From Candidatus Parcubacteria bacterium (GTDB lineage: Bacteria > Patescibacteriota > Minisyncoccia > Phycocordibacterales > PALSA-1337): a stretch of 64,000 nt of DNA. The position numbers were made by a program, and so were the translations under genes. How positions within the stretch are numbered: the stretch's first letter is position 1; each line of letters starts with the position of its first letter. Positions 1 to 64,000 of this stretch are shown here, in pieces. The notes under the pieces are model-generated. The model was given only the letters and a program-made list of their open reading frames with translations, made no database searches and was not told where the DNA came from. The stretch covers positions 2,884 to 66,883 of the forward strand of contig JBDLTF010000005.1 of assembly GCA_039799225.1 (NCBI GenBank), read 5' to 3'.

Positions 1-830
1 TGATAGCTGATTACCATGCGCTCAATTTCATTCAGAACAAAGATGAGATGCGTGATAATATCCTCAATCTCACAATCGATTACTTAGCGCTTGGCCTCGA
101 CCCCAAGAAAGCAATCATTTTCAAGCAATCTGATGTCTCCGCGCATACCGAGCTCGCATGGATCTTCGACACTATAGTCACTGTGCCATACCTCATGCGC
201 GCGCATGCCTACAAAGATGCAGAGGCTAAGGACAAGGAGATCTGCGTAGGAACGTTCAATTATCCCGTATTGATGGCTGCCGACATTCTTCTCTACGACA
301 CAGATGTGGTACCAGTAGGACAGGATCAGAAGCAACACGTCGAATACGCGCGCGATATTGCGCTCAAGTTCAACCATACGTTCAAAGAGGAGGTTTTCAA
401 ACTTCCCGAGCCATTGATATTGGAAAATGTAGCGACTGTTCCTGGCGTTGACGGCAAGAAGATGTCCAAGAGCTACAACAACACCATTCCTCTTTTTGCT
501 TCTCGTGAAGAAATCACAAAAGCAGTCATGGGTATCGTCACTGATTCTGGCGGAGATGTCCCGATGAATGTATACAATATCCACAAGCTTTTCAGATCAG
601 CAGGGGATTTGAAGCCACTCTACGATGCTAATAAGGGCAAATACAAAGCTCTCAAAGAAGCGCTCATCGAAGATATCGACACATTCATCAAGCCTCTACG
701 AGAACGAAGGGCAGAGATCGCTAAGGATGAAGCTGCTGTATTGGAAATACTCAAAGAAGGAGGCTTGAGAGCCAAAGAATTGGCTGACAAGAAACTCGCG
801 GAAGTGAAGAAGGTTATCGGAGTTGCATAA
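1..830 (+). CDS. trpS: tryptophanyl-tRNA synthetase, 5'-truncated at window edge
   Basis: Reading frame is open from position 3 (IADYHALNFIQNKDE precedes the listed Met). Class I TrpS motifs GQDQKQH and KMSKS are present. Colinear with E. coli TrpS. Confidence 0.85.
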   Translation, partial: IADYHALNFIQNKDEMRDNILNLTIDYLALGLDPKKAIIFKQSDVSAHTELAWIFDTIVTVPYLMRAHAYKDAEAKDKEICVGTFNYPVLMAADILLYDTDVVPVGQDQKQHVEYARDIALKFNHTFKEEVFKLPEPLILENVATVPGVDGKKMSKSYNNTIPLFASREEITKAVMGIVTDSGGDVPMNVYNIHKLFRSAGDLKPLYDANKGKYKALKEALIEDIDTFIKPLRERRAEIAKDEAAVLEILKEGGLRAKELADKKLAEVKKVIGVA

Positions 831-877
831 GAGGGTACGTCTCAACTTACCAGATTTGATAAAATCCACAGAACAGT

Positions 878-2686
878 ATGGATACTACTAATGATGCCAA
901 GCCCGAAGAGATTGAGAAAATAACGAAGGAGAATCTCTATACCGGATTCAAAGTTCTCGTTAAGTATCTCAGCCAATACAAGAAGACCATCGTCATGCTC
1001 AGCGTGATTGGTGTCCTTTCTGCTATCGGCAACGGTATCGTGCCCTATATAGCCGGCAAATTCTTCGACGCTATCCTCACACCTTCTTCGTTCAACCTTC
1101 TCGGCTATATTCTACCTCTCTATGTAGTTCTACTCATTCTGTGGGCAGTCGTTCAGTTCGTCACATACATCATGGATTGGCGCATCAATATCACCAGTGA
1201 ATATCTCTCCAACACTATCTGGCTCGACTATCTTTCGAAAGGTTTCGGATATCTCTTGAATCTTCCTATCTCTTTCCACAAGCAAAACAAGATGGGAGAG
1301 ATTACCAACAAGATCAATCAGGCTGCTGGATCGCTGGAAACAATCGCCGGACGCATAGTCATCGACCTAGCCCCACAGATCTTGAGCATCATCATCGCCC
1401 TGATGGTAGCCTTCTATCTCAAACCAATACTGGCATCATTCCTGCTCTTGAGTGTCATCGTGTATGTATTCGTCCTTCTCCACAAAGTGAAACCTCTATC
1501 CGCGGTTCAAAAGGCATACTACGACAAATTCGGCTATATATGGGGTGAATCATACGATGTCATCACCAATACCTTGGCCATCAAGCAAGCCACAGCTGAG
1601 AGGTACGAACAGGACAAGATGGATAGAACCATGAAGAGTGCTGTGCCTTTGTGGATGCAACTAACCAAGATCTGGGGAGCATTGAGTCTCTACCAGCGAC
1701 TCACTATCCTTGTCACACAGATACTCATTTTTTGTATCTCAGTCATCTATATCCATCAGGGAACAATGACTATCGGTGAACTCTTGGCTTTCAATGCTTA
1801 CGCAGCCATGATCTTCGGGCCATTCGTAACCATCACTCGACAGTGGCAAACTATCCAGAACGGCATCATCAACATCCAAGAGACAGAGAAGATCTTGCAA
1901 ACAGAACCAGAAGCTTATTCACCTACAGACTCAAAGCCATTCACTCTCAAAGGTGACATTGATTTCAAAGATGTATCATTCAGCTATGATGAGGGTAAGC
2001 CAGTCCTCTCGGATATATCATTCTCTATCAAAGCTGGCCAAATCATCGCACTGGTGGGCGAATCTGGCGTCGGTAAAAGTACACTCATAGACCTAGTATC
2101 GGGATACAATTTTTCAACGAAAGGAGAAGTGGCCATTGATGGTGTCCCTATGCACAAGATTGACCTCCGAAGCTTGCGCAGTCAGATTGGAGTGGTGCCA
2201 CAAGAAGTTGTGCTCTTCAACGACAGCATCAAGACCAATATCAAATACGGCAATTTCAGTGCCACTGATGCTGAGATTGAAGCAGCTTCACTCAAGGCAC
2301 ATGCACTCGATTTCATAAACAAATTCCCTGAAAAGTGGGCACAGGTCGTCGGCGAACGCGGAGTCAAACTATCAGTCGGACAGAAACAACGTGTCGCCAT
2401 TGCTCGCGCCATCCTGCGCAATCCGAAGATTCTCATCCTCGATGAGCCGACTTCTGCACTGGATGCCGGATCAGAAAGAATCATCACTCAGTCACTCGAT
2501 GAACTCATGAAAGGGAAGACTACCTTCATCATCGCTCACCGCCTCAGCACTGTCCGCCGCGCCGATAAAATTCTCGTCTTCAAAGAAGGAAAAATCATAG
2601 AATCAGGTACTCACAGTGAACTTCTCGCTATCGAGGGTGGAGAATACCGTCGCCTGCATGAACTCCAGATCGGTTTGCACGACTAG
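878..2686 (+). CDS. ABC exporter, fused permease + ATPase (MsbA/ABCB-like)
   Basis: N-terminal multi-TM domain. Walker A GESGVGKST, ABC signature LSVGQKQR, Walker B ILILDEPTSALD, H-loop IAHRLS. Confidence 0.85.
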   Translation: MDTTNDAKPEEIEKITKENLYTGFKVLVKYLSQYKKTIVMLSVIGVLSAIGNGIVPYIAGKFFDAILTPSSFNLLGYILPLYVVLLILWAVVQFVTYIMDWRINITSEYLSNTIWLDYLSKGFGYLLNLPISFHKQNKMGEITNKINQAAGSLETIAGRIVIDLAPQILSIIIALMVAFYLKPILASFLLLSVIVYVFVLLHKVKPLSAVQKAYYDKFGYIWGESYDVITNTLAIKQATAERYEQDKMDRTMKSAVPLWMQLTKIWGALSLYQRLTILVTQILIFCISVIYIHQGTMTIGELLAFNAYAAMIFGPFVTITRQWQTIQNGIINIQETEKILQTEPEAYSPTDSKPFTLKGDIDFKDVSFSYDEGKPVLSDISFSIKAGQIIALVGESGVGKSTLIDLVSGYNFSTKGEVAIDGVPMHKIDLRSLRSQIGVVPQEVVLFNDSIKTNIKYGNFSATDAEIEAASLKAHALDFINKFPEKWAQVVGERGVKLSVGQKQRVAIARAILRNPKILILDEPTSALDAGSERIITQSLDELMKGKTTFIIAHRLSTVRRADKILVFKEGKIIESGTHSELLAIEGGEYRRLHELQIGLHD

Positions 2687-2698
2687 TCTCGTCATTAA

Positions 2699-2750
2699 TT
2701 CTCTATCAGTTCTTCACGATTCCTTCATACGGAATTGATATGATCGTGTG
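2699..2750 (+). promoter_or_regulatory. conserved upstream motif, copy 1 (TTCTCTATCAGTTCTTCACGATTCCTTCATA followed by TTGATATGAT)
   Basis: About 85% identical over about 30 nt to minus-strand copies at 11849-11900 and 25014-25065. Followed by an extended -10-like TGATATGAT. Lies 25-45 nt upstream of the ATG at 2775. Confidence 0.5.
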
Positions 2751-2774
2751 CATTAGTAGGTAACCGCACACATC

Positions 2775-2969
2775 ATGTCACTAGATTCAAAAGATCTCGA
2801 ACTTATCGAGAGTATCGTATACAAAAATAGCGACGACATCGCCATATCTATCGCACGCAGCTTCGAACGACTCGAGGAACGCATCGATGGGTCAGAGTCA
2901 CGCATTTATTCACGCCTCGCAGACATAGAAGACCGCATAGAGGCGAGCAGTCTTGCCGTACTCGATTAA
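2775..2969 (+). CDS. hypothetical small acidic/coiled-coil protein (64 aa)
   Basis: ORF preceded by the conserved upstream motif and an AGGT-like SD. No recognisable family. Confidence 0.35.
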   Translation: MSLDSKDLELIESIVYKNSDDIAISIARSFERLEERIDGSESRIYSRLADIEDRIEASSLAVLD

Positions 2970-2975
2970 AAACAA

Positions 2976-4337
2976 TTACTTGCTCACAATCTTGATACCA
3001 GAGGGAGTATCAGAAACACTGTAGCCACGATTCTCGATCTCGATACGGAGTGCATCAGCTTTGTCCCATTCCTTCGCCTTGCGAGCTTCCTCACGTGCAT
3101 CTGCAAGTGCCTGAACTTCGATGGGAACTTTCTCTTCTTCGACTGGTGCGAGCGAACCAAGCTTGAGGCCGAATACACGGTCAAAATCCAGTACAGTGGC
3201 ACGCTTATCAGCATCTGAGACAGAGGCATCCTTGAGAAGCTCCCAGACAAGAGCAACGGCCTGTGCCATACCGAGATCATCATTGATAAAAGCCACAAAA
3301 CGGCCCTTATAGGCCTCAGAAACAGCTCCTCCGTCTGGAAGGTTACTGACGGTAGTCATGAGCTTTATAAGGGCATTTTGAGCCCCACGGACGGCCTCTA
3401 GGGTGAAGTTTACTGGGGAACGATAATGAGCTGTGAGGAGCCAATAGCGATAGGCAAGAGGGGAGATCATGTCTTCTTCGAGGGTCTCAAGCTTGGCAAT
3501 GTTGCCCTTGGACTTCGCCATCTTCTCATCCGCCATGGTGATGAAAGCGCCATGCATCCAATAGCGAGCAAACTGCTTTCCGGTAGCACTTTCAGACTGT
3601 GCGATTTCGTTCGTATGGTGAGGGAAAATAAGATCCATACCACCTGTATGAATGTCGGCAGTCTCACCGAAAACTTTCATGGCCATAGCGGAACACTCGA
3701 TGTGCCATCCTGGTCTACCTGTGCCAAATGAAGCATCCCATGAATTATCGCCATCTTGTTCAGTCTTGAATTTCCAAAGCGCAAAGTCATGTGGATTATC
3801 CTTGTCATATTCATCATTGGCGATGCGCTGATGTGATGTATCATCCGAATTCTTGTCGAGCTTGAGATTTGCGAGCACACCATATTCTTTTACTTTCGAA
3901 ATAGCCATGTACACACCATCTGCAGACTTATAGACAACACCTTTTTCTATGAGTTTTTCAATAAGAGAAATCATATCTGCAATATGATCAGTCGCACGAA
4001 TGAGGTGGTGTGGAAGAAGTACATTCAGAGACTTCAAACCTTCAATGAAAAGGTCTTCGTATTTGCGCGTGACAGTCTCGAGCGATACTCCTTCTTCGCG
4101 ACTCCTCCTAATCGTCTTATCATCAACGTCCGTAATATTCATCGCCTGATCAACTACATATCCGTTGTATTCAAATGCGCGGCGAATGAGATCATTCATG
4201 ACGAAGGTACGATAGTTGCCGATATGAGGAGTGTCATACACCGTCGGACCACAGTGATACATAGAAACCGCTCCTTCCTTGAGAGGAGTGAAGGGTTCAA
4301 TCGATCGTGACAGCGTATTATAGAGTTTGATATCCAT
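2976..4337 (-). CDS. cysS: cysteinyl-tRNA synthetase
   Basis: HIGH-type motif PHIGN, KMSKS-type KMAKSKGN. Length 453 aa typical of CysS. Confidence 0.9.
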   Translation of the reverse strand: MDIKLYNTLSRSIEPFTPLKEGAVSMYHCGPTVYDTPHIGNYRTFVMNDLIRRAFEYNGYVVDQAMNITDVDDKTIRRSREEGVSLETVTRKYEDLFIEGLKSLNVLLPHHLIRATDHIADMISLIEKLIEKGVVYKSADGVYMAISKVKEYGVLANLKLDKNSDDTSHQRIANDEYDKDNPHDFALWKFKTEQDGDNSWDASFGTGRPGWHIECSAMAMKVFGETADIHTGGMDLIFPHHTNEIAQSESATGKQFARYWMHGAFITMADEKMAKSKGNIAKLETLEEDMISPLAYRYWLLTAHYRSPVNFTLEAVRGAQNALIKLMTTVSNLPDGGAVSEAYKGRFVAFINDDLGMAQAVALVWELLKDASVSDADKRATVLDFDRVFGLKLGSLAPVEEEKVPIEVQALADAREEARKAKEWDKADALRIEIENRGYSVSDTPSGIKIVSK

Positions 4338-4340
4338 GTT

Positions 4341-5270
4341 CTACATCCACTTCTTCTTCCTGAACATATACCAGATCGCTCCGCTCACGGCGAGCATGAA
4401 GAAGAGAATTCCATACCATCCGACACCGTGCTCGATGAGTGGCACATTGAGCGCAGGGATAGTGAAGAGTGCGGCGATGAATGTCGCAGGCTGGAATATG
4501 AACGCAACCAACGTGAGGCGCTTCATGATGTCATTCTGCTTGGTATTGAGAAGAGAATCATTGGTCTCACGGAGATCAGCGAGCAATTCGCGGGAATTGG
4601 AAATGAGTTCGCGGATGCGATTGAAGTCGTCGCGAATATCATGCATGTAGACGCTGAATTCTTTGCCGAAGACGGAAGACTCATCATGAGAGACCATGTC
4701 AGACCAAATCTCTTCATGCACACGAGCAGTCTGCTTGAAATCGATAAGCTCACGAGAGAGATCGGAGAGGGCCTCCACCATATGTCGCTCATCACCACCG
4801 AAGACGCGTGTCTCAGCGCTCACGAGAGCATCTTTGATATTCTCGAGGTCTTCGCACATACCCGCGTAGATACGCTTGACCATATAGTAGAAGAGGTGAC
4901 CCGCATGCTCGATCTTCTCCTCTTTGTTGAGGATGGAGTTGGTTTCAAAAACTTTGCCGAAATACTCGAGCTGTTCGATAGTATCGAAACGAGAGGTGAT
5001 GAGGAAATTCTTGCCAATAACGAAATCAATCTCACGATCCTCGATCTCATATCCGTCACCTTTCTTGGCACGAACACGAACAGGGAGGGTGAGTACAACG
5101 AGGATATATTCCTTATAAAAATCTATCTTCGCAAGAGTAGAAGACTCCATAAGCTCTTCGCCGACGAGTGGATGGAGTCCATAGCGCTTGACCAGGCCAG
5201 AGATTTCTTCAGTATCAGGATTGGAGACGTCGAGCCAGACGAGACCTTTCGAAGCGTGATGGGTAATCAT
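4341..5270 (-). CDS. CorA-family divalent cation transporter-like protein (non-canonical, lacks GMN)
   Basis: 309 aa with a soluble N-domain and two C-terminal TM helices ending FRKKKWM, as in CorA. The GMN selectivity motif is replaced by TIP (FTIPALN). Confidence 0.55.
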   Translation of the reverse strand: MITHHASKGLVWLDVSNPDTEEISGLVKRYGLHPLVGEELMESSTLAKIDFYKEYILVVLTLPVRVRAKKGDGYEIEDREIDFVIGKNFLITSRFDTIEQLEYFGKVFETNSILNKEEKIEHAGHLFYYMVKRIYAGMCEDLENIKDALVSAETRVFGGDERHMVEALSDLSRELIDFKQTARVHEEIWSDMVSHDESSVFGKEFSVYMHDIRDDFNRIRELISNSRELLADLRETNDSLLNTKQNDIMKRLTLVAFIFQPATFIAALFTIPALNVPLIEHGVGWYGILFFMLAVSGAIWYMFRKKKWM

Positions 5271-5319
5271 GGATGATATTGTAGCAAATCATTTCCACTT
5301 ATGCGATAATGTTCGCACA

Positions 5320-6528
5320 ATGAATACTCAAGACCGAAAAGTAGTTATTTTCCTCGTCGCACTTCCCGCACTTATCTTCGCTTTCTTTATCGGTATGTAT
5401 GTCGGAGGAGGGAAGACCACTGGTGGCAGCGTACTCGGAGATAATACTGCCGCTGTTTCAGATGATGAGTTCGCACCATTCTGGAAAGCATGGCGTGAGC
5501 TCGATGACAAATATGTCGCCGCAGCAAGTACCACGCCTGAACAGCGCGTCTGGGGATCTATTCAAGGTCTCGCATCTTCATATGGCGACCCATACACCGT
5601 CTTCTTCCCTCCAGTAGAAGCAAAGATGTTCGAAGAAGAAATCTCGGGTAACTTCGAAGGTGTCGGTATGGAAATCGGCGTGAAGGACAAACAGCTTCAG
5701 GTCGTTTCTCCTATCAAGAATAGCCCTGCCGAGCGTGCAGGCGTCAAAACAGGCGACCTCATTCTCAAGATTGGTGATAAGAGCACTATGGATATGTCGA
5801 CTGATGCCGCAGTGAAACTCATTCGCGGCGCGAAGGGAACTCCTGTTGTGATCACCTTCCTCCCGAAGGGAAGTTCCAAGCCTGTCGAACGCACTATCAT
5901 CCGCGATATTATCGATATACCTACTCTAGATACTGAGAGGAAAGAGGGTGGTATCTTCGTCATCCGTCTCTATAGCTTCACCGCAAATTCCGCCAATCTC
6001 TTCAGGAATGCACTCCGCGAATTTGTACTTTCTGGCGACAAGAAAATCATCCTCGATCTTCGCGGCAATCCAGGCGGCTACCTCGATGCATCGTGGGATA
6101 TGGCTTCATGGTTCCTCCCTGCAGGCAAGACTGTGGTCACTGAGGACTTCGGAGGTAATGCAGAACCTAAGGTCTATCGCAGTAAGGGATATGATATCTT
6201 CAGCAGCAACCTCAAGATGATTATCCTCGTCGATGGTGGCTCAGCATCAGCATCAGAGATTCTCGCAGGTGCACTCAAGGAAAATGGTGTGGCCAAGCTC
6301 CTCGGAACCAAGACTTTCGGAAAGGGATCCGTTCAGCAGCTCATCTCCATCACCCCAGACACCTCTCTCAAGGTTACTATCGCTCGCTGGCTCACTCCAG
6401 CCGGACACAACCTCTCACACGATGGTCTCGAACCTGACTACAAGGTCGAACCTACCGAGAAGGACATTACAGACAAGAATGATGTTCAAATGTCCAAGGC
6501 AGTTGAAATATTGAACGCAGCACAGTAG
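5320..6528 (+). CDS. ctpA: carboxyl-terminal processing protease (S41 family, PDZ-containing)
   Basis: TM anchor, PDZ segment GVKTGDLILKIGDK, S41 motifs LRGNPGGY and DGGSASASEILAGAL. Start moved to Met-18 (MNTQDRK) to avoid a divergent overlap with the upstream gene. Confidence 0.8.
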   Translation: MNTQDRKVVIFLVALPALIFAFFIGMYVGGGKTTGGSVLGDNTAAVSDDEFAPFWKAWRELDDKYVAAASTTPEQRVWGSIQGLASSYGDPYTVFFPPVEAKMFEEEISGNFEGVGMEIGVKDKQLQVVSPIKNSPAERAGVKTGDLILKIGDKSTMDMSTDAAVKLIRGAKGTPVVITFLPKGSSKPVERTIIRDIIDIPTLDTERKEGGIFVIRLYSFTANSANLFRNALREFVLSGDKKIILDLRGNPGGYLDASWDMASWFLPAGKTVVTEDFGGNAEPKVYRSKGYDIFSSNLKMIILVDGGSASASEILAGALKENGVAKLLGTKTFGKGSVQQLISITPDTSLKVTIARWLTPAGHNLSHDGLEPDYKVEPTEKDITDKNDVQMSKAVEILNAAQ

Positions 6529-6551
6529 TATAGGCCAATAACCCAAAATCC

Positions 6552-6995
6552 ATGAAAATCATCCTTTTGAAAGACATCTTGAAACTCGGCAGGAAATATG
6601 AGGTCAAAACTGTCAGCGATGGATATGCCATCAACATGCTCATCCCACAGAAGCAGGCTGTCTCCGCAACTCCAGACGCTCTCAAGCGCCTCGAAACAGA
6701 GCGTGCCAAGGTAGAAGGCGAGCGCAAGATCCAGGAAGACCTCCTCGTCAAGAATATTGAAGGTCTCAAGAACATCACTCTCAAGATTGTCGGTAAGGCA
6801 AATGAGAAGGGTCACCTCTTCGCAGGACTCCACAAGGAAGCTATCGCAGCTGAAATCGAGAAGCAGACCCGCCTCCAGATCGATCCTTCATTCATTGAGC
6901 TCGCACATCCTCTCAAGGAAGTCGGTGAGCACACTATTGATATCAAGGCTGCAGGAAAGGCAGCTAAGTTGAAGATTGTTATCGAGAAGGCATAA
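6552..6995 (+). CDS. rplI: 50S ribosomal protein L9
   Basis: MKIILLKDILKLGRKYEVKTVSDGYAINMLIPQKQA is a canonical L9 N-terminus. 147 aa. Confidence 0.9.
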   Translation: MKIILLKDILKLGRKYEVKTVSDGYAINMLIPQKQAVSATPDALKRLETERAKVEGERKIQEDLLVKNIEGLKNITLKIVGKANEKGHLFAGLHKEAIAAEIEKQTRLQIDPSFIELAHPLKEVGEHTIDIKAAGKAAKLKIVIEKA

Positions 6996-7015
6996 CCTCC
7001 ACTTTAAGTAGTAAA

Positions 7016-7045
7016 CAAAAAAGAGGCTTCGAAGCCTCTTTTTTG
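7016..7045. terminator. bidirectional rho-independent terminator between rplI and rpmA
   Basis: AAAAAAGAGGCTTCGAAGCCTCTTTTTTG. Perfect 9-bp stem with T/A tracts on both sides. Confidence 0.75.
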
Positions 7046-7061
7046 ATGTCCCTAGAAGGAC

Positions 7062-7334
7062 TTATTTGACGTGAACGATGTTCTTCCTGACGATATCGTT
7101 GTTGAATGAGGTCTTGCGCTTGGTTCCGTATGAGACGACACCATCCTTGAGAGCAAAGAGAGTGTGATCCTTACCAGTACCGACATTGGTACCTGGGAGG
7201 GTAGAGGTTCCGCGCTGGCGGAGGATAATCTGACCAACGGTGATTTTCTGGCCATGGTTGATCTTAACTCCAAGATATTTTGGATTTGAATCTCGACCGT
7301 TTTTTGTCTGACCGGCGGCTTTCTTATGTGCCAT
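7062..7334 (-). CDS. rpmA: 50S ribosomal protein L27
   Basis: [24 protein letters not shown] is a canonical L27. 90 aa. Confidence 0.9.
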
Positions 7335-7665
7335 AGTAGTGGGGGATTGCGATTAATTTAGTCACGACAATATAACATATACCCTGTAAAATTACAAGAA
7401 AAGAGGCATTATAGGGGCATTGGGGGCAATTGACCAGCTACGAGCCCCCTCAAATACCCCTATTTTGACCCCCTATCGGTATCCAGAACGGCCTCAGACC
7501 CAAACCTGTCAAGACATTCTACGGGTGAATCGAGCCATGAATAAGGCTATATTTAGAGCCGTATTATAGTGATTGAATTGATCAGTACCGATAATATGGC
7601 TCTACATAAGGGTATTTGAGGTGTAAAATATGGCTCAACAGAGCCATATTACAGCATCTAGCCCC

Positions 7666-7694
7666 TTGACTTATAAGCCTATAGGTGCTATACT
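7666..7694 (+). promoter_or_regulatory. sigma70-like promoter TTGACT-N17-TATACT
   Basis: Near-consensus -35 and -10 with a 17-nt spacer, 32 nt upstream of the ATG at 7726. Confidence 0.5.
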
Positions 7695-7725
7695 TGTTAG
7701 GTAAAGCGAATAGGTAACCTCATGG

Positions 7726-8217
7726 TTGCTCAGTTCGTTTTTTTTATTGAATATGCTTGAACTTACAACTGGTGTGATGTTCCTCATGTCGTCCCTCTAC
7801 GGTTCTGGACAAAGCGATAATCACATCGACACGATTAACGCGAACTCAGACACTATAGAGGTCACGACGACCGAAGCTCGCTCTCTGACAAGCTCAAAGC
7901 AGATGCAATCATATCTCCAGCAGGAGTACTTTGACACGCCGATCCTCATTGAGGTCGCGCGCTGTGAATCGGAGTACCGCCAGTTCGACTCGAACGGCAA
8001 AGTTATCCGCGGACGTGTTGTCGCGGACGATATCGGCGTGATGCAGATCAACGAATACTTCCATGGCGAGACCGCCAAGAAGATGGGACTCAACATCTAT
8101 ACCGCCGAAGGGAACGTCGCTTATGCGAAGTATCTCTACAGTAAGTATGGTTTGAAGCCTTGGTCAGCCTCAGCTCCGTGTTGGAACAAGAATGGAGACA
8201 TCGCTTTGGCTAAGTAA
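7726..8217 (+). CDS. secreted lytic transglycosylase-like (SLT/lysozyme-like domain) protein
   Basis: N-terminal hydrophobic segment. C-terminal GVMQINEYFHG...AYAKYLY resembles the SLT catalytic region. Confidence 0.55.
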   Translation: MLSSFFLLNMLELTTGVMFLMSSLYGSGQSDNHIDTINANSDTIEVTTTEARSLTSSKQMQSYLQQEYFDTPILIEVARCESEYRQFDSNGKVIRGRVVADDIGVMQINEYFHGETAKKMGLNIYTAEGNVAYAKYLYSKYGLKPWSASAPCWNKNGDIALAK

Positions 8218-8235
8218 ACGATTAAAAGAGAAGTA

Positions 8236-8274
8236 AAAGTCCTCACAAAATAAATTGTGAGGACTTTTACGTTT
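8236..8274 (+). terminator. rho-independent terminator
   Basis: AAAAGTCCTCACAAAATAAATTGTGAGGACTTTTACGTTT. 10-bp stem plus T-run. Confidence 0.7.
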
Positions 8275-8442
8275 CAAGAATTTGTTTAACGTTACCTATA
8301 GGGAAGAGAAGTGCGGAAATTTAATCCGGCTTGAATCTTGGCTGGATTCTTCCGCTCGATACCATGTCGCACAATATACATTAATTCACTTGCCTAGGGT
8401 AAAAATAAAACCCTTTGAAGGGCTTGGCTGCTGTTATTCTGC

Positions 8443-8772
8443 TTATATTGGTATCGCCTCTGGTTGCGGGATAACCGGCGCGCTTGATTGTAAACTATCT
8501 GGTTCCCCATTCTTTATCTTCTTGAGCGCGTCTATAGCTGGCTCCCAGATCAAATTTAAGAAAATATCTTTCCAGAGATATGTAACTGGCTTCTTGAGAT
8601 AATTATTCCAGACATTAATCATAACTTCTTGAGTATATGAGAAATTATCCCTTCCTGCGGGTGAATTCACGATATCGCGGATATTGAAACCGAAATAGCT
8701 CAATATAAGGAGCGCAACGACGATAAGAATAATCGTACGGATGAAACCTTGATTGTGGAGTGTTTTTTTCAT
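8443..8772 (-). CDS. hypothetical small membrane protein
   Basis: MKKTLHNQGFIRTIILIVVALLILSYFGF TM helix. Preferred over the overlapping plus-strand ORF 8282-8602. Confidence 0.4.
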   Translation of the reverse strand: MKKTLHNQGFIRTIILIVVALLILSYFGFNIRDIVNSPAGRDNFSYTQEVMINVWNNYLKKPVTYLWKDIFLNLIWEPAIDALKKIKNGEPDSLQSSAPVIPQPEAIPI

Positions 8773-8833
8773 ACCTCTATTGTACCGCACTCTATATTAG
8801 GCCTACAAGGTTACTTACAGGCCTATAACGTGA

Positions 8834-10153
8834 CTAAAGGTACGACAATGGGTTCAAGTACGCATTGAGAGGCGCGTACGGGATCATAATTCCGGGACAT
8901 GATCTGCTGTTTGCAACTTGGAAGCCGTCGGTTGCATACACGCCAAAGTGGAGATGCGGACCGGTGGTGAAGCCTGTGTTGCCGCTGTAGCCGACGATTT
9001 GACCTCGAGCTATAGTATCGCCAATCTTAACGGTGTTGAGTGACATATGAGCGTATAAGGTCGTCAAACCATTTGGATGCTCGACGGATACCCAATTTCC
9101 GTATCCACACTTGATTCGAGATGCCGTAGCGAAGGTATGACTGACAACTCCACCCGCAGCAGATTTTATCGGCGTTCCAACAGAAGCTCTCAAATCAATT
9201 CCATTATGTTCGCCACTAGATCCTTTGTAGACTTGCGGATTTGCAGTCGAAAACGTCGTGTTTCCGAAATACTGCGTGATAGACGGTGCATCTATCGGCC
9301 ACGACAAAACTCCTGAACCAACTCGGGGGATACTCGAAGAATCAACAGAAGTAAGAGCTTGTTCAAGCAGTGCCACTTCCCTCTCAAATGATTCTTTCAA
9401 AGCCTGACGCTCCTTCAACACTCTCTGGTATTGTGACTCACTTTGCTTCGTTTCCTTGAGCAGATAATTTTGTTCAGCGACTGTTTCTAAAACAACTTTC
9501 TTCTGATCATTCAACTGCTTGCTCAACGTAACAAGTTCAGTCTTAGCCTTCTCGGTCGCTTTCTTATTGGTCTCAAGGTTGGTCTTGGCACTCTGAAGGC
9601 TGGCAATACGGTCTATAAGCGCATTCTGGACTGCAGCAATACTGTCCATCGAGTTCCATGCGGTTGAGAGTGATTTCTCGCCAAGAAGAAGCTCAGGCAA
9701 TGATTTGTCGCCTATTTCATTCACGCTCTGATATGAGCGCGTGATGATACGACGGTCTTCAGTAATAGTCTCTTCTTTGTCTGATATCTGCCCACCAAGC
9801 TGTTTGATGAGTAGATTCTTCTCGGCAATTTTATTCTCAGTGACTTTGATATCGGCCTCGAGCTTCTTCTGAGTAAGCTGAAGCGACTTGATGGTCGCAG
9901 ATAGTGACGAGACTTGCGTACCGATCTCATTGAGCTGTTTCTGATAACTGGCGATTTCTTTTTCAAGTGCCTGAATATCATTCGCGCGCTGATCTATCTT
10001 CGTTTGCAATTCATCAGCTGATTGTGCGAATACTGATGAGAAAAATACTGTGCACACACAGACGAGTACAAGAATAGAAATGAAAAAAGCGAAACGGTAG
10101 GGGACTCCCCTATTCTTGTTGCCCTGCGTAGTTGTGTTCGGAAGATGTCGCAT
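8834..10153 (-). CDS. M23 family metallopeptidase with N-terminal coiled coil (EnvC/NlpD-like)
   Basis: Signal/TM segment, long coiled-coil region, C-terminal LytM/M23 motifs GIDLRASVGTPI and GNTGFTTGPHLHF. Confidence 0.8.
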   Translation of the reverse strand: MRHLPNTTTQGNKNRGVPYRFAFFISILVLVCVCTVFFSSVFAQSADELQTKIDQRANDIQALEKEIASYQKQLNEIGTQVSSLSATIKSLQLTQKKLEADIKVTENKIAEKNLLIKQLGGQISDKEETITEDRRIITRSYQSVNEIGDKSLPELLLGEKSLSTAWNSMDSIAAVQNALIDRIASLQSAKTNLETNKKATEKAKTELVTLSKQLNDQKKVVLETVAEQNYLLKETKQSESQYQRVLKERQALKESFEREVALLEQALTSVDSSSIPRVGSGVLSWPIDAPSITQYFGNTTFSTANPQVYKGSSGEHNGIDLRASVGTPIKSAAGGVVSHTFATASRIKCGYGNWVSVEHPNGLTTLYAHMSLNTVKIGDTIARGQIVGYSGNTGFTTGPHLHFGVYATDGFQVANSRSCPGIMIPYAPLNAYLNPLSYL

Positions 10154-10177
10154 GATTCATGGTCGTCCGTCCTACAA

Positions 10178-11563
10178 CTATCCGAGTTTCTTAAGAGCAC
10201 TGTCGACTCTCTTAATAGCCTCTTCCCTGCCGAGCACCGCTGCGGAAATGAAAGGGTCTGGGGATTTATCTTGTCCGGTGAGTGACATGCGGAGTGGCCA
10301 GAGGACATCGCCTTTACCATTGGCTTCTACGTACGGCCAGAGTGCATTTTTGACAGTGTCAGCGGTAAATTCCTTGGTGGAAATTCCTGAAAGAATCTCT
10401 GAAACTTTGGTGAGATGAGCAGAAGCGGCCTTTGCATCAGGATTTTTCTTCCAGAGAAGTGTATCTGTCGCATACTCCTTGATCATGTGTACAAACGCAA
10501 GCTCACCATCGGCTGCAAGCATAGTGGAGACTTCTGCGAATGTAGTGATCTTGTCGCGCAAAATAGGTACAAGTCTCTTGAATGTATCACTCTTAGGTAC
10601 GACCCATTCTGGCAAGAATGGAATAGTGTACTCAATAAAATCAGCATCGGAAAGTTTCAAAACATACTGACGATTGAACCACTTGAGTTTCTCACCATCG
10701 AAGACTGCGCCTGACTTCTGCACGCGATCAAGAGAGAACTCCTTCACGATTTCGTCTACTGACAATACTTCCCTGTCGTCTGACGGATGCCAACCGAGGA
10801 GTGAAAGATAGTTGACGATGGCTTCGCGGATAAATCCCTTGTCGCGATATTCACTGATAGGAACGGCACCCTTCCTCTTGGAAAGCTTTGATTTATCGGC
10901 AGAAAGAAGGAGTGGAATATGCGCATAGTGAGGTATAGGAGCGCCTATAGCCTCAAATATGAGAATCTGGCGCGGAGTATTGGAGATATGATCCTCACCA
11001 CGAATGATGTGAGTGATACCCATCTCGTGATCGTCGATGACCACAACGAGATGGAACACAGGCTCGTCTTCACTCTTGGCGATGACGAAGTCACCGAGCT
11101 CAGTGGTATCAAACTCGATGCGTCCGCGAATGATATCATCGAAGACAACTTTCTTGTTGGGATTCTTGAAACGGATAACGCTCGAGCGGAGCTGACTAGG
11201 TTCTATCTGTCTGCCCTCCTTGGCGGCATTTTTGATAGTCTCTTGATTCTTGGCAGTCTCGTCGGAAACGTAGGCGTGACCAGATGCAATCATCTGGTGA
11301 ATATATGTCTTGTACATCTCGGTACGATCAGACTGACGATAAAATTCATCATATTCAAGACCGAGCCACTTCAAACTCTCGACGATGTTTTCCTCATATT
11401 CCTTCTTGGAGCGCTCCTTGTCAGTATCTTCAATACGGAGGATGAATTTACCCTTGTTCTGGCGCGCATATATCCACGAAAAAAGCGCCGTACGGTATGA
11501 TCCAGCATGGAAATAGCCTGTCGGCGACGGGGCAAAGCGGGTTACTACTTTTTGGGTAGACAT
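10178..11563 (-). CDS. gltX: glutamyl-tRNA synthetase
   Basis: VVTRFAPSPTGYFHAG (HIGH-type) and KLSKRKG (KMSKS). Confidence 0.9.
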   Translation of the reverse strand: MSTQKVVTRFAPSPTGYFHAGSYRTALFSWIYARQNKGKFILRIEDTDKERSKKEYEENIVESLKWLGLEYDEFYRQSDRTEMYKTYIHQMIASGHAYVSDETAKNQETIKNAAKEGRQIEPSQLRSSVIRFKNPNKKVVFDDIIRGRIEFDTTELGDFVIAKSEDEPVFHLVVVIDDHEMGITHIIRGEDHISNTPRQILIFEAIGAPIPHYAHIPLLLSADKSKLSKRKGAVPISEYRDKGFIREAIVNYLSLLGWHPSDDREVLSVDEIVKEFSLDRVQKSGAVFDGEKLKWFNRQYVLKLSDADFIEYTIPFLPEWVVPKSDTFKRLVPILRDKITTFAEVSTMLAADGELAFVHMIKEYATDTLLWKKNPDAKAASAHLTKVSEILSGISTKEFTADTVKNALWPYVEANGKGDVLWPLRMSLTGQDKSPDPFISAAVLGREEAIKRVDSALKKLG

Positions 11564-11758
11564 GAGGGTAGTATAGCAGAAATCAGCGGTTTATAAACAC
11601 AAAAGCCCCCGAAAGGGCTCTTGTATTGTCTGTTGTGCGGATCACCAGTAAAAGTGACTCGCGAGCCCAGAATGGATTACCCATTCCAGTCCACCAGTCG
11701 AGATTTAATCGACATAGAAAGTCTATCAACTTGTCAGAGCACCGTCAAATAAGTTCAC

Positions 11759-11826
11759 TGGACTCAAGGGGAATCGAACCCCTAAATCTATTTTGACAAG
11801 AATAGATTCGGAGCCATCCTGAGCCC
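11759..11826 (-). tRNA. tRNA-like element (perfect T-arm + acceptor; anticodon/D region non-canonical), possibly an unusual tRNA or a tRNA-derived fragment
   Basis: Minus-strand GGGCTCA...AGGGGTTCGATTCCCCTTGAGTCCA. Acceptor 7/7 paired with one G-U. Canonical T-loop TTCGATT. The middle folds as an 8-bp stem with an 8-nt loop (AATCTATT CTTGTCAA AATAGATT), not a standard anticodon arm. Total length is only 68 nt. Confidence 0.3.
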
Positions 11827-11848
11827 TCCGCGGAATTACTTCCGCGCT

Positions 11849-11900
11849 AAAATCATACACAATCAAAATGAAGGAATTGTGATGAAGTGATAGAGAAACT
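11849..11900 (-). promoter_or_regulatory. conserved upstream motif, copy 2 (minus strand GTTTCTCTATCACTTCATCACAATTCCTTCATT followed by TTGATTGTGTATGAT)
   Basis: Sits just upstream, in the sense orientation, of the tRNA-like element and the gltX leader. 23/27 identical to copy 1 over the core. Confidence 0.5.
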
Positions 11901-11908
11901 ATGATGAT

Positions 11909-12883
11909 CTATTTGATCACCGAATTCTTGACCGTCCCATGCTCGAGAAAATCAATTACATTCTGCGCAACCACCTTCGCCATCTCGTTACGGGCAGACT
12001 CACGTGCAGAGGCTATATGAGGCGTTAGGATGACATTAGGGAGCTTGGCGAGGCCACGGGCAAGCTTGGGTTCAAATTCGAAAACATCGAGGCCAGCGCC
12101 CGCAATAGTGCCGTCTTGTAGAGCTTTGACTAGAGCATTTTCATCAACAACAGGACCACGAGCGGTATTAATCAAGAATGCCGTCTGCTTCATCATCTTA
12201 AGACGAAGTTCATTCATGAGATGATGAGTCGAATCGAGAAGAGGTACGTGGAGACTCACAACATCAGACTGAACAAGAACTTCCTCAATCGTCTCACAGC
12301 GACGTGCGTGGTAATCATGATCGAGTGTCTCATTACGATTTACATCATAATAGAAAATTTCCATATCGAAGCCGTGATAACAATGATGCGCAACCCTCTC
12401 CCCTATTCTGCCTGCGCCAATGAGGCCAAGCTTCTTACCCTTGAGATCAGTACCGACCAGATTCATCGGTGACCAGCCTTTGTATTTACCAGCGCGGGTG
12501 AAGCGATCTGCTTCGACCATACGAGTAGTGAGTCCGAGCATAAGTGCGAGTGTATGCTCAGCAATAGTGTGCGCATAATTCCCCGGAGCATTAGCCGCCT
12601 GAATACCGCGCTTCTTTGCTTCTACAGTATCGATATTGTCAAACCCAGTTGCATAGTTCGCGTAGAATTTAACGCTTGGCACTGCTTCAAACAAAGTTGC
12701 ATCAACCTTGTCGGTCAATAATGAGATAACTGCATCATACGGCTTCTTCTGAAGTGCTTTGATGATTTCTCGCTGACTTGGAACACAATCATGAGGATAT
12801 ACATCAACATCGTATCCTCTCTTCTTGAGCATTTCGATAGCAATATCTGGAATGACGCGTGTGATATAGACTGATTTGGACAT
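11909..12883 (-). CDS. D-isomer-specific 2-hydroxyacid dehydrogenase (glycerate/hydroxypyruvate reductase family)
   Basis: NAD-binding GLIGAGRIGERVA. Catalytic-domain architecture typical of this family. 324 aa. Confidence 0.8.
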   Translation of the reverse strand: MSKSVYITRVIPDIAIEMLKKRGYDVDVYPHDCVPSQREIIKALQKKPYDAVISLLTDKVDATLFEAVPSVKFYANYATGFDNIDTVEAKKRGIQAANAPGNYAHTIAEHTLALMLGLTTRMVEADRFTRAGKYKGWSPMNLVGTDLKGKKLGLIGAGRIGERVAHHCYHGFDMEIFYYDVNRNETLDHDYHARRCETIEEVLVQSDVVSLHVPLLDSTHHLMNELRLKMMKQTAFLINTARGPVVDENALVKALQDGTIAGAGLDVFEFEPKLARGLAKLPNVILTPHIASARESARNEMAKVVAQNVIDFLEHGTVKNSVIK

Positions 12884-12996
12884 ATTACTAGTGATTATAC
12901 TACCAAAATGACATTTATGAATTTAGTTGAAATTATAATGCTATTTTAGCACGATTTTCTATTTACTCTTGAAAGCTAATCAATAATAAAAAATAT

Positions 12997-13899
12997 TTAA
13001 GAACCATTTAATTCTATTATTGCATTTAACTCACTAATAAAGTCATAAATAAGATCATTTGAAATAATTACGCCCAGACTTTCATAATCATCACCACTTA
13101 CCATAGATGGTATACCGATCCTGCAACCATACTGGTCAACCGCCAAACCTCCGGAATTACCGTGACTAATTTTTGCGGAAGTTATTATTAAACCATCTTT
13201 TGCTAATAAACTACTTACAATTCCATCAGTTATAGTAAGTGCATATCCACCACTGATTGCTGGATATCCGTAGATTCTCACAGGCTCACCGAGCTTCACA
13301 TTCTCATTCCTACAGTATTTATTACTATCATAAGCCGGGAAATTCTTAGGATAAACTCCGTATGTCTTACCTTCATCCATATCATAATAAACATCATCTA
13401 TCTGTACAAAAGCGAGGTCGTATTGTTCACTCAAATCAGGGATTACAATTGGATATGCGGTGTATATTTCATCAGGTGCACCACTAGAAGGATCGGGTAG
13501 TATAACAAGGCAACTTGAAGTATCTTCTGCCCCTTTAGGAATTATATGAGCATTAGTTAGAACAAGTCCGTCCTCCGTCAAAATAGTACCTGAGCCGCCA
13601 GAGGTATCTTCTTCTTTTTCTCCAGTACAGTAAATATTCACAACTGCTGATGCTATATCTAGGTTTGTTTGATCACTTGCGGGTTTTATTCTCTTACTAT
13701 TATAAAAAAATACTAGTCCAACAATTACAATCAACAAAAAGATACCGCACGCAACAACTACTCTACTTTTAGTAAAATATTTTTTTGTTTTATTGAGAGC
13801 TTGAGTCTGATCTTCTCGAAGTATTTGTACCTCTGCACCGCATGACGTGCAAAATTTTATATTTTCTTTTATTTCATTCCCACATGATGTACAAAACAT
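12997..13899 (-). CDS. double-zinc-ribbon / TM / trypsin-like serine protease (S1-like) protein
   Basis: N-terminal FCTSCGN...FCTSCGA. One TM. His (TNAHI), Asp (DLAFVQID) and Ser (GNSGG) catalytic triad motifs. Confidence 0.7.
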   Translation of the reverse strand: MFCTSCGNEIKENIKFCTSCGAEVQILREDQTQALNKTKKYFTKSRVVVACGIFLLIVIVGLVFFYNSKRIKPASDQTNLDIASAVVNIYCTGEKEEDTSGGSGTILTEDGLVLTNAHIIPKGAEDTSSCLVILPDPSSGAPDEIYTAYPIVIPDLSEQYDLAFVQIDDVYYDMDEGKTYGVYPKNFPAYDSNKYCRNENVKLGEPVRIYGYPAISGGYALTITDGIVSSLLAKDGLIITSAKISHGNSGGLAVDQYGCRIGIPSMVSGDDYESLGVIISNDLIYDFISELNAIIELNGS

Positions 13900-13904
13900 A
13901 AAAA

Positions 13905-14372
13905 TTACTTAGCTGCGACAGAAATGCCGCAATTACCACAGAATTTTAGCTCTTTTATGGCTTGCGTACCACAACTTGAGCAATAACTTATCCGAATATC
14001 TTTATCCTTGGGAAAAAATTCAGTCTCAACAACTTCAGATTTAACTGCATCCTGTGAACCACTACTAAGTAAACTTATTCGGATATGATATTCTTCGTTA
14101 GTGATTTTGCCATCTACTAGGAGCTGATTTGTTTCTGCAAGAGGCTCCATTTGAGTAAACTGATCTCCATTCAATGTTACGCCGTATTTACAGACCGGAC
14201 AAGACAAGTAATGCTCTATTTTGTAAGGAAAAACTGGAATAAAAAATAAAGTAAACCAGGTCTTTATTTTGGTCAAAACCCAGTAGTGCTCGTTGTGGCA
14301 GTGGCTGCAAAGTTTTTTGAAAACTGGACCAAAGTTTTTAATTGTTTGAAAGCCCCAGCCAAAAATAATCAT
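13905..14372 (-). CDS. zinc-ribbon-containing small protein
   Basis: CSHCHNEH...CPVCKYG and C-terminal YCSSCG...FCGNCG. One hydrophobic segment. Confidence 0.5.
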   Translation of the reverse strand: MIIFGWGFQTIKNFGPVFKKLCSHCHNEHYWVLTKIKTWFTLFFIPVFPYKIEHYLSCPVCKYGVTLNGDQFTQMEPLAETNQLLVDGKITNEEYHIRISLLSSGSQDAVKSEVVETEFFPKDKDIRISYCSSCGTQAIKELKFCGNCGISVAAK

Positions 14373-14377
14373 GATTT

Positions 14378-15274
14378 TTAATTTTCAGCTAAATAATCAT
14401 AAACTTCCTGTGGCACCTCTACCCCATTCGCAATCGCTTTTCGTAAATAAATTTGAGCATTTATAGGATCATCATTTCTTGCATATGACAATCCAAGCCA
14501 ATAAGCAATGTATGTATCCGCATCAAGAGTTATGCTGGAAAATATTGAGATGGCTTGAGGATAATTTTCATTGAAATAGTAAGCCATACCGAGGTTTTGC
14601 TTGGCAATCTGCAAATCAGTCAATTGGACTGCACGTTGAGCATATTTCAATGCTTTCGGGTAATCAACATACTGAGGAGCATTATCTTCTAAGTCCATGT
14701 AAAAAAGTGCGAGCGAGTTATTAATTTGAAAATCATTAGGATCTTTTGAATAAGCCTTATTAAAGGCAAGCAAAGCTGCATTTGGCTTACTCTCAAGCAT
14801 TGCTATTTCTCCCGCAATCAAATAGTAATCGAAAGAATCACTCAGTGCTATTATAAGAGCTTCTTTGAAGGTGCTGATTGCCAAATCATTTTGTCCCTCA
14901 CCTGAATAGACGTAGGCAAGATTTTTAAGAGTGTTTACCTTATTTTCATTTGAGACCGCATCATGTGATGCTTGCTGGAGTTGATTTAAAGCTTGCTGAC
15001 TATTTCCAGAGTCATAGTTTGAAACTGCACTATTATTTTTCTCTATAACAGCATCATCCATAGATGCATATACAATCCATCCAACGATAGCAACAATAAA
15101 AAGCAGTTTAAATACCCTACCTATATTTCTCGATGCCTTAAATTTTGTTTTTCTAAAATTTGGGATACTTTGTTTTTGAGATAAACTGGTTTTAACTCCT
15201 AAAAGTTCTTTACCACAATTAGTACAGAACTTATTCAAACTATCTGATTTTGTGCCACAATTTTCGCAAAACAT
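14378..15274 (-). CDS. double-zinc-ribbon / TM / TPR-repeat protein
   Basis: N-terminal FCENCG...FCTNCG. One TM (FKLLFIVAIVGWIVYASM). TPR-like repeats in the C-terminal half. Confidence 0.65.
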   Translation of the reverse strand: MFCENCGTKSDSLNKFCTNCGKELLGVKTSLSQKQSIPNFRKTKFKASRNIGRVFKLLFIVAIVGWIVYASMDDAVIEKNNSAVSNYDSGNSQQALNQLQQASHDAVSNENKVNTLKNLAYVYSGEGQNDLAISTFKEALIIALSDSFDYYLIAGEIAMLESKPNAALLAFNKAYSKDPNDFQINNSLALFYMDLEDNAPQYVDYPKALKYAQRAVQLTDLQIAKQNLGMAYYFNENYPQAISIFSSITLDADTYIAYWLGLSYARNDDPINAQIYLRKAIANGVEVPQEVYDYLAEN

Positions 15275-15283
15275 ATTTGTATT

Positions 15284-15769
15284 TTATTTTAGGACGTTAT
15301 CAGGTAACTTATTCAGCTCAAATAAACTAATGATAACTGAAATAAAAAGTGCAATCTCTCCAAGACTTGATATGATTTCGACCTTCTGAAAAGCTATAAC
15401 AATGATAGTAAGTACTAAAATTATAGTGGCTATCCTGTGATCTGCCTTTGCTAACCTAATAAGCCCCCATATTCCGAATACAATGATCATTAGACCACCT
15501 ATGAATCCTACTGTACCTAGAAATACCTCGGACACATCACCAGCAAATGGTAAAAAGAGAAGACATATCGTTACTATCCACGGCCAAACAATCAACTTAC
15601 AGAGCAATTTATTTGATATTTTTCTGTTGGGTATCTTTATCTTCTCGTTAGATATTGCTGTATTAGCGATTTTATGACTTGAACTGTTTCCTATGGCCTT
15701 TCCACACCTAGCACAAAACATTGCACTATTTTTTATTTCATTTCCACATTCCCTGCAAAATTTGTTCAT
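15284..15769 (-). CDS. double-zinc-ribbon N-terminal multi-pass membrane protein
   Basis: N-terminal FCRECG...FCARCG followed by 3-4 predicted TM helices. Confidence 0.55.
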   Translation of the reverse strand: MNKFCRECGNEIKNSAMFCARCGKAIGNSSSHKIANTAISNEKIKIPNRKISNKLLCKLIVWPWIVTICLLFLPFAGDVSEVFLGTVGFIGGLMIIVFGIWGLIRLAKADHRIATIILVLTIIVIAFQKVEIISSLGEIALFISVIISLFELNKLPDNVLK

Positions 15770-15803
15770 AAATTATTTATAAATAATAGACACTTTATTT
15801 GAG

Positions 15804-15846
15804 GTATTTGACTTAAACATAATAATACAATAACTAAGTCAAATAC
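15804..15846. promoter_or_regulatory. perfect 12-bp inverted repeat GTATTTGACTTA-N19-TAAGTCAAATAC (candidate operator) upstream of the zinc-ribbon gene
   Basis: Exact palindrome arms 35-75 nt upstream of the start at 15769. Contains a TTGACT -35-like hexamer. Confidence 0.4.
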
Positions 15847-15977
15847 ACTATAATCCAGACTTTGGGTAATGGTGGATAATTAAATTTATTAATAAACCAT
15901 CATAGCTCGTCAAAAACTGCCCTAAGACCAAAAGAGCCGCCTTGCGGCGACTCTTCTGGTCGAACAAATCTGAAATA

Positions 15978-16481
15978 CTATCCCTTGATGCCGGCACCGA
16001 CTGCAGCTGCAGCACGGAAGAGCTTCATGATGATGTTGCCCTTGGAATCCTTGATTGGAAGATCCTTAGAAGCATCAAACTTCATGTCACCATCATCTGA
16101 GTGGAGCATAGCGTAATAGATACCTCCTTCAACAGTCGGCTTGGTGAGAGTGATCTTGCCTGTGTTGATACCCTTTGCGAAGTACATTGTTCCGATAACA
16201 TCTCCTGGCTGACCATTCTTGTCAGCGTGGATAGCAACGAATCCGCCATTGGCGAGCTGGACTGATGAAAGGAATACAACGTTACCAGGATACTGGTCGG
16301 ACATAACAACACGGTTGATCTCGGTGGCTGCACCTCCGCTGGTATCACCCAAGGCGGTAGTGTCCATCGTGTCAGATCCCTTGTTTCCGAAGACCATGAT
16401 ACCGATGACGATAAGGGCGATGATGACGATAGCTGTGACGATCCACTGCCATGCCTTGATGCCGCTCTGTTCTGGATTCAT
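15978..16481 (-). CDS. hypothetical membrane-anchored protein
   Basis: N-terminal TM (WQWIVTAIVIIALIVIGIMVF) and a roughly 130-aa extracytoplasmic domain. No family recognised. Confidence 0.5.
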   Translation of the reverse strand: MNPEQSGIKAWQWIVTAIVIIALIVIGIMVFGNKGSDTMDTTALGDTSGGAATEINRVVMSDQYPGNVVFLSSVQLANGGFVAIHADKNGQPGDVIGTMYFAKGINTGKITLTKPTVEGGIYYAMLHSDDGDMKFDASKDLPIKDSKGNIIMKLFRAAAAVGAGIKG

Positions 16482-16601
16482 ATATTTATTACTTAATTTT
16501 TAAGTTATTAATTTCGACAGTTTTTAGACTTGTATCATACCATGGGGCCAAATGGCCGTACAGTAGATATATCAATTGACTACACTTAACGAAACATGTT
16601 G

Positions 16602-17735
16602 TTATTTCTCGTGTTGTAGCGCGATATCCAAAATTACATCAGCGATAACTTGAGCGCTGTCGAGACGAGCGAATGCCTTGGCCTGGCGCTTCATAGTCTC
16701 CTTGATATTCTCTGAGCCATAGATGCGGTCTATTTCCCCTATAACGATATGGGCACTCAAATTGTTCTCTTCAACGACCGAAGCTGCACCGGTGCGACCG
16801 TAAGCAAATGCATTGGCAGTCTGATCATGACTCACCGATGTAGGTAGAGGAATAATGATCGACGGGACACCCCAAGATGCTATCTCGAATATCGTAGATC
16901 CTGCGCGCGATACGATAACATCAGCGACGCCAGCTGACATACGCAGAGCAAGCTCATTGAGATAGTCGAATGGATGGTAGCGTGAAGCGTATGGATGATC
17001 CTTGAGAAATACTGAGGTTGTTTGTTTGATTTCCTCAAGATTGGCCCTGCCGGTCTGGTGAATAACCTGATATTTATTGAGAAGTTCAGGAAGACCTTGA
17101 ATGATAGCGTCATTGATAGCTGCAGCTCCCTGAGATCCACCAAGAACGAGAACGACTGGTGTATTCTGCTCCAACTGAAGGAATTCATGCGCGCCATTGG
17201 AAAGTGGCTGCGCTATATCGCTCCTGATAGGACATCCAGTGAGTGCCACCACGCCCGGCTTCTTGGTGAAGTATTCTGCAGCCTCAGGGTATGAGATAGC
17301 AATTTTCTTCGCGAACTTCCCCGCCCATGCGTTAACGCGACCCGGCTTACTGTCTGATTCATGAATGATGACGGGAATCTTAAGCAGCTTTGCGGCGAAC
17401 AGTGTCGGGAAGCTTGCATAACCACCCTTACCGAAAACAACATCTGGATAGATACGGAAAAGGCTACTGACAGCTGATATACAACCGAAGAATGTCTTGA
17501 ATAAGTCGGTAAAATTGAGGAGTGAGAAGTAGCGTCGCATCTTACCTGCAGAGACGCTCACATACTCGAGCTCATTATCGAAAAGGGCGCGTGCATTGTA
17601 CTTACTCGGCGCCATATAGTAGAGCTGAGGAGCAATAATCTTGCGCTCATTCATGCGAGTGCGCAATGCTTGGACGACGGCAATAATCGGATAGAAATGA
17701 CCTCCTGTGCCTCCTCCCGTAAATAAGATTTTCAT
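16602..17735 (-). CDS. murG: undecaprenyldiphospho-muramoylpentapeptide beta-N-acetylglucosaminyltransferase
   Basis: MKILFTGGGTGGHFYPIIAV N-terminus. GT28 architecture. 377 aa. Confidence 0.9.
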   Translation of the reverse strand: MKILFTGGGTGGHFYPIIAVVQALRTRMNERKIIAPQLYYMAPSKYNARALFDNELEYVSVSAGKMRRYFSLLNFTDLFKTFFGCISAVSSLFRIYPDVVFGKGGYASFPTLFAAKLLKIPVIIHESDSKPGRVNAWAGKFAKKIAISYPEAAEYFTKKPGVVALTGCPIRSDIAQPLSNGAHEFLQLEQNTPVVLVLGGSQGAAAINDAIIQGLPELLNKYQVIHQTGRANLEEIKQTTSVFLKDHPYASRYHPFDYLNELALRMSAGVADVIVSRAGSTIFEIASWGVPSIIIPLPTSVSHDQTANAFAYGRTGAASVVEENNLSAHIVIGEIDRIYGSENIKETMKRQAKAFARLDSAQVIADVILDIALQHEK

Positions 17736-17781
17736 GGCTGGAATTATAGCACTAAAGATAACGGGATAGGTAGATGTTGTT

Positions 17782-18447
17782 TTATCCTAATGTCCATTGA
17801 ATACTAGTAACTTCAAATATATCCCTTTTCAGCTCGCCAATCATTTTGAAAGTATATCTCTGATACTGACTATTTGTTATAACTTTTATAAATTCAGCGA
17901 AAGTATCGTTTTGGTAGCGAGTATTTTGTACGACTGTCGGCATCTTAACTTTCATCGTTTCCATACCTGTTGTCAGCATAAATGTACGAGCATCTATATC
18001 TATACTCTTGATGTCTTTGACAACAACACCAATTTCCTGAATTCCAACCTTATCAGCGCACCACACATAAGGAAGATCAGATGATACTGAATTTGGCCCA
18101 ATTATCATACAAAGGAGATGCCAATTCTCATATGCGTACTCTACACGGTCACCGAAACGAGAAGGTTGAGTCACTTCTCCTATAGTAGCCAATATACGAT
18201 TGGCGACGATTTTCTGCGCAGATGACACCGGAAGCTTGTACCCTGGAATATTTTTGAAACCAGGCTGTGCTTCTATTTTGTAATCAGAATTTGCCTCCTG
18301 TTGAAGATTTTCCAAAATTGATTTTGCTTGTGGACCAGCTGATGATCTTTCATTCTTACTATAAAGATATACACCACCACCTACTACGAGCACTGCAATT
18401 ATTGCTAAAAGAAGTGGTGTAACAAAACCTTTTTGTGGATTTTTCAT
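17782..18447 (-). CDS. hypothetical secreted/membrane-anchored protein (AT-rich gene inserted between ftsW and murG)
   Basis: N-terminal TM/signal (FVTPLLLAIIAVLVVGGGVYLY). About 35% GC against about 50% in the flanking genes. Confidence 0.5.
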   Translation of the reverse strand: MKNPQKGFVTPLLLAIIAVLVVGGGVYLYSKNERSSAGPQAKSILENLQQEANSDYKIEAQPGFKNIPGYKLPVSSAQKIVANRILATIGEVTQPSRFGDRVEYAYENWHLLCMIIGPNSVSSDLPYVWCADKVGIQEIGVVVKDIKSIDIDARTFMLTTGMETMKVKMPTVVQNTRYQNDTFAEFIKVITNSQYQRYTFKMIGELKRDIFEVTSIQWTLG

Positions 18448-18462
18448 AGGAAAATTATAGCA

Positions 18463-19560
18463 TTACCTCGAATATTTCGACACATTAGCAACCATACCCG
18501 ACGCAGCGAGAATGATAATGAGCGCTGTACCTCCGTGCGAGACGAAAAGGAGTGGTAGGCCCGAAAGTGGTATGACCCCAAGCATCGCACCGATGTTCAT
18601 GAATGATTCGGTGATAATGAGGACTGCCAGACCGATTGCGAGCATACTGCCGAATGGGTCATGAGTGTGTGTACCTATACGGAACGAGCTCACCGCAAGC
18701 GATATATAGAGTGCGAGCAAGACCAATCCACCAAGAAAGCCGAACTCTTCAGCCGCTACCGCAAATATAGAGTCGCCAATTGGTTCTGGTAGATAGCCGA
18801 ACTTCTGGATACTCTGACCGAATCCACGACCAGCGAATTGTCCCGAACCTATGGCGATGAGGGATTGATTCACCTGATACCCAGTTCCCTGAGTATCCGA
18901 TCCTCCATTGAAATAAGTAGCGATGCGCTGGAGTGCATGCGGCTGAAGTGATAATGCTCCAGCCAAAGCAACTGCGCCAACAACAACTATTCCGATGAAA
19001 TGCTTTTTGGGCAAACCAGCGATAAACAACATCACCAGTCCGGTGAATCCAATAATGGCGAGCGTATCATTGTCATGCTGGAAAAATAAGAGTGTTCCGA
19101 GCACTGCCATTATGATGACATATGGCATAACTCCATGTTTGAACTGACTAATCTTGTCCTTGGTGAAATGAATCCAAGCCGCCATATATATGATGAATGC
19201 GATTTTCAAGAATTCAGATGGCTGGAATGAAATGAATCCGAGATCAATCCAGCGCGCCGCTCCGCCGTGATTCAAAGATAATGCTGGGATGAAAAGTAAA
19301 AGGTTGACGATGATTGAACCGATCAAGATAAAGAATGCTGCTGAGCGCAATCTGTGATAATTGAAACGAGAAAATCCCCAGAATGCTCCGACACCGATAA
19401 CCAAACTTATAGCTTGCTTGAGGGCAACCATACTGAAGTCCGCCCCATCACGTGCCAAGAGTCCAAGTGCTGCCGACAAGAATATGACGAAGCCGGCAAT
19501 CGTCAGTGCGGCGACAGAAAAGAGGAAGAATCGATCTATTTTTGCAGTAGCTGGCGACAT
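18463..19560 (-). CDS. ftsW: SEDS-family peptidoglycan glycosyltransferase (cell division protein FtsW/RodA)
   Basis: 10-TM profile. Conserved PSEFLKIAFIIYMAAW and GGTA motifs. Confidence 0.85.
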   Translation of the reverse strand: MSPATAKIDRFFLFSVAALTIAGFVIFLSAALGLLARDGADFSMVALKQAISLVIGVGAFWGFSRFNYHRLRSAAFFILIGSIIVNLLLFIPALSLNHGGAARWIDLGFISFQPSEFLKIAFIIYMAAWIHFTKDKISQFKHGVMPYVIIMAVLGTLLFFQHDNDTLAIIGFTGLVMLFIAGLPKKHFIGIVVVGAVALAGALSLQPHALQRIATYFNGGSDTQGTGYQVNQSLIAIGSGQFAGRGFGQSIQKFGYLPEPIGDSIFAVAAEEFGFLGGLVLLALYISLAVSSFRIGTHTHDPFGSMLAIGLAVLIITESFMNIGAMLGVIPLSGLPLLFVSHGGTALIIILAASGMVANVSKYSR

Positions 19561-20142
19561 TTACGGTTGAGGTTGGGAATCTGGAGTAGCCACAGGTTCC
19601 TGATGTGCCTTGAATCCTTCGATATCTTTCCTTACTTGTTCATATTCCGGCAATTCTTCAATTTTTGGAATTCCAAGATGTGACAAGAGTTGCAGAGTGG
19701 TCTTGTAGAGAAAACTACGAGCATCTTGTGGATTCTCTACACGCTCAACGAGTCCACGAATGAGTAGGTTACGCACGATGAACTGAGAATTGACCCCGCG
19801 GATGTAATCGATATCCGCACGAGAGATGGGACCTTGATACAAAATAATAGAAAGAGTCTCAAGTCCTGCTTTGCCAAGATCTCGCGTTAATTCTTCTTTG
19901 GTCAATTGTTCAATAAGAGGAGAAATTTCCTTGGCGGTGCCGAGCATAACTTCTTCGTTAGTACGCACAAGGGTCAAACCCCTTCCCTTCAGGGCGTTTT
20001 CCAATTCCTGCAAGCCAGCGTTGATAGCGTCAGTGCCCACATCGAGCAATGTGCACAATTTCTTGATAGAAACGGGTTCAGCTTTCCAGAAAAGGATGGC
20101 TTCAAGTTGAGCAGATAGATTCATATGATGAAATAATATCAT
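19561..20142 (-). CDS. scpB: segregation and condensation protein B
   Basis: LEAILFWKAEPVSIKKL winged-helix ScpB signature. Adjacent to scpA. Confidence 0.85.
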   Translation of the reverse strand: MILFHHMNLSAQLEAILFWKAEPVSIKKLCTLLDVGTDAINAGLQELENALKGRGLTLVRTNEEVMLGTAKEISPLIEQLTKEELTRDLGKAGLETLSIILYQGPISRADIDYIRGVNSQFIVRNLLIRGLVERVENPQDARSFLYKTTLQLLSHLGIPKIEELPEYEQVRKDIEGFKAHQEPVATPDSQPQP

Positions 20143-20864
20143 TAATACCTCGGCACCCCAACATTCTTGGTCTCCATATGAATATCGTCGAACTGCCTTT
20201 CTTGGGTAACGTGCAAGACGCCTTCCTTGACCAGCTCGAGCATCGCCAGGAAGCTCACGATGACATTCACCTTCTCACCTTTATGCTCACCGGTAAATTG
20301 TTTGAAACTCATACGCAGACTACTCGTAATACGATTGGTAAGTGTACCGATCATATCTTCGAGACTGACGACCTTCTGGACCACATGCTTTGGCAGACTC
20401 TCCTTCTTGGGTAGACGATTAATCAAATCTTTGAGCGAGTACAGCGCCTTCTCCAACGTGAATTCTGGCGCAGGGGCGAACACTGGCTGAACCGGTCGTG
20501 TCGCGGATTGTGAGAATATCATTTCAGCGCCAAAGAGTTTGCTGACATGGACACTCGCATCCTTTATGCGTTTAAATATTTTGAGGCGCGTCTCAAGGTC
20601 TTGAATGTCTCCTTTCTCTTCTTCAGTGAGGCTCAATTCAGGCAGAAGTGACTTGGACTTGATGAGAAGAAGCGTCGAAGCAACGAGAATGAAGTGTGCA
20701 GACTCCCCCATTGGCATCTGCTCGAATGAACGGACATGAGCGATGAAGTCATCGGTAACCTTGGCGAGTGAGATGTCACTAATGAAAAGCTTTCTCTTCT
20801 CAATAAGGTCAAGTAGGAGATCGAGAGGACCTTCGAATGACTGAGTTTTGACGGTAAATGCCAT
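20142..20864 (-). CDS. scpA: segregation and condensation protein A
   Basis: FEGPLDLLLDLIEKRKLFISDISLAKVTD is a canonical ScpA N-terminus. Confidence 0.85.
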   Translation of the reverse strand: MAFTVKTQSFEGPLDLLLDLIEKRKLFISDISLAKVTDDFIAHVRSFEQMPMGESAHFILVASTLLLIKSKSLLPELSLTEEEKGDIQDLETRLKIFKRIKDASVHVSKLFGAEMIFSQSATRPVQPVFAPAPEFTLEKALYSLKDLINRLPKKESLPKHVVQKVVSLEDMIGTLTNRITSSLRMSFKQFTGEHKGEKVNVIVSFLAMLELVKEGVLHVTQERQFDDIHMETKNVGVPRY

Positions 20865-20908
20865 GTCCGCATATTATAGCGCATCTTGCTTCCTATCAGA
20901 TATTTCGA

Positions 20909-21151
20909 TTATTTCTCAATAACACAGTCGAATTCTGACACAGTGGTACTGCCTATGAAAAAATAATCTTTAATTAAGATAAACTCACGAATATCTTGGC
21001 ACGCCTTCTCATTCAACGCTTTCTGGATGCGATATTCTCTCCGAGTAATACTATCCGCATATGATATAGATGCGGTAAATACGACTATGACCGAAGCGAT
21101 GCATCCCATAGCAAGCAAGATAATAGCCGTTACAGCCATGAAGCCACTCAT
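20909..21151 (-). CDS. hypothetical small membrane protein (possible minor pseudopilin lacking Glu5)
   Basis: Hydrophobic GFMAVTAIILLAMGCIASVIVVF segment after a short N-region. Start is uncertain: the table start at 21193 overlaps the prepilin ORF. Confidence 0.35.
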   Translation of the reverse strand: MSGFMAVTAIILLAMGCIASVIVVFTASISYADSITRREYRIQKALNEKACQDIREFILIKDYFFIGSTTVSEFDCVIEK

Positions 21152-21161
21152 TGAATTGTAG

Positions 21162-21332
21162 CTAATTCTGTTGCGCATAGTTGATATCATCAAGAAGCGA
21201 AGCGTCCTTCATTTGAATTGAGTATAGAAAATTAATCGTCCCCGCGATTAAGAACGATAGCAGCACGGTATATATCACAACCTCGATTAAGATCATTCCT
21301 TGTGTAGGATTTTTCTTTGAAGAATAAATCAT
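21162..21332 (-). CDS. small prepilin-like protein (56 aa; class III signal G|MILIEV with Glu+5), not in the supplied ORF table
   Basis: Minus-strand ORF MIYSSKKNPTQG|MILIEVVIYTVLLSFLIAG... Its ATG overlaps the stop of the upstream pilin-like gene (ATGA). Confidence 0.45.
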   Translation of the reverse strand: MIYSSKKNPTQGMILIEVVIYTVLLSFLIAGTINFLYSIQMKDASLLDDINYAQQN

Positions 21333-22798
21333 TTGAATGTGACCTCATAGATGATGGGTGCTGTACTCGCCAGAATATAAATCCGATTTCTATCACAAGT
21401 CATTGCTCGTGGTGTACTTGGGAGAGGAAAGGCTGTTGAAGATGTTGCTGACATAGAATAATTGAATACCTGTAATTCTTTTCCGACAGCGCGACTTATA
21501 GCATAGAGGTGAAATCTGTCGACAATGATTCCGTATATTCCACCAACAACATCGACAGACATGTTCAAGGATGGCGTTGGATGTTCAATTGAAGGCACCA
21601 ACCCAGCAAATAGCTCATGGTCATTTTTGATATTAAAACCACCCGATGTCCTGCCTAAGAAAATGGAATCCTCGAATGAGGTCGCTGACTTCCCTTCCTG
21701 ACGTTCCCAGCCAGACAGTTCGAATTCACCTGTAATGAGCGGAGTGCTTGGTTCAGAAATATCTACTGAAATCAGTTGCTCGCGTCCAGCGGTCGCAAGA
21801 TATGCATTTCCCTGTCGCACGAATATGTCTGTGACCTTACTCCCTATTTCAAGCCCACCTATTCGATGAGGTGTAGTAGAGCCTGCCACATCAATAATTG
21901 AAAACTCTTCTCCAATCCACTTTTCAGTTCCAAGGTATATCAATCCATTGTTATAGAATATTGAACTCGCAACCGGTGGCGTCGCGGTCGCATATGGAAG
22001 TGGTACTTGGTATTTGTATTCGAGAATAGGCGTAGCTAAACTATTAAATCGAATAACATGGAGTTGTGCCGCAGTACTCGCTGCAGCCGCGAAGATTTTG
22101 TCTTTGACTAAGGCAATTGAGGCGATTCCCGGACCAGTGTTTATTGAAGAAATTACAGTTGGATTATCATGATCTCTAATATCAGCAGTAAGAAGATCTG
22201 AATCTCCAGCCACGGATGAATCCGTAGAAATATAGGCAACACCATTTCGCACCTCTATATCTGTGAGCGGAAGCAGTGGATCTATAGGTAGTGTAATAGG
22301 AACTATAGACGCAACAAATGGTTTCAATGCTGGATGCTGGAATCCATATGAACCAACAGGATTTGTACTTGAAAAATTAACTGTACACAAAGGAGTTCCG
22401 CGGATTTCTTCCATAGACTCGAATGGGTACGCACGGACCGCATTGAATACAATAGGTCCAACTCGATTCATATATGGAGAATCCACCTCAAGGGAAATAT
22501 CTGTCTCAATTCGATTATTCCCAAACCATCGAGCCAATGCATCTATGGTCGTGGTGCCAAAAGATATACTAGGAGAAATACTAATGCTCCGCGACTCATG
22601 AGGCATCATATCTTCAAATTCACTTTTATGTTCCTCATATAAATTAAGAGCATATTCCCTTTCACGTGCAGTCTCGAACATATCTCGTGCTGATGAAGAT
22701 GCTTGCGCGATGGATGCGACGAACACTGTCCCGAGCGCGAGGGCCAGAAGAATATCAACAAGAATCAATCCTGATTTTTTGTTTGAGCGAGTAATCAT
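21329..22798 (-). CDS. pilin-like N-terminus + beta-propeller (LVIVD/YVTN-like repeats) protein; candidate pilus-associated adhesin
   Basis: N-terminus MITRSNKKSG|LILVDILLALALGT has prepilin-like geometry but Asp at +5. The C-terminal 440 aa has repeated beta-strand-rich units. Directly downstream of pilC and pilB. Confidence 0.55.
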   Translation of the reverse strand: MITRSNKKSGLILVDILLALALGTVFVASIAQASSSARDMFETAREREYALNLYEEHKSEFEDMMPHESRSISISPSISFGTTTIDALARWFGNNRIETDISLEVDSPYMNRVGPIVFNAVRAYPFESMEEIRGTPLCTVNFSSTNPVGSYGFQHPALKPFVASIVPITLPIDPLLPLTDIEVRNGVAYISTDSSVAGDSDLLTADIRDHDNPTVISSINTGPGIASIALVKDKIFAAAASTAAQLHVIRFNSLATPILEYKYQVPLPYATATPPVASSIFYNNGLIYLGTEKWIGEEFSIIDVAGSTTPHRIGGLEIGSKVTDIFVRQGNAYLATAGREQLISVDISEPSTPLITGEFELSGWERQEGKSATSFEDSIFLGRTSGGFNIKNDHELFAGLVPSIEHPTPSLNMSVDVVGGIYGIIVDRFHLYAISRAVGKELQVFNYSMSATSSTAFPLPSTPRAMTCDRNRIYILASTAPIIYEVTFK

Positions 22799-22804
22799 GG
22801 TTTG

Positions 22805-23866
22805 TTAGCGTTGAAGAACTTTCGATATGTCATAGATAGGCATCATGATGGAGAGCGCAATCGCTCCGACCACGATTCCCATGCCAGCCATCATCATGGG
22901 TTCAATGAGTGCTGTGGCACGTTTTAACTTGTGATCAATGTCTCTATCTATGATGTCAGCCGCGCGAACCATCGATTTGCCCAAGTTCCCCGAAGCTTCA
23001 CCGGCTAAGAGAAGCGGTGATACATATGGTGTCTTACGACATATGTTTCGAAGAATTACTCCAAGCGGTATTCCTTTCGATACTTGTTCGGCCTGAGAAT
23101 TCATATGGGAAGCAAGCGTGAGAAGAGAAACCGAAGCTGACGCACGAGTGTATGCGTTGACTGCTGATATTCCAGAATCGATTAATGTTCCACAAGATCT
23201 AAGGAACACAGATAACGAATAGGTATGGATGATATTTCCAATAAGCGGCACGTGAACAATACATATATGCATGATTTTTTTGAATACATGGGTGGTTCGA
23301 TACAGCACCAACGCAACCAATGCGATCGCGAAAATTCCTGCAAAAATAAAAAGTCCGTAGTCGATGAGGTGCTCAGAAATAAACATAACGATGCGGGTGA
23401 GAATTGGCAGATCAACACGAAGACTCTTAAGCATTGGAATAATTTGCGGCATAACTCCTCGCACAAGACCAATTGTGAGAATGCCCGCAAAAGCGCCAAT
23501 GACTACCGGATATGTCAGTGCTGAGAGAGATTTGCGACGAATATCATCTTGTTGTTCCATGAGCATACGTGCCATTGCGAGTGATTGTGCTAAGCCACCC
23601 GATTGTTCACCATGATCGATAAGACCAACAATCATCGGTGGTATGCGTACAGTTGAAGATAGTGACGTGGCGAGAGATGTACCACTAAGAATGCCGTGAT
23701 GCGCACGCATTACTTGTTTGGCTTGATTCTGCTTCATGCCCTGCGCAACTGTCTCGAGAGCTTTGTCGATACTCAAACCTGAAGATACATAAAGTTCTAT
23801 GTGTTCAAAAAGAAGCATGAGATCCCTGCGACGCCAACGCGCTCTATGTATACGAGTCGATGCCAT
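22805..23866 (-). CDS. pilC: type II secretion / type IV pilus platform protein (GspF/PilC family)
   Basis: Polytopic membrane protein with GspF-domain features. Located next to the GspE ATPase. Confidence 0.75.
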   Translation of the reverse strand: MASTRIHRARWRRRDLMLLFEHIELYVSSGLSIDKALETVAQGMKQNQAKQVMRAHHGILSGTSLATSLSSTVRIPPMIVGLIDHGEQSGGLAQSLAMARMLMEQQDDIRRKSLSALTYPVVIGAFAGILTIGLVRGVMPQIIPMLKSLRVDLPILTRIVMFISEHLIDYGLFIFAGIFAIALVALVLYRTTHVFKKIMHICIVHVPLIGNIIHTYSLSVFLRSCGTLIDSGISAVNAYTRASASVSLLTLASHMNSQAEQVSKGIPLGVILRNICRKTPYVSPLLLAGEASGNLGKSMVRAADIIDRDIDHKLKRATALIEPMMMAGMGIVVGAIALSIMMPIYDISKVLQR

Positions 23867-23870
23867 ATAC

Positions 23871-25013
23871 TCAATCAGCTAATACTCGAGCAACTTCTTG
23901 CTCTGTGGTAATTCCCCATTCCACTTTCTCGTGACCATCCTCACTCATAGGAACAAAACCTGCTGATTTTGCATACGCGAGCATGCTGGCAGAGCTCGAA
24001 CGCTCAACAATAAGTTCCTTCAATCCCGCGTCGACCGCGCAGGCTTCTGCAATCACAGATCTCCCGTTATATCCCGTATGTCGACACCTATCACATCCAT
24101 CTAATAAGCACTCTCGACACATGGCGCGGACCAACCGTTGAGCAACGACGAGACGAAGCGTGGATGCGAGAAGATACGGATCAACACCCATATCCATGAG
24201 GCGTGGAATTGCTTCGAGCGCAGAATTGGTATGTATTGTCGACAGCACAAGATGTCCCGTGAGTGCAGTATGAATAGCAACGCGCGCAGTTTCAGCATCA
24301 CGAATCTCACCAACCATGATGACATCAGGATCTTGTCGCAACGCTGAACGGAGACCTGAAGCGAAGGTCACTCCATGACTGTGTCGAATATGTACCTGAC
24401 GAACGAGTGGTATCTCATACTCGACTGGATCTTCAAGAGTGATTATGGATATGGGCTCGCGAGATTTGAGAGACAGACATGAATGAAGTGTCGTCGTCTT
24501 CCCCGAACCAGTCGGACCAGACACGAGAATGAGTCCAGATGCTTGTGCGAGTGCACCATCGATTGCACGAACATGGTCCGGCGTGAATCCGAGCTTGGCG
24601 AAAGACACTTCCGACGATATGCGTGCAGGCAGAAGACGTATGACAGCATTCTCACCATGATATGTAGGCATGAATGAGATGCGTATATTGTAATCATCGC
24701 CAGATATCTCAGACTTCCATCTCCCATCCTGCGGAACAGCATGTATATCTGTACGTGCACCCGAAAGTATTTTGAGACGTGCGATGATTTCCTCATGGAG
24801 CCTGCGTGACATGAGCGCCACTTCCTCGACCTGACCATCTATACGAAGACGTATACGGACACCGTCCTCAAATGGATCATAGTGAACATCCGAAGCACGC
24901 ACCGAAGCAGCATATGAAAGGAATGCATCTATAGCTTCTGTTGCCGTGGATGGCTCGTGGTCGAAGATTTTTTGTGCTGATTTTCCGATTATTTCTTGTG
25001 TGTTCATGGACAC
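23871..25013 (-). CDS. pilB: type II/IV secretion ATPase (GspE/PilB family)
   Basis: Walker A VSGPTGSGKTT, Asp/His boxes, tetracysteine CRECLLDGCDRCRHTGY zinc motif. Start is either GTG at 25013 or ATG at 25007. Confidence 0.9.
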   Translation of the reverse strand: MSMNTQEIIGKSAQKIFDHEPSTATEAIDAFLSYAASVRASDVHYDPFEDGVRIRLRIDGQVEEVALMSRRLHEEIIARLKILSGARTDIHAVPQDGRWKSEISGDDYNIRISFMPTYHGENAVIRLLPARISSEVSFAKLGFTPDHVRAIDGALAQASGLILVSGPTGSGKTTTLHSCLSLKSREPISIITLEDPVEYEIPLVRQVHIRHSHGVTFASGLRSALRQDPDVIMVGEIRDAETARVAIHTALTGHLVLSTIHTNSALEAIPRLMDMGVDPYLLASTLRLVVAQRLVRAMCRECLLDGCDRCRHTGYNGRSVIAEACAVDAGLKELIVERSSSASMLAYAKSAGFVPMSEDGHEKVEWGITTEQEVARVLAD

Positions 25014-25065
25014 ACTTTATCAAACCACTATGAAGGAACCGTGATGAAGTGGTAGAGAAACAATG
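25014..25065 (-). promoter_or_regulatory. conserved upstream motif, copy 3 (minus strand GTTTCTCTACCACTTCATCACGGTTCCTTCATA followed by TTTGATAAAGT)
   Basis: Immediately 5' of the pilB start. Same core as copies at 2699-2750 and 11849-11900. Confidence 0.5.
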
Positions 25066-25203
25066 ATGAACAGATTCTTATGATTTTATTTGCACTTTCC
25101 TTATAGATGTGTTATTATTCTCAGTCGCTGTTCTTTTGAAAACCATCCCATTCGGGAGACAAAAGGCGCATAAATACGGACTCAACTACTACTGAAGTTA
25201 CTC

Positions 25204-25752
25204 ATGTTACTACCGAATCGCCGAGAAATCCCTCAAGTCGTCATTCCTATGACCTGTATCGCCTGTATCAACCCTGAACGACAAGAGAAGATCAAACAGG
25301 CCTTGAATATCTGTGCCAAAGACCACGGATTCATCGTGTGGTCATTCCACAGTTTGGACATCTACGAGTGGATGCACACACTGGAAAATCGTATTCGCAC
25401 ACATATCGAGAACCGTCGGTTCCAATCTGTTTCGCGCGTCATGATCGTTGGTGCTCCACAGGTAGGCGACCAGGCCAAAGCCATCCATCGAGTTTGCCCT
25501 CATGCTCAGGCAGTCTACGTCGGCCCAAATATCAAGACGCCTCATCCCAATCATGCGACGCGCAATATTGCGAACGCCATCAAAGAGCTCGCTGCAACGA
25601 AGCATCGGTGCGAATATCTCGAACCGCTAGCGCCGATTGACTTCATCGTGCAACGCGCTATGACCGAGATGAAGTACACCGTGACAGCTCCGCAGCAAAT
25701 CACCGTACGGAACCCTTTGTCCACAGCCTCCCGCGAGCTCGTTCCCGCCTAG
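25204..25752 (+). CDS. hypothetical protein
   Basis: 182-aa ORF divergent from pilB. No recognisable motifs. Confidence 0.45.
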   Translation: MLLPNRREIPQVVIPMTCIACINPERQEKIKQALNICAKDHGFIVWSFHSLDIYEWMHTLENRIRTHIENRRFQSVSRVMIVGAPQVGDQAKAIHRVCPHAQAVYVGPNIKTPHPNHATRNIANAIKELAATKHRCEYLEPLAPIDFIVQRAMTEMKYTVTAPQQITVRNPLSTASRELVPA

Positions 25753-25929
25753 TCACCCCGAACAAAGGATGTTTTCAACCCCTCTTACCACCAGGTATGA
25801 GGGGCTTTTTATACCCCAGTTGCCAAAACCCACTTTTATGGTAGTATTCACAACTGGCTGTTCTTTGGAAATTGGATCCAAAAGATATTTGTCTGCCGAA
25901 AAATCAACATCAACGGAAGGATATGACGG

Positions 25930-26781
25930 ATGATACTCACACGTACTGATTTGGAAGTAACCATTAACGAGAGCCTCTGTGCCCTCAAAAACCAACGAGA
26001 AATACCTGTCACTGGCCTCCTATCAGGGGCAAGTTCCGGGAAAACCACGCTCATCAAAGCTATGCAACTCGCCGCCTGTAATGTGGGTGGGTTTGTCATC
26101 ACTGACATGAGCGTGATCATGGACTGGCACCAAAACCCTGAAAACCATTCTTCGCTGCAAGATTCATTCATTGCGGCGGAAGGTGCGCGCAAACGTGGTG
26201 ATTTAGTGGACGATCACCTTATCTTTGCAGGGTTCGTCTCCTATCTCGTCCAGGAACAACGCCACTCTTCATTGGGCGACATCCGGAAGATTCTCATTAG
26301 TGGTCTTCCCCGTAAACCCTTACAAGCAGAGCTTCTGTTGGAACACTTCCCCTCGTTCATCCTTGCTTACATCGATTGTCCCCAGGATGAATCTAACCGC
26401 CGCCGGCTCAAACGAATCGAAGATGGCGTCGATCGTCCTGATGACAAACCTGCCATATTCGAACGGCGCTGGAAAAACTTCCACGCAGAGACGGAACCGG
26501 CAATTGAAGAATACCGGGCAAAACATCTAGCTGATGGTCGCTTCGTGACAATCGACTACCGGCGCGCCCCGTTGACCAAAAGTCTGATTCTTTTGAAGGC
26601 CATGGGTCTCATGAGTAACGAGTACCGATCGCTTCACTTCCAGCTCGTGAATTCGCATTGCGAAGCATTCAAGCACTTGGACAAGGTACTGAACCCAGGC
26701 AAGTACAAAACCGCGCTCCCACAAGCACATTCGCATCATCGCAACAATGGTCACGGCAAACCTGCCAGTGTACCCGCCTAA
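25930..26781 (+). CDS. P-loop nucleoside-monophosphate-kinase-like protein (adenylate kinase fold, divergent)
   Basis: Walker A LSGASSGKTTL. ISGLPRKPLQAELL resembles the Adk DGFPRTxxQAEAL NMP-binding segment. RPDD lid-like motif. Confidence 0.5.
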   Translation: MILTRTDLEVTINESLCALKNQREIPVTGLLSGASSGKTTLIKAMQLAACNVGGFVITDMSVIMDWHQNPENHSSLQDSFIAAEGARKRGDLVDDHLIFAGFVSYLVQEQRHSSLGDIRKILISGLPRKPLQAELLLEHFPSFILAYIDCPQDESNRRRLKRIEDGVDRPDDKPAIFERRWKNFHAETEPAIEEYRAKHLADGRFVTIDYRRAPLTKSLILLKAMGLMSNEYRSLHFQLVNSHCEAFKHLDKVLNPGKYKTALPQAHSHHRNNGHGKPASVPA

Positions 26782-26948
26782 CGGATCCAATTCACCCCTC
26801 ACAGCCCTCCGCTCACCACGGATGGGCTTTTTTATTGTGACAAGCGAAGATCGTGTGCATTACATGCACGACGTCTGAGCGCAGTCACAAGAAAGGGAGT
26901 GTCCTTTATTGGCCAAAAAGCACTAAACAGCCGAGCATAGCCCTTATT

Positions 26949-26977
26949 TTGACAAAAAGGCACGGATAATGTAAACT
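26949..26977 (+). promoter_or_regulatory. sigma70-like promoter TTGACA-N17-TAAACT upstream of typA
   Basis: Consensus -35, 17-nt spacer. About 45 nt before the typA ATG. Confidence 0.45.
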
Positions 26978-27020
26978 ATACTCTCATTCTTATTTCGTCA
27001 CTTTAACCCATTATTCCCTC

Positions 27021-28814
27021 ATGGATATCCGAAACATCGCTATTATCGCGCACGTGGACCACGGCAAAACCACGCTCACAGACGCCATCATGACCCAGTG
27101 CGGCCATGGCGATGAAGGATCCATGGACTCCAACGCTCTCGAGCAGGAACGCGGTATTACCATCTACGCCAAGAACACCTCGATTCAGTACAAGGGTACC
27201 AAGATCAACATTGTTGATACTCCAGGTCACGCGGACTTCGGATCAGAGGTTGAGCGCGTGCTTCGTTCTATCGACACCGTTCTCCTCGTCGTTGATGCCC
27301 AGGAAGGTCCGATGCCTCAGACTCGTTTCGTGCTCAAGAAGTCCCTCGAGCTCGGTATCAAGCCAATCCTCATCTTGAACAAGATCGACAAGCCTGCTGC
27401 AAACCCAGCTCGCGCACATGACGAAGTTCTTGAACTCTTCATGGAGCTCGGTGCCAACGATTCTCAGCTCGATTTCCCTACTATTTATGCTATCGGTCGC
27501 CAGGGAGTCGCTATGAAGAAGCTCGATGACGAACGCAAGGACCTCACTCCCCTCCTCGACATGGTTCTCGAGCATGTTCCACCTGCAAATGCAGCCAAGA
27601 ACGCTGGTGATGCTCTCAAGGCACAGGTCTTCAACCTCGGCTACGACAACTTCCTTGGACGTCTCGCTATCTGCCGTATTTACAGCGGAACTATCAGGGA
27701 TGGACAGAATGTCTGGGTCAAGGATGTGAATGGTAAGACATTTACCGGCAAGATCACCAAGCTCTTCACCTTCGATGGTAAGAAGCGTACCGAAACCAAA
27801 GAGGCAGAATCTGGTGACATCATCACTGTCGCAGGACTTCCTGACATTTATATCGGAGAGACTATCACTGACACTGAGTCAGTCGAAGCTCTTCCTGCTA
27901 TCACTGTCGATGAACCAACTATTTCCCTCCAGTTCCTCGTGAACAACTCTCCATTTGCTGGTCGCGAAGGTACTTTCGTCACTGGTCGCCAGATTCGCGA
28001 ACGTCTTGAGCGCGAGCTTGAGACCAACGTAGGTCTTAAGGTTGATTTCAGCTCAAATGAATTCTTCACCGTCTACGGCCGTGGTGAGCTCCACATCGCT
28101 ATCCTCATCGAGAATATGCGCCGTGAAGGATACGAACTCCAGGTTTCTCAGCCAAAGGTTATCTTCAAGGAAGAAGGTGGCGAGAAGCTCGAGCCATTCG
28201 AGGAACTCATCATCGATTGTCCTCAGGATTTCTCTGGTGCAATCATCGAGACCCTCGGCAAGCGCAAGGGTGTTATGACCAACATGACCACTCACGGTAA
28301 CCAGGTCCGCATCGTTATGGAAATCCCAACTCGTGGTCTCCTCGGCTACAAGAACGTCTTCACTATCGACACCAAGGGTGAAGGTATCATGTCTTCACGC
28401 GTCATCGGCTTCAAGCCGTTCGCTGGCACCATCGAGAAGCGTGAGACTGGCTCTATGACCTCTATGGCATCTGGTAAGTCTCTCGGATTCTCACTCTGGA
28501 ACCTCCAGGATCGTGGACGCATGTTCATCGGTGCTGCAGTCGAAGTCTACGAAGGTATGGTTATCGGTGACACCGCAAAGGGTGATGACATGGATGTGAA
28601 CCCAACCAAGGGTAAGGCTATGAGTAACATGCGCTCATCAGGTAAGGACGAGGCACTCATGCTCGTTCCTCCATTTGAGCTCACTATCGAGCGTGGTCTC
28701 GAGCTCATGCGCGAGGATGAATATCTTGAGATCACTCCGAAGAATGTCCGTTTGCGCAAGAAGTTCCTCACCGAATTGGATCGTGCAAAGTCGAAGAGAA
28801 AGGATTTGAAATAA
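27021..28814 (+). CDS. typA: translational GTPase TypA/BipA
   Basis: IAIIAHVDHGKTTL G1 motif, DTPGHADF G3. 597 aa EF-G-like architecture lacking domain IV. Confidence 0.9.
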   Translation: MDIRNIAIIAHVDHGKTTLTDAIMTQCGHGDEGSMDSNALEQERGITIYAKNTSIQYKGTKINIVDTPGHADFGSEVERVLRSIDTVLLVVDAQEGPMPQTRFVLKKSLELGIKPILILNKIDKPAANPARAHDEVLELFMELGANDSQLDFPTIYAIGRQGVAMKKLDDERKDLTPLLDMVLEHVPPANAAKNAGDALKAQVFNLGYDNFLGRLAICRIYSGTIRDGQNVWVKDVNGKTFTGKITKLFTFDGKKRTETKEAESGDIITVAGLPDIYIGETITDTESVEALPAITVDEPTISLQFLVNNSPFAGREGTFVTGRQIRERLERELETNVGLKVDFSSNEFFTVYGRGELHIAILIENMRREGYELQVSQPKVIFKEEGGEKLEPFEELIIDCPQDFSGAIIETLGKRKGVMTNMTTHGNQVRIVMEIPTRGLLGYKNVFTIDTKGEGIMSSRVIGFKPFAGTIEKRETGSMTSMASGKSLGFSLWNLQDRGRMFIGAAVEVYEGMVIGDTAKGDDMDVNPTKGKAMSNMRSSGKDEALMLVPPFELTIERGLELMREDEYLEITPKNVRLRKKFLTELDRAKSKRKDLK

Positions 28815-28917
28815 CACTAGATAGGCCTTATTGGCCGCGCTTGTACCAAGCGTCGAACCTTCCTTTGCTGCTGCATTGTGAAGGTTCGACAGTTGGTGGA
28901 AGGAGAATTTAAAAATA

Positions 28918-28953
28918 GAAAAACCCGAGCTTGCCGCTCGGGTTTGTGTTTTG
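28918..28953. terminator. bidirectional rho-independent terminator between convergent genes
   Basis: AAAAACCCGAGCTTGCCGCTCGGGTTTGTGTTTT. 7-bp GC stem with A/T runs on both sides. Confidence 0.7.
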
Positions 28954-28974
28954 AGAGCCGACCCTATTCAGCTT

Positions 28975-29943
28975 TCAGAGAGGATAATACATGTCGAGGG
29001 CGTTGCGAATCTGGATGCCGGATGCGATGCATACCTCAATATTGTGCACCGACTTTAACAAATGTTGCAACGAATCAATCACATCAATCCTCGTTGGATC
29101 CTCGATAGCAATCGTCAGATTACCACCATGGACCATGATAGGAACAATGTTATACCTGCGAGCTATCACTCGAGGAACAATGGCGATAACATCGTCAGGA
29201 ATATTCAGCTTTCCAGGTGCGACCACTTCGCACCCAAAATGAGCACCGTTTGCAGTGAGGACTTGCTCCTCCGTGATAACTTCCTTTTCGAGCAAGGCGG
29301 CAACGGCATCTTTCTCACCATCAGCTGTCGCTGACACAATTTCAGCGACCTGGTCACCCGTGATGAACCCGAGATCAATGAGAATGTGTACAAGATAGTC
29401 CCTGTTACCAGGATTGAAAACATGCGGCTTAGATTTCTGGTAATCAGCAATCTCCCTCGCATCGAACAGGATTGCTTTCCAAGTCGTATGTTCTGCGTTA
29501 GTCGGAATCATCCGCACAACGCCCGCTTTCGCAAGCTCGATAATCTTGCCACCCCATCCTGATGGAATAAACAGAGTATGACCTTGCATGATGCGTTCTG
29601 GCAAACCTTCACCATCATGAATCTCGAACTCCCTCCCCAGCGGAGCCGGAACTGAGAGTATACTGATCCACGTCGGATATTCACCCTGGAACTCCAAGAA
29701 TTCAAGGAATGAAGTAAAATCAACACCGAAAAAACCTCCTTTGATGCGTCCCTTCGTCGCAAACTGATGAGCGATGCGATTGATAATCTTCATTACATCT
29801 TGGACTTGATACCACCCCCAATCCCCGTATCTTTTCTCAGGAATGAGCTGGGATAGTTCTCTAAACCGATACACTTCGGGGGCTACAACCTCAGGCCACG
29901 GGACATCTAACAACCGATGCACTAATACTTTTGGTTTTTTCAT
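28975..29943 (-). CDS. protein with C-terminal GspE N-terminal (MshEN-type) domain and an unknown N-domain
   Basis: C-terminal PRVIARRYNIVPIMVHGGNLTIAIEDPTRIDVIDSLQHLL matches the T2SSE_N/MshEN fold signature. No ATPase domain. Confidence 0.6.
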   Translation of the reverse strand: MKKPKVLVHRLLDVPWPEVVAPEVYRFRELSQLIPEKRYGDWGWYQVQDVMKIINRIAHQFATKGRIKGGFFGVDFTSFLEFLEFQGEYPTWISILSVPAPLGREFEIHDGEGLPERIMQGHTLFIPSGWGGKIIELAKAGVVRMIPTNAEHTTWKAILFDAREIADYQKSKPHVFNPGNRDYLVHILIDLGFITGDQVAEIVSATADGEKDAVAALLEKEVITEEQVLTANGAHFGCEVVAPGKLNIPDDVIAIVPRVIARRYNIVPIMVHGGNLTIAIEDPTRIDVIDSLQHLLKSVHNIEVCIASGIQIRNALDMYYPL

Positions 29944-30064
29944 GAGTACTCCTTGCCACCTCGTGGTGGCTGCGTAGGATTACGATCATTGCCATAGCGC
30001 AGTGCGCCATTTCAAACAACGATTCTATATTCAGACTAGCCCTTTATTCGAACCATGACAAGGA

Positions 30065-30856
30065 CTAGTTGAGGAATATCTTCGTCCTCTTGATCGACAG
30101 TGCAATCGCCCCAGCCCCAATATCCTTCCCTATCTGATGCGCTAAGGATCTCATGTAGGTGCCACTTGAGCACTTCACTCTGATCGTCACCACATCAAAT
30201 AGTTCCTCATTCGAAATTCCATCATCAAGCATGGCGCTCCAGTGACGTTTTATTTCCTCTTGTCTGAAATCACCTTTCACCAGGTCCACCTTGTCGAGTA
30301 TATGCGCTTCCAATTCAAAGCCTGAGATTCGTTCCCTCTTTAACTCCTCAATCTCATATATCTGAACTTCTTTGGTCGGCATTTCCTCCGGTAATTTGTC
30401 GGCGCGGGCCAATTCATGCAATGCGACGCCGTTGACAGTACGCGATGAGTATGGAGGATATTCCTGCGTGAATGTACCAATGTATTTATGTAGATCTAAA
30501 TCATCTATCGCTTCATTCGTACCAATATGCGCCGAGACCTTCACGGGATCAACAGGTTTCGAGGCGATTCCCAGTGCATCATAAGTATCCGTTTCTACGC
30601 CGAACACAACCTCGATTTCATATTCCTTATCAAGACCAAGATACTTGTCTTTGTTTTTACATTCATCGCCTATAAGTATAAGCAGCTCCCCTTCCGCCAA
30701 CGGATCGAGACGTCCTGCATAGGTCATAGGTGTGGTCTCCCATATCTTTTTTTTCTCAGCATCCGTGACCTTCTCTATCTGTGAACGACGAAACCGCTCG
30801 AGAGCTTCGAGCGGTGTTTCGCCCACGTTCTTCATGATTGAAGTAATATTTTGCAT
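30065..30856 (-). CDS. truB: tRNA pseudouridine(55) synthase
   Basis: AGRLDPLAEGELLILIGDECK, GLDKEYEIEVVFGVETDTYDALG and C-terminal CSSGTYMRSL are colinear with E. coli TruB. Confidence 0.75.
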   Translation of the reverse strand: MQNITSIMKNVGETPLEALERFRRSQIEKVTDAEKKKIWETTPMTYAGRLDPLAEGELLILIGDECKNKDKYLGLDKEYEIEVVFGVETDTYDALGIASKPVDPVKVSAHIGTNEAIDDLDLHKYIGTFTQEYPPYSSRTVNGVALHELARADKLPEEMPTKEVQIYEIEELKRERISGFELEAHILDKVDLVKGDFRQEEIKRHWSAMLDDGISNEELFDVVTIRVKCSSGTYMRSLAHQIGKDIGAGAIALSIKRTKIFLN

Positions 30857-32626
30857 CTATGCTTGCTGTTTATCCCAGAACTCACGGAAACGACCATCTT
30901 TTTCATAAAGCTCATCGAATGTACCTATCTCCAATATCTTGCCATCCTGAAGAACGACGATACGATCCATTTCTTTCACTGTCGAGAGGCGATGAGCAAT
31001 AACGACGGCTGTCACATCTTGGAAGAAGTGCTTGAGCGAATCTTGTATCTTCTGTTCTGATTCGACATCGAGATGTGAAGTCGCTTCGTCCAAGAAGAGA
31101 ATTTCTGGGCTTTTGAAGACCGCACGAGCAATGCCAAGTCTTTGTTTTTCTCCTCCAGATAGCTTCACTCCCTTTTCTCCTATGAGGGTCTCTACTCCTT
31201 CAGGAAGTTTACCCACGAAATCATTCACATGAGATATTGTGAGTGCTTTCTGGAGTGCATCACCCCCTCCTGATGCTGCGCTATTTGTGATAGCGATATT
31301 CTGACGCAGACTCATATTGAAGACTTCCGTCTCCTGAAGCACAGCCGCAACATGAGTAACGTATTCCGATTTCTTGATATTACGAAGTGGGACATCGCCG
31401 ATCAATATATCGTCCGCAGGACTCTCGTGTTCCTTAAGAAGAAGCTTGAAGAGGGTGGTTTTTCCTGCACCAGAAAGGCCAACAATTCCGACCTTCTCCC
31501 CCTTTTTGATATCAAAACTAATATCGGACAGGACTGTGCCATGCCCATAACTGAAAGAAAGATTACGGACATGGATAGCATCCCAATCATGAGGGAATCC
31601 TACTTTACCTTCCTCTTTCTCTATATTTACCGGCTCATCGAAGAACTCCGCCAGTCTGGCAACATTAGTCTTGGCAAGCGCGATATCTTGCGTCGCAGTT
31701 GAAAGATCATCGACCGATACACTCAACGTGTTGAAATACCCATAGAAAAGCACTAGGAATCCTATCTCATAGCGTCCTTCCATGATGCCGAGTATAACGA
31801 ATAAGACGAGCAGGATACGCGCAACACTCTGCCATGAAGTACGTGCCCACAGACCAGCGTGATACCAGAATATATTTTCTTTCATAAAACGCGCCAATTC
31901 AACATTCAAAGCTCTTACACGTTCAAGTAGTGGCGCGATCATTCCAAGCACTTTGACGCTTCTGATATTGTTCATAATCTCAAATGTAAGGCCGGTCACC
32001 TCTTCATCCTTGATATTCGTCTTGCGTGCGGCTACCACTGTTTTACTGCGCAACGTATTTGCAATCACATAGTATATGACCTGATACGTGATGATTAATG
32101 CCGCAAGAGCTGAATCAAACTGCGAAATAATGATAAACGCACCAATAAAGTTCACAATGATATCAATGATATTTATTACCCAGACTCGAGAGAGTGTGAG
32201 AACACCTTCTGCGCCTTTCTGGATGCGTTTAACTTTGTTACCAGCATTCTCCTTCTGATGCCATGAGATGTCTACGCGCGACAGATGATCCAGTGCCCCA
32301 CCTTCTATATCCAATGATGCTCTTTGCCCTGCAACGATACAAAGCATCTTGGAAGAGAAGAACAACGCATTCCTGATTAGATATGCTAATCCCCACAAGA
32401 CCAAAGTAATATAGAGAGGAGCAAGTGCATCGCCTGCCTTGACGTCTGCCACAAAAGTAACCACTTGAGCAAAGGCATACGTCGTATAAAGTCCTATTAC
32501 TGCACCGATAAGTCGTAGGATTGATCCGGAAATAAACCTCACACCGTATGGCCTAATGAACCGTTTGAAGTACTGGAACAAATTTCTATAGTTGTATTCC
32601 ATATGCACGATTTGATTAGTGTACAC
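30857..32626 (-). CDS. ABC exporter, fused permease + ATPase
   Basis: 6-TM domain, Walker A GLSGAGKTTL, signature LSGGEKQRLGIARA, Walker B ILFLDEATSHLD. Confidence 0.85.
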   Translation of the reverse strand: MYTNQIVHMEYNYRNLFQYFKRFIRPYGVRFISGSILRLIGAVIGLYTTYAFAQVVTFVADVKAGDALAPLYITLVLWGLAYLIRNALFFSSKMLCIVAGQRASLDIEGGALDHLSRVDISWHQKENAGNKVKRIQKGAEGVLTLSRVWVINIIDIIVNFIGAFIIISQFDSALAALIITYQVIYYVIANTLRSKTVVAARKTNIKDEEVTGLTFEIMNNIRSVKVLGMIAPLLERVRALNVELARFMKENIFWYHAGLWARTSWQSVARILLVLFVILGIMEGRYEIGFLVLFYGYFNTLSVSVDDLSTATQDIALAKTNVARLAEFFDEPVNIEKEEGKVGFPHDWDAIHVRNLSFSYGHGTVLSDISFDIKKGEKVGIVGLSGAGKTTLFKLLLKEHESPADDILIGDVPLRNIKKSEYVTHVAAVLQETEVFNMSLRQNIAITNSAASGGGDALQKALTISHVNDFVGKLPEGVETLIGEKGVKLSGGEKQRLGIARAVFKSPEILFLDEATSHLDVESEQKIQDSLKHFFQDVTAVVIAHRLSTVKEMDRIVVLQDGKILEIGTFDELYEKDGRFREFWDKQQA

Positions 32627-32722
32627 CTTTTTGTACCAACGACGAAACCGCTCGAAACTCTCGAGCGGTTCATCGCCTATCTATTTATCGATAGTGTACA
32701 ATTTTTAAATTATTTCCACTGA

Positions 32723-35700
32723 CTATTCTTCAGACTCTCCTTCCTTAGGAGCGATTGCATCAATCATAATCTGCTTCGGTGATCCCTTGTATCCTGATCC
32801 TGCGGGGACGAGGCGACCGATGATGACGTTCTCCATGAGACCTGCGAGGTTGTCCTCTGCTCCGCGAACTGCGTTGCCGATGAGAACACGAGTTGTGTGC
32901 TGGAATGAGGCCGCTGAGAGGAAGCTCTTCCTTGAGAGCGAAGTCTCGGTGATACCCATAACAAGCTTCTCAACCTTTGCAGCAGATCCATCTGCAGCCT
33001 TAGCTGCGATGTTCTCTTCTGAGAGATAGGTATCATCAACGATCATACCTTCAGTAAGATTGGTGCTACCTGCATCCTTGACGCGGCGGCGGCTGAACAT
33101 CTGCTTCACGATGAGCTCAATGTGCTTGCGTGACACGGTTTCTCCCTGGAGCTCGTAAATCTTACCAACCTCGGTAATGACGTACTCCTTGGCACGCTCT
33201 TCACCACCAAATTCGAAGACCTCATCGATATCAGCTGATCCATCGGTAAGGAGGTCTCCCTTCTTAACCTTGTCACCAACCTTCACAAATGCGGTACGGC
33301 GATATGGGAAGACATACTCAACTTCTGATGTCTTGTTCTTACCCTTCTTAGCATCTTCAACTTCTGGGAGGATGCGGATAACCTTCTCCTTGCCGAGATC
33401 CTTGACCTCGCTGATCATGCCATCTACTGATGCCACGACTGCTGGGTTCCTTGGGCGGCGCTTCTCGAAGATTTCTTCGACACGTGGGAGACCTGCGGTG
33501 ATGTCTCCTGCTGCTGATGCGGCACCTCCCGCGTGGAAGGTACGCATAGTAAGCTGAGTTCCTGGCTCACCGATAGCTTGTGCGGCGACGGTACCGACTG
33601 CTTCGCCGAGATCGACGAGCTTGTTCTTACCAAGATCCATTCCGTAACACTGTGCACACACACCACGGATAGTCTTACATGAGAGTGGTGAACGGACATG
33701 AACCTGAGTGGTGCCAGCCTCTTCAACCTTCATCGCATCAGCCTTGCTGAGGAGATGATTCTTCGAGAAGAGGAGCTTACCATCCATACCCATGATATCC
33801 TCGGCGATCACGCGACCGCGAATGTTCTTGGAAAGTGGGATAGCCATACCTGATGCAGTCTGAGTGCGGATGATGATACTTTCCTTGGTGCCACAATCAT
33901 CCTCTGAGACAACGACATCCTGCGCAACGACGAAGAGCTTACGAGTGAGGTAACCTGCTTTCGCGGTGTTGAGCGCGGTGTCAGTAAGACCCTTACGTGA
34001 ACCGTGAGTGGTAATGAAGTACTCGATAGGAGTCAAACCTTCCTTAGCACATGAGAGAATTGGGAACTCAATAGTTTCTCCAGAGACCGATGCGATAAGA
34101 CCCTTCATACCTGCCATGATAGTGATCTGTGAGAGCGATCCGCGAGCGCCAGAGTTGACCATGTCGTAGACAGATCCATTCTTGTCGAGAGATGCTGGGA
34201 TAACCTTCTCAACTTCACTCTTGGCATGCTGCCAGATCTCGATGTGCTTCCTGATGCGCTCCTCTTCAGTAAGGAGACCTTCATCAAACTGCTCAGTAAC
34301 ACGATCTGCCTGCTCCTTGCCCTTGGCAATGATGGTGTACTTCTCTGGAGGAATAACGATATCGTCGATACCCCAAGTAGTTCCTGAGAATGTTGCGTAG
34401 CTAAATCCGAATGACTTGATGCGATCGAGAATCGGTGCGACGTCATTCACTCCGTGAAGAGTAATCATGTCGTCGATGATAGTAGCGATGCGCTTACGTC
34501 CGACCTCTTCGTTGATAAATGGATAGTCTTCCGGAAGAATATTGTTGAGGAGGATGCGACCAACAGTAGTCTCAACTAGTGTACCCTTCAAATTCGCATA
34601 CTTAGCGATGTCTGGTGCGAGAACCTTAACTGGCTCGCGGAGGTCAATGTCCTTGAAATTGTGAGCGAGCACTGCAGCCTCAGGAGATTCAAAGTACTTC
34701 ATTGAATTTGCCTTGGCACCTGCCTTCTCTACCTTCTTGGTAACCCAGAAACATCCGAGAACGATATCGAGGAGTTTAGCGACAACTGTAGGATCGTTGT
34801 TACCTGGCTTGAGAATGTTCTTGTCAGAAGCCATGATCTCACGAGCTTCCATCTGTGCCTCTTCTGAGAGTGGCACGTGGACAGCCATCTGGTCTCCGTC
34901 GAAGTCAGCGTTGAATGCGGTACAGACGAGTGGGTGAACCTGGATAGCGTTACCTTCGATAAGGATTGGGCGGAATGCCTGAATACCGAGGCGGTGAAGA
35001 GTAGGAGCGCGGTTCAAGAGCACATACTTGCCTTCAATGACCTCTTCGAGGATTTCCCACACTTCCTTGGCACCATCATCAATGAGACGATTTGCACCGC
35101 GGATATTGTAGGCGAGCTCCTTCTTGAGGAGTCCTGAAATAACGAATGGGCGGAAAAGTTCGAGAGCCATGTGCTTCGGAAGACCACACTGGTCAAGCCT
35201 GAGCTCTGGACCGACGACGATCACTGAACGACCTGAGTAGTCCACGCGCTTACCGAGGAGGTTCTGGCGGAAGAGACCACGCTTGGACTTGAGGCTATCA
35301 GAGAGAGACTTGAGCGCGCGCTTCTGAGCTGCAGCTGCTGCGGCTCCTGCTGATGAGCTGTGACGGATAGAGTTGTCGATAAGAGCATCAACTGCCTCCT
35401 GGAGAATACGCTTCTCGTTGCGGAGAATAACCTCTGGAGCATTGATCTCCTTGAGTTTCAAAAGACGATTGTTGCGGTTGATGACGCGGCGATAGAGGTC
35501 GTTAACATCAGAGGTTGCATAGCGACCACCATCAAGAGCGACCATAGGGCGGATGCCTGGTGGAATAACTGGAATACGAACGAGGAACATCCATTCTGGG
35601 CGGAGCTTAGCCTTGATCATCTGCTTAACGAGCGACAAGCGCTTGCCGAGCTTCTCACGATCTGCGGCACCTGCCTTCTCGAGATATCCTTCGAGCTCAA

Positions 35701-36409
35701 CCTTGAGCTTCGGAAGATCGATATGTTTCAAGAGATCGTAGATGACCTCTGCACCGATACCAGCCTCGAAGAGAGCACCGTATTTGACTGCGTACTTGTG
35801 ATACGTAGCCTCATCCATAACCATGCCGAGAGACAAACTCTCGATCTCGCGACGTGCGTTAACTACGAGCTCCTTAAGAGCCTCCTTGGTCTTATCATCC
35901 TGTGCAGTCTTGAGCTTGCTCTTGTATTCACCATCGAGCTCTTTGAGGAAAGATTCCTTCTCGTGCTCATTGACCTTGGTGACGATGTATCCAGCGAAAT
36001 AGACGACCTTCTCGAGATCCGAAGTGGTCATACCGAGAATGAGGCCGATGCGTGAAGGAACCGAACGGAGGAACCAGATATGAGAGACCGGAGACGCGAG
36101 CTCGATGTGACCCATGCGCTCGCGGCGAACTATAGAGCGAGTGATCTCGACTCCACACTTCTCACAGATGATTCCCTTATAACGGATACCGCGATACTTA
36201 CCACAGTAACACTCATAGTCACGATCTGGACCGAAGATACGCTCATCGAAGAGACCGCTCTTCTCAGAACGCTGGGTGCGGTAGTTGATGGTCTCCGGCT
36301 TAGTGATCTCGCCGTGTGACCATTCGAGGATTTTTTCCGGCGAAGCGAGTGAGAGCTTCACTGCATCGAAGTGGACTGGATCGAGAGTTTTTTTGGTGAT
36401 GGTTGTCAT
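32723..36409 (-). CDS. rpoC: DNA-directed RNA polymerase subunit beta'
   Basis: NADFDGDQMAVH catalytic motif, zinc-binding Cys cluster near the N-terminus. 1228 aa. Confidence 0.95.
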   Translation of the reverse strand: MTTITKKTLDPVHFDAVKLSLASPEKILEWSHGEITKPETINYRTQRSEKSGLFDERIFGPDRDYECYCGKYRGIRYKGIICEKCGVEITRSIVRRERMGHIELASPVSHIWFLRSVPSRIGLILGMTTSDLEKVVYFAGYIVTKVNEHEKESFLKELDGEYKSKLKTAQDDKTKEALKELVVNARREIESLSLGMVMDEATYHKYAVKYGALFEAGIGAEVIYDLLKHIDLPKLKVELEGYLEKAGAADREKLGKRLSLVKQMIKAKLRPEWMFLVRIPVIPPGIRPMVALDGGRYATSDVNDLYRRVINRNNRLLKLKEINAPEVILRNEKRILQEAVDALIDNSIRHSSSAGAAAAAAQKRALKSLSDSLKSKRGLFRQNLLGKRVDYSGRSVIVVGPELRLDQCGLPKHMALELFRPFVISGLLKKELAYNIRGANRLIDDGAKEVWEILEEVIEGKYVLLNRAPTLHRLGIQAFRPILIEGNAIQVHPLVCTAFNADFDGDQMAVHVPLSEEAQMEAREIMASDKNILKPGNNDPTVVAKLLDIVLGCFWVTKKVEKAGAKANSMKYFESPEAAVLAHNFKDIDLREPVKVLAPDIAKYANLKGTLVETTVGRILLNNILPEDYPFINEEVGRKRIATIIDDMITLHGVNDVAPILDRIKSFGFSYATFSGTTWGIDDIVIPPEKYTIIAKGKEQADRVTEQFDEGLLTEEERIRKHIEIWQHAKSEVEKVIPASLDKNGSVYDMVNSGARGSLSQITIMAGMKGLIASVSGETIEFPILSCAKEGLTPIEYFITTHGSRKGLTDTALNTAKAGYLTRKLFVVAQDVVVSEDDCGTKESIIIRTQTASGMAIPLSKNIRGRVIAEDIMGMDGKLLFSKNHLLSKADAMKVEEAGTTQVHVRSPLSCKTIRGVCAQCYGMDLGKNKLVDLGEAVGTVAAQAIGEPGTQLTMRTFHAGGAASAAGDITAGLPRVEEIFEKRRPRNPAVVASVDGMISEVKDLGKEKVIRILPEVEDAKKGKNKTSEVEYVFPYRRTAFVKVGDKVKKGDLLTDGSADIDEVFEFGGEERAKEYVITEVGKIYELQGETVSRKHIELIVKQMFSRRRVKDAGSTNLTEGMIVDDTYLSEENIAAKAADGSAAKVEKLVMGITETSLSRKSFLSAASFQHTTRVLIGNAVRGAEDNLAGLMENVIIGRLVPAGSGYKGSPKQIMIDAIAPKEGESEE

Positions 36410-36454
36410 AATAGTATTGAATGATTTAAAGATTGAAGATTGACGTATTCAATA

Positions 36455-39400
36455 TTATTCCTCGTCGACTCGAGGCTTGCTGGTAAGTTCGACGTTCAAT
36501 GCCAGACCGCGGAGCGTCTTGAGAAGCACATTGAATGATGCAGGAAGATTTGGAGCCTTTGGACGCTCACCCTTGACGATAGCATCGAAGGTCTGTGAAC
36601 GACCGACAATGTCGTCCGACTTGACCGTGAGGATTTCGCGGAGGGTATGAGCCGCACCGTGACCGAGCAATGCCCAGACCTCCATTTCTCCGAAGCGCTG
36701 ACCTCCACCCTGAGCCTTACCTCCGAGAGGCTGCTGCGTGATGAGAGAGTAAGGACCGATAGAACGCATGTGGATCTTGTCCTCAACCATGTGGTGCAAC
36801 TTGAGAATATACATGTATCCGACTGCGACTGGCTGTGCGAAGTGATCACCGGTGCGACCATCGCGGAGCTTCATTTTTCCTGAAGCATCGTAGCCTGCCT
36901 TCACAAGCTCTTCCTTGATTTCGGCTTCAGTAGCTCCTGCAAAAGGAGGAACGATAGCCTGATAACCAAGCTCGCTTGCTGCGAGTCCGAGGTGGAGCTC
37001 GAGAATCTGTCCGAGGTTCATACGTGATGGAACACCGAGAGGTGTGAGGATCACATCGATCGGGCGACCATCCTCCATGTATGGCATATCTTCCTCAGGA
37101 AGAATCCTTGAGATAACTCCTTTGTTACCGTGGCGTCCTGCCATCTTGTCTCCAACTGAAATATTACGAACCTGGGCGACCTCGATGTAGATCTTCTTGA
37201 TGATTCCTGACTCGAGCTTATCTCCCTTCTCGCGTGAGAATATCTTGACTGAAATAACGCGACCACGCTTACCGTTCTCCATGCGCTTGGAAGTATCCTT
37301 CACATCGCGAGCCTTCTCACCGAAGATAGAACGGAGGAGGCGCTCTTCTGGAGTAAGCTGTGTCTCACCCTTTGGTGAGATCTTACCGACGAGAATGTCG
37401 CCTGGGCGAACTTCTGCACCGATGCGGACGATACCCTCCTCAGTGAGGTTCTTGAGCTTAACTTCACCAACGTTTGGAATGTCACACGTAGTAACTTCAG
37501 GACCGAGCTTGGTGTCGCGCACGTTGACGACGAATTCCTCGATATGGATAGAGCTCCACTTGCTGTTCTTGACGACGCGCTCCGAAAGGATGATAGCGTC
37601 CTCGTAGTTGTTTCCAGACCATGACATGAAGGCGACGAGCGCGTTATGTCCGAGAGCGATCTGACCATTCTCTGAAGTTGAAGTATCAGCGAGCACATCT
37701 CCCTTCTTAACCTTATCGCCTGGTGAGACGATCGGGCGCTGATGGAAAGCGGTGAATCCGTTGGTACGAGAGAAGAGCACGAGTTTGTATTCATGCTTCT
37801 TACCCTTCTTGGAAACGAAGGTGATCTTCTTGGCATCTACGTGAGTGATCTCACCATCCTCAGGAGCGAGAATGAGACGACCTGTATCGATGACTGCCTT
37901 CTTCTCGATGCCGGTTGCGACGAATGGAGCCTCAGGAACGAGACATGGGGTTGCCTGCTTCTGCATGTTCGATCCCATGAGTGCGCGGTTTGCATCGTCA
38001 TGGTTCACGAATGGAATAAGTGAGGTTGCGATAGAGAAAGCCTGGTTGGTCGAAACGTCGATATAGTCGACATCCTTCTTGTGAGCCATAGCTGGCTTAC
38101 CGTTGATGCGGACTTCGATATCGTTGGCAGTAATCTCTCCCTTCTCATTGAATGCGGTTGCGGCGTGAGCAATACGGAAGTTCTCTTCCTCAAGAGCATT
38201 CATGTAGATGATCTCCTTGGTGATGACGCCATTCTTGACCTTAGCGTATGGAGTCTCGATCATGCCGAAATCATTGATGCGGGCATACATAGCGAGACGA
38301 AGCACGAGACCGATGTTCGGACCTTCAGGAGTGTGGATCGGACAGAGACGGCCGTAGTGAGATGGGTGAACGTCACGGACTTCGAAGCCGGCGCGCTCAC
38401 GTGAAAGACCACCAGGACCGAGGGCGGTGAGCTGGCGCAAGTTCTCGATTTCACCGAGAACGTTCTCCTGCTGCATGAACTGGGAGAGCTGGTTGGTAGT
38501 GAAGAATTCCTTGATACGTGCCTGGAGTGGACGTGGATAGATGAATGAGACAGGGAGAGTGACGTCTGGCTCGACAGTCGACATCTTGTCCTGGATATTA
38601 CGCTTCATCTGAGTAAGACCGAGACGGATACGCTGTTCGAGAAGCTCGCCAACGTAGCGAACACGGCGTGAACCGAGGTGGTCGATATCGTCAGGCTGAG
38701 TGTCTGGAGTAGTCGTAAGAGTAACGATGTGTGCGATTGTTGTCGCAATATCATCGATTGAGAGCGTGCGGCGCTCGAGCTCCTTCTCTTCCATAGACTT
38801 ACCGAAGCGCTTGTTGAAACGGAAACGACCAACACGAGAAAGGTCGTAACGATCTTCCTTGAGAAGTGTCTGAACGAAAGTACGTGCGTTCTCTGCAGTA
38901 GCGAGGTCACCATCGCGGAGACGCTTGTGGATCTCCATATATGCCTCATCCTTGGTCTTGGCATGATCCTTAGCAAGTGTCATCTCCAAAACCTTTACAG
39001 CCTCAGGATTTCCCTTGAAAAGCGCCATAATAGCCTCGTTGCTCTCTGCACCGAGGATGCGGAGGAGTGAGGTAACTGGGAACTTACGCTTGCGATCGAT
39101 ACGGCAGATGATCGATCCATCAGTGTCAGTCTCGATTTCCATCCATACACCGCGAGCTGGGATAACCTTTGCTCCGAAATAGTTCTTACCCTTCACCTCG
39201 TTGCCCGTGAAGAAGATACCAAATGAACGTGCGAGCTGAGGAGTGATGACACGCTCGACACCGTTGATGATGAATGTACCATGATCAGTCATGAGAGGAA
39301 GATCAGCGAGGAACATCTCCTGCTCTTTGACTACATTGAGAGACTTGTTCTTGAGAGTGACCTTGACCTTGATCTGACCCTCATAGTTGAGCTTGTTGTC

Positions 39401-39634
39401 CTTGGCATAGTGCTCGTTGAACTTCGGCTGCATGAGCTCAGGAGAGCCGATGGAGAGCTCAAACTTCTTACCGGCATAGTCGGTAATCGGTGAGAACTCG
39501 TCGAGAAGTCCCTTGATACCCTTCTCAATGAGCTGGGCAAAGGAGACGAGCTGGGATTCCACAAGGTGCGGCATCTCTGTGAGCGGGGCCTGGTAGCGGG
39601 AAAAGAATTTCTTCGGGCGGATGGTAGTGGTCAT
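36455..39634 (-). CDS. rpoB: DNA-directed RNA polymerase subunit beta
   Basis: 1059 aa with conserved beta-subunit blocks. Immediately upstream of rpoC. Confidence 0.95.
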   Translation of the reverse strand: MTTTIRPKKFFSRYQAPLTEMPHLVESQLVSFAQLIEKGIKGLLDEFSPITDYAGKKFELSIGSPELMQPKFNEHYAKDNKLNYEGQIKVKVTLKNKSLNVVKEQEMFLADLPLMTDHGTFIINGVERVITPQLARSFGIFFTGNEVKGKNYFGAKVIPARGVWMEIETDTDGSIICRIDRKRKFPVTSLLRILGAESNEAIMALFKGNPEAVKVLEMTLAKDHAKTKDEAYMEIHKRLRDGDLATAENARTFVQTLLKEDRYDLSRVGRFRFNKRFGKSMEEKELERRTLSIDDIATTIAHIVTLTTTPDTQPDDIDHLGSRRVRYVGELLEQRIRLGLTQMKRNIQDKMSTVEPDVTLPVSFIYPRPLQARIKEFFTTNQLSQFMQQENVLGEIENLRQLTALGPGGLSRERAGFEVRDVHPSHYGRLCPIHTPEGPNIGLVLRLAMYARINDFGMIETPYAKVKNGVITKEIIYMNALEEENFRIAHAATAFNEKGEITANDIEVRINGKPAMAHKKDVDYIDVSTNQAFSIATSLIPFVNHDDANRALMGSNMQKQATPCLVPEAPFVATGIEKKAVIDTGRLILAPEDGEITHVDAKKITFVSKKGKKHEYKLVLFSRTNGFTAFHQRPIVSPGDKVKKGDVLADTSTSENGQIALGHNALVAFMSWSGNNYEDAIILSERVVKNSKWSSIHIEEFVVNVRDTKLGPEVTTCDIPNVGEVKLKNLTEEGIVRIGAEVRPGDILVGKISPKGETQLTPEERLLRSIFGEKARDVKDTSKRMENGKRGRVISVKIFSREKGDKLESGIIKKIYIEVAQVRNISVGDKMAGRHGNKGVISRILPEEDMPYMEDGRPIDVILTPLGVPSRMNLGQILELHLGLAASELGYQAIVPPFAGATEAEIKEELVKAGYDASGKMKLRDGRTGDHFAQPVAVGYMYILKLHHMVEDKIHMRSIGPYSLITQQPLGGKAQGGGQRFGEMEVWALLGHGAAHTLREILTVKSDDIVGRSQTFDAIVKGERPKAPNLPASFNVLLKTLRGLALNVELTSKPRVDEE

Positions 39635-39860
39635 GTTTTTTGTAAATTATTAAATGCTGACGGGAACCGAACGACGACAAACACGCAAAAAGTCCGTTTG
39701 TGGATAAACGGGTATTGATTTCACTGCGGGGCTAGCGAGTGATAGACACGAGTAGGATTAATGATGGACCTTTCTAATCCTCCGCTAAAGCAGAACACAA
39801 TCTGCGAAGTTGTGTCTACCCTATCATATACATATAGAAAGTCAAGCGTTTTGAGGGCTG

Positions 39861-39910
39861 GGGATAACCCGAGGTGCATTACCTCGGAGCAATCCTCTGT
39901 GAGGATAACC
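39861..39910. repeat. structured 50-nt element, copy A: GGATAACC-hairpin1-GAGCA-hairpin2-GGATAACC
   Basis: GGATAACCCGAGGTGCATTACCTCGGAGCAATCCTCTGTGAGGATAACC. Copy B at 53953-54003 has compensatory changes that preserve hairpin 1. Confidence 0.6.
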
Positions 39911-40626
39911 TACTTCCCCTTCTTCTTACCCTGACCTTCGTCGGCCCGCCTTTCTAGGCGCCACTGATCCATCTTGGCATGATGACCGCTCAAGAGTACC
40001 TTGGGTACCCTATATTTCTTGCCTTTGTATTCGATAACTTCAGGGCGAGTATAGACATCTGGGCTGGCGATGCGTTCCTCTTCTATAGACTGAATATCAC
40101 CCAAAACCCCTGGAATACGACGAGTTATCGTATCTATCATGATCATAGCCGCCAATTCTCCTCCAGTAATGACATAGGGGCCAACTGAAACATCTACCAT
40201 AGGGAAAGCCTTCTTCACGCGAGCGTCGATACCTTCATAGCGACCACAGACGAAGACAATGTCAGTATATTTCTTGAATGTCTCAGCCATCTCATTGGTG
40301 AACTGCTTCCCTGCTGGACTGAAGAAAACGATCTTCACTTTTGCTTTGCCAGACTTGGTCTTCACCTTTTTTCCAATAGCGGATTCAACGGCTTTGATTA
40401 CCGGTAATGCCTCGATAACCATTCCCGGTCCTCCTCCATATGGTCTATCATCAACACGACGCTCTGCATAGGTCTGCTTCTTCTTATTTGCTGAAATAGT
40501 AAAGTCGCGTGGATTGTAGTATTTGAGAGCGATGAGACCCTTCTCCTGGGCACGCTTCAAGATAGAGGCGTTGAGGTACGACTCGGTACTTTCTGGAAAG
40601 AGAGTTATGAGGTGGTAGGTGGTCAT
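39910..40626 (-). CDS. trmD: tRNA (guanine37-N1)-methyltransferase
   Basis: MTTYHLITLFPE N-terminus, SPOUT fold motifs. Sits in the rpsP operon context. Confidence 0.9.
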   Translation of the reverse strand: MTTYHLITLFPESTESYLNASILKRAQEKGLIALKYYNPRDFTISANKKKQTYAERRVDDRPYGGGPGMVIEALPVIKAVESAIGKKVKTKSGKAKVKIVFFSPAGKQFTNEMAETFKKYTDIVFVCGRYEGIDARVKKAFPMVDVSVGPYVITGGELAAMIMIDTITRRIPGVLGDIQSIEEERIASPDVYTRPEVIEYKGKKYRVPKVLLSGHHAKMDQWRLERRADEGQGKKKGK

Positions 40627-40686
40627 GTATAACGAAAATCGTGATACCCTAGAGTACCACGATTTTCAAAAAATGTCACTATTTTA

Positions 40687-41037
40687 CTAGTCGAGCTTGA
40701 GATCTGCCATCGCTTCATCCACAGTCTTGGAATTTGGAGTAACGAGTGGAACTGCATTGGTCTGACCTATACGCTCAGGATCCTTGAGACCACCAATAGG
40801 CTCGTTAATCTTGAGGTTTACACGGGAATTGTTCTTCATACCGACAACGCGGAGAAGTGTACGGACTGCCTTGGCGGTGTTGCCCTGGCGACCGATAATC
40901 TTGCCCATATCTGCTGCGCCAACCTCAAGTGTGAGGAGAACGCCCATTTCGTCGACCGTACGGGTCGTCTTTACCTCATTTGGATTGTCTACTAACGCTT
41001 TGATAACATAGTCGAGGAATTCTTGATCTTTCTGCAT
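40687..41037 (-). CDS. KH-domain RNA-binding protein (YlqC/UPF0109 family)
   Basis: GKIIGRQGNTAKAVRTLL is a KH GXXG motif. Positioned between rpsP and trmD as in many bacteria. Confidence 0.8.
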   Translation of the reverse strand: MQKDQEFLDYVIKALVDNPNEVKTTRTVDEMGVLLTLEVGAADMGKIIGRQGNTAKAVRTLLRVVGMKNNSRVNLKINEPIGGLKDPERIGQTNAVPLVTPNSKTVDEAMADLKLD

Positions 41038-41119
41038 AATCGTTAGGTTTATCTCGTAATCGTACAGTTCGCTGTACTGGAATAATTGTAACAGACATTT
41101 AGTAGGTAAGGCAACATCC

Positions 41120-41237
41120 GAAACCCTAAACCCTAAATCCTAAGTACTAAACTCTAAACAAATCCAAAGCCCTAAATTCAAAATCCTAAACTCAGAAGCT
41201 GAATTTAGGATTTAGAGCTTAGGGTTTAGAGTTTCTC
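41120..41237. repeat. CTAAA/CCCTAAA-rich imperfect palindrome between rpsP and the KH gene
   Basis: GAAACCCTAAACCCTAAATCCTAAG...AAATCCTAAACTCAGAAGCTGAATTTAGGATTTAGAGCTTAGGGTTTAGAGTTTC. Central stem AATCCTAAA/TTTAGGATT. Confidence 0.5.
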
Positions 41238-41238
41238 C

Positions 41239-41619
41239 TTATGCCGCTACTGGAGCTGCCTCAGCAGCAGGAGTTGCTTCAGCGGCAGGAGCAGGAGCTG
41301 CTGCAGGTGTAGCGGCCTCGGCTGGAGCTTCTGACTTCTGGACAGTCTTCTTTGGGAGAGCGTTGATTTTCTTGCCAGTGATAACCTTGTTTGAAACGAG
41401 GAAATTGTGGAGAGTAACTGAGAGCTTTGCACCCTTGGACATCCAGTCCTTGATAGCCTCGACTTCGAGCTGTTCTACCTTGTTCTTGATGCGAGTATCA
41501 TACCAGCCGAGAATCTTGAGATAGCGACCGCTCTTAGGGCCGTTCTTGGAATCAGTCAAAACGACACGAAACGTTGGTTCGTGTTTGCGTCCTGTGCGCT
41601 GTAGGCGGATCATCAACAT
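41239..41619 (-). CDS. rpsP: 30S ribosomal protein S16 with Ala/Pro/Glu-rich C-terminal extension
   Basis: MLMIRLQRTGRKHEPTFRVVLTDS is a canonical S16 N-terminus. The table ORF start at 41697 adds an implausible N-extension. About 45 aa of low-complexity tail. Confidence 0.85.
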   Translation of the reverse strand: MLMIRLQRTGRKHEPTFRVVLTDSKNGPKSGRYLKILGWYDTRIKNKVEQLEVEAIKDWMSKGAKLSVTLHNFLVSNKVITGKKINALPKKTVQKSEAPAEAATPAAAPAPAAEATPAAEAAPVAA

Positions 41620-41739
41620 GTGTCGAGAAATACTAACAGAAGCTTGTAAAAAATGCAAATCAGCTTGAATGACCAATAACCAAGATACAATCACCAAACA
41701 TCCGTTTCTGCTATTTGGTTATTGTATCTTGGTTATTGG

Positions 41740-42936
41740 TTATTTACTCAAGATTTCACCGATAGCCTTCAATGCTGCCCTTATATCATTCTTCTTCGTC
41801 CACCTACCGAACGAGAATCTCATAGAACTCTTGGTGTCAGCTCCCATGGCTTTGAGCACATATGACTCATCCTCATCGCGAAGACACGAGCTCTTGGTCG
41901 AGCATGCTATGCCGCGTGCATCCAGCTGGAATAAGAAGAACTCGTTATCGATTCCAGGAATAGAAACATTCAAGATATGTGGCGAAACTTCGGCGCCTTC
42001 TCCATTTACAGAGATATCTGAACGAATAGATTTCAGACCTGACACCATCATCTCTCGTAGTTCACCAATTCTTTCAACCTCAGTATTCTTATCTGTCTCC
42101 GTTGAACCACGTTCAGCCGCGGCAATTTCCAGTGCCTTAGCAAAGCCCATAATACCAGGAATGTTTTCTGTGCTTGAGCGGAGTCCTCTCTCCTGACCTC
42201 CACCGCGGACAATAGCCTCGATCGGTGTATCACGCTTCACATAGAGACATCCAATGCCACGCGGTCCATACGCCTTCGAACCATCGAGAGTAAGTAGATC
42301 AACTCCGAGCTTCTCGACGAATAATTCTTGGTAGAGAACAGCTTGAGCGGCGTCAGTATGGAAGAGTGGGTAGTGTGACTCTGCCTTATTCAAAGCCTTC
42401 TTGGCCTGCCTGATAACCTTCGCAATCTCACGGATAGGTTGTATTGCACCCGTCTCATTATTCACGGTCATTATTGAGACGAGAATGGTGTTCGGCTTGA
42501 TAGCATCCTTAATTTCTTCGATAGATACAACTCCTGAAACATTCACCGGGACACGAGTCACTTCACAGCCATGATTCTCCATCATCTTCGCGGTTTCGAG
42601 GATAGACGAGTGCTCGATAGCAGAAATGATGATGTGAGGCTTCTCAATACCGGAATTGACCGCTGCACGAGCGACACCTTCCAGTGCCAAGCCATTTGCC
42701 TCAGTACCACTCGAAGTGAAGACAATCTCATCAGAATGAGCATGAATGAAACTCGCAATCGATGTTCGAGCTGCGGACAATGATTTCTTGGCGAAGACAC
42801 CTTCTTTGTACAAAGAAGAAGGATTGGCGAACTGTTCAGAGGAATGCTTCAAAACTTCCCTCGCGACGCGCTGGTCGATAGGGGTCAGTGAGGCATAGTC
42901 GAGATATATACGACGCTTGAATAAACGATTCAACAT
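41740..42936 (-). CDS. cysteine desulfurase (class V aminotransferase, NifS/IscS-like)
   Basis: PLP-fold motifs SSGTEANGLALEG, PLP-lysine region LDGSKAYGPRGIG, active Cys loop region. Confidence 0.85.
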   Translation of the reverse strand: MLNRLFKRRIYLDYASLTPIDQRVAREVLKHSSEQFANPSSLYKEGVFAKKSLSAARTSIASFIHAHSDEIVFTSSGTEANGLALEGVARAAVNSGIEKPHIIISAIEHSSILETAKMMENHGCEVTRVPVNVSGVVSIEEIKDAIKPNTILVSIMTVNNETGAIQPIREIAKVIRQAKKALNKAESHYPLFHTDAAQAVLYQELFVEKLGVDLLTLDGSKAYGPRGIGCLYVKRDTPIEAIVRGGGQERGLRSSTENIPGIMGFAKALEIAAAERGSTETDKNTEVERIGELREMMVSGLKSIRSDISVNGEGAEVSPHILNVSIPGIDNEFFLFQLDARGIACSTKSSCLRDEDESYVLKAMGADTKSSMRFSFGRWTKKNDIRAALKAIGEILSK

Positions 42937-42974
42937 AGAACTTCATGGTAGTGCAAAATCTTGACACAGTCAAT

Positions 42975-43008
42975 AAAAAGAGTCGCAACCTTGTGGGCTG
43001 CGACTCGT
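42975..43008 (-). terminator. rho-independent terminator (minus-strand sense)
   Basis: On minus: GAGTCGCAGCCCACAAGGTTGCGACTC followed by TTTTT. Confidence 0.65.
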
Positions 43009-43018
43009 GAACACTTTT

Positions 43019-43255
43019 CTATTTCTTACGAACCTTCGCCGAACGAATGGGGCGTGGGAGGTTGCGCGGTGCACCAGTACGACCTGGCATCTGAGGCCCG
43101 TTATTCACCGTCAATCCAGGAGAGGTGAACGTCTGAGTCTTGGATCTTATTTTGAGCCACTCATCATTGACTCCTGCCGGTAAAACAACTAAATGACACA
43201 CTGCTCCGAGGAACAAGTACATTCTGCAACAACCTTCTTGGTGATTCCAATTCAT
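43019..43255 (-). CDS. hypothetical small basic-tailed protein
   Basis: 78-aa ORF ending PRPIRSAKVRKK, followed by a terminator. A 72-aa ORF (43252-43470) overlaps by ATGA upstream. No family recognised. Confidence 0.3.
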   Translation of the reverse strand: MNWNHQEGCCRMYLFLGAVCHLVVLPAGVNDEWLKIRSKTQTFTSPGLTVNNGPQMPGRTGAPRNLPRPIRSAKVRKK

Positions 43256-43549
43256 GCGAATCCTCCTTCCAAGGCGAACCTGAATGCTGGACTAGGAATG
43301 AACGACCCTAATGAGCATGGCCGTTTACGATCTACAGGTTGAACCTGCTGTGATTCTTGCTCAACAGTGTCTTCAGGTTCCAACTCAGGCTCTGGGGGAG
43401 CCCAATGGAAGAAAAACACCGCACCGAGCAACGTAACCGTAACTGAACTACCCTCTTTGATAGTGTACATAGCTACCCGTGAATATAGCGCACTCAGCGG
43501 ACATATTCAACGAACATCGGCATGTTCAATTCTCTTCATCCGATATATA

Positions 43550-44038
43550 ATGTCCCGCATGACACCCCTCACTTCCAACCCCCTTCTCATCGGATTTATC
43601 ATTCTCTGCATCGCAACAATCATTCTCCTCGGCCTTGTCATCTGGATGTACCTCAAACTCCGCCGTTTCCTCATCGGCGTCGACGCTCACCATATCGGTG
43701 ATTCGCTCCAAAGTGTTTCTGGTGATCTCAGAGACCTCCAGTCATTCCGCACCAATATGGAGGAATATCTCATCAACGTCGAGAAGCGTCTTCGCAAGAG
43801 TGTGCAATCAGTTCACACGGTCCGTTTCAATCCTTTCAAGGGTACTGGTGGTGGAAGCAACCAGAGCTTCGCTACTACTCTCCTTACAGAGGACGGCGAT
43901 GGTGTCATCATCTCCAGTCTCTATGCCCGCGACCATGTGAGTGTCTTCGGCAAGCCAGTCTCCAAACATCAATCTGCTCATGAGCTTTCGGAAGAAGAGA
44001 ATGAATCTCTCGAGAATGCAAAGAAAGGTTTGAAATAA
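43550..44038 (+). CDS. hypothetical membrane protein with C-terminal coiled-coil/acidic region
   Basis: Start moved to MSRMTPLTS. One TM (LLIGFIILCIATIILLGLVIWMYL). Terminator follows. Confidence 0.5.
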   Translation: MSRMTPLTSNPLLIGFIILCIATIILLGLVIWMYLKLRRFLIGVDAHHIGDSLQSVSGDLRDLQSFRTNMEEYLINVEKRLRKSVQSVHTVRFNPFKGTGGGSNQSFATTLLTEDGDGVIISSLYARDHVSVFGKPVSKHQSAHELSEEENESLENAKKGLK

Positions 44039-44046
44039 GCGTTATA

Positions 44047-44080
44047 CAAAAAATCCCAACCAGTTCGGTTGGGATTTTTG
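44047..44080. terminator. bidirectional rho-independent terminator
   Basis: AAAAAATCCCAACCAGTTCGGTTGGGATTTTTG. Confidence 0.75.
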
Positions 44081-44097
44081 ATAGATACTTCTTTCCT

Positions 44098-45204
44098 CTA
44101 TATCTCCTCAATATCAGACACCACACATCTGTTTCCATTGACTTTATATCCTGTCTCACAGGTATATACACAGTAGAGACCGGTTCCCGGTGTAGGACAC
44201 GAAGTCCTCAAATCTGTTCTGAGACCTGCATATCCGTCTGGAAGAGGACTATATGTGACATCTGCACATTGTAATGATCTTGTCGGTCGAGTACATGACA
44301 ATGTAGGAGCTGAGTATGGATTAACAGTCACATTAACTGTTCTCGTCTGAGGAGTTCCTCCTTCTGTACATGTGAATACTATACTTTTCGTTGTTGCTGA
44401 TGCTGACGTATTTGTGAACAGTATCGATCCTGATCCTGAATTAGCGACCGATCCACTCGTCCAACCACTTGTGACAGTAGCAGCTCCACTTGAGCTCTTC
44501 TGACAAGAAGAGTATCCAGCAGTGGCTGTCCATGATGTTAGTGCTGTAGCTTCGCCACTGGAATTTGCAGTGAGAGTAACTGATCCTGATGAACTCGTGT
44601 TAACAGTGGCTGATCCAACAGTGAGACTCATGCTACTGGAACCACCTGTAACTGTCGTATCAACACCTGTTGTTGGACTGAACCTAAGCCAACCAACCAC
44701 ATCGCTTCCCCATGAATATCCTTTGAGAGTAGCTGTGCCACTGTCCACTGCATAAGTAACACCTCCTGTTCCAGCTGTATTTCCCGTCGCATAATTAGTT
44801 CCAGAAAGACTAATCCAACCATCCCATCCATCAGAACGTGTAGCACTCGCACAATCCTTATTGACGGTTCCCGCACAAGCGCGCACCCATCCAAACACAT
44901 TGCCGTTTGTAGTGTTCACGGATGCGTTTGAACCGCTCAATGGCATACCAGTAAGCCCACCAAACTTAATCCATCCAACATTTGATGACCATGCATATCC
45001 AGTGAGATCACCATCAGTTTCGAGCTGAACCTTGTATGGTCCGCCACCTGCTCCTGAGTCAGAAGAATTGAAGCTCATCCATCCTATGTTGGATGACCAT
45101 GCCCAACCACTCAAATCTCGAGTAGTTGCTTGCGCATTGACGGCAAGAGTGGCCGTCGCTAGCAAGACGATGAGAACAAGAGCTCCCCAAAGGTATTTCT
45201 TCAT
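44098..45204 (-). CDS. secreted Gly/Ser/Thr-rich repeat protein with Trp-containing repeats and Cys-rich C-terminus
   Basis: Signal peptide MKKYLWGALVLIVLLATATLAVNA. Repeats GWAWSSNIGWMSF / GYAWSSNVGWIKF / GYSWGSDVVGWLRF. 8 Cys in the last 70 aa. Confidence 0.6.
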   Translation of the reverse strand: MKKYLWGALVLIVLLATATLAVNAQATTRDLSGWAWSSNIGWMSFNSSDSGAGGGPYKVQLETDGDLTGYAWSSNVGWIKFGGLTGMPLSGSNASVNTTNGNVFGWVRACAGTVNKDCASATRSDGWDGWISLSGTNYATGNTAGTGGVTYAVDSGTATLKGYSWGSDVVGWLRFSPTTGVDTTVTGGSSSMSLTVGSATVNTSSSGSVTLTANSSGEATALTSWTATAGYSSCQKSSSGAATVTSGWTSGSVANSGSGSILFTNTSASATTKSIVFTCTEGGTPQTRTVNVTVNPYSAPTLSCTRPTRSLQCADVTYSPLPDGYAGLRTDLRTSCPTPGTGLYCVYTCETGYKVNGNRCVVSDIEEI

Positions 45205-45299
45205 GTAGATAAATAGAGGTTAAAAGAGATAATTACCCCATCATTTTATCGTATATTCAATTAATACACGATGGTGGCGTGTGGATAGCAGGTATGAAC

Positions 45300-47528
45300 C
45301 TACTTAGGCCACTCTGAAACAATGAGCATACTGCCCTTCTGATCTATATCAGACCACATCTCTTCGGTCACATAAGGCATGAATGGATGAAGTGCCTGAA
45401 CAATAGTACGGAATGCCCTCAAGAGGAACTGGATACGCGAAACCATGGCCTTTTTGTCATCACCAGCGATGATTGGCTTACTTTCTTCAAGAATAATGTC
45501 TGCGAATTCATGCCATGCGTAGTGATAGAGCTTCTCACCGACAAGATAAAACTTATATTCCTCCATTTCTTTGGTAATTTCTGCCATGAGATCATCCAAT
45601 TTCTTCACGTGTGCGGCGTCTGCAGGAGTCCAATCGCTGAAATGAGGATCGAACTCAACTTTTTCTGCGGTAAAGTCAGACTTCCCTGCCTCGCGGTCAT
45701 AGCGTTCACCTTCTGCGGCCGAAATAACGAAACGAGCGATGTTCCAGAGCTTGTTGGAGAAATTTTTGTAGCCTTTGACCTTGTCTTCAGACAATTTCAA
45801 GTCATTTCCGGGACCAGTACCGATAATAAGTGAGAGACGCGTCGCATCTGCACCATATTTCGCAATCATATCGAGAGGATCAATGATGTTATCGAGTGAC
45901 TTGGACATTTTCCTGCCCTTGCCGTCGCGAACAAGACCGTGGAGATACACTGTCTTGAATGGCACATCGCCAATAAGACATCCCGTCATGAGCACCATAC
46001 GAGCCACCCAGAAGAAAAGAATGTCATAGCCAGTCTCAAGCACTGCTGTCGGATGGAAGACCTTCAAATCCTCAGTCTGATCAGGCCAGCCGAGCGTCGA
46101 GAAGGTCCAGAGACCTGATGAGAACCAAGTATCGAGCGTATCTTCGTCCTGAGTCCATCCATCACCAGATGGTGCCTCGAGACCAACTGAAATTTCAGAC
46201 CCTTTGTACCACACAGGAACTCTGTGACCGTACCAGATCTGACGAGAAATACACCAATCCCTCAAATTATCGATCCAGTGGTAATAAATCTTCTCAAATC
46301 GCTCAGGAATTATTTTGATTGCACCTGATTCTACCGATGCACGCATGATTTGTTTCAAGGTTACTTCCTGACCCGATTTTATTCCCGGAATATTCGAATT
46401 TGGTATCTTGAATGGCTTATTAACCGCGATGAACCACTGCAATTTCGGCAACGGCTCAACAACACCACCTGTTCTTTCTGCAGTGGCGATATTCTGAGTG
46501 ATATCTTCAGTCTTCTCGAGCAAACCACTTTCTTCGAGCCACTTCACAATAGCTTCGCGCGCGGGACCGACTTTCAAACCAGCGACCTGGCCAGTGCCTG
46601 GCATCATTTTTGCAAACTCATCGATGACCTGGACCGAATTCAAGCTATGACGTGAAGCAATATCCGCGTCAGTCGAACTATGAGCCGGTGTTACTCCGAC
46701 CGCACCTGTGCCAAACTCAGGATCAACAGCATCATCAGCAACTATCTTTATAGAAATCTGCGCTCCAGCGAAATCAGCCTTGAATTCCTGGCCGACATAC
46801 TTCTTGTAGCGTACATCTTCAGGATGCACGGCGACCGCAACATCACCCACTTTGGTCTCGGGACGAGTCGTGGCGATGGATATAGGAAAATCCTTGGAAT
46901 ATTTGAATGTATACAGCTTTGCTTTGCGCTCCTCATACACGATTTCATCATCGGAAATGGTGGTCTGTCCTTTTGGATCCCAATTCACGATACGGTGGCC
47001 GCGATAGATGAGACCGAGCTCATGCATGGTCTTGAATGCAGTGCGGACAGCACGGGTACGCTTCTCATCGAGGGTGAATGCCTCACGAGACCAATCAATA
47101 GACGCACCCATCTTGCGGACCTGATTGACGATGGTGTCATGGCTCGCTTGTGCAAAAGCATCCACACGCTTAAGGAATTCCTCACGACCAAGATCGTGGC
47201 GACGCTTGCCTTCTTTCTTCTCGATTTCCTTCTCCACTTTGGACTGTGTAGCAATAGCAGCGTGATCAGTACCAGGAAGCCAGAGTGTCTTGAAGCCCTG
47301 CATGCGCTTGTAGCGAATCATGATATCTTCGATAGCCAACATAGCGGCGTGACCCATATGGAGGGTTCCTGTCACATTTGGCGGCGGAAGAACGATGGAG
47401 TATGGTTCACCTTTTTGATTGCGCTCTGGCAATGTGTCGGGATTGAAAAAACCACTCTCTTCCCAGAGTTTGTAGATGCGGTCTTCGGTCGCCTGCGGAT
47501 CGTAGGGCTTGAGGAATTTCTGATTCAT
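45300..47528 (-). CDS. valS: valyl-tRNA synthetase (compact form)
   Basis: HIGH region PPPNVTGTLHMGHA, KMSKS. 742 aa, lacking the long C-terminal coiled coil. Confidence 0.9.
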   Translation of the reverse strand: MNQKFLKPYDPQATEDRIYKLWEESGFFNPDTLPERNQKGEPYSIVLPPPNVTGTLHMGHAAMLAIEDIMIRYKRMQGFKTLWLPGTDHAAIATQSKVEKEIEKKEGKRRHDLGREEFLKRVDAFAQASHDTIVNQVRKMGASIDWSREAFTLDEKRTRAVRTAFKTMHELGLIYRGHRIVNWDPKGQTTISDDEIVYEERKAKLYTFKYSKDFPISIATTRPETKVGDVAVAVHPEDVRYKKYVGQEFKADFAGAQISIKIVADDAVDPEFGTGAVGVTPAHSSTDADIASRHSLNSVQVIDEFAKMMPGTGQVAGLKVGPAREAIVKWLEESGLLEKTEDITQNIATAERTGGVVEPLPKLQWFIAVNKPFKIPNSNIPGIKSGQEVTLKQIMRASVESGAIKIIPERFEKIYYHWIDNLRDWCISRQIWYGHRVPVWYKGSEISVGLEAPSGDGWTQDEDTLDTWFSSGLWTFSTLGWPDQTEDLKVFHPTAVLETGYDILFFWVARMVLMTGCLIGDVPFKTVYLHGLVRDGKGRKMSKSLDNIIDPLDMIAKYGADATRLSLIIGTGPGNDLKLSEDKVKGYKNFSNKLWNIARFVISAAEGERYDREAGKSDFTAEKVEFDPHFSDWTPADAAHVKKLDDLMAEITKEMEEYKFYLVGEKLYHYAWHEFADIILEESKPIIAGDDKKAMVSRIQFLLRAFRTIVQALHPFMPYVTEEMWSDIDQKGSMLIVSEWPK

Positions 47529-47558
47529 GGCGATATCGCCAGTAACTCTAGCAAAAAA

Positions 47559-47966
47559 TTACGCCTCTGGCGACTTCTTGCGTGCAAGATAAGCGTCGAT
47601 TGAAAGCATTGTTGGGCCATTAAGAAACACTGAGAGTGTAGCGAGAGCAAGGCCGAAATCACGCACACCGGTCGGACCATATCCAACTGCACCTATGATA
47701 CTAGTCATATGTAGAGCAAGAATTAATGACGCGGGACGCGTGAAGAATCCGAGAAGCAGACAAATACCGAGCACTACTTCCATCGCTCCGTTGAGGTGTA
47801 CGAGTGTAGTTGGAGACATGCCACTAATAGATGTGACAAATTCAGGGACGAGCCTAATCCAACTCGATGCGTCAGTCAATTGCTGGAAACCAAACCAGAG
47901 AAACACGAGGGACATGGCTATGCGGAGAACTACAGGTCCACTTTCCTTCATAGTAAATGATTTCAT
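47559..47966 (-). CDS. DoxX family membrane protein
   Basis: 4-TM, 135 aa, LRIAMSLVFLWFGFQQL DoxX-like N-terminus. Confidence 0.7.
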   Translation of the reverse strand: MKSFTMKESGPVVLRIAMSLVFLWFGFQQLTDASSWIRLVPEFVTSISGMSPTTLVHLNGAMEVVLGICLLLGFFTRPASLILALHMTSIIGAVGYGPTGVRDFGLALATLSVFLNGPTMLSIDAYLARKKSPEA

Positions 47967-47977
47967 ATATGTAGTAG

Positions 47978-48379
47978 TTACTGTCCGAGTAATCCTATCT
48001 TGAATCCGGCGAGCTCATTTGCTGGACGACGTTCGCCGCCGTGTTGATCATTAAATGCAGATGAGCCATCTTTGCCACAGATACTCAAGATTGCCCCTTC
48101 ACCACCAGGATGTCGGCCAATCCATGAAGTAAGGTCGTACACACTACCGTTGATAGCACTCCAACAGCTTGAAGCATTATTATGCGTTGCGACTTCAGTC
48201 ATTCCATACATCTTCATGCGAGATGTATCAGTCGTAGTAGTCGACTCGGGTGTGGATGAGACAATATCTTGTCCTTGAGGTTGATAATCGGATTGATTAC
48301 CCGAGCTGGTCGCGAGAACTATGCCGATAATCGCAACGAGAGCAATCACGATGAATATGATGACTGATTTTTTTGACAT
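47978..48379 (-). CDS. membrane-anchored cytochrome b5-like heme/steroid-binding domain protein
   Basis: N-terminal TM. HPGG motif (WIGRHPGGEGAILSICGKDGSSAFNDQHGG) is the cyt b5 fold signature. Confidence 0.65.
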   Translation of the reverse strand: MSKKSVIIFIVIALVAIIGIVLATSSGNQSDYQPQGQDIVSSTPESTTTTDTSRMKMYGMTEVATHNNASSCWSAINGSVYDLTSWIGRHPGGEGAILSICGKDGSSAFNDQHGGERRPANELAGFKIGLLGQ

Positions 48380-48463
48380 GGATATGAGTTAGAACGAAGG
48401 TAATAACGTGCATTGAATTATATCATGCGTGAGATATATACGACTGTAAGCAATTTTTTGGTG

Positions 48464-48493
48464 CAAAAATACCCCATTGCTGGGGTATTTTTG
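48464..48493. terminator. rho-independent terminator downstream of csp
   Basis: CAAAAATACCCCATTGCTGGGGTATTTTTG. Confidence 0.7.
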
Positions 48494-48514
48494 TTAAAGA
48501 TATCTAACGCGGTA

Positions 48515-48715
48515 TTATACGCGCTTGACGCTCTTTGCGCTTGGGCCCTTGTCGCCCTGGACTACTTCGAAAGTGACGGTGTCACCTGTGCGAAGCTCAT
48601 CGAAAGAGACGCCCTGGAGATCATTGGAGTGGAAGAAAAGGTCCTTTGCTTCGCCTTCGCGGGCAATGAATCCGAATCCCTTGTCCGTGATGGTCTTGAT
48701 TGTTCCTGTCATCAT
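48515..48715 (-). CDS. cspA: cold-shock protein (CspA family)
   Basis: GTIKTITDKGFGFIAREGEAKDLFFH with RNP1/RNP2 motifs. 66 aa. Long 5' UTR with a TATAAT-like -10 around 48945-48950. Confidence 0.9.
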   Translation of the reverse strand: MMTGTIKTITDKGFGFIAREGEAKDLFFHSNDLQGVSFDELRTGDTVTFEVVQGDKGPSAKSVKRV

Positions 48716-48978
48716 GTGAGTTTTTGCTTGTTACTACTATTTCGCAGAAAGTCGACGCTTTTCTTTGCCTGCACATACTAGCACAGTATGGGGATAATAG
48801 ATAGCAAGGAGGGTCGGCCTGAGGGGAATCTCGCCTTACAGGCGCGGTACAGGCTTCACATTTTCTCGGAGCGAAGCTCCTCGAAAATATGTTCAGCCTC
48901 TTCGATTCCCCGAGGCGCTCGCGCGCAGGCGCGAGCTTGGTGCAATTAGATTATACTTACAAAAGTGAGACTACCGAG

Positions 48979-49050
48979 TAGCCCTACGGGGAATCGAACC
49001 CCGATTACTGCCTTGAGAAGGCAATGTCCTAACCGTTAGACGATAGGGCC
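48979..49050 (-). tRNA. tRNA-Glu (anticodon CUC)
   Basis: 72-nt cloverleaf GGCCCTA TC GTCT AACGGTTA GGAC A TTGCC TTCTCAA GGCAG TAAT CGGGG TTCGATT CCCCG TAGGGCT A. Anticodon loop TTCTCAA. Confidence 0.75.
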
Positions 49051-49074
49051 GTGAATATAGTTATAACCCAAAAC

Positions 49075-50418
49075 TTACTTCTTATCAAGCCACTCAGGCT
49101 CCTGGCGCACCAAGAGCTCCCCTGCCTGCTCAGGATTGTTCATAAGGGCTGTTACTGTGCGTTCCATCCTCATAGACTGTGAACCCTTTATAAGAAGAAC
49201 ATCTCCTGTTTTTACAATCGGCTTGAGATATTCAGCTGCTTCAAGAGCAGTATCAAATGCATGGACTGCATCTGGTGCCATTCCTGACTTCAAAGCCTCA
49301 TCAGCTGTACCACGAGAACGTTGACCGACGGTGATGAGCATCTGCACGACACTGATAATTTCTTTACCAATAGAACGATGTTGTTCTGACGAATACTGTC
49401 CGAGCTCCATCATATCTGCGAGAACAGCAATCTTCGCACCAGATGTTTCAACACTCTTCAATGTGTGAAGTGCGGCAAGTGCGGCATCTGGAGAAGAGTT
49501 GTAGGTATCATCTATGATCGTCGATCCATTCATGCCAGGAATGAGGCGCATGCGACCCTTGGGAGCGTCATAACGATTGAGACCGTCGATAATTGCAGCA
49601 ACCGGAACATTCCGAGCCTGTCCCACAGCTGCAGCAGCGAGCAATGGATACATGTACGTCTTGCCGATGATTCCCTTGAGGTACACCGGCTGAGGAGCAC
49701 CATCTATTGTCATGGTGAATCCAAGACCAACAGGTACATTCTCAGCATAAGTAACCTGGTCATCAGAACCTTTCACTGATGCATTCTCAGCGATACCAAA
49801 TGAAATAACTTTTGGATTCTTCTCTTTGACGCGCTCGGCAATACTCATGACTTTCTCATTATCAGCAAAAAGAATAAGTGCTCCACCATTCTTGAGTGCA
49901 CCAGCAAGACTCGCCTTCTCTTCAAATACTTCTTCAGGAGATGCAAAAAATTCTACGTGAACTGGCGTAGTACTCACCTGTGTGATGACGACAATATCCG
50001 CACGGAGCCATGAAGCAACATTCTTGATGTCTCCTGGATGATCAGCGCCGATTTCGAGCACGAGAGTATCAGGATATTCTGTTTTCGAAATAATAAGCTT
50101 GAATCCTTCGGAAAGATTGTTCATCCAGCCCGAGAGACTCTTCCATGCGTTTGGAACACCGATGACCGTAAGTGGCAGACCGATTTCACTGTTCATACTC
50201 TTATCACTCTTCCTTACATAGCCGCCTTGATCCTTCAACACGCTGTAAATAGCGTCCTTCGTTGATGTTTTGCCGACACTACCAGTGACAGCCACGATGA
50301 ACGGTTTGTACTTGGCGATAATGAGGCGAGACTCGAGTTTGAGGAGGAATGCGACAGCTTTCTTGAGGAGATTCATAGGTTTTGGGCGTATTTGGCGGGT
50401 AGTGCGGGTGAATCTCAT
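49075..50418 (-). CDS. murF: Mur ligase, probably UDP-MurNAc-tripeptide--D-alanyl-D-alanine ligase
   Basis: ATP-binding AVTGSVGKTSTKD. Three-domain Mur ligase length (447 aa). dcw context next to ftsI. Confidence 0.75.
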   Translation of the reverse strand: MRFTRTTRQIRPKPMNLLKKAVAFLLKLESRLIIAKYKPFIVAVTGSVGKTSTKDAIYSVLKDQGGYVRKSDKSMNSEIGLPLTVIGVPNAWKSLSGWMNNLSEGFKLIISKTEYPDTLVLEIGADHPGDIKNVASWLRADIVVITQVSTTPVHVEFFASPEEVFEEKASLAGALKNGGALILFADNEKVMSIAERVKEKNPKVISFGIAENASVKGSDDQVTYAENVPVGLGFTMTIDGAPQPVYLKGIIGKTYMYPLLAAAAVGQARNVPVAAIIDGLNRYDAPKGRMRLIPGMNGSTIIDDTYNSSPDAALAALHTLKSVETSGAKIAVLADMMELGQYSSEQHRSIGKEIISVVQMLITVGQRSRGTADEALKSGMAPDAVHAFDTALEAAEYLKPIVKTGDVLLIKGSQSMRMERTVTALMNNPEQAGELLVRQEPEWLDKK

Positions 50419-50448
50419 TATAGTCGGATTTTGGGCAAAAAGAAAACC

Positions 50449-52155
50449 TTACCTATCCGGTGGCACGTTGTAATAATCCACCAAAAACTTGGTCAACTCA
50501 TGGAAAGGCTCTGCCAGAGTCTCAGACGCATACTGCGCGCCCTTCGGATGCTTCTGATAGAGGAACACGAGGAATTTCGCGTCATAGGCCGGGAAATAGC
50601 CGAAGAATGAGTGGAGGTATCTGTCGTCGAAATATTTCTTGCTCACTGGATCAGGGATCTGTGCAGTACCCGTCTTGGCAGCGACGCTGTAACCATCTAT
50701 CTTCAACGCACCATTGCGTAGAGAATTATCCACCACTTTGACCAGCATGCGCGTCACATCTTCAGAGCTTCCTTCTTTGAGCACACGCTTCCCTGCTCCG
50801 AAATCAAGTATCTTCTTGGTCCCATCGGTATAATCAATTTCTTTTGCGAAATGTGGCGTCATCAACATGCCGCCATTCGCCAAGACCGAAAGTGCGCGCA
50901 CAGTTTCAATCGGAGATATCGCAATACCCTGTCCGTAGGCAGCAGTCGCGATTTCGATATCACGACCAGACTTGAGGTTTGCGAGAAGACCGGTCGCTTC
51001 GTTGGGCTGGTCGACACCTGTTTTATCACCGAGACCAAAGCTGACGAAATAATCAATAAAATCATCCTTGCCTACCTTGAGTGCCACTGTAGCCGCACCA
51101 ATGTTGAGTGACTGACTCAATATTTCTTGCACATTGACCACGCCGCGCGCCCTGCCGTCGAAGTTCGATATCTTCTTGTTGTTGAGAGTCATCGTACCCG
51201 TATCGTCATAGGTCGAAGCTGTGGTGATCGCTCCCGAATCAAGACCTGTCGCAACAGTGAGTGGCTTCATGATGGATCCCATCTCGTATACATTTTCAAT
51301 AAGAGGATTGGATAGCACAGCCGCACTTGGAATCTTGGAGAGATCATTCGGGTCAAACGTTGGAAGAGCTGCTGCGGCAATAATTTCGCCTGTCTGAGGG
51401 TCTATGATGATACCCCCGATCTCATCAGGTCTCCACGACGCACTCGTCTTCGCCAATACCTTCTCGAGATATGCCTGCACAATCGGTTCAATGGTTGTCA
51501 CAATATCTCCTTCGCCTCCCATGTTTGTAGATCCGTCAGAATTTCCAAACAGTTGTGCGAAGAGTGAACCTCCCGCTGATGTGCCTGAACGTGAAAGCAC
51601 TTCGTTATATGCGCGCTCGAGTCCATACTTACCTTCGATCACACCAGCTTCACCCTCACCGATAATACCGATTACATGCGCAGCAGTTTCCCCTCCTGGA
51701 TATGAACGCTTACTCTCCTTGGCTACAGCGATGCCTGGTAATGCAATAGATTTGATAGATTGTGCAGTCTTCTCATCTACTTTGCGTGCAATCTCTTCAT
51801 ACGGATCGCTTGCGAATGTCGTCTTCATCATGAAGTCATCTTTGTCTATATCCATGTAGTGAGAGAGCGCCTCGTAGGTCCCTATACCGTCTGAAATCAA
51901 CTTCGGTGTCATCGAAACGATATAAGTGCTCGTGAGCGTAGCTGCTGCGGGACGAGTATCGTCCTTGCCACTCATGAAGATAGTCCCGCGATCGAAGAGA
52001 TGCGCGCCAGGACGATCATATTGCTTGTTAGCCTTCGCGAGATACGAAGAACTATTGGTGATCTGTATCGAGTAGAGTACTGCCACGAGCCCACATGCGA
52101 CCGCGATGATGCCGCCGAGGACGATTCGCGCGCGGAGTTTCTGATTAGAATCCAT
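50449..52155 (-). CDS. ftsI: penicillin-binding protein (class B transpeptidase, FtsI/PBP2-like)
   Basis: N-terminal TM, SxxK (GSIMKP), SxN (SLN), KTG (KTGTA). Confidence 0.85.
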   Translation of the reverse strand: MDSNQKLRARIVLGGIIAVACGLVAVLYSIQITNSSSYLAKANKQYDRPGAHLFDRGTIFMSGKDDTRPAAATLTSTYIVSMTPKLISDGIGTYEALSHYMDIDKDDFMMKTTFASDPYEEIARKVDEKTAQSIKSIALPGIAVAKESKRSYPGGETAAHVIGIIGEGEAGVIEGKYGLERAYNEVLSRSGTSAGGSLFAQLFGNSDGSTNMGGEGDIVTTIEPIVQAYLEKVLAKTSASWRPDEIGGIIIDPQTGEIIAAAALPTFDPNDLSKIPSAAVLSNPLIENVYEMGSIMKPLTVATGLDSGAITTASTYDDTGTMTLNNKKISNFDGRARGVVNVQEILSQSLNIGAATVALKVGKDDFIDYFVSFGLGDKTGVDQPNEATGLLANLKSGRDIEIATAAYGQGIAISPIETVRALSVLANGGMLMTPHFAKEIDYTDGTKKILDFGAGKRVLKEGSSEDVTRMLVKVVDNSLRNGALKIDGYSVAAKTGTAQIPDPVSKKYFDDRYLHSFFGYFPAYDAKFLVFLYQKHPKGAQYASETLAEPFHELTKFLVDYYNVPPDR

Positions 52156-52477
52156 GGCCCGCCAGAGCTACCTTGCCGAGCGAAGCGCGTGAGATGAAAG
52201 CCTTTACTGTCGCCTGATCGTATCCGTATGAGCGGATGGTATCTGGAGTGATGTTCTTGGAAATGCCGAGATATTGAGCGTCGAGAGCCTGGACTGACGC
52301 ATTGAGTGTCTTTGTCTCCTGAGCAATATTCTGGAGAGCTACTGTATGAGAAATGACGCGGTAGAGATTTGCCGCGTAGAACAACGCAGAGACGATGCAT
52401 GCCATAAGAAGCGCAGAGGTAATGCTCCTGCGGTACATGTGGGCTATCGTATAGGTCTGTGCGAGTGCTTTGGTCAT
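52145..52477 (-). CDS. ftsL: cell division protein FtsL-like
   Basis: Small bitopic protein (TM + coiled coil) between rsmH and ftsI. Overlaps the ftsI start by 11 nt. Confidence 0.55.
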   Translation of the reverse strand: MTKALAQTYTIAHMYRRSITSALLMACIVSALFYAANLYRVISHTVALQNIAQETKTLNASVQALDAQYLGISKNITPDTIRSYGYDQATVKAFISRASLGKVALAGHGF

Positions 52478-52498
52478 TGTGTTTGGAAAATATGTCTG

Positions 52499-53395
52499 TT
52501 ATTTCTCTAATATCCTCAATTTTGCGCTTCTTGATCTTGGATTCTCTGCTCGTTCCTGATCGGAAGCGACTAGTGGTTTCTTCGTAAGTATCTTCGAACC
52601 GTATAATGCTTTCTTTTTATAAAAATCTTTGACTATGCGATCTTCGAGGCTGTGGAATGAGATGATTGCCATGCGTCCGCCTGTCGTGAGTGCTGTGTAT
52701 CCCTTGTCCAAACCTTCCTTGAGCGCATTAAGCTCATCGTTGACCGCTATGCGTAGTGCCTGGAATGTTCTCGTAGCCGGGTGTATCTTGCCTCTCTTAT
52801 AAAATCCCGGAACTGACGATGAAATGATCTCCGCAAGCTCGAGTGTCGTCTCTATCTGCTTCTTGGCTCGGTATCCGATGATTGCTCGAGCGATGCGTCG
52901 TGCAAACTTCTCTTCTCCGTATCCGAATATCACATCCGCGATAACTCCTTCTTCCCATTCATTGACGATTGTTCGTGCAGTGAACGGATATTTCTTCGGA
53001 TCACCCATAGTCATGAGGAGCGGCTCATCTTTCTGGAACGTGAATCCTCTGCCCGAGTTGTCCAACTCATCCGAAGATATCCCGAGATCAAGCAAGAAGA
53101 GGTCTATTCCCTCGATACTGTGCTTCTTGAGCACCTGATCGAGCATACGATAGTCCTGATTCTCGAGAATGACCTTGTCAGCCTTGCCCTGCAATGACTT
53201 CTCAGCTCTCTGTACCGCTTGAAGGTCTCTGTCGAGACCGATAACGGTCAGTTTGCCGCTGAAAGCCTTGGTCATGGCGAGCATATGTCCTGCTCCACCG
53301 AGGGTGCCGTCGAGATAGACGGGGTTGGATCGATTCGAAGCTTTGAATGCCTCTACGATCTCGTGTAAAAGAACGGGTTCATGGACTGTATCCAT
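52499..53395 (-). CDS. rsmH: 16S rRNA (cytosine1402-N4)-methyltransferase
   Basis: YLDGTLGGAGH SAM-binding motif. dcw position after mraZ. Confidence 0.9.
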   Translation of the reverse strand: MDTVHEPVLLHEIVEAFKASNRSNPVYLDGTLGGAGHMLAMTKAFSGKLTVIGLDRDLQAVQRAEKSLQGKADKVILENQDYRMLDQVLKKHSIEGIDLFLLDLGISSDELDNSGRGFTFQKDEPLLMTMGDPKKYPFTARTIVNEWEEGVIADVIFGYGEEKFARRIARAIIGYRAKKQIETTLELAEIISSSVPGFYKRGKIHPATRTFQALRIAVNDELNALKEGLDKGYTALTTGGRMAIISFHSLEDRIVKDFYKKKALYGSKILTKKPLVASDQERAENPRSRSAKLRILEK

Positions 53396-53397
53396 GG

Positions 53398-53838
53398 CTA
53401 TTTGGTTTCTGGTTTACCTAGGTTCTCGGCGAGCTCGTCTGCACGAGACTCAACTTCGTTCACATAGGCATCCCATGCAGCTTCATTCCACAACTCGACG
53501 CGATCTTTCACGCCGACGAAGACGACCGTGGATTCGAGGTTGGCGCGGTGGCGCAAGCGTTCGGGGAGAAGCATGCGACCCACTGCGTCAACCTCGACTT
53601 CAACCGCCCTGCCCAAGAGGTAGCGGTTGAAGCCGCGATTGTCCGCCTGCAACATCGAGGATTCAGACATCGACAAGCGACCCGAGACTTTTTCCCACTC
53701 GTCCACCGTAAAGATGAAGAGGCAGGAGTCCAAGCCTGGGGTCACCACCACTCGCTTCCCCATTTCCTTTCGGAATTTGGATGGAAGCGACAGGCGGTTC
53801 TTGTCGTCGATAGTGTGCCTGTATTCCCCGATGAGCAT
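53398..53838 (-). CDS. mraZ: transcriptional regulator MraZ
   Basis: MLIGEYRHTIDDKNRLSLPSKFR. Duplicated DXXXR motif. Confidence 0.9.
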   Translation of the reverse strand: MLIGEYRHTIDDKNRLSLPSKFRKEMGKRVVVTPGLDSCLFIFTVDEWEKVSGRLSMSESSMLQADNRGFNRYLLGRAVEVEVDAVGRMLLPERLRHRANLESTVVFVGVKDRVELWNEAAWDAYVNEVESRADELAENLGKPETK

Positions 53839-53884
53839 TGTGTGCGGGAGGTGAAGGGGCGTTATTTATAAATTTACCACTTCA

Positions 53885-53925
53885 TCCCACTTGATGGATA
53901 TTATATCCCACTTTGACCTTTTTTG
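53885..53925 (-). promoter_or_regulatory. mraZ promoter region with phased GTGGG(A) repeats (candidate MraZ operator) and TATAAT
   Basis: Minus strand: GTGGGATATAATATCCATCAAGTGGGATGAAGTGGTA. Repeats spaced 20 and 10 nt apart. The -10 lies between the repeats. Confidence 0.45.
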
Positions 53926-53952
53926 ATACAAATAAAAGATGTGGATAACCCG

Positions 53953-54003
53953 AGATGTACTATCTCGGAGCAATCCTCGGATGAGGATAACCCACGAACA
54001 AAT
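53953..54003. repeat. structured 50-nt element, copy B
   Basis: GGATAACCCGAGATGTACTATCTCGGAGCAATCCTCGGATGAGGATAACCC. Hairpin-1 stem CCGAGAT/ATCTCGG against CCGAGGT/ACCTCGG in copy A. Confidence 0.6.
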
Positions 54004-54007
54004 AATA

Positions 54008-54032
54008 CAAAAAACCGCCCGGAAAGGCGGTT
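54008..54032 (-). terminator. rho-independent terminator for the gene at 54049-54438
   Basis: On minus: AACCGCCTTTCCGGGCGGTTTTTTG. Confidence 0.7.
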
Positions 54033-54048
54033 GAAATTGCATTCATTA

Positions 54049-54438
54049 TCAAATAGTTCTTGCTGCAATAGACAAAAACTTATAAATGCCTCGCTTGAAG
54101 CGTGCGGGAGTCATAGGCTTTCCAAAATCGAATTCATCAGGCAATCGCAACTGCACGTTCGCCGCTCGCAACTCGGCTATCACTTCGTCCAAACCTTTAT
54201 CAAGCGCATGTCTCCTAACAATGTCTTGATACGCCTCCACCTGTGCTCGGCGAATCGGATATAGCAGCGCACATATAGCGACTTGCTCATCAGTCAGACC
54301 GACGGGTACGCGGAACGGACTGAAGAACATGTGCAAATCACCCTTCTTATGCTTCCTTTTGGTAAGTGCGAAGACCGTCTCATAATCGCCCATAACCACA
54401 TCTTGATTATATTCGAACGGCTTTTTCTTTCGAGCCAT
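54049..54438 (-). CDS. hypothetical protein
   Basis: 129-aa ORF with its own terminator. No family recognised. Confidence 0.45.
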   Translation of the reverse strand: MARKKKPFEYNQDVVMGDYETVFALTKRKHKKGDLHMFFSPFRVPVGLTDEQVAICALLYPIRRAQVEAYQDIVRRHALDKGLDEVIAELRAANVQLRLPDEFDFGKPMTPARFKRGIYKFLSIAARTI

Positions 54439-54510
54439 GAAAACCTTTCTCTTTGTTTGTTGAACTGTTTAATTTGATACTACACTCGTTTAGAGTGCTG
54501 TCAAACCAAC

Positions 54511-55932
54511 CTACTCCACATACCCCGCTCCCTTTTCGTACAATTTCAGCGGAATATTTTTCAGATTATTCAAAATCGGCATCATAAATTTCCATGATGC
54601 CATGATTTCATCAGTCGATGCGAACAATGTCTGATCTCCGACGAACGCATCACGAAGAAGGCGCTCATAATCATTTGGAATATCATCTGAGAATGTCGAA
54701 TCAGCATACTTGAACTTGAGCGTCTTGCCTTCGGTATTGAAATCGTAGCCCGGAACCTTCACGAAGAAGCGTACGCGGATACCTTCATCTGGCTGAATAC
54801 GGAATGTGAGAATGTTCTGACGATCTTCGCCTGGCTTGTCCTTATGTTTCTTCGTATCCTTGAAATATACGTCAATCTCCACCTTTGATTCAGCGAGTGC
54901 CTTACCACTTTCGAGATAGAACGGAACTCCCTTCCAGCGTGTAGAATTCACGAATGATTGGATACGGAAATAGGTCTCAGTCTGCGAGGTCGGTAGGACG
55001 CCTGGCTCCTGCATATACCCCATATATTGACCACGAATTACCTGCTTGCTCATAGTGCGCGGAGGGATGGTTTTGAGACGAGATAAGACCTTTGCGCGCT
55101 CGGCACGGATACCGGCCGCAGTGAGCGATTTTGGGGCTTCCATGGCCACTATAGCCAGCATCATCAGTATATGGTTCTGTCCCACATCCTTGATTGCCCC
55201 GATAGGGTCGTAGAAAGCACCTCTGCCATCAGTGGTGTTCTTTTCGAAGAGTTTTATGTGCACCTTGTCGACATATTTTCTATTCCAAAGTGGCTCAAAC
55301 ATCGAGTTCGAGAAACGGAATGCAAGAATGTTCTGGAGAACTTCCTTGGCGAGATAATGATCGATGCGGAATATTTGTTGTTCCTTGAAAAGTGATCCGA
55401 GAAGCTTATCGAGACTACGTGCAGTGTCGATATCATTGCCGAAAGGTTTCTCGATAAGGATGCGTGTCCAACCCATACCATCGTCACATGCTTCAGCAAG
55501 ACCAGACTTCGAAATATGTGTAAGGATGCCCTCGTACAGATTTGGTGGGACCGAAAGATGGAAAATTTTGTTGGAACACTGACCCCAACGATCATCGATA
55601 TTCTTGAGCTTGGATGCGAGACGAGTGTAGGCACCAAGATCATCGAACATACCCTGTTCATATGACATGTGATCGAGGAAGTGTTTGATATCCTCCTCGC
55701 GGAATTGGCCCGGCTTCACATTCATGCGATCACGAATAAATTCACGGAACTCTTCACGAGAAAAAACGCGGCGTGAGAAACCGATCACTGAAAAGCGCTG
55801 AGGGAGAAGCTTCTTGGTATACAGCTCGAGGAGTGCAGGAATAAGTTTGCGGGACGCGAGGTCACCAGTGATACCGAAGATGACAAAGACGGTCGGATGG
55901 AGAACGGGTTTGTTATCTACGGCTGGCGTCAT
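54511..55932 (-). CDS. zwf: glucose-6-phosphate 1-dehydrogenase
   Basis: NADP-binding FGITGDLASRKLIPAL, active-site RIDHYLAKE. 473 aa. Confidence 0.9.
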   Translation of the reverse strand: MTPAVDNKPVLHPTVFVIFGITGDLASRKLIPALLELYTKKLLPQRFSVIGFSRRVFSREEFREFIRDRMNVKPGQFREEDIKHFLDHMSYEQGMFDDLGAYTRLASKLKNIDDRWGQCSNKIFHLSVPPNLYEGILTHISKSGLAEACDDGMGWTRILIEKPFGNDIDTARSLDKLLGSLFKEQQIFRIDHYLAKEVLQNILAFRFSNSMFEPLWNRKYVDKVHIKLFEKNTTDGRGAFYDPIGAIKDVGQNHILMMLAIVAMEAPKSLTAAGIRAERAKVLSRLKTIPPRTMSKQVIRGQYMGYMQEPGVLPTSQTETYFRIQSFVNSTRWKGVPFYLESGKALAESKVEIDVYFKDTKKHKDKPGEDRQNILTFRIQPDEGIRVRFFVKVPGYDFNTEGKTLKFKYADSTFSDDIPNDYERLLRDAFVGDQTLFASTDEIMASWKFMMPILNNLKNIPLKLYEKGAGYVE

Positions 55933-56161
55933 GCGGCTAGTGTACAGGCAGAAACCATTGGTGACAAGCTAAAATCCCTCTCCCCACTCGACCCACTTTG
56001 GGTAAATACTGCCTGCGACGAATACGCACGGCAATACGACGATTGCGAGGATGACCCACAATGAGAAATGGATGATTTTCTTGAAAAACTCAATCATAGC
56101 GAAAAAGTATCTTATCCTACTGGAGAAATGTTCGCAAGGTTAGCTTTCTCTTCTTTATTTG

Positions 56162-56232
56162 TCGGGCTGCCGAGAATCGAACTCGGACCTCACACTCCCG
56201 AAGCGTGTATACTACCACTATACTACAGCCCG
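56162..56232 (-). tRNA. tRNA-Pro (anticodon CGG)
   Basis: 71-nt cloverleaf CGGGCTG TA GTAT AGTGGTA GTAT A CACGC TTCGGGA GTGTG AGGT CCGAG TTCGATT CTCGG CAGCCCG A. Confidence 0.7.
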
Positions 56233-56421
56233 ATTTTTGACCAGATGAGCTCACGGCTCATGGGGCAAAATCTACCACAGATTTGAGCAACTTTCAAAAA
56301 ATAGTTGACGCCTGTGACATAACAGGGCTGTGTATAACTGAAATATCCCTATTTCACCGCTATTGCTATAATTGGCGCAGTACAATCGTACAACTTATTA
56401 GTAGAAATTTAATATAAACAT

Positions 56422-56643
56422 ATGAAAGCACTTCATACTATCGCGGTCATCCTCGTCGTTATCGGAGGTATCAACTGGGGTCTCGTCGGCGTTGCCAATT
56501 TTAACCTTGTCGCCCTCCTCCCAGCTATGATTGCTAAGATCGTCTACATTCTCGTAGGCGTCTCAGCTATCCTCGTGGTTGTTACCCACAAGAAGTCATG
56601 CAAGGATTGCGCTGTTCCAGCTTCTTCTGCACCGATGATGTAA
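56422..56643 (+). CDS. DUF378-family small membrane protein
   Basis: GGINWGLVGVANFNLVA motif typical of DUF378. Two TM. 73 aa. Terminator follows. Confidence 0.65.
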   Translation: MKALHTIAVILVVIGGINWGLVGVANFNLVALLPAMIAKIVYILVGVSAILVVVTHKKSCKDCAVPASSAPMM

Positions 56644-56662
56644 TATCTGGTTTCCCAGAAAT

Positions 56663-56689
56663 AAAAAACCGCTCATAAGCGGTTTTTTA
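56663..56689. terminator. bidirectional rho-independent terminator
   Basis: AAAAAACCGCTCATAAGCGGTTTTTTAT. Confidence 0.8.
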
Positions 56690-56855
56690 TTGTGCGGATG
56701 GCTACTTAGCCTCGCATCCACAATCGCACTTCGTGTTTGGGTGTGAATGTCCGCATGCGGAACATACTGGTGCATCTGCCATAATCGTAAAAGAGTTAGG
56801 GCTGATAAAGCGACCTTTCGTATATAATTGTAGCACTAAGCATTAAATGGTACAT

Positions 56856-57170
56856 CTACCAGAAGAAAAAATAATAAATTACAGGTAATACAAGAAAAAT
56901 AAGCAATATTGATTTTGCTATGATCTGTCGAACCCTTTCGCCAATATCAAGAATTTTAGAACTTTTAAAAATACTAATGATTGTAGCGATAAGACCAGAT
57001 ATATACAGATAACCGAATACGTACAAAATAACATACAGTATGTAATGTGGAGAGAATCCAAATGCACCACCTCCATATCTTGAATAATTAGTCTCTGCGG
57101 CAAATAAAGAAAACAATATCACCACTATGAGTATTACGCTCCAGACGTTTACGATCGTGGTTTTTTTCAT
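56856..57170 (-). CDS. hypothetical small multi-pass membrane protein (AT-rich)
   Basis: Start moved to MKKTTIVNVW. The longer table ORF runs through tRNA-Ala and the tandem repeats. Confidence 0.4.
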   Translation of the reverse strand: MKKTTIVNVWSVILIVVILFSLFAAETNYSRYGGGAFGFSPHYILYVILYVFGYLYISGLIATIISIFKSSKILDIGERVRQIIAKSILLIFLVLPVIYYFFFW

Positions 57171-57234
57171 AATAAAAATATTACCATGTAAATAATCAGT
57201 GTAAAAGGGTTCACAACTGAACATCACACATATT

Positions 57235-57265
57235 AAAAAACCGCCCATATCAGGCGGTTTTTTTG
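57235..57265. terminator. rho-independent terminator downstream of tRNA-Ala
   Basis: AAAAAACCGCCCATATCAGGCGGTTTTTTTG. Confidence 0.8.
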
Positions 57266-57271
57266 TATGTG

Positions 57272-57344
57272 TGGACCCGAGAGGAATTGAACCTCCGACC
57301 TTTGCTTTGCAAAAGCACTGCTCTACCAACTGAGCTACGGGCCC
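57272..57344 (-). tRNA. tRNA-Ala (anticodon UGC) with G3:U70 identity pair
   Basis: GGGCCCG TA GCTC AGTTGGTA GAGC A GTGCT TTTGCAA AGCAA AGGTC GGAGG TTCAATT CCTCT CGGGTCC A. Confidence 0.85.
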
Positions 57345-57545
57345 AAGTGAGGGACGAACGGACAAACTTGTTTGGACTTTCGGTCCGAACGCAGGGCCGG
57401 TATGAAATACGGGCCCAAGTGAGGGACTAAAGAACAAACTCGTTTGGACTTTTGGTCCGAACGCCGGGCCGGTATGAAATACGGGCCCAAGTGATGAACG
57501 AAAGATACTCTTACTTGGACTATTTTCGAACCCAAGTAATATACA
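57337..57545. repeat. tandem direct repeats of about 73 bp (two good copies plus one degenerate) in the 5' flank of tRNA-Ala, each starting with the first 9 nt of the tRNA
   Basis: ACGGGCCCAAGTGAGGGAC.AA.GAACAAAC.TGTTTGGACTTT.GGTCCGAACGC.GGGCCGGTATGAAAT, repeated from 57337 and from 57409. Third copy diverged. Confidence 0.7.
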
Positions 57546-57562
57546 TTATTTGGGTAAATTAT

Positions 57563-57751
57563 TCAATTTCCTAGGTTTTTGGGCGTCTTATCCACGAAGG
57601 ACTGCTTGGTGGCACACCACGGACAATACCACTCCTTACGGGCAGGTGCATCACCTATACCCCACCATTTGGTGCATGATCCACACTGGAAATGCACAAA
57701 TCGCTCAAGTGATTTCGAACCGACAACCTTCTTTGTAGATGACTTCTTCAT
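57563..57751 (-). CDS. small C4 zinc-ribbon protein
   Basis: 62 aa with CGSC...CPWC. The ATG abuts the ddl stop, suggesting translational coupling. Confidence 0.5.
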   Translation of the reverse strand: MKKSSTKKVVGSKSLERFVHFQCGSCTKWWGIGDAPARKEWYCPWCATKQSFVDKTPKNLGN

Positions 57752-57753
57752 GG

Positions 57754-58746
57754 CTACAACTTCCTCCCTTTGAGTGCCAAAGCAATGAGATGATCTATGA
57801 GTTCATGTGTATCACTTCCCACTGCGCGTAGAGATTTTGGCATAAGAGATTCATCAGTGAGTCCGGGAAGTGTATTCACTTCGAGCACATAGATACCGCG
57901 ACGGGGATGGATAATGAAGTCCGACCTGGAATAGTGCCTCAGACCAAGCGCACGATGCACTTTGCCTGCCAATTCTTCGAGAGACTTCTTGATAGACTCT
58001 GCGAACGTAGCGGGAACTATTTCATGTGACTTACCTTGATACTTCGCTTCGAAGTCGAAGAAGCCATTGTGTGGACGAATCTCAACTGGCGGAAGTGCGT
58101 ACAGATCATGGTCACGGAATCCTTCGATAACTCCGCAGGTCGCTTCAATTCCGGGAATGAATTCCTCGATGAGCACGATATCACCATGAGCCGCGGCAGC
58201 GAGAAGTGCTGGCGATAGACCTGCGAAGTCACGGACCACAGAAACACCCACTGATGAACCGCTCGAAACCGGCTTGATAACCGCCGGTAAGATGAAGGTT
58301 GTGAATAATTCACGCGCTATAGCATCTGAATCTTCAATGACGCGGCTCGAAGGGACTTCTTTCCAGTACGGACTCTTAATACCGTGTGCCGCGAATGATT
58401 TCTTGGAGAGAATTTTGTTCATACCAACTGCAGAGCCGAGTGCATCAGAGCCAGTGAATGGAATTCCGTGAGCAGCGAGGATGGCCTGTACCTTCCCATC
58501 TTCTCCATATGATCCATGGAGCGCATTGAATGCGACATCTATCTTGGAATGGAGATTTTCTGGATCTACTGCAAGACCATCGATATGCCAGTTACCCTGA
58601 CGATCAATAAAAATATCCTTGGGATGATACTTATGCTCGAAATGTTTACGGAGTGCAGCGAGAACATTGCCACCGGAATTGAGGGAGACGTCATATTCAT
58701 TGCTCGGACCTCCGCGGAGCACGCCGACACGGATGAGATGCTTCAT
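57754..58746 (-). CDS. ddl: D-alanine--D-alanine ligase
   Basis: ATP-grasp fold. N-terminus RVGVLRGGPSNEYDVSLNSG. 330 aa. Confidence 0.9.
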   Translation of the reverse strand: MKHLIRVGVLRGGPSNEYDVSLNSGGNVLAALRKHFEHKYHPKDIFIDRQGNWHIDGLAVDPENLHSKIDVAFNALHGSYGEDGKVQAILAAHGIPFTGSDALGSAVGMNKILSKKSFAAHGIKSPYWKEVPSSRVIEDSDAIARELFTTFILPAVIKPVSSGSSVGVSVVRDFAGLSPALLAAAAHGDIVLIEEFIPGIEATCGVIEGFRDHDLYALPPVEIRPHNGFFDFEAKYQGKSHEIVPATFAESIKKSLEELAGKVHRALGLRHYSRSDFIIHPRRGIYVLEVNTLPGLTDESLMPKSLRAVGSDTHELIDHLIALALKGRKL

Positions 58747-58779
58747 ACGAACATTATAGCAGAATCAAAAGCTCAAATC

Positions 58780-60090
58780 CTATGCTTTGAACATCGAACT
58801 CCTCTTCCTCCTATGATACGCAATGACAAATCTATGTGCCTCGGCATTCAAAGCGATGATGTTATTCTCATAGCTTGCGATAATTTCAGGATTCCCGATA
58901 AGGCGTGAAGCCTTGTGACGCTCATCCTTGGTCACTGCAACGACAGGTATCGAGATACGACGAGCCTTGAGAACATTCTCGGCATGAGAGAGATGAGTTT
59001 CATTACCATCGACCACAATAAGGTCGGGGTATGTCCATTCGGGATGATTGAGACGACGATCAAGAATTTCCGTAAGTCCCCGAATGTCGTCATTGACCTG
59101 ACGCGAGATCTTGAACGTACGATACTGAGCAGGAGCAAGTTCTCCATTCACGGAGACAGTGAATGCACCGACTACATTGGTACCCGAGAGGTGCGCGACA
59201 TCGTATGCCTCCATACGGAAATCTGGTTTCGAAGATCCAGCAGAGCCGAGGCTTCGTTCACCTTCTCTCTTGATGAGCGCCATATCATTGATATGGTCGA
59301 GTGCGTAGAGAATACGCTTACTCTGATCTGCTTCTTCAAACTTGAGTTCCTTCGCGTACGCATTCATGTCTCTCTCGATGCGACGGCGAATGAGATCTTT
59401 CCTACCTTCGAAGAAAAGTGCGAGGTTCTCGATGGTCCTGCGATACCTGCGGCGCGCATTCTCGTCATCTTCTTGTGGAGATCTACCGAGTGCGCGATAG
59501 AAAGCATCATGACGTGCATCAAATGACTTCTTGTCCTTGAATGGGAACATCTTGCGGAGTATTTTGAGTGCCTCCTTGATAAGACCTCCATGAGGATAGG
59601 GGCCAAAGATTTCTTTGACCTTGTACCCAAGCGTTCCCTCTGTTCGCGCCGCATCAAAATCACGCGCTCTCGCCAAGAATACACGCGGCCAGAGTTCATC
59701 GGTGATAATCACATACTGTGAACTCTTATCATCACGCTCATCAACATTGTAGTGAGGCTGGTAGCGCTTGATCAGGTTGCTCTCGAGAATGATGGCTTCG
59801 AGTACTGAGTCCGCCTCCTGCCACTTCACCGTCTTAGCCTTGGTGACCATGTCCACAATGCGTGGTCCACGAGCTTCTATGAGGTCAGCAGAAAAATAAC
59901 TCTTCACACGGTCCTTGAGTGAGGTCGCACGACCGATGTAGAGAGGTCTTCCCTTCACATCTACGAAGGTATAGACCCCTGGAACGTCGGGGAGCTTGAG
60001 TTTTGCCAGCTGTTGACTAGTCATGAAATCAAGAGTACCGTATAGGAGAAATTTGTACAACATAAACCACATAAACCCAAGGACCCTCAT
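58780..60090 (-). CDS. uvrC: excinuclease ABC subunit C (short form lacking C-terminal HhH)
   Basis: GIY-YIG N-domain (GVYTFVDVKGRPLYIGRATSLKDR), UvrBC-interaction region, RNase H-like endonuclease domain. 436 aa. Confidence 0.8.
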   Translation of the reverse strand: MRVLGFMWFMLYKFLLYGTLDFMTSQQLAKLKLPDVPGVYTFVDVKGRPLYIGRATSLKDRVKSYFSADLIEARGPRIVDMVTKAKTVKWQEADSVLEAIILESNLIKRYQPHYNVDERDDKSSQYVIITDELWPRVFLARARDFDAARTEGTLGYKVKEIFGPYPHGGLIKEALKILRKMFPFKDKKSFDARHDAFYRALGRSPQEDDENARRRYRRTIENLALFFEGRKDLIRRRIERDMNAYAKELKFEEADQSKRILYALDHINDMALIKREGERSLGSAGSSKPDFRMEAYDVAHLSGTNVVGAFTVSVNGELAPAQYRTFKISRQVNDDIRGLTEILDRRLNHPEWTYPDLIVVDGNETHLSHAENVLKARRISIPVVAVTKDERHKASRLIGNPEIIASYENNIIALNAEAHRFVIAYHRRKRSSMFKA

Positions 60091-60110
60091 GGGAAATATC
60101 CTACGGAAGT

Positions 60111-60371
60111 TTGGCGACGAGTTCGCCCTGTCTCACACAAACGGATGCAAAGCAGATGCTCTGGCTATCAATCTTACTTCTTGCTGTAGCATCTCTATTC
60201 ATCGGTACGGTGTATGCAAGCTCACCATTCATCATCCTCTGCATAGTGCTTATCGGTATTCTCGCGATTCCCTACACCTGGTACTTCGTTCGCTGGATCT
60301 GGAATACTGGATTCAATTCCGTGAGCAAATGGTGGGATAACCTGGACAAAGATGATGAAGAGAAAGGATGA
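60111..60371 (+). CDS. hypothetical small membrane protein
   Basis: Two TM (LWLSILLLAVASLFIGTVY; IILCIVLIGILAIPYTWYF), acidic tail. Confidence 0.4.
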   Translation: MATSSPCLTQTDAKQMLWLSILLLAVASLFIGTVYASSPFIILCIVLIGILAIPYTWYFVRWIWNTGFNSVSKWWDNLDKDDEEKG

Positions 60372-60374
60372 TGA

Positions 60375-60647
60375 ATGAAGGAATACTTCACTACCCACTG
60401 GAAAAAGACCAGTCAGGTAATTGATCAGATCTCTCACTCGAAACCAGCGCGCTGCGTCACTGATAATTTCTGGGTGCAAGCCGCGTCATTCCTCATGAGA
60501 TGCATGTGCCTCGTCTTGATGATTGCCCTCAGCGAATGTTTCCGACTGGTCGCCATCGCTGGCGCGATACTCATCCCCCCAATTGCTTGGGTGGTCATCG
60601 GTATCTGCATCATTTGGTACCAATTCGTTACGCATCCAACAGCGTAA
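60375..60647 (+). CDS. hypothetical small membrane protein
   Basis: Two TM. Terminator immediately downstream. Confidence 0.45.
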   Translation: MKEYFTTHWKKTSQVIDQISHSKPARCVTDNFWVQAASFLMRCMCLVLMIALSECFRLVAIAGAILIPPIAWVVIGICIIWYQFVTHPTA

Positions 60648-60652
60648 ACTTC

Positions 60653-60688
60653 AAAGCCCCGCTGCTCACGAGCAATGGGGCTTTTTTA
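60653..60688 (+). terminator. rho-independent terminator
   Basis: AAAGCCCCGCTGCTCACGAGCAATGGGGCTTTTTTATT. Confidence 0.75.
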
Positions 60689-60695
60689 TTTCATA

Positions 60696-63350
60696 CTACT
60701 TCTTCAACATCTTCTTGAGATACTTTCCGGTATAACTCTTCTCACTCTTCGCGACATCCTCAGGAGTTCCTTTGGCGACAATCTTACCACCACGTTCACC
60801 TCCTTCAGGACCAATGTCGATAACATAGTCAGCATTCTTGATGAGATCAAGGTTGTGCTCAATGACAACGACTGTATTTCCTTTGTCGACAAGCTTCTGC
60901 AAAATATCGATGAGCTTCTTCACATCTTCATAGTGGAGACCAACTGTAGGCTCATCGAGAAGGTAAATTGTCTTCTGCATATGCGCACGATAGAGCTCTG
61001 AGGAAATCTTCACACGCTGAGCTTCTCCGCCAGAGAGTGTTGTTGCTGACTGACCAAGTCTCACATAGCCGAGACCGACATCCATGAGTGACAGAAGACG
61101 ATCTTCGACAGCAGGAATATCCTTGAAGAATTCAAGAGCCTCTTCGATCGTGAGTTCAAGAACTTCATGAATATTCTTTTTGCGGAATTGTATTTCAAGT
61201 GTCTCCTTCATGAATCGCTTACCATTACAGACGTCACAGATGACATACACTGTCGGCAAGAAATGCATTTCAACCGCGATTTCACCATTTCCTTCGCAAG
61301 CTTCACAGCGTCCACCAGCTCTGTTGAATGAGAATCTTCCCGCTCCCCAGCCACGTGCGCGAGCCTCAGGCTCTGATGCGAAGAGATCGCGGATATGCGT
61401 CCATGCACCAGTATAAGTAGCAGGATTTGACCTTGGTGTACGACCGATTGGAGACTGATCGATGAGGATGACGCGACCAACATATTCAGAGCCCTTGAAT
61501 TCAGTACAATTCACCGGCTTGTCTGAACGATGACGCATCTCAAGACGCGCAGAAAGATTCTTGTGAAGAATCTCATACATGAATGACGACTTACCAGATC
61601 CAGAGACACCCGTGATGACATCGAGACATCCGAGTGGAACATCTACATCCATGTTTTTGATATTGAAAGCTTGTCCACCACGAACCATAATCTTACCCTT
61701 CGGTTCACGACGACTGGTCGGTACAGGAATCTTCTCTTCCCCGCGAAGATATGCGAGCGTACGAGATCCTGAAGTATTCTTCTTGGCCGTAAGGAGATCA
61801 TCGAGATATCCAGAGACGACGACCTTACCACCATGAACACCAGCGCCAGGACCGATATCAACGATATAGTCAGAGGCATACATAGTGTCTTCATCGTGTT
61901 CAACCACGATAATAGTGTTACCGAGGTCGCGCAATTTGATCAAAGTACCAATGAGACGATCATTGTCACGCTGATGGAGTCCGATAGTCGGTTCATCGAG
62001 CACGTAGAGGGCTCCGACGAGACCAGAGCCAAGCTGTGATGCGAGTCTGATACGCTGAGCTTCTCCACCTGACAGTGTATTGGCACGACGATCAAGTGTG
62101 AGGTATTCAATACCGACGTTAACCATGAACAAAAGGCGCGACTCAATCTCTTTGAGCACGACCTTTGAAATTTCCTTCTCTGCATCAGTGAGCTTGATGG
62201 TATCGAAATATTTGATGGCGTGCTCGATGGAGAGCGACGTAGTATCGACGATATTCTTGTCGCCAATCTTCACATAGAGAGCTTCTTCACGGAGACGTGC
62301 ACCGTTACAGACCTTACACACATTTTCAGCGAAGAGACCTTCAGTACCAAGACCATTACATGCAGTACATGCACCATATGGTGAGTTGAATGAGAACAAG
62401 CGTGGCTCAACTTCAGGATATGAGAATCCATCGTATGGACACATGAACTTCACAGACATAAGAGTCTCGTTGGTTTCCTGACCTTCCTCCTTCCATGGAT
62501 ATTCGATACGGATGAGACCTTCCGCTTCAAGGACTGCACGTTCTATCGCTTCAGAGAGACGCTCGCGGGCATTGCCGACCTGTTTCTGATCACGGAACTC
62601 ACTCACATAGATCTCATCGACGAGAACATCGATGTCGTGCTTCTTATTCTTCTCAAGAACGATCTGATCGCGGAGACGCTTGATGACACCATCGATACGT
62701 ACACGATCATATCCCTTACCGAGAAGGTCGTAGAGCATCTGATAGTACTCACCTTTTCTACCGACGACGACGGGAGCATAGACGCGAATCTTGGCATCAG
62801 TAATATCAACACCGTACACTTTCTTGGCTTGAACAGCCTTAGTGGTGACCGTGCTCATGATGGCATTGAGAATCTCTTCCTGTGAGATGCGATGAATGAT
62901 GCGGTTGCAGGTCAGACAGTGTGGCTTACCAACGCGTGCAAAAAGAATACGGAGATAGTCATAGATCTCAGTAATAGTGGCAACTGTTGAGCGTGGGTTG
63001 TTCGAGCGAGACTTCTGGTCGATAGAAATAGCTGGAGAGAGTCCAGTAATCTCGTCGACATCTGGCTTCTGCATCTTGTGCAAGAATTGGCGCGCATAAG
63101 CAGAGAGAGACTCGACATAGCGTCGCTGTCCCTCGGCGAAAATAGTGTCGAAGGCAAATGAAGATTTTCCTGAACCAGAGAGTCCCGTGACGGCAATCAT
63201 CGTGTTGCGTGGCATCTCAACGGTGATGTTTTTGAGATTGTGCGTACGCGCGCCCTTAACCACGATCTTGTCCTCACCATGCCCTGGAGCGTGTTTGCGT
63301 GCGGCTGTCATAAGTGGGGCGATAATACCATGAAAAATGGCCCAAAGCAA
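60696..63350 (-). CDS. uvrA: excinuclease ABC subunit A
   Basis: Two ABC ATPase modules ([18 protein letters not shown]), signature LSGGEAQR twice, zinc-finger Cys clusters. Confidence 0.95.
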
Positions 63351-63458
63351 TCATATTCTCAGGATTGTCTATATTGAGGTTATTACAGAGATATTGACAA
63401 TTCTAATATTTAATGTACTATAATTAATGAACACATTGAACATCGAAAGGAACTAGTC

Positions 63459-63776
63459 ATGGAGAATCCTCCTACTGAAGACAAGCTTAGAGGGCGACCT
63501 CTTACAAAGAGAGAACGAGAAGTGCTAGTTTGGCTCGCCGAAGGATTGGTCAACAAAGAGGTCGCTTCGACCCTCAATATTGGCCATCGAACTGTCGACA
63601 CTCATCGCGAAAAAATCATGCGCAAGCTCGACATTCACGGTATCGCAGGACTTACTCGCTATGCGGTCAAATGCGGATTGGTACAACTCCCCGCTCCGAT
63701 TAAGCTCACCATTATCGGTAAAGATGGAAAACCTATCACTGCCAATCCACCACAAACAAACACCGCCGACACATGA
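63459..63776 (+). CDS. LuxR/FixJ-type helix-turn-helix transcriptional regulator (standalone HTH)
   Basis: LTKREREVLVWLAEGLVNKEVASTLNIGHRTVDTHREKIMRKL is a GerE/LuxR HTH. No receiver domain. Confidence 0.75.
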   Translation: MENPPTEDKLRGRPLTKREREVLVWLAEGLVNKEVASTLNIGHRTVDTHREKIMRKLDIHGIAGLTRYAVKCGLVQLPAPIKLTIIGKDGKPITANPPQTNTADT

Positions 63777-63791
63777 TGTCGGCGGTTTTTA
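63761..63791. terminator. bidirectional rho-independent terminator
   Basis: CACCGCCGACACATGATGTCGGCGGTTTTT. The stop codon lies in the loop. Confidence 0.75.
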
Positions 63792-63809
63792 ATTATCTTG
63801 ATGTCTTCC

Positions 63810-64000
63810 CTATTTACATATCGCGCGAATCTCCGAAACGATCTGATCGAGTGATGCGGCCGCTTTGACCACGAACTTATTGGCACCAAGAGCCTTGGCA
63901 CGATCGATGTCGCTCTGCTTGTTCAGATTGGAAAGAATCATGACTGGAACCTTCGCGAGTGCAGGTGTCGCTTTGACGCGCTGGAGTATATCGAAACCGT
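63810..64000 (-). CDS. response-regulator receiver-domain protein, 3' end only (5' beyond window)
   Basis: Minus-strand translation ...PVMILSNLNKQSDIDRAKALGANKFVVKAASLDQIVSEIRAICK* matches the alpha4-beta5-alpha5 region of CheY-like receivers. Confidence 0.6.
   Translation of the reverse strand, partial: GFDILQRVKATPALAKVPVMILSNLNKQSDIDRAKALGANKFVVKAAASLDQIVSEIRAICK

Follow-up and report, generated by a model that had tools for sequence, protein, structure and literature searches.

We have identified a 41-nt block that stands upstream of promoters in three places within a 64,000-nucleotide (64-kb) stretch of DNA (hereafter the window), whose proteins are recorded under a Candidatus Parcubacteria/Paceibacterota MAG. 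The block is very probably a protein-binding array. We assign a probability of about two in three to the reading that it would act as a class-II activator site of an autoregulated two-component system, and the protein predicted to bind it is probably a conserved OmpR-family regulator whose gene is flanked by the same arrays in relatives.

The core of the element, TTCTCTAYCASTTCWTCACNRTTCCTTCAT, matches the window exactly three times, at the places where an earlier inspection by a model (the sequence-only reading) had put it, and 100 dinucleotide-preserving shuffles of the window gave no match to the core, even with three mismatches permitted. With a 56-nt PWM derived from these copies, the three score 83-84 bits; since the next best site in the window reaches -7 bits, the copies are discrete and the window holds no degenerate extras. 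When the three copies are read pairwise, 26-27 of the 30 core positions agree and no indels occur. The earlier account had also found no indels but had counted 23-25 of 27 and had stopped short on the 5' side, where a gap-free alignment extends the conserved block by a further 11 nt (TC-TCAT) to 41 nt in all; its 3' end is TTCCTTCAT. Within the block are four octamers (TTCATCAY, TTCTCTAT, TTCATCAC and TYCTTCAT) whose 11-nt spacing turns the block into a tandem pair of 22-bp boxes, and each box joins two 11-bp half-sites that are unlike. As had been claimed, every copy is intergenic and has the orientation of the unit downstream of it. Copies 1 and 2 start 0-2 nt 3' of the stop codon of the upstream gene, which for copy 2 is a 2-hydroxyacid dehydrogenase gene that it directly follows. 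A mini-ORF (MKEx-stop) on the strand opposite the array was considered and rejected, as it points into the 3' end of the upstream gene and is not conserved.

Each copy is followed, exactly 10 nt 3' of its last octamer, by a TAnnnT hexamer. TGn lies immediately 5' of the hexamer in two of the three, so that the extended -10-like box proposed from the sequence stands for all copies in its hexamer and for two in its TGn. Among 16 distinct sites from the window's lineage the 10-nt distance recurs in 15, most sites have TGn or TTGR just 5' of the hexamer, and none has a TTGACA-like -35 hexamer, in keeping with the earlier statement that the three copies have no canonical -35. If the -10 hexamer is placed at -12 to -7, the array reaches from about -63 to about -23, and the place of the -35 hexamer coincides with the most variable spacer. 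From the -10 positions, transcription is predicted to start near 2751 for copy 1, giving a leader of 24 nt, and near 11845 for copy 2; because only 6 nt separate the -10 of copy 3 from the pilB ATG at 25007, the pilB mRNA is predicted to be leaderless. Over the 16 sites the array matches itself with an identity of 0.50 when shifted by 11 nt (lag 11) and of 0.70 when shifted by 22 nt (lag 22), compared with 0.31 +/- 0.08 at lag 11 in shuffled arrays. In the window's lineage lag 14 is as strong as lag 11 and the four octamers are not equivalent, so a composite site for more than one protein is possible. A generic detector that specifies four mutually similar phased octamers, 10 nt and an extended -10 matched this promoter class only, among the loci gathered up to that point. 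Two arrays adjoining rpsP (L020 minus strand, L039) have no -10 at the standard distance.

Table 1. Positions of arrays, promoters, downstream units, tRNA-like RNAs and regulator loci in the window and in related loci (L numbers).
Feature	Record	Position (strand)	Details
Core match, copy 1	window	2699-2728 (+)	
Core match, copy 2	window	11868-11897 (-)	
Core match, copy 3	window	25030-25059 (-)	
Array copy 1 (41-nt block)	window	2688-2728 (+)	CTCGTCAT 2688-2695, TTCTCTAT 2699-2706, TTCTTCAC 2710-2717, TCCTTCAT 2721-2728; 3-nt spacers
Array copy 2 (41-nt block)	window	11908-11868 (-)	ATCATCAT, TTCTCTAT, TTCATCAC, TCCTTCAT
Array copy 3 (41-nt block)	window	25070-25030 (-)	TTCATCAT, TTCTCTAC, TTCATCAC, TCCTTCAT
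Extended -10, copy 1	window	2736-2744 (+)	TGA TATGAT; hexamer 2739-2744
-10 hexamer, copy 2	window	11857-11852 (-)	TATGAT
Extended -10, copy 3 (pilB)	window	25022-25014 (-)	TGA TAAAGT; hexamer 25019-25014
Extended -10, gltX	window	11578-11570 (-)	TGCTATACT; 6 nt 5' of ATG 11563
Extended -10, murG	window	~17743-17751	
Extended -10, other gene	window	~58753-58761	gene at 58746
Target 1	window	2775-2969 (+)	64-aa coiled-coil-like protein
Target 2	window	11846-11759 (-)	5' hairpin and tRNA-like RNA
5' hairpin	window	11846-11829 (-)	GNRA loop
tRNA-like RNA	window	11826-11759 (-)	
Canonical promoter after tRNA-like domain	window	11748-11720 (-)	TTGACG, 17 nt, TGATAGACT
GC-rich hairpin and T-run (terminator)	window	11619-11604	
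Target 3, pilB	window	23871-25007 (-)	T2SSE ATPase; first gene of pilus cluster
pilC	window	22805-23866 (-)	T2SSF; next gene after pilB
Orthologs of copy 1	L002, L008-L013		
Ortholog of copy 2	L016/L018		
Ortholog of copy 3	L003		
tRNA-like RNA	L016	7299-7366	
tRNA-like RNA	L026	4714-4783 (-)	
tRNA-like RNA	L031	6807-6877	
tRNA-like RNA	L003	5665-5732	
tRNA-like RNA	L021	139-206	
tRNA-like RNA	L017	~139-207	
tRNA-like RNA	L039	~430-520 (-)	
Regulator locus	L026		JAGOQK01, MAG with orthologs of copies 1 and 3; arrangement as L020
Regulator locus	L039		same genus; arrangement as L020
Regulator locus	L028		Hain_H41; arrangement as L020, degenerate
Regulator locus	L031		regulator 63% identical; array downstream of regulator gene
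Regulator locus	L033		regulator 60% identical, orphan; array downstream of regulator gene
Regulator locus	L035		regulator 55% identical, orphan; array downstream of regulator gene
Conserved leader behind regulator gene	L020	~10818-10900	
Conserved leader behind regulator gene	L026	~5680-5760	
Conserved leader behind regulator gene	L028, L031, L033, L035		

To examine conservation, 185,579 species genomes (one per species) were scanned with the exact pattern, which is too strict to include TTTCTTCAT variants. Two matches were obtained, both in the Paceibacterota MAG JAGOQK01 and both at orthologous positions, before the 64-aa ORF (L002) and before pilB (L003), with DNA identities to the window of 82-86%. 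A looser pattern yielded 12 metagenome loci and had no matches in viral contigs; one metagenome match (L024), without TCAT octamer 1 and without a -10, was set aside as chance. The array keeps its position before pilB and the 64-aa ORF in relatives. Same-register arrays also precede pilB in L037 and L038. The type IV pilus operon, which the sequence-only reading had placed in the regulon, is a conserved member, with arrays in the window and in three other lineages. Orthologs retain the octamers and the -10 but diverge in the 10-nt spacer and in the flanks; the few variable positions are those that also vary among paralogs. This pattern is a footprint of selection on a DNA site. The 11-nt unit is explicit in L031, L006 and L033. 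It is plain in the L031 array (ATCTTCAT, TTCTTTAT, TTCTTCAG, TTCTTCAT), and in the more distant L006 the promoter of the 64-aa ORF has six perfect 11-nt units, TTCTTTAT-CAn, which run into TCTTGATACTAT with the register to the -10 unchanged. Synteny with L002 (4698) ends exactly at the 5' edge of the array (window 2688); upstream of the array lies an ABC transporter gene in the window and L008, and a tRNA-synt_1b (class I aminoacyl-tRNA synthetase) gene in L002 and L004.

The window contains no regulator or kinase gene, and the link to a regulator therefore rests on relatives. In seven related loci (L020, L026, L039, L028, L031, L033 and L035) arrays flank the gene for an OmpR-family regulator (Response_reg plus Trans_reg_C), which is usually followed by a histidine kinase gene. 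Two identical arrays lie on either side of the 222-aa regulator gene in L020, and the forward one, directly 3' of the regulator stop codon, is followed by a -10, a conserved hairpin leader and then the histidine kinase; the kinase leader beside the regulator gene is a further target of the array. The adjacency of array and regulator persists across lineages at 55-78% regulator identity, with neighbouring genes that vary (tuf/S10 vs rpsB/tsf). Such adjacency shows that the locus is co-regulated, not that its protein binds.

Arrays and regulator loci also co-vary. Octamers differ from lineage to lineage, and those next to the regulator gene recur at the other targets of the same lineage. In L031 the array ATCTTCAY, TTCTTTAT, TTCTTCAG, TTCTTCAT occurs both before the kinase leader and before a tRNA-like RNA; in Hain_H41 related arrays precede the 64-aa ORF (L004), pilB (L037) and the kinase (L028); and in metagenome 3300037810 T-rich units lie behind the regulator gene (L035), before pilB (L038, on the same contig as L035) and before the 64-aa ORF (L006). 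L002, L003 and L026 are all from JAGOQK01. The recognition helix of the regulator varies between these groups (SNAVESH, SNAVETH, SNTVEAH), and this change in step with the octamers points to the regulator as the putative binder, though it is only suggestive.

The regulator, whose predicted receiver aspartate is D51, scored below every cut-off in NCBIfam, including those of the YycF, MtrA and RpaB models; its best score was 200 bits for RppA (cut-off 250), and the PhoB models gave 155-158 bits (cut-offs 270-296). The kinase, as read from its sequence, appears to have about six membrane helices, no PhoR-like architecture and no recognisable sensor domain. In all lineages, whether or not a kinase gene comes next, the regulator gene is followed by the conserved transcript start GGTTATGTGTCGACATAAC-CTTAT-AAC ... 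GCACA-ATCTTCC. Searches of this leader returned nothing at the Rfam gathering score, and its near-palindrome could form a hairpin in the RNA or serve as an operator in the DNA. The leader's UCUUCC stretch is conserved as nucleotides and not as codons, and small peptides in the kinase leader and in the RNA tails were rejected because the peptides vary while the nucleotides are kept.

Together, these observations suggest a mechanism that we infer (binding, activation, starts and signal alike) from the architecture, conservation, co-variation and linkage of the arrays. Two dimers of the phosphorylated OmpR/PhoB-family regulator would occupy one DNA face head-to-tail between about -63 and -23; the monomer nearest the promoter would touch RNA polymerase (class II activation), and the polymerase would be recruited to an otherwise weak extended -10 promoter. 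Activation by two dimers is proposed from the geometry of OmpR/PhoB-type activators, and the two-component system would be autoregulated, since the regulator's own locus carries the same arrays. Features typical of such operators are found here: tandem repeats one helical turn apart (lags 11 and 22, vs shuffles), a proximal repeat in the -35 place at a fixed 10-nt gap, and, in relatives only, a candidate cognate winged-helix regulator with a site at its own locus. The comparative evidence supports the original suggestion of a promoter-upstream site for a dedicated activator, and likewise that the element defines a regulon.

The closest known parallels are found among Pho regulators. PhoB covers two 11-bp tandem repeats (22 bp), contacts sigma and recruits polymerase (PMC4447250), and cooperative binding of Streptomyces PhoP takes place on arrays of two to eight direct repeat units, whose length of 11 nt is required (PMC2275107). 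The array resembles the sites of PhoB (E. coli) and PhoP (Streptomyces coelicolor) in its 11-bp tandem direct repeats with a 22-bp unit per dimer; it is also like pho boxes in having its proximal unit in the -35 place and a site at the regulator's own operon, and its TCAY octamer core recalls the CTGTCAT and GTTCAY of Pho boxes. In E. coli the pho box lies 10 bp 5' of the -10, in place of the -35. The system differs in that its regulator is not an equivalog of any named regulator, and its four units are position-specific and not equivalent, unlike those of Pho boxes. The sub-cut-off PhoB scores and the finding of no pst or pho genes (phosphate uptake) among the targets seen argue against the Pho regulon proper.

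Other systems share part of this design. WalR/YycF, MtrA and RpaB (HLR1) are essential 'master' OmpR-type regulators, widely conserved, that use direct repeats about one helical turn apart and control core envelope or growth genes in lineages with few other regulators; their motifs and regulons differ from those described here, and we know of none that controls type IV pili or tRNA-like RNAs. Streptomyces SARPs recognise heptamer direct repeats at 11-bp intervals, the last about 8 bp from the -10 and overlapping the -35, but they combine a bacterial transcriptional activation domain with the lack of a receiver, whereas the regulator here has a receiver and Trans_reg_C. As a two-component system predicted to switch on pilus genes, it is comparable to PilS-PilR and ComD-ComE. 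ComCDE regulates itself through direct repeats, and the membrane domain of its kinase is multi-pass. PilR is an NtrC-type sigma-54 activator and ComE, a LytTR protein, uses 9-bp repeats at a distance of about 21 bp, whereas here the regulator is OmpR-type and the promoter a sigma-70 extended -10. Nor were any competence genes found among the targets seen, which give the initial guess of a competence-like regulon no support.

The array might play the same activator role for another protein (a second OmpR-type, another winged-helix or a SARP-like factor), with the regulator/kinase locus a mere target. These genomes hold more two-component genes, such as the HisKA kinase inside the L028 ribosomal-protein cluster, and adjacency is guilt by association alone; yet that adjacency survives 55-78% regulator identity despite different neighbours, and the recognition helix alters in step with the octamer consensus. 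The repeat geometry is moreover that known for the OmpR/PhoB family (PMC4447250, PMC2275107). Taken with these points, and notwithstanding the non-equivalence of octamers within one array, a different binder appears unlikely.

The ordinary promoters of the window bear on whether RNA polymerase itself reads the block, as the upstream element of an alternative sigma factor or as a lineage-specific UP or -35-like strong-promoter module for highly expressed genes (those of stable RNAs, ribosomal proteins and an abundant small protein). Comparison of the sequences upstream of 35 gene starts in the window showed that the usual promoter is a bare extended -10, TGnTAnnnT, without a recognisable -35. 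Often, as at gltX, murG, the gene at 58746 and pilB, this box lies only 6-7 nt 5' of the ATG, so that leaderless mRNAs would be widespread in this Paceibacterota genome. Array promoters have a -10 of the same type as gltX, murG and other genes, and the array is thus an add-on to an ordinary, housekeeping box. That observation weighs against the alternative sigma factor entertained earlier, as does the length of the block, whose 41 nt with 11/22-nt internal repeats go far beyond a sigma region-4 site. A direct role for polymerase could account for the RNA genes, rpsF-ssb and rpsP among the targets, for the missing canonical -35 and for positions fixed relative to the -10; but canonical tRNA genes (tRNA-Glu, tRNA-Pro, tRNA-Ala), rpoB and rpoC have no array, and canonical TTGAC -35 elements are used elsewhere, including at the same loci as the arrays. 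A UP element was rejected on the grounds that the array strand is C/T-rich, not A/T-rich, that it runs across the -35 position to -23 and that its sequence varies by lineage. Octamers that vary between lineages are not expected if the reader is the alpha C-terminal domain or sigma region 4. We therefore regard direct reading by polymerase as quite improbable.

It is very improbable that the element works as RNA, for instance as a 5'-UTR motif or sRNA target in a transcript that starts at a more distant upstream promoter. Its pyrimidine-rich strand is partly like the 16S rRNA 3' end (ATCAC..TCCTT, by eye), but the upstream stop is only 0-2 nt from the start of copies 1 and 2, the pilB array is only 16 nt from the ATG with its -10 inside those 16 nt, conservation tracks the helical register of DNA, no secondary structure is apparent on reading and no covariation was seen. 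Least probable of all is a mobile or selfish repeat (MITE-like, or the outward-facing promoter of an element) spread among intergenic sites: although paralogs are 87-90% identical and rearrangements adjoin some arrays (the L002 synteny break at the 5' edge; the rpsP arrangement in L020 vs L039), the terminal-inverted-repeat check named at the outset found no inverted repeats flanking any copy, viral contigs gave no matches, the only two exact matches in the species genomes are at orthologous positions, orthologs are kept under selection with variable positions common to orthologs and paralogs, and all copies lie between genes, share the orientation of the unit downstream and keep their register with a -10.

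With the activator array as the preferred reading, we turn to the units that it precedes. The 64-aa coiled-coil-like protein belongs to no Pfam or NCBIfam family that we could find, and has 538 homologues at E <= 0.001; identity is 67-100% among the 120 listed, most of which come from Patescibacteria. Its gene is usually beside cysS, and its homologues carry the labels prefoldin-like, gas vesicle and archaellum component, a variety that probably reflects the coiled coil. Array-driven transcripts open with a stable hairpin after the predicted start at the 64-aa ORF (GTGTGC...GCACAC, within 2746-2770 (+)), in L014 (GCGCATTAT...ATAATGCGC, right after the predicted start, ~13085-13117) and at the tRNA-like RNA. 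In relatives the array targets include rpsF-ssb (L014), rpsP (L020, L039) and a secreted repeat protein (L014), a list that, like the density of sites, is biased by the retrieval of most loci through the motif. In the neighbourhood of the pilus cluster, 4 kb from pilB, a stand-alone 322-aa protein (28975-29943 (-)) has as its C-terminus an MshEN domain, which we take to be the c-di-GMP-binding N-terminal module of some pilus ATPases. The stretch 12000-16000 has a GC content of 0.35-0.40 (0.45-0.51 elsewhere), encodes zinc-ribbon, TPR and trypsin-like protease proteins, and may be acquired DNA.

Copy 2 had been assigned to the leader of gltX. A terminator (a GC-rich hairpin with a T-run) stands between the RNA downstream of copy 2 and gltX, and gltX has its own leaderless promoter behind it; copy 2 thus serves a separate gene, that of a stand-alone tRNA-like RNA. 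A 5' hairpin with a GNRA loop comes first. In the tRNA-like domain that follows, the acceptor stem has 7 bp and the D mini-arm 3 bp, the T arm is canonical and a long arm lacks an anticodon; folding to minimum free energy gives a cloverleaf (z = -3.1). The RNA scored 24.5 bits against Rfam tRNA (gathering score 29) and 12.9 bits against tmRNA_permuted (threshold 47), and ARAGORN made no tRNA or tmRNA call there. A reading as tmRNA was rejected: the 3' tail, when read, offers no plausible tag frame, the tRNA-like domain forms one contiguous piece, and the ARAGORN and Rfam results were negative.

Since MAFFT misaligned the acceptor stems, the tRNA-like family was collected with a structural scan (Python) for a T arm and a perfectly paired 7-bp acceptor stem across the loci gathered to that point. 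The scan recovered canonical tRNAs, which were called by ARAGORN and none of which had an array upstream, and six non-canonical elements, none called by ARAGORN and all six with an array 40-65 nt upstream. Two more (L017 and L039) were found by reading the sequence. All the tRNA-like elements found have an array upstream, in loci that were mostly retrieved through the array motif. They are cloverleaves with a 3-4-bp D mini-arm, and, because the loop of the long arm varies from 4 to 12 nt among relatives, they are taken to have no anticodon. Acceptor stem sequences differ with pairing kept. G1-C72, G2-C71, G3.U70 and A73 occur in the window copy, L016 and L026, as in the window's genuine tRNA-Ala, and these constitute the AlaRS identity set. 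Some of the RNAs follow the lineage's convention for an encoded CCA end.

Each tRNA-like element is preceded by a 5' hairpin and followed by a canonical promoter, TTGAC-(16-17 nt)-TGnTAnnnT, beyond which come 70-130 nt and a terminator (about 110 nt in the window). The -35 and -10 of this promoter are conserved in all relatives while the spacer varies (L003, L017, L021, L016), from which we predict an array-dependent distal and a canonical proximal promoter at these loci; the proximal start in the window would lie near 11713 (-). The short RNA from the proximal promoter contains a conserved CUGGUGGA or CUGGAGCC. Because a repeat of the 5' acceptor strand within the RNA tails is not conserved in L016 or L021, the idea that it offers an alternative pairing was dropped.

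A broader reading joins these results: the array would mark the regulon of a master two-component system of Paceibacterota, whose main outputs would include undescribed anticodon-less tRNA-like RNAs that could be processed and charged like tRNA-Ala but used off the ribosome, and that would be co-induced with type IV pili. We consider this tentative and rather doubtful. The off-ribosome uses could be as alanine donors for envelope chemistry, decoys or processing modules for the small RNA attached to them.

Bacteria of the candidate phyla radiation (CPR) are uncultured and have few regulators, and a role in host contact and DNA uptake is ascribed to their type IV pili. To our knowledge transcription control in this radiation is almost unstudied; no relevant work emerged from our literature searches on CPR promoters, on two-component systems with pili in CPR and on tRNA-like RNAs in CPR. 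The element described here is most likely of a known kind, an array of response-regulator boxes, in a lineage for which no regulon has been described. It provides a concrete cis-element with a candidate regulator from a family conserved across Paceibacterota at 55-78% identity, and a first target list for a CPR array-linked regulon that includes the type IV pilus operon. These predictions may be tested without cultivation, by use of recombinant protein and existing groundwater metatranscriptomes. The array promoters further lead to a family of non-canonical tRNA-like RNAs that go undetected in standard tRNA and Rfam searches.

What the first reader, a model, noticed from the sequence alone, without database searches (positions are those of the whole stretch)
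11565..11908. tRNA-like element with a perfect T-arm/acceptor but a non-canonical middle, sitting in a 345-nt leader with an intrinsic terminator just upstream of gltX
On the minus strand, GGGCTCA...AGGGGTTCGATTCCCCTTGAGTCCA gives a 7-bp acceptor with one G-U pair and a canonical T-stem-loop. The intervening 36 nt fold as an 8-bp stem with an 8-nt loop (CTTGTCAA, containing TCA and GTC). They do not form a normal D-arm plus 7-nt anticodon loop. Total length is only 68 nt. Upstream lies copy 2 of the conserved promoter-like motif, then a tight hairpin (CGCGGAAgtaaTTCCGCG). Downstream lies GAGCCCTTTCGGGGGCTTTTGTGTTT, a terminator-like hairpin plus U-tract about 45 nt before the gltX ATG. Possible explanations: an unusual or 8-nt-anticodon-loop tRNA, a tRNA remnant marking an old integration site, or a structured leader regulating gltX.
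Basis: seen in the sequence. Interest (0 to 1): 0.55.

Follow-up and report, generated by a model that had tools for sequence, protein, structure and literature searches.

The report
Alanine tRNA mimic with antisense partner
The odd tRNA-like sequence is real, but it does not control gltX: it is one of two adjacent small-RNA genes found in ultra-small (CPR) bacteria, an alanine-type tRNA mimic and a co-evolving RNA that base-pairs with it. I could find no earlier description of this pair.

Summary
Window 11826-11759 (minus strand) is a 68-nt tRNA-like RNA with a 7-bp acceptor stem carrying G3·U70 and A73, a 3-bp mini D-hairpin (UGGC loop), an 8-bp stem with loop CUUGUCAA, and a canonical T-arm. 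ARAGORN does not call it. Rfam tRNA scores 24.5 bits, below the cut-off of 29.

The gltX-leader reading fails. gltX has its own leaderless promoter (TGCTATACT, 6 nt before ATG), which relatives lacking the element also keep.

The 345-nt spacer holds two transcription units: P1 with a leader hairpin and the tRNA mimic, then P2 (TTGACG-17-TAGACT) with a ~115-nt "RNA2" ending at the terminator.

A pattern scan found the same 68-nt architecture in about 14 distinct metagenomic versions. G3·U70 and the UCCA end are invariant there. Each has a promoter- and terminator-bearing RNA2 that is antisense to nt 1-36 of its own tRNA mimic (z = -5 to -10). Gene order can flip.

In the window's lineage, RNA2 also carries UGGUGGACU, which complements the mimic's 3' end plus the non-encoded CCA (9 bp, P≈0.003).

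The best reading is a self-contained RNA-RNA module in which RNA2 binds and opens an alanine-identity tRNA mimic. Its physiological role is unknown. I found no Rfam family or paper describing it.

The parts
11852..11860 (-). Putative promoter P1 of the tRNA-like gene (TG-n-ATGATT / TATGAT -10 region; weak -35)
   Evidence: Read from the sequence and conserved in L001 and L145. The consensus scan did not pick it up. Main-type homologues have clear TATAAT/TATACT boxes about 11 nt before G1. Inferred, not shown.
11829..11846 (-). 5' leader hairpin CGCGGAA-GUAA-UUCCGCG, 2 nt before G1 of the tRNA-like RNA
   Evidence: The structure is kept in L001 (UGCGGAA/UUCCGUG, via G·U) and L145 (UGGAAG/CUUCCA). 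It is presumably the leader removed by RNase P (inference).
11759..11826 (-). 68-nt tRNA-like RNA: acceptor 7 bp with G3·U70, discriminator A73, 3-bp D-hairpin with UGGC loop, 8-bp stem with loop CUUGUCAA, canonical T-arm; no encoded CCA
   Evidence: Family model R1 scores it 71.6 bits. Compensatory changes appear in all four helices against L001, L145 and the metagenomic members.
11720..11748 (-). Promoter P2 of RNA2: TTGACG, 17-nt spacer, TG-extended TAGACT
   Evidence: Found by the consensus scan. The equivalent TTGACA-N16-18-TAnnnT is present in every family member examined. Conserved in L001 (TTGACT-16-TAAACT) and L145 (TTGACA-16-TATCAT).
11697..11713 (-). RNA2 5' hairpin GUCGA-UUAAAUC-UCGAC
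   Evidence: Conserved in L001. L145 has GUCAGC/GUUGAC with changed pairs.
11688..11696 (-). RNA2 box UGGUGGACU, complementary to the tRNA-like 3' end AGUCCA plus the post-transcriptional CCA
   Evidence: 9 consecutive pairs counted from A76; shuffle P = 0.003. UGGUGGA is invariant in the three window-type versions, and the extension covaries partly (L145: 11 bp; L001: 7 bp). It is predicted unpaired in RNA2 alone.
11663..11691 (-). RNA2 segment antisense to the tRNA-like 5' half: GAC-U-GGAAUGGGU-AAU-CCAUUCUGGGCUC pairs with nt 20-32 and nt 1-13 (6 G·U)
   Evidence: Duplex energy is -34.2 kcal/mol, against -24 for non-cognate partners and z = -4.0 against shuffles. It is homologous in layout to the 36-nt antisense block of main-type RNA2. 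The block is absent in L145.
11637..11662 (-). RNA2 internal hairpin GCG-AGUCAC-UUUUAC-UGGUGAU-CCGC
   Evidence: Predicted in the folds. Not conserved in L145. Role unknown.
11626..11630 (-). Second anti-loop GACAA, pairing with loop UUGUC, just 5' of the terminator
   Evidence: At the homologous position L145 has CUGAUAG (loop CUAUCAG) and L001 has GGUAA (loop UUACC). Three loop positions covary. Suggestive only, since there are just three sequences.
11595..11627 (-). Intrinsic terminator of RNA2: AAUACAAGAGCCCU-UUCG-GGGGCUUUUGUGUUU
   Evidence: hairpin detected. Nearly invariant in L001 and L145. Every family RNA2 ends in a comparable GC hairpin with a U-tract.
11570..11597 (-). gltX promoter (TTTATA, 16-nt spacer, TG-extended TATACT) 6 nt before the ATG at 11563; not part of the cassette but marks its boundary
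   Evidence: Conserved in relatives with and without the cassette. The same TGCTATAAT-6/9 nt-ATG layout occurs at many genes of the window.

Best explanation
The 345-nt spacer is not a gltX leader. It holds an autonomous two-gene RNA cassette.

Gene 1 (P1, leader hairpin, nt 11826-11759) makes a 68-nt non-decoding tRNA mimic. It keeps the parts of a tRNA that the processing and charging machinery reads: the acceptor/T-arm minihelix, the elbow (T-loop plus D-loop GG), and the alanine identity set (G3·U70, A73). Its anticodon arm is replaced by a long hairpin.

Gene 2 (P2, to the terminator at 11595) makes RNA2. RNA2's only conserved property is base complementarity to its own neighbour. Across the family it pairs with the hairpin loop and the whole 5' half (nt 1-36). 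In the window's lineage it also pairs with the 3' acceptor strand including the CCA tail.

Proposed mechanism (inferred): the mimic is matured by RNase P and the CCA-adding enzyme and can be alanylated. RNA2 nucleates on the exposed loop (and, in the window type, on the free CCA end). It then invades the acceptor stem and converts the mimic into an extended heteroduplex. That heteroduplex can no longer act as a tRNA-like substrate and is probably degraded.

Shown here: the structures, their conservation and covariation, the cognate-specific complementarity, the promoter and terminator signatures, and independence from gltX.

Inferred: transcription, processing, charging, and the direction of control (RNA2 acting on the mimic rather than the reverse).

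Unknown: what the alanine mimic does. Candidates are an antisense-gated non-ribosomal Ala donor, or an RNA-only addiction or decoy module.
For: Element real and tRNA-like but non-canonical:
-.
- Family model built without the window scores it 71.6 bits, L001 55.2 and L145 52.6.

Family conservation:
- 18 of 18 aligned members have G1-C72, G2-C71, G3·U70 and the UCCA end, although the search pattern fixed only GGGC, TGGC and the T-arm.
- Covariation exceeds all 500 shuffles and all slid controls.

Cognate RNA2 complementarity to nt 1-36:
- -46 to -58 kcal/mol, against about -28 to -35 for non-cognate pairs.
- z = -5 to -10 against shuffles.
- 17 of 17 perfect matches in L104 and L130 despite different sequences.
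- The heterodimer is favoured by -16 to -29 kcal/mol in the main type and by -11 to -13 in the window type.

Orientation and RNA level:
- G·U exceeds A·C among non-Watson-Crick positions, 34 to 14, P = 0.003.
- A canonical TTGACA-N16-18-TAnnnT lies before every RNA2 and a terminator after it.

Two separate units:
- RNA2 lies upstream of the mimic in L122, L110 and L082.

Window-type CCA-end box:
- 9, 11 and 7 consecutive pairs from A76 (P = 0.003, 0.001, 0.01), against 2-4 in the main type.
- The CCA is not encoded; the genomic trailers are GUG or UGA.

Not a gltX leader:
-.

Spread:
- The window is Taylorbacteria-like and L130 is Yanofskybacteria-like. Both are Paceibacteria (CPR).
Against: - There are no expression, processing or aminoacylation data. 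Promoters and terminators are consensus matches only.
- The family was retrieved with a pattern derived from the window and L001, so part of the similarity is by construction and the true spread is unknown.
- The taxonomy of most metagenomic loci was not checked.
- The window-type complementarity to the 5' half is weaker (-34 kcal/mol, many G·U) and is missing in L145, so what RNA2 must pair with is not uniform.
- The window type rests on only three distinct versions.
- The UGGUGGAC box matches the genuine tRNA-Ala(UGC) 3' end of the window equally well (9 bp with one wobble), so the mimic may not be its only partner.
- No conserved protein neighbour points to a function.
- In some loci the cassette lies inside an ORF on the other strand, which could mean that selfish mobility, not cellular function, explains its persistence.
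Confidence: 0.6

Rival explanations
1. It is a functional but unusual decoding tRNA, for example one with an 8-nt anticodon loop reading four-base codons, or a suppressor that inserts alanine.
For: If the loop is read as 8 nt, a U33-like U and an A37-like purine flank four bases (CU-UGUC-AA). The acceptor, T-arm and D-loop GG are intact. One family member, L082, is close enough to a cloverleaf that ARAGORN calls it tRNA-Gly(ACC).
Against: The 'anticodon' differs among near relatives and across the family (UGUC, UAUC, UACC, UGAC, UGCC, UUCC) while the Ala identity is fixed. That combination would mistranslate many different codons. The D-arm is cut to 3 bp with a 4-nt loop and the stem is 8-9 bp. 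ARAGORN and Rfam reject it. The loop covaries with RNA2. A normal tRNA-Ala(UGC) exists in the same window.
Confidence: 0.05
2. RNA2 with its terminator is a T-box-like attenuator of gltX. The neighbouring tRNA mimic, or tRNA-Ala, acts as the ligand, sensed through loop and CCA-end pairing.
For: RNA2 of the window type pairs with both an anticodon-like loop and the NCCA end (UGGU...), which are the two contacts that define T-box recognition. It ends in an intrinsic terminator directly upstream of an aminoacyl-tRNA synthetase gene.
Against: The gltX promoter lies downstream of the terminator, gives a leaderless mRNA, and is conserved without the cassette. No antiterminator alternative was found, and the anti-loop does not overlap the GC core of the terminator. 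There is no T-box hit in Rfam even at E ≤ 10. The order of the contacts is reversed relative to T-boxes. Main-type cassettes have no CCA box and sit next to unrelated genes in either orientation. The identity is Ala, not Glu.
Confidence: 0.07
3. It is a minimal tmRNA-like RNA (tRNA-like domain only) that takes alanine to stalled ribosomes or to ribosome quality control (RqcH-type Ala tailing). RNA2 would be an accessory.
For: G3·U70, A73, a reduced D region and no anticodon are the hallmarks of the tmRNA tRNA-like domain. For the L119 member the best Rfam match is tmRNA, with ends only, at 30.6 bits. TLD-only tmRNAs are known in mitochondria (PMC11915505).
Against: No tag ORF could be found in either RNA (inspection of the sequences). 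The score is below the Rfam cut-off. L125 carries a standard tmRNA with a tag 5 kb from its cassette. Nothing explains why a rescue RNA would need a full-length antisense partner.
Confidence: 0.1
4. It is a decaying tRNA-Ala pseudogene or integration scar, and the downstream complementarity is a by-product of an inverted duplication.
For: The acceptor stem is close to that of tRNA-Ala. The cassette is present or absent among close relatives at a variable site. An inverted repeat is the simplest DNA-level description.
Against: Helices are maintained by compensatory changes over GltX divergence down to 84% within the window lineage, and far beyond that between lineages. G3·U70 is invariant. Both units keep consensus promoters and terminators. 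Mismatches are biased towards G·U in one orientation. The CCA-complementary box cannot arise from duplication of genomic sequence.
Confidence: 0.05
5. It is chiefly a small selfish or mobile element (MITE or Rickettsia-palindromic-element-like, or an RNA-only addiction module). Its RNA features serve its own maintenance, not a host function.
For: The genomic location varies and the cassette is present or absent between relatives. In two lineages it sits inside long ORFs without breaking the frame. It needs no protein, and pairs a presumably stable structured RNA with an antisense, which matches toxin/antitoxin logic.
Against: Only one copy was seen in each contig examined. No terminal repeats or target duplications were established; there is only a loose similarity between 11898-11886 and the gltX promoter. 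No transposase is associated. Sequences differ strongly between genomes, unlike recent MITE bursts.
Confidence: 0.13

Closest known systems
tRNA-like domain of tmRNA (including TLD-only mitochondrial tmRNAs)
   Same: Acceptor stem with G3·U70 and A73 (alanine identity), a canonical T-arm, a reduced D region, no anticodon, and a helix in place of the anticodon arm. Weak Rfam similarity (tmRNA 30.6 bits on L119).
   Different: It is a closed 68-nt molecule with a hairpin and has no mRNA-like domain, pseudoknots or tag. It coexists with a standard tmRNA (L125). It also has a dedicated antisense partner gene.
tRNA-Ala(UGC)
   Same: A near-identical acceptor stem (window tRNA-Ala GGGCCCG/CGGGUCC-A), a loop starting CUUG, T-loop and D-loop GG.
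   Different: The D-arm is 3 bp with a 4-nt loop. The stem is 8-9 bp and the loop is CUUGNCA(N), variable in the middle. It fails ARAGORN and the Rfam gathering score.
T-box riboswitch
   Same: It works like one in a single respect: an RNA that reads a tRNA-shaped partner by pairing with its anticodon-position loop and with the free NCCA end through UGGN, and that ends in an intrinsic terminator (window type).
   Different: It is encoded in trans beside a dedicated ligand gene. It has no Stem I, specifier-loop architecture or T-box consensus, no antiterminator and no regulated downstream gene. The pairing runs 7-11 nt into the acceptor stem. The feature is absent from the main-type cassettes.
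Antisense RNA control pairs (ColE1 RNA I/RNA II, CopA/CopT, hok/sok-type type I systems)
   Same: A constitutive small RNA, fully complementary to a structured target, that is likely to start at an exposed loop (often YUNR-like CUUG) and then propagate. The module is self-contained and location-independent.
   Different: The two genes are on the same strand and do not overlap; the complementarity comes from an inverted repeat. The target is a tRNA mimic, not an mRNA or a primer. No toxin ORF is present. The only Rfam RNAI hit is insignificant (24 bits, E 0.5).
Other tRNA-like non-coding RNAs (bacterial YrlA Y RNA, mascRNA/menRNA)
   Same: They mimic the tRNA elbow and acceptor and are presumably matured by tRNA enzymes. 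Weak Rfam mascRNA similarity (26.9 bits).
   Different: YrlA has a permuted topology and is linked to Rsr; no such gene is seen here. mascRNA is eukaryotic. None of these has an alanine identity set plus an antisense partner.

Membership tests
tRNA (RF00005) | Detected by tRNA finders or covariance model at threshold | tested here: not met
   ARAGORN makes no call. Rfam scores 24.5 bits against a gathering score of 29. 17 family loci were likewise not called, except L082.
tRNA (RF00005) | Cloverleaf with a 4-bp D-stem and 7-11-nt loop, and a 5-bp anticodon stem with a 7-nt loop (U33, purine 37) | tested here: not met
   The D-hairpin is 3 bp with a 4-nt loop. The stem is 8 bp with an 8-nt loop, and position 37 is C if the loop is read as 7 nt.
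tRNA (RF00005) | 7-bp acceptor plus discriminator and a canonical T-arm | tested here: met
   Pairs covary.
tRNA (RF00005) | Anticodon conserved among orthologues and consistent with the acceptor identity | tested here: not met
   The loop differs in the window, L145 and L001 and across the family, while G3·U70 is fixed.
tmRNA (RF00023 / permuted RF04321) | Alanine identity (G3·U70, A73) in a tRNA-like domain lacking an anticodon | tested here: met
tmRNA (RF00023 / permuted RF04321) | mRNA-like domain with resume codon, tag ORF and pseudoknots between the acceptor strands | tested here: not met
   The acceptor strands are 53 nt apart and closed by a hairpin. No conserved ORF was found in either RNA. 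Rfam gives 12.9 bits (permuted model, window) and 30.6 bits (L119), against a cut-off of 47.
tmRNA (RF00023 / permuted RF04321) | It is the genome's trans-translation RNA | tested here: not met
   L125 has a standard tmRNA (128 bits, tag VKNLFNTPVPAFALA) in addition to the cassette. This is not testable for the window's own genome.
T-box riboswitch (RF00230) | UGGN bulge pairing with the tRNA 3' NCCA | tested here: met
   Window type only. UGGUGGACU pairs with AGUCCA+CCA (9 bp, P = 0.003). Main type: not met (2-4 bp).
T-box riboswitch (RF00230) | Stem I with specifier loop and distal platform; conserved T-box sequence | tested here: not met
   No T-box hit at E ≤ 10. The folds show only simple hairpins.
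T-box riboswitch (RF00230) | Mutually exclusive antiterminator and terminator controlling the downstream gene | tested here: not met
   No antiterminator pairing was found. gltX has its own promoter after the terminator, conserved without the cassette.
Type I toxin-antitoxin / cis-antisense pairs | Antisense RNA with extended complementarity to its partner | tested here: met
Type I toxin-antitoxin / cis-antisense pairs | Target encodes a small toxic peptide; the genes overlap on opposite strands | tested here: not met
   There is no ORF in the 68-nt RNA. The genes are on the same strand and do not overlap.
tRNA-mimic + RNA2 cassette (family defined here) | A ~68-nt tRNA-like RNA with G3·U70/A73, a mini D-hairpin, a long stem-loop and a T-arm | tested here: met
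   R1 scores it 71.6 bits.
tRNA-mimic + RNA2 cassette (family defined here) | An adjacent same-strand RNA2 with its own promoter and terminator, complementary to the mimic's loop and 5' half | tested here: met
   P2 lies at 11748-11720. Complementarity has z = -4.0, weaker than in the main type.
tRNA-mimic + RNA2 cassette (family defined here) | Both RNAs expressed; the mimic processed, CCA-tailed and alanylated | not testable with these tools
   Supported only indirectly, by the RNA2 box that complements the non-encoded CCA.

The most novel reading that the evidence does not exclude
CPR (Paceibacteria) genomes carry a protein-free, self-contained two-RNA system: a chargeable alanine tRNA mimic and a co-evolving partner RNA. 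The partner reads or neutralises the mimic through its anticodon-position loop, its 5' half and, in one lineage, its free CCA end. That would make it a trans-acting analogue of T-box recognition fused with antisense control. It could work as an RNA-only toxin/antitoxin-like or charging-state switch, and it may be mobile.
Probability: 0.3. Interest if true: 0.9.

Novelty: categorically new. Interest (0 to 1): 0.8.

Why it matters
If this is real, it adds a new class of bacterial non-coding RNA system in the least understood major bacterial radiation. It would be a tRNA mimic that keeps only the alanine-charging half of a tRNA, plus a dedicated RNA that co-evolves with it. Three consequences follow.

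- It would be the first case I know of where an RNA encoded in trans recognises a tRNA-shaped partner through both the loop and the CCA end. Until now that logic belonged to cis-acting T-box leaders.
- It offers a testable RNA-only regulatory or addiction module in organisms with minimal genomes.
- It gives a handle on non-ribosomal uses of Ala-tRNA-like molecules.

Practically, the element is invisible to tRNA finders and Rfam, and its terminator can be mistaken for attenuators of neighbouring genes, as happened here. Covariance models for both RNAs would therefore improve annotation of CPR genomes.

Tried and rejected
- **Canonical tRNA or tmRNA.** ARAGORN and Rfam at gathering threshold found nothing at the element.
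- **Permissive Rfam search.** At E ≤ 10 on the spacer and on five family loci, only sub-threshold tRNA, tmRNA and mascRNA matches appeared. There was no T-box, and the RNAI hit was insignificant.
- **gltX attenuator.** Rejected on promoter position, synteny and the leaderless organisation of the genome.
- **Two-piece or split tmRNA.** Rejected: I found no ORF, and L125 has a standard tmRNA.
- **Conserved protein neighbour (smpB, Fem-type, RT, transposase).** None found. Contexts differ: permease/NrdD-like, HisS, surface proteins, gltX.
- **Phage origin.** One unrelated GC-rich hit in 2.9 million viral contigs.
- **The loop TTGACA as an internal -35 box.** No -10 lies at the right distance (inspection).
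- **RNA2 transcribed from the opposite strand.** Disfavoured by promoter orientation and by the G·U over A·C bias.
- **CCA-end box as a family-wide feature.** It is not; it is restricted to the window type.
- **Literature.** Seven full-text searches and one paper read found no description.
- **A single fixed register for the long stem across the family.** This failed because bulge positions differ (53% paired; RNAalifold). The stem was therefore left out of model R1.
Full report
**1. The observation**

The spacer 11564-11908 lies between a 2-hydroxyacid dehydrogenase gene (11909-12883) and gltX (10178-11563), both on the minus strand. At 11826-11759 (minus) there is a 68-nt sequence, GGGCUCAGGAUGGCUCCGAAUCUAUUCUUGUCAAAAUAGAUUUAGGGGUUCGAUUCCCCUUGAGUCCA. 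It folds as follows (-25.9 kcal/mol, z = -3.1):
- a 7-bp acceptor stem whose only wobble is G3·U70, followed by A73;
- a 3-bp hairpin with loop UGGC;
- an 8-bp stem with loop CUUGUCAA;
- a canonical T-arm.

ARAGORN finds three ordinary tRNAs in the window but not this element. Rfam reports nothing at gathering scores. In a permissive search the tRNA model reaches 24.5 bits against a cut-off of 29, with a shortened D region and an inserted loop base.

**2. It is not a gltX leader**

The consensus scan finds two sigma-70-type promoters inside the spacer on the gltX strand:
- TTGACG-17-TAGACT at 11748-11720;
- TTTATA-16-TATACT at 11597-11570, ending 6 nt before the gltX ATG and lying after the terminator.

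The window's genes mostly lack Shine-Dalgarno sequences (3 of 37). Many have TGCTATAAT 6-9 nt before the ATG, so leaderless mRNAs appear to be the rule.

GltX relatives place the organism in CPR/Patescibacteria (Paceibacteria, Taylorbacteria-like). Synteny is 2-Hacid_dh, spacer, gltX, Peptidase_M23.
- Relatives at 84-88% GltX identity (L001, L145-147, L152) have a 326-345-nt spacer containing the element.
- L151 (77%) has a 66-nt spacer.
- L149 (81%) has a 157-aa ORF instead.
- L153 and L154 have short spacers.

All of them keep the TGCTATA(C/A)T-ATG promoter. Of 80 GltX loci, only L001 had a T-arm upstream.

**3. The element is conserved as a structure**

The window, L145 and L001 differ at many positions. 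All the same, each keeps the acceptor (UCA/UGA, CUA/UAG, CAU/AUG; G3·U70 fixed), the mini D-hairpin (GGA/UCC, GAU/AUC, GAC/GUC), the long stem and the T-stem through compensatory changes. Their loops differ: CUUGUCAA, CCUAUCAG, CUUACCAG.

**4. A wider family**

A metagenome scan with GGGC-N6-TGGC-N20-36-GGGGTTCGAWTCCCC returned 63 loci. About 25 of these loci, representing 14 distinct sequences, share the 68-nt architecture and end in ...GUCCA.

In an 18-sequence alignment, G1-C72, G2-C71, G3·U70 and the UCCA end are invariant, although the pattern did not constrain the 3' strand. Covariation exceeds all 500 shuffles and all slid controls.

A covariance model built from 12 metagenomic members, without the window, scores the window element at 71.6 bits. 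The window's real tRNAs score 36-38 bits, L001 scores 55.2 and L145 scores 52.6. L145 starts GGGA and has a UGGU loop, so the family is broader than the search pattern.

ARAGORN calls none of 18 family loci as tRNA except L082, which it labels 'tRNA-Gly ACC' although it also has G3·U70. The HisS gene next to the L130 cassette is Yanofskybacteria-/Paceibacterota-like. The family therefore spans distinct Paceibacteria lineages.

**5. The partner RNA**

In every main-type locus the element is followed by TTGACA-N16-18-TAnnnT. After that promoter comes a 67-75-nt (109 nt in L130) unit ending in a strong terminator.

That unit, RNA2, is antisense to nt 1-36 of its own neighbour, covering the loop, the 5' arm of the stem, the D-hairpin and the 5' acceptor strand.
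- L104 and L130 have 17 of 17 perfect matches over completely different sequences.
- Cognate duplex energies are -46 to -58 kcal/mol, against about -28 to -35 for non-cognate pairs.
- z = -5 to -10 against dinucleotide shuffles.
- Cofolding favours the heterodimer by -16 to -29 kcal/mol.
- Non-Watson-Crick positions are G·U rather than A·C by 34 to 14 (P = 0.003). This argues for RNA-level pairing in the annotated orientation.

In L122, L110 and L082, RNA2 lies upstream of the mimic with its own promoter and terminator. The two are therefore separate transcription units that pair in trans.

There is no conserved protein neighbour. L125 carries a standard tmRNA 5 kb away.

**6. The window's version**

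RNA2 runs from about 11713 to 11595 and contains, in order:
- a 5' hairpin (11713-11697);
- the box UGGUGGACU (11696-11688);
- a block GAC-U-GGAAUGGGU-AAU-CCAUUCUGGGCUC (11691-11663) that pairs with nt 20-32 and nt 1-13 of the mimic (-34 kcal/mol against -24 non-cognate; z = -4.0);
- an internal hairpin;
- GACAA (11630-11626);
- the terminator.

The box is complementary to the mimic's 3' end only if the CCA tail is added. It gives 9 consecutive pairs in the window, 11 in L145 and 7 in L001 (shuffle P = 0.003, 0.001, 0.01). Main-type RNA2s give 2-4 pairs. The genomic trailers are GUG or UGA, not CCA.

The short element just before the terminator covaries with the loop: GACAA with UUGUC, CUGAUAG with CUAUCAG, and GGUAA with UUACC.

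Caveats:
- There are only three distinct window-type versions.
- L145 lacks the 5'-half antisense block.
- The box matches the window's genuine tRNA-Ala 3' end equally well.

**7. Interpretation**

Shown here:
- a conserved tRNA-shaped RNA gene with alanine identity elements and no stable anticodon;
- a co-evolving neighbour whose only conserved property is complementarity to it;
- promoter and terminator signatures for both;
- independence from gltX.

Inferred:
- The mimic is matured like a tRNA. The CCA-complementary box is indirect evidence for this.
- It can be alanylated.
- RNA2 binds it starting at the loop (and the CCA end), opens the acceptor stem and inactivates or destabilises it.

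The role of an alanine mimic remains open. Candidates are a non-ribosomal Ala donor, a decoy, or an RNA-only addiction module.

The rival readings are each contradicted by at least one test; see the rivals and membership tables. They are a decoding 8-nt-loop tRNA, a gltX T-box-like attenuator, a TLD-only tmRNA, a pseudogene or scar, and a purely selfish element.

**8. Novelty**

Neither RNA matches any of 4,227 Rfam families at threshold. Seven full-text literature searches and a reading of the 2025 tmRNA database paper found no description.

The components resemble known kinds: the tmRNA tRNA-like domain, T-box recognition logic, and antisense control. I could not place the two-RNA module in any known system.

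Limits:
- retrieval was biased by the search pattern;
- there are no expression data;
- only one metagenomic locus was checked for taxonomy.

Noticed in passing
window, many genes (e.g. 57754-58746, 17782-18447, 16602-17735, 20142-20864, 4341-5270, all minus strand): The genome looks largely leaderless. Only 3 of 37 long ORFs have a Shine-Dalgarno-like motif. At least 9 have an extended -10 (TGCTATAAT-like) 5-8 nt before the ATG.
   Followed up: partly
L083:953-6454 (+), L134:563-6082 (+), L135, L139 (to 4229, -), L142:2396-3715 (-): In two lineages the whole mimic+RNA2 cassette lies inside a long signal-peptide/LamG-type surface-protein ORF on the opposite strand, without interrupting the frame (the T-arm reads G-I-E-P-P). 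Homologues have a hypervariable linker of different length at that position. This recalls the in-frame palindromic elements of Rickettsia.
   Followed up: partly
L083 around 1050 and 1870; also in homologue P0122: A palindromic terminator-like hairpin (AAACCGACATCGGATGTCGGTTT, translating as KPTSDVG on either strand) occurs twice inside the same surface-protein ORF, once next to the cassette.
   Followed up: no
L084, L089, L095, L103, L106, L120, L128 (GC-rich soil contigs): A 66-nt D-arm-reduced tRNA-Ala(UGC)-like gene (loop CUUGCAU/CUUGCAA) sits inside dense arrays of further tRNA-like genes. This is a different kind of locus from the CPR cassette, picked up by the same pattern.
   Followed up: no
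L082:3138-3212: ARAGORN calls this family member tRNA-Gly(ACC). It nevertheless has G3·U70, an encoded CCA and an upstream RNA2 antisense to its 5' half. It may be a less reduced relative of the 68-nt mimics.
   Followed up: partly
L122, L110, L121, L137 (5' leaders): In a subgroup, the 5' leader contains UGGAG(CC), complementary to the 3' end GGCUCCA. In L122 this leader segment forms a better 7-bp acceptor than the annotated GGGCUGC start, so the mature 5' end may differ in this subgroup.
   Followed up: no
window 11898-11886 versus 11582-11570: TTTCTCTATCACT at the upstream edge of the spacer resembles the gltX promoter core TTTCTGCTATACT at its downstream edge. It is conserved in L001 and L145. 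It may be a duplicated promoter or target site flanking the inserted cassette.
   Followed up: no
L149:1372-1845 (and L148:1360-1845): In the relative with 81% GltX identity, the same dehydrogenase-gltX spacer holds a 157-161-aa ORF with no Pfam hit instead of the RNA cassette. The site seems to be a hotspot for insertions.
   Followed up: no
window 12001-16000: GC content drops to 0.37 here against 0.44-0.51 elsewhere in the window. The stretch lies immediately upstream of the dehydrogenase gene region.
   Followed up: no
window 11696-11688 versus tRNA-Ala at 57271-57344: The RNA2 box UGGUGGACU would also pair over 9 positions (one wobble) with the CCA-tailed 3' end of the genuine tRNA-Ala(UGC), because both share ...GUCCA.
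   Followed up: partly

Follow-up and report, generated by a model that had tools for sequence, protein, structure and literature searches.

A Candidatus Taylorbacteria-type genome of the CPR carries, within the 64-kb window analysed here (the whole stretch of DNA, 64,000 nucleotides), a horizontal insertion of about 3.03 kb that holds four genes for zinc-ribbon proteins. Three of them (g3, g2 and g1) form the core of an operon that is conserved across CPR lineages and repeatedly linked to large serine recombinases. We put at roughly 55% the probability of the following reading as a whole. The insertion is recent; its operon core circulates among CPR lineages, often within small low-GC integrative elements with a large serine recombinase; the island would represent this operon alone, joined to an unrelated ribbon-membrane gene, g4; and the encoded proteins would act through a protease and its TPR adaptor.

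A low-GC insertion with clean boundaries

The inserted block (12902..15933, minus strand) has a GC content of about 35% and is flanked by two copies of a short direct repeat of 7 bp (ACCAAAA, plus strand; 12902-12908 and 15927-15933). A repeat this short could stem from target duplication, from microhomology or from chance. The first-pass annotation had placed four minus-strand genes in this region, and we confirmed all four ORFs at the same coordinates; all are intact, and the gaps between them are only 5-9 bp long. The drop in GC content is real as well, but it is less deep than the value of about 30% given at first: over 12884-15977 the content is 34.5%, compared with 47.4% ± 2.0% for other 3.1-kb windows (z = −6.5), and only the intergenic parts of the island fall to 21-31%. 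The composition statistics proposed as a check agree with this picture, GC3 being 23-34% in the island genes and 44-58% in neighbouring genes, and the tetranucleotide distance of the island reaching z = 9.8.

The region shows two traits expected of a genomic island: its composition is deviant, and relatives lack it at this locus. In the 21-kb MurG loci of 80 related species, including relatives with MurG 94% and 90% identical, g1-g4 are absent in every case; all 80 have the arrangement MurG-DUF7282-(dehydrogenase)-GltX without any cassette or recombinase homologue. In the closest relatives the empty site measures 75-148 bp, and homology breaks off cleanly on both sides: with relatives L003 and L004 it ends at about 15929 and restarts at about 12900. 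Moreover, the composition of the island agrees with that of the cassette elsewhere (GC 35-37% in four of five loci, 41% in L083). Horizontal acquisition, as originally suspected, is thus solidly established, and the region is an acquired insertion encoding envelope proteins. Our results also identify the MurG-DUF7282-GltX interval of Taylorbacteria as a hot spot for insertions. Patescibacteria commonly contain genomic islands (PMC12455944).

The insertion is flanked by the DUF7282 terminator on one side and by the promoter of the 2-hydroxyacid dehydrogenase gene on the other. At the upstream edge, a terminator scan found this intrinsic terminator of the host gene (15936..15948, minus strand), which, according to the alignment, is kept in relative L004. 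At the downstream edge, a promoter scan found a promoter-like site of the host dehydrogenase gene, TTCATA-16-TATAAT (12894..12921, minus strand). The −10 end of this site falls in DNA common to relatives, and both TATAAT and the start-codon region of the gene can be aligned with L003 and L004.

It is exceedingly improbable that an AT-rich block was wrongly joined to the contig during assembly or binning. Such an error would fit the observations that the cassette is found on many short contigs and that the members of one 90%-identity cluster bear different labels depending on the MAG (Massilibacteroides, Bacilli and Patescibacteria), but an identical contig is available from a second data set (a Logan assembly of 19.9 kb vs 69.6 kb for the NCBI contig). 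Both junctions are common to these independent assemblies and the proteins are 100% identical across both flanks. This speaks against a chimera, which we therefore rejected.

Upstream of g4 there is a perfect 12-bp inverted repeat, GTATTTGACTTA-N19-TAAGTCAAATAC (15804..15846, no strand assigned), with arms at 15835-15846 and 15804-15815 and a spacer of 19 nt. A repeat of equal or greater length arose in only 1 of 2000 Markov simulations of the same intergenic region. The repeat itself, noted earlier, thus stands, but its location in a "promoter region" was an assumption, since the promoter scan of the minus strand upstream of g4 gave no consensus sigma-70-type promoter. The repeat is absent from all other cassette loci and is a candidate operator or hairpin particular to the island. 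When the DNA of g4 and the promoter segment was compared with other cassettes and with contigs carrying the g4 homologue, similarity was weak and confined to the coding region, which indicates that the island is a mosaic.

A predicted ribbon-anchored protease without a PDZ domain

The anchor gene of the cassette is g1 (12997-13899, minus strand). Its product of 300 residues consists of an N-terminal zinc ribbon, a TM helix (47-65) and an HtrA/DegS-like domain. Pfam assigns Zn_Ribbon_1 and Trypsin_2 (E 9e-17), and the catalytic residues H118, D161 and S249 (in GNSGG) are invariant in 37 homologues, in full agreement with the trypsin-like protease with an intact triad recognized in the first-pass annotation. 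Four ectodomain cysteines are also invariant. A PDB profile search matched HtrA/DegS at E ~1e-10. With the AF2 model (pLDDT 81.6), the best Foldseek matches were DegS-deltaPDZ and HtrA1 (E 3e-14, target TM-score 0.75-0.83); in the PDB, it is constructs with the PDZ domain deleted that match best. Indeed, Pfam gave no PDZ match in g1, and the chain stops about 50 residues past the catalytic serine.

The likeness to HtrA/DegS proteases (MEROPS S1C) extends over the trypsin fold, the His-Asp-Ser triad, GNSGG, the N-terminal anchor and, by prediction, the extracytoplasmic catalytic domain. However, unlike these proteases, g1 lacks PDZ and adds a C4 ribbon, probably cytoplasmic, as well as the four invariant cysteines of the ectodomain. 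The two share only 25-28% identity, and g1 stays far below every NCBIfam HtrA/DegS cut-off (best degP_htrA_DO, 46.3 bits vs 416). Taken together, the sequence and the model suggest that g1 is a membrane-anchored, extracytoplasmic HtrA/DegS-like protease without PDZ. The cysteines and the positive-inside rule point to a location outside the cell for both the protease domain and the TPR domain of g3.

Homologues of g1 (n = 630) were found in Paceibacterota, Minisyncoccia and Levybacteria, the best 120 of the 630 being 58-85% identical and similar in length. In IMG/VR, g1 has no relative and the g1 profile gave one match, at 28% identity; a viral origin was rejected, as neither scan gave anything useful. 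PADLOC matched the protease domain of g1 weakly to RT-Protease_XI (E 1.8e-10) and gave no matches for g2, g3 and g4, and with this weak protease-domain match alone a known defence system was likewise rejected.

Zinc ribbons and putative partner proteins

The ribbons have the form CxxC-x9/10-CxxC and align between the paralogues, so their presumed conservation holds. Their description as double zinc ribbons has to be corrected: the pattern FCxxCG...FCxxCG represents the two knuckles of a single C4 ribbon, and the 23-residue Zn_Ribbon_1 model is matched end to end. Pfam DZR describes two C4 ribbons with eight Cys over 45 residues, of which g1, g3 and g4 cover only positions 1-22 or 1-23, below the cut-off. 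TcaA and other Zn_Ribbon_1 or Zn_ribbon_15 proteins of Gram-positive bacteria likewise have an N-terminal C4 ribbon, a single TM and a variable outside domain. TcaA matches the island proteins weakly, at the N-terminus only, and there is no ectodomain homology (22.5 bits vs a cut-off of 550). Unlike those proteins, several ribbon-anchored proteins are here brought together in one conserved mobile operon.

The product of g3 (14378-15274, minus strand; 298 aa), a conserved cassette member, has an N-terminal zinc ribbon, a TM helix (54-72) and a TPR domain (Pfam TPR_2, TPR_1 and TPR_12). Six K/R precede the TM helix and one follows it, which indicates an N-in topology, and the TPR domain is accordingly predicted from sequence to be extracytoplasmic. 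It is 48-78% identical to the g3 proteins of cassettes L083, L084, L086, L090 and L093. The multi-pass ribbon protein that had been recognized alongside the TPR-bearing one is g4 (15284-15769, minus strand; 161 aa), with an N-terminal C4 ribbon (Pfam Zn_Ribbon_1) followed by 3-4 hydrophobic helices (TM segments 55-73, 82-100 and 115-133).

The other conserved cassette member, g2 (13905-14372, minus strand; 155 aa), is a Zn_ribbon_15 protein (PF17032, E 1e-14) with an additional C-terminal ribbon. A first CxxC is followed by a hydrophobic beta-hairpin, a second CxxC, two helices with a SHOCT-like motif, an acidic linker and the C-terminal C4 ribbon; there is no 19-residue TM segment. Of its 164 homologues, the best 120 share 50-72% identity with g2 and are about as long, and residues 1-95 are nearly invariant. 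The AF2 model has a pLDDT of 79-86 over residues 11-100, and a Foldseek search of the PDB with this moderately confident model gave nothing below E 0.2.

How might these proteins work together? All four would hold a small C4 zinc ribbon at the cytoplasmic face of the membrane. Both g1 and g3 would be single-pass membrane proteins whose C-terminal domains are exposed outside the cell, while g2 may be a peripheral, membrane-dipping partner and g4 an integral membrane partner, the shared ribbons holding both in the complex. In HtrA/DegS-type proteases the PDZ domain is the normal substrate selector. The TPR domain of g3 may be a substrate or adaptor module for the PDZ-less g1, the two forming a membrane-tethered complex that would cleave or quality-control surface or envelope proteins, to the benefit of either the cell or an element. 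It is the conserved synteny that suggests an interaction between g1 and g3. Extracytoplasmic pairs of a TPR adaptor and a protease are represented by NlpI-Prc in E. coli and LbcA-CtpA in P. aeruginosa (PMC5686067, PMC11021448). In these pairs, too, a TPR protein and a serine protease outside the cytoplasmic membrane act as adaptor and enzyme on envelope substrates. However, their proteases belong to the S41 C-terminal processing enzymes and have PDZ domains, and their adaptors are lipoproteins, whereas the g1 protease is S1C-like and both island proteins appear to be anchored by ribbon and TM.

The same architecture might instead serve regulated proteolysis, with g1 as a DegS-like site-1 protease that cuts a ribbon-anchored partner and thereby frees a cytoplasmic ribbon fragment or lifts an anti-sigma-like block. 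DegS is anchored by an N-terminal TM helix, and its PDZ sensor domain defines its regulation. The DegS protease domains among the best structural neighbours of g1, the shared N-terminal anchoring, the cytoplasmic ribbon expected in all partners and the XRE-type HTH gene ahead of the cassette in several loci would all suit such signalling. Yet the sensor domain that defines DegS is missing from g1, the ribbons are about 25 residues long and of the generic Zn_Ribbon_1 type, and no sigma factor, ZAS motif or DNA-binding domain was found in the island or in the cassette genes of five reference loci. We therefore regard this explanation as distinctly improbable. Its anti-sigma version, put forward in the first-pass annotation, was rejected because the ribbons contain no HxxxCxxC (ZAS) motif and no zf-HC2 match, and the island has neither a sigma factor nor a transcription factor; among the listed related loci, L093 alone has a sigma70_r2 gene, and it is encoded on the opposite strand. 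For surface remodelling or host interaction, the other role suggested in that annotation, the results speak neither for nor against.

A conserved operon linked to large serine recombinases

The first-pass annotation proposed to check whether the four island genes travel together. Three of them do: ZnR-TPR (g3), Zn_ribbon_15 (g2) and ZnR-protease (g1) form a conserved operon across CPR lineages, and in 20 of 28 close loci both g3 and g2 are found upstream of g1. The usual order is g3-gS-g2-g1, where gS is a small ribbon gene. The fourth gene does not belong to this set. Searches of 5.8 billion proteins returned a single homologue of g4 (52% identity), searches of 1.84 billion representatives a single full-length relative, and the homologue adjoins DsbA/VKOR genes, not a cassette; g4 is thus a near-orphan in the variable first slot of the cassette. 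Our literature search found no published description of the g3-g2-g1 cassette.

The near-orphan g4, the missing gS and the lack of a recombinase could mean that there is no joint function at all, and that the island is a chance cluster of lineage-specific ribbon-membrane genes or the decaying junk of a degraded element. We consider this very improbable. The four ORFs are intact and have operon-like spacing, the catalytic and zinc-binding residues are preserved, and the same gS-less g3-g2-g1 order recurs in L103 and L104. Moreover, homologues from distant CPR lineages still show 50-85% identity, and this implies purifying selection.

The link to large-serine-recombinase elements had been overlooked in the first-pass annotation. 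A Pfam-confirmed large serine recombinase lies within 6 kb of the cassette in 10 of 34 non-redundant loci; the other 24 have no recombinase within this distance. The integrases of the related elements combine Resolvase, Recombinase and Zn_ribbon_recom domains, and the recombinase often directly adjoins the cassette, as in L142 and L158. Two elements were resolved: in L086 the cassette lies inside an 11-kb insert that splits comM, and in L090 it lies inside a 10.6-kb block between rpmG and miaA, as part of an 11-gene operon. Both have a GC content of 35%, compared with 41-43% in the flanks, and carry helicase/primase-like and RepO-like genes. A PHROGs scan of the elements gave only replication-type and endolysin-domain matches, and no capsid or packaging genes.

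The island resembles large-serine-recombinase integrative elements, including those that target comM, in being a low-GC, intergenic block that is absent from relatives, and the same cassette resides within the 10-11-kb elements at related loci. Unlike these elements, it lacks an integrase, replication genes and recognisable att sites and has only the 7-bp flanking repeat; elsewhere in the window we found neither recombinase homologues nor further ribbon genes. With the genes for integration and replication absent, the island copy looks stranded or cargo-only.

These observations raise the question of whom the cassette serves. It might be the working envelope apparatus of serine-recombinase elements and not neutral cargo, and might function in the exclusion of other elements or phages, in surface entry or transfer, or in providing a capsid-less, vesicle-type element with its membrane proteins. 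Ribbon-anchored membrane proteins account for most of the coding capacity of the two resolved elements that is not devoted to integration or replication, and many further ribbon-membrane proteins are found in cassette neighbourhoods; the operon of L090, the adjacent recombinases and the lack of capsid genes fit the same idea. However, most loci have no recombinase nearby, the cassette is essentially absent from IMG/VR, and no known defence system is matched beyond the protease domain. In addition, the island copy persists without element genes, so that its upkeep, if any, would have a host-level reason. We thus consider such an element-serving role unlikely. A more specific version is decidedly unlikely: that g3-(gS)-g2-g1 is the conserved envelope module of an undescribed family of capsid-less large-serine-recombinase elements of about 10-11 kb that moves between CPR classes, the surface protease/TPR complex serving the element in transfer, entry or exclusion and the island copy being domesticated or stranded. 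The reading we prefer remains that of a recently acquired operon core with g4, in which g1 and g3 would act together at the cell surface.

Biological significance

Members of the CPR (Patescibacteria) combine very small genomes with a life attached to other cells, and genetic work on them is almost impossible. The island bears on what these bacteria show at their surface and on how they exchange genes. The compact operon for predicted ribbon-anchored surface proteins is strongly conserved, occurs across distant CPR lineages and is repeatedly linked to serine recombinases, and it can therefore serve to trace gene flow within the radiation. The operon is also a defined, testable candidate for surface proteolysis. 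If the proposed interaction is true, a PDZ-less, ribbon-anchored HtrA/DegS-like protease and its co-anchored TPR partner would represent a new envelope protease-adaptor design.

An AT-rich insertion in the MurG–GltX gene cluster

The AT-rich island in the window represents an insertion event at the MurG-DUF7282-GltX locus. ORF listing recovered the four minus-strand genes reported by the first-pass annotation, g1 (12997-13899), g2 (13905-14372), g3 (14378-15274) and g4 (15284-15769), tightly packed with 5-9 bp between genes. A 2-hydroxyacid dehydrogenase gene (11909-12883) adjoins them on one side and a DUF7282 gene (15978-16481) on the other; ORF listing and Pfam place gltX, murG and ftsW farther out. 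The anomalous composition noticed at first reading is real: GC content across 12884-15977 is 34.5%, compared with 47.4% ± 2.0% in other 3.1-kb windows (z = −6.5), third-position GC is 23-34% in the island genes versus 44-58% in adjoining genes, and the tetranucleotide distance between the island and the remaining window corresponds to z = 9.8. Only the initial figure of about 30% GC was somewhat too low.

The window's MurG, scanned against one genome per species, identified 80 related loci, all from Patescibacteria (many labelled Candidatus Taylorbacteria or Paceibacterota), with MurG identity ranging from 94% to 59%. According to tblastn searches of these 21-kb loci with ten local proteins, FtsW-MurG-DUF7282 followed by GltX is kept in 80/80, and the dehydrogenase between DUF7282 and GltX is confined to the closest relatives, about ten. 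By contrast with the window, g1-g4 are absent from all 80 loci, as are other cassette, accessory or recombinase homologues. The distance from the DUF7282 stop codon to the dehydrogenase start codon is 148 bp in L003 (94%) and 75 bp in L004 (90%). Homology of the window DNA to these two loci extends through the DUF7282 terminator to ~15929 and resumes from ~12900, which delimits an insert of ~3.03 kb. A 7-bp direct repeat, ACCAAAA (12902-12908 and 15927-15933), lies at its two ends and is too short to interpret. The proposal of a horizontally acquired envelope-protein module is thus borne out with respect to insertion, both by the empty site in relatives and by the deviant composition. A chimeric contig is unlikely, since an identical contig including both junctions is present in an independent assembly. 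The next-best g1 homologue among 5.8 billion proteins is only 85% identical.

The perfect 12-bp inverted repeat noted earlier is indeed present upstream of g4 (15835-15846 / 15804-15815), and when that intergenic region was simulated 2000 times, a repeat at least as long appeared once. A promoter scan of the coding strand upstream of g4 returned no consensus promoter. An imperfect 20-nt palindrome, distinct from this repeat, lies at 15869-15900 (ATGGTGGATAATTAAATTTA / TAAATTTATTAATAAACCAT, 80% complementary), just inside the island's upstream junction.

Across Taylorbacteria, the MurG/DUF7282/GltX interval is an insertion hot spot, with unrelated extra DNA of 0.7-8.5 kb in other genomes, among them L053 (8.5 kb), L039, L077, L006 and L026. 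In the window, a 221-aa minus-strand ORF with an N-terminal membrane anchor (17782-18447, GC 37.5%) separates ftsW from murG, genes that directly adjoin in most of the 80 loci. It has neither a family match nor homologues in those loci, and has the look of another small, AT-rich insertion into this gene cluster. A patch of 37% GC at 56601-57300, between tRNA-Pro (56161-56232) and tRNA-Ala (57271-57344), could be another small acquired segment; there, ORF 56856-57437, whose C-terminal part is hydrophobic and membrane-protein-like, runs across the tRNA-Ala gene. A short patch of 39% GC (20901-21300) between scpA and a 489-aa gene without assigned function includes an ORF of 94 aa that has a single hydrophobic segment.

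A conserved cassette in a mosaic island

The search for g1 homologues returned 630 proteins. The best 120 show 58-85% identity, have lengths of about 290 residues, mostly carry the annotation ribbon plus Trypsin_2, and derive from Paceibacterota, Minisyncoccia, Parcubacteria and Levybacteria. Such identity across lineages, set against MurG identity down to 59% inside Taylorbacteria, suggests lateral movement of g1. In all five homologue contexts inspected, genes for a ribbon-TPR protein, a small ribbon protein of 130-139 aa (gS) and the ribbon-protease share one orientation, and in three (L083, L086, L090) a Zn_ribbon_15 gene precedes the protease. Scanning metagenomes with a g1 profile contributed 80 more loci. 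In the 28 non-redundant loci where a close g1 is preceded by 2.6 kb or more of sequence, g3 occurs upstream in 26, gS in 25, g2 in 20, and g3 and g2 together in 20, so the synteny of g3-g2-g1 is conserved. The window lacks gS, an order shared with L103 and L104; relative to the closest cassette, L083 (75-83% DNA identity), it is plainly without the gS gene.

In the first slot, other cassettes have either a DUF805-ribbon protein or another, unrelated ribbon protein. Only one g4 homologue (52%) was found in 5.8 billion proteins, and one full-length among 1.84 billion representatives; it adjoins DsbA/VKOR genes. The island is therefore a mosaic, in which a variable ribbon-membrane gene and the upstream region belonging to it are joined to the conserved g3-g2-g1 block. 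The idea of four genes travelling as one unit holds for g3, g2 and g1 but not for g4.

The gene directly upstream of the cassette is often a short one of the XRE-type HTH kind (L104, 1519-2219; L090, 7379-7600). In L104 it is followed by what we take, from reading the sequence rather than from a tool, to be a DUF805-like membrane protein whose C-terminus bears a ribbon. The window has no regulator of this type, only the 12-bp inverted repeat.

Association with mobile elements

Neighbour clustering placed a large serine recombinase within 6 kb of the cassette in 10/34 non-redundant loci. Six of these ten were checked and carry Resolvase together with Recombinase and/or Zn_ribbon_recom domains, two more were already so annotated, and recombinase matches occur on four further short cassette contigs. 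The cassette is thus linked to recombinases. The 64-kb window itself contains no recombinase or further ribbon-terminal ORF. In L086, a comM-type Mg-chelatase gene is interrupted by an 11-kb block with the cassette (5122-16416); in L090, a 10.6-kb block (3241-13892) sits between rpmG and miaA, and likewise in L154. The L086 and L090 blocks have about 35% GC compared with 41-43% in their flanks. Alongside numerous further membrane proteins with ribbon anchors, they encode a large serine recombinase, an XRE-type regulator and either an AAA_25 helicase/primase-like or a RepO-like protein. Genes for capsids or packaging were not detected in these two elements, and in IMG/VR the cassette is all but missing.

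One 90%-identity g1 cluster (P0085) is labelled Massilibacteroides, Bacilli and Patescibacteria across MAGs and is confined to contigs of at most 8.5 kb. Conflicting labels on invariably short contigs are typical of poorly binning mobile DNA; this suggests mis-binning or, possibly, a wider host range.

Proteins of the cassette and their possible roles

Pfam assigns Zn_Ribbon_1 plus Trypsin_2 to g1, a ribbon plus TPR to g3 and only a ribbon, followed by 3-4 hydrophobic helices, to g4, in agreement with the early description of N-terminal ribbons with differing ends; g2, with Zn_ribbon_15 and a C-terminal ribbon, also matches its description. "Double zinc ribbon" is, however, a misnomer, because FCxxCG-x9/10-FCxxCG, which covers all of the 23-residue Zn_Ribbon_1 model but no more than half of the DZR one, is a single four-cysteine ribbon.

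The catalytic triad of g1 is intact: H118, D161 and S249, along with four ectodomain cysteines, are invariant in the homologue alignment, and the zinc-binding residues are likewise in place. A PDB profile search with g1 retrieved only HtrA/DegS/Deg proteases (E about 1e-10), and its AF2 model (pLDDT 81.6) superimposed best on the protease domains of DegS-deltaPDZ and HtrA1 (E 3e-14, target TM-score 0.75-0.83, 25-28% identity). Pfam found no PDZ domain in g1. In g1 and in g3 the single TM helix is preceded by a segment rich in lysine and arginine, which indicates a ribbon-in, domain-out topology, consistent with the extracytoplasmic protease predicted at first reading.

No 19-residue TM segment occurs in protein g2. 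AF2 models its nearly invariant residues 1-95 (pLDDT about 80-86) as two long beta-hairpins, with a hydrophobic WFTLFFIPVFPY stretch at the hairpin tip and two CxxC pairs at the base, followed by two helices, a variable acidic linker and the C-terminal ribbon. The helices carry what we take to be a SHOCT-like motif, uncalled by Pfam. Foldseek of the model against PDB found no resembling structure.

We infer that g1 is a membrane-tethered extracytoplasmic HtrA/DegS-like protease. As it has no PDZ domain, it may rely on the co-anchored TPR protein g3 to recruit substrate or to activate it; such a pair would parallel the NlpI-Prc and LbcA-CtpA adaptor-protease pairs (PMC5686067, PMC11021448). Protein g2 and the variable small ribbon-membrane proteins might be partners at the cytoplasmic face and within the membrane, kept together or regulated via the shared ribbons, and the substrates would likely be envelope or surface proteins. 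The suggestion of an anti-sigma-like cassette is disfavoured, since no ZAS motif, sigma factor or DNA-binding domain was found by Pfam in the island or in the cassette genes of the five reference contexts. The same absences speak against signalling through regulated proteolysis by g1, a variant that its DegS-like fold keeps alive at low probability. The envelope protease proposed here could serve the host in quality control of the surface or in host-cell contact, or it could serve the element in exclusion or transfer.

All domains of the cassette fall into known families, and Patescibacteria commonly carry genomic islands (PMC12455944); a prior description of this operon or its element association was not found in the searchable literature. 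It matches two known kinds: an envelope module borne by mobile elements, and an HtrA-like protease that lacks PDZ, is anchored by a ribbon and is paired with a TPR protein. The parts are familiar one by one and the function of the cassette is putative; the transfer event and the conservation of the cassette are clear and useful.

Follow-up and report, generated by a model that had tools for sequence, protein, structure and literature searches.

The core minor pilins and pseudopilins of tip or priming complexes, namely GspH/I/J/K, FimU-PilVWX and the PilA-PilB-PilC set of S. sanguinis, are among the closest known relations, in kind, of the short pilin considered here. The GspI-J-K and S. sanguinis PilA-B-C complexes bring together a subunit that lacks Glu at mature position 5 (Glu5) and bulky modular pilins, whereby the Glu5-less subunit goes in first and the bulky modular pilins fit solely at the tip (PMC9934059, PMC8179133). 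The described members of these complexes all have an alpha-beta head, and the smallest of them, GspI, has ~100 residues. Shorter pilins are known from other systems. The headless Tad pilin of Caulobacter, with 45 residues, forms the whole filament by itself (PMC10710030), and PilA-N of Geobacter, which has Phe1 and Pro22, is a major subunit with a partner, PilA-C, that is without a pilin-like hydrophobic N-terminus (PMC10710030). Within the Patescibacteria, the T4P-2 locus of Saccharibacteria encodes PilB2, the major pilin PilA2, the beta-propeller pilin PilX2 and small minor pilins, with PilX2 acting in host binding (PMC11623550).

The locus that we describe lies in a window of 64,000 nucleotides (the whole stretch of DNA that was analysed, from a Candidatus Parcubacteria bacterium), in which a mini-prepilin gene of 56 codons plus a stop codon occupies positions 21162..21332 of the minus strand. 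As read from the sequence of the window, this ORF (21332-21162) encodes MIYSSKKNPTQG/MILIEVVIYTVLLSFLIAGTINFLYSIQMKDASLLDDINYAQQN (56 aa; here and below, the slash marks the predicted cleavage site). The predicted leader peptide, MIYSSKKNPTQG (21297..21332, minus strand), has 12 residues, is basic and ends in Gly-1 (21299-21297), after which cleavage would leave a predicted mature pilin of 44 residues (21165..21296, minus strand), with a hydrophobic alpha1N segment over residues 1-25, Glu5 at 21284-21282 and then an amphipathic, acidic C-terminal half; an example of the C-terminal peptide of a mini-pilin is DASLLDDINYAQQN. The short basic leader up to Gly-1 and the Glu at +5, followed by ~20 hydrophobic residues, are those of a prepilin-type protein, and this reading bears out the basic leader, Gly-1, Glu+5 and hydrophobic helix that a first-pass annotation of the window had seen in the minus-strand ORF. 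Against the Pfam family N_methyl (PF07963), the mini-pilin of the window scored 17.7 bits with a cut-off of 21.2 bits, and an NCBIfam scan gave no match to TIGR02532.

The gene had initially been taken to be unlisted, which holds for the earlier ORF table, where it falls below the length cutoff, but not for the public databases. NCBI already calls it (MEN9913033.1, hypothetical protein RLY66_441, from a Candidatus Parcubacteria MAG), IMG labels it 'Tfp pilus assembly protein PilV', and other calls of mini-pilin genes stand in the databases under generic names. For many public genomes the mini-pilin entries (P0160, P0201, P0184, P0186 and others) are 43-44 aa long, their start having been called at the Met just after the Gly of the cleavage site. 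Such 'leaderless' database versions have lost the class III signal from their annotation, and small-ORF cut-offs, as well as gene callers that choose this +1 Met, hide or shorten the mini-pilin.

The genes on the same strand upstream of the mini-pilin gene have Pfam T2SSE and T2SSF matches and encode a 489-aa protein, in agreement with the earlier placement of the ORF directly 3' of pilB-pilC and a large pilin-like gene. The T2SSE gene (23871..25013, minus strand; E=1.3e-108) specifies a GspE/PilB-type assembly ATPase of 380 aa without long N-terminal domains, which scored 401, 372 and 243 bits on the NCBIfam models for GspE, PilB and ComGA, each under the equivalog cut-off, and 55 bits on the TadA-family model. 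The GspF/PilC-type platform protein (22805..23866, minus strand; 353 aa) matches Pfam T2SSF in two stretches (E=2e-37) and NCBIfam GspF with 202 bits, under the cut-off. The third gene (21329..22798, minus strand) encodes the large modular pilin-like protein of 489 aa, with a class III-like N-terminus, KKSG/LILVDILLALALG (KKSG/LILVD), that carries Asp at +5, and with LVIVD repeats. The Pfam LVIVD match of the window's protein is weak (E=0.0074), many of its homologues have a precomputed PF08309 assignment, and we infer that the repeat region forms a beta-propeller. The search for this protein returned 228 homologues, and every named one belongs to the Patescibacteria/Paceibacteria.

On its 3' side the mini-pilin gene is overlapped by 17 nt by a gene for a small pilin-like protein (20909..21178, minus strand; 89 aa from the ATG at 21178, or 94 aa from a TTG at 21193), which begins MRNRISYNSMSG/FMAVTAIILLAMG (MSG/FMAVTAIILL), is pilin-like without Glu at +5 and has two conserved Cys; scpA, scpB, ftsW and murG come after it in the window. 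The order ATPase, platform, large pilin, mini-pilin and small Glu5-less pilin is kept in ~60 species, and the cassette-linked ATPase and platform genes are present in 61 and 62, respectively, of 63 related loci.

Some other features of the window might be mentioned. MshEN is a type of N-terminal domain found on MshE/GspE ATPases, and a 322-aa protein with a C-terminal MshEN domain (28975-29943, minus strand; Pfam E=1.4e-15) stands alone ~4 kb from the MshEN-less ATPase; the other loci showed no such stand-alone protein in the 5 kb around the cassette. A low-GC region at 12997-15769 (0.35-0.40, versus ~0.46 elsewhere) contains four consecutive minus-strand genes with zinc-ribbon-like starts (three MFC..CG and one MNKFCRECG), followed by membrane, TPR or trypsin-like regions. 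The minus-strand gene at 44098-45204 encodes a secreted-looking protein of 368 aa, in which motifs of the GWAWSSN[IV]GW type recur and for which Pfam gave no match. There are tRNA genes for Glu-CTC, Pro-CGG and Ala-TGC at 48978-49050, 56161-56232 and 57271-57344, all on the minus strand, and a mechanically called ORF, 56856-57437, that runs through tRNA-Ala is probably not a gene.

A word search with the single mini-pilin of the window found one homologue, a protein of 58 aa and 55% identity encoded on a 907-bp contig of visibly higher GC, where the three-gene order and the ATGA overlap described below are the same as in the window. Related loci were then defined with a profile of 35 large-pilin homologues, which led to 63 loci from species-representative genomes. 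The first-pass annotation had raised the prospect that the ORF might be unconserved, or out of frame, in relatives; a homologous short ORF lies right after the large pilin-like gene in 61 of the 61 loci with sequence covering that spot (Paceibacteria), and the linkage of mini-pilins to pilB/pilC that it had suggested looking for is kept in ~60 species. For 58 of the 61 loci, 51 of them with an unfused mini-pilin, the ORFs were measured in detail. At -1 there is a Gly in 57 loci and an Ala in the remaining one, Glu+5 is present in all 58, and Thr2, Leu3, Tyr/Phe9, Leu12, Leu13, Ser14 and Leu16 are near-invariant; Gly-1 is also invariant in the two mini-pilin alignments A2 and A3 (42 and 54 sequences). 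The alignment is gapless from Gly-1 to the C-terminus, and the mature lengths of the 51 unfused mini-pilins (44 aa in 21, 43 aa in eight and 40-51 aa in 50 of them) vary little. The leader ranges from 3 to ~30 residues among relatives.

The GC of these loci ranges from 0.30 to 0.61. Synonymous sites are saturated when the window gene is compared with its nearest relatives, and selection on the mini-pilin was therefore estimated from closer pairs among the relatives. The 12 closest pairs had pN values of 0.07-0.24 and pS values of 0.50-1.0, and dN/dS was 0.03-0.19 in the closest pairs with estimable dS. Conservation in all 61 loci, the fixed residues and length and the low dN/dS indicate that the mini-pilin ORF is, as judged by sequence comparison, a genuine gene under purifying selection. 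A spurious ORF with a pilin-like motif arising by chance might be suspected from the shortness of the protein, its score under the Pfam cut-off and the lack of a conserved ribosome-binding motif, but such an ORF would not be expected at every covered locus over so wide a range of GC and with so few nonsynonymous changes. Moreover, a six-frame scan of the window for the class III pattern plus a hydrophobic stretch gave two matches, the mini-ORF and the adjacent 489-aa gene (G/LILVD), and the pattern, which was found 0.2 times per window in a shuffled control (30 shuffles), occurs exactly inside the pilus operon. The comparative sequence data thus refute a chance origin, to which we would assign a negligible probability.

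The family extends well beyond these loci. A word-based profile search of 5.8 billion proteins returned 75 mini-pilin matches, and when 1.84 billion cluster representatives were scanned in full with HMMER, 132 had E<=1e-10 and 498 had E<=1e-3, with lengths of 43-80 aa in nearly every case. Names attached to some of the matches include 'prepilin-type N-terminal cleavage/methylation domain-containing protein', PilV, PulG and ComGC. Of 42 family members, 37 matched Pfam N_methyl with E<=0.01, the best value being 1.8e-7, and a precomputed PF07963 assignment is attached to several of the members in the databases. Among the marginal matches are P0192 (112 aa) and P0197 (114 aa), which share the N-terminal motif (G/FTLIEIIIYIALLSLLM) but also have a C-terminal region of normal length; such proteins suggest that an ordinary minor pseudopilin of the Patescibacteria was shortened to give the mini-pilin.

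The ATG of the mini-pilin gene (21332-21330) overlaps the TGA stop of the 489-aa gene (21331-21329) in an ATGA sequence at 21329..21332 of the minus strand, as had been noted earlier and as can be read directly, and overlap or close spacing is usual at this junction among the 58 relatives: 11 have an ATGA overlap, as is also seen in the window and in L002, 25 have other overlaps and 19 have a gap of 35 nt or less. The gene usually also overlaps its downstream neighbour in the relatives, by 4 to ~70 nt. No Shine-Dalgarno-like motif was seen in the 22 nt upstream of the mini-pilin start in any of the 58 relatives. A GAGG that is located 9 nt upstream of the ATG in the window was considered for this role and set aside, since none of the 58 relatives has the motif and GAGG encodes Glu-Val of the upstream protein, so that its occurrence looks coincidental. 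Initiation at the mini-pilin start may instead rely on coupling to the upstream stop. A scan of 19500-25600 for promoters and terminators gave counts at shuffle expectation. The overlaps between the cassette genes suggest that their products form a stoichiometric complex.

The predicted structure of the mini-pilin is a single continuous helix (AlphaFold2 with the 54-sequence alignment; residues 15-55, mean pLDDT 82) without a globular head. Mature positions 1-25 are hydrophobic in the family save for Thr2, Glu5, Ser14 and position 22 (measured over the 58 loci, the hydrophobic share is at least 55% at positions 3-21, Glu5 and Ser14 excepted), and in positions 26-44 hydrophobic residues at 27, 32, 34, 35, 38, 41 and 42 alternate with acidic or polar ones. 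In the type IV pilin lollipop fold a globular C-terminal domain sits on alpha1C, and the 44-residue mini-pilin is modelled as helix only; it is therefore predicted to be a pilin alpha1 helix without the globular head. A profile search of the PDB with the family gave weak matches to the N-terminal motif only, the best being Geobacter PilA-N (7tgg, 9egp; E=0.012). The earlier remark that the mature protein is unusually short is apt when type IVa and T2SS-like pilins are the standard, but not when Tad/Flp pilins are, with 45 residues in Caulobacter (PMC10710030).

The comparison with PilA of Caulobacter crescentus, a Tad/Flp (type IVc) pilin, goes further than size, in that both proteins are helix-only, with a hydrophobic N-terminal and a polar C-terminal half, and share Thr2 and Glu5 (PMC10710030). 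We nevertheless rejected an identification as a Flp/Tad pilin. The Flp motif is Gly/xxxxGlu-Tyr, while the mini-pilins have Val, Thr, Ile or Ala at +6 and their Tyr at +9; the Pfam family Flp (Flp_Fap) gave no match to the mini-pilin at E<=1; and the motor pairs an ATPase of the GspE/PilB type with a GspF/PilC platform of two domains, in place of TadA/CpaF with TadB/TadC. Geobacter PilA-N is alike in being a short, helix-only pilin (~61-65 residues) with a partner gene, for PilA-C, directly 3', and in that both are fused in some other genomes. This identification was also rejected, since the window's mini-pilin has Met1, position 22 is Ser, Gln or Asn in the family, and the partner of the mini-pilin has a Gly/Phe pilin-like N-terminus of its own, without Glu5. 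GspI or PilV, the latter being the name used by IMG, was tried as well and dismissed, there being no match to TIGR01707 or TIGR02523 and, as the sole NCBIfam match, PRK10557 at E=0.16 and 11 bits.

With the minor pilins of tip complexes the mini-pilin shares a class III-type N-terminus with Glu5, and its gene is clustered with those for a Glu5-less and a bulky modular pilin, next to PilB/PilC genes (PMC9934059, PMC8179133). It differs from all described members in having 44 residues and no head, and the Paceibacteria cassette encodes three pilin-like proteins in place of four. Compared by description only, the Saccharibacteria T4P-2 locus is likewise a Patescibacteria locus with a dedicated ATPase, a beta-propeller pilin and several small pilins (PMC11623550), but it belongs to the class Saccharimonadia and not to the Paceibacteria, and a headless pilin of 44 residues is not among the components described in the sections consulted (PMC11623550). 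Searches of the open-access literature turned up no account of a minor pilin without a head in a PilB/PilC-type system, or of the Paceibacteria cassette.

Some of the related loci encode a further pilin, of canonical form. In 20 of the 63 loci, a gene for a protein of 155-179 aa lies directly 3' of the cassette (examples are L009:6814-7281, L024:6941-7429, L033:6685-7149 and L055:6655-7140), with the N-terminus G/FTLIEVLVVIGIIA and the motif [KR]G/FTLIE[VI]LVVIGIIA...NPARQFKLARDSQR. The protein scored 29-33 bits on TIGR02532 (cut-off 16.3 bits) and is 62-75% identical across loci (one close pair, 95%), at which the large pilins are ~40% identical to that of the window; the canonical pilin is thus better conserved across very divergent genomes than the other pilins of the cassette. 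It suggests itself as the subunit of the shaft, a role that it probably has. Neither a gene of this kind nor, among the window ORFs inspected (part of them Pfam-scanned), a candidate for a prepilin peptidase was found in the 64-kb window, and both are therefore assumed to be encoded elsewhere in the source genome.

By a different explanation, the mini-pilin itself would be the shaft, or major, subunit of a very thin, helix-only Tad/Flp-like filament built on a PilB/PilC-type machine, with the propeller and Glu5-less pilins at the tip. The cassette has its own ATPase and platform, 43 of the 63 loci have no other pilin beside it, and in mature size (44 aa), in its polar C-terminal half and in its single-helix model the mini-pilin is like the Tad pilin of Caulobacter with its 45 residues; for Saccharibacteria, pili as thin as 1.8 nm are reported (PMC11623550). 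However, the mini-pilin gene is sandwiched between, and overlaps, both of its neighbours, which argues against expression in large excess, the fused lineages described below have no free mini-pilin gene, 20 loci have, after the cassette, a canonical pilin that is much better conserved, and the mini-pilin lacks the Tyr at +6, as the cassette lacks an ATPase of the Tad type. On balance we consider a shaft role unlikely; the mini-pilin, unlike the Caulobacter Tad pilin, is probably not a major subunit.

We favour instead, with moderate confidence, a role for the mini-pilin in a tip or priming complex, as a minor pilin made up of alpha1 alone. A minor role is preferred on account of the overlapping genes, the 1:1 fusion to the next pilin in some lineages and the better-conserved canonical pilin at the end of the cassette. 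Points that weigh against this assignment are that genes for a peptidase and a canonical pilin were not found in the window, that the window's mini-pilin scores under the Pfam and NCBIfam cut-offs, that two thirds of the related loci show no obvious shaft pilin next to the cassette, that the fused forms have an awkward topology (see below) and that the 58 relatives have no Shine-Dalgarno-like motif. The partner in these fusions, the Glu5-less small pilin, was found in at least 52 related loci; in its family alignment (A4) a Gly, an Arg and a Cys are invariant, a Phe is near-invariant and Glu5 is absent, and profile searches of Pfam and the PDB with the family gave no sequence match. In-frame fusions of mini-pilin and Glu5-less pilin are present in seven of the 58 loci (L005, L007, L008, L012, L013, L015 and L039; for example, L008:6461-6859) and account for eight proteins among the 150 representatives listed (P0207, P0255, P0257, P0259, P0277, P0302, P0309 and P0315); they fall into two sub-clades that also hold unfused members, and no fewer than 15 independent assemblies have them. 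In the fusions the second protein has lost its leader, but its Gly-Phe is invariant and preceded by Lys or Arg in most. AlphaFold2 modelled the fused protein P0255 as a helix (19-57), a break (58-61, QRGF), a second helix (62-118) and a beta-hairpin, with a pLDDT of 86. The 57-residue helix plus beta-hairpin would make the second protein a minimal pilin with a 57-residue alpha1; a Foldseek comparison of the model with the PDB gave no match, as expected for long helices. In the lineages with the fusion, mini-pilin and Glu5-less pilin would be made in a 1:1 ratio.

The fused forms are hard to reconcile with a simple pilin topology, since they place two hydrophobic segments of N-in/C-out orientation in tandem, ~20 residues apart, and they bear on two other explanations. 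The mini-pilin and the downstream protein might be halves of one polypeptide, with the fused form as the basic state and the mini part, in the role of an extended pro-region or anchor, removed by a cut at the second Gly/Phe. The number of independent assemblies with in-frame fusions, the invariance of the second Gly-Phe and the basic residue that precedes it in most, and the position of the modelled helix break in P0255, exactly at the second site, would all fit, but the split state is the majority, in 51 of 58 loci and in most representatives, and the N-in/C-out orientation of the first helix would put the second site on the outer face of the membrane, away from the active site of the peptidase as judged from the known topology of such enzymes. 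We regard this explanation as very improbable.

Alternatively, the mini-pilin might be an assembly accessory that stays in the membrane, outside of the filament, where it could, for example, dock or orient the neighbouring pilins on the platform. It is a tiny protein with one transmembrane helix and a short amphipathic tail, recognisable PilM/N/O alignment proteins are absent from the cassette in the window and in the related loci, and fusion to the next protein would create a two-helix membrane hairpin. Such a hairpin, however, would put the conserved Cys pair of the fused partner in the cytoplasm, and a static anchor would have no obvious use for Gly-1 and Glu+5, which are invariant, or for Thr2 and Leu3, which hardly vary, these being residues that serve prepilin processing and subunit-subunit contacts in filaments (PMC10710030). 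A purely membrane-bound function therefore appears improbable to us.

For the minor pilin of a tip complex, the assignment that we prefer, the following course of events might be envisaged. A prepilin peptidase encoded elsewhere in the genome would probably remove the 12-residue leader after Gly12, and the mini-pilin would be expected to be methylated as well as cleaved. The product would be a 44-residue subunit with a hydrophobic N-terminal half (Thr/Ile2, Leu3, Glu5, Tyr9), an amphipathic, acidic C-terminal half and no head, made in near-equimolar amounts with the two proteins whose genes overlap its own, namely the Glu5-less pilin and the 489-aa pilin with the putative beta-propeller. These three proteins would most likely nucleate and then cap a type IV filament assembled by the PilB-like ATPase and PilC-like platform of the cassette, with a shaft probably built from the canonical ~150-aa pilin. 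Within the complex, the Glu5-less pilin might be on top and the headless mini-pilin might lie under it as a core helix, at a place where an ordinary head would collide with the bulky propeller.

Two more unusual possibilities, that a PilB/PilC-type machine polymerises the mini-pilin into an ultra-thin, helix-only filament, or that the fused form is a tandem 'poly-prepilin' cut twice by the prepilin peptidase to release two subunits, are in our estimation improbable even when taken together. If either were true, it would represent a new assembly mode for type IV filaments.

Patescibacteria are thought to rely on type IV pili for attachment to their hosts and for the uptake of DNA, and their pilins are poorly characterised. 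The mini-pilin family indicates that a pilin can be reduced to a bare alpha1 helix and yet be retained at a fixed length, in a system that is not of the Tad type, across the class Paceibacteria, and it bears on the ways in which tip complexes might accommodate bulky adhesin modules. The cassette of five or six genes is compact and conserved, and is open to reconstitution or modelling, while the recurrent fusion of the mini-pilin to the next pilin offers a ready hypothesis as to which of the subunits might touch each other.
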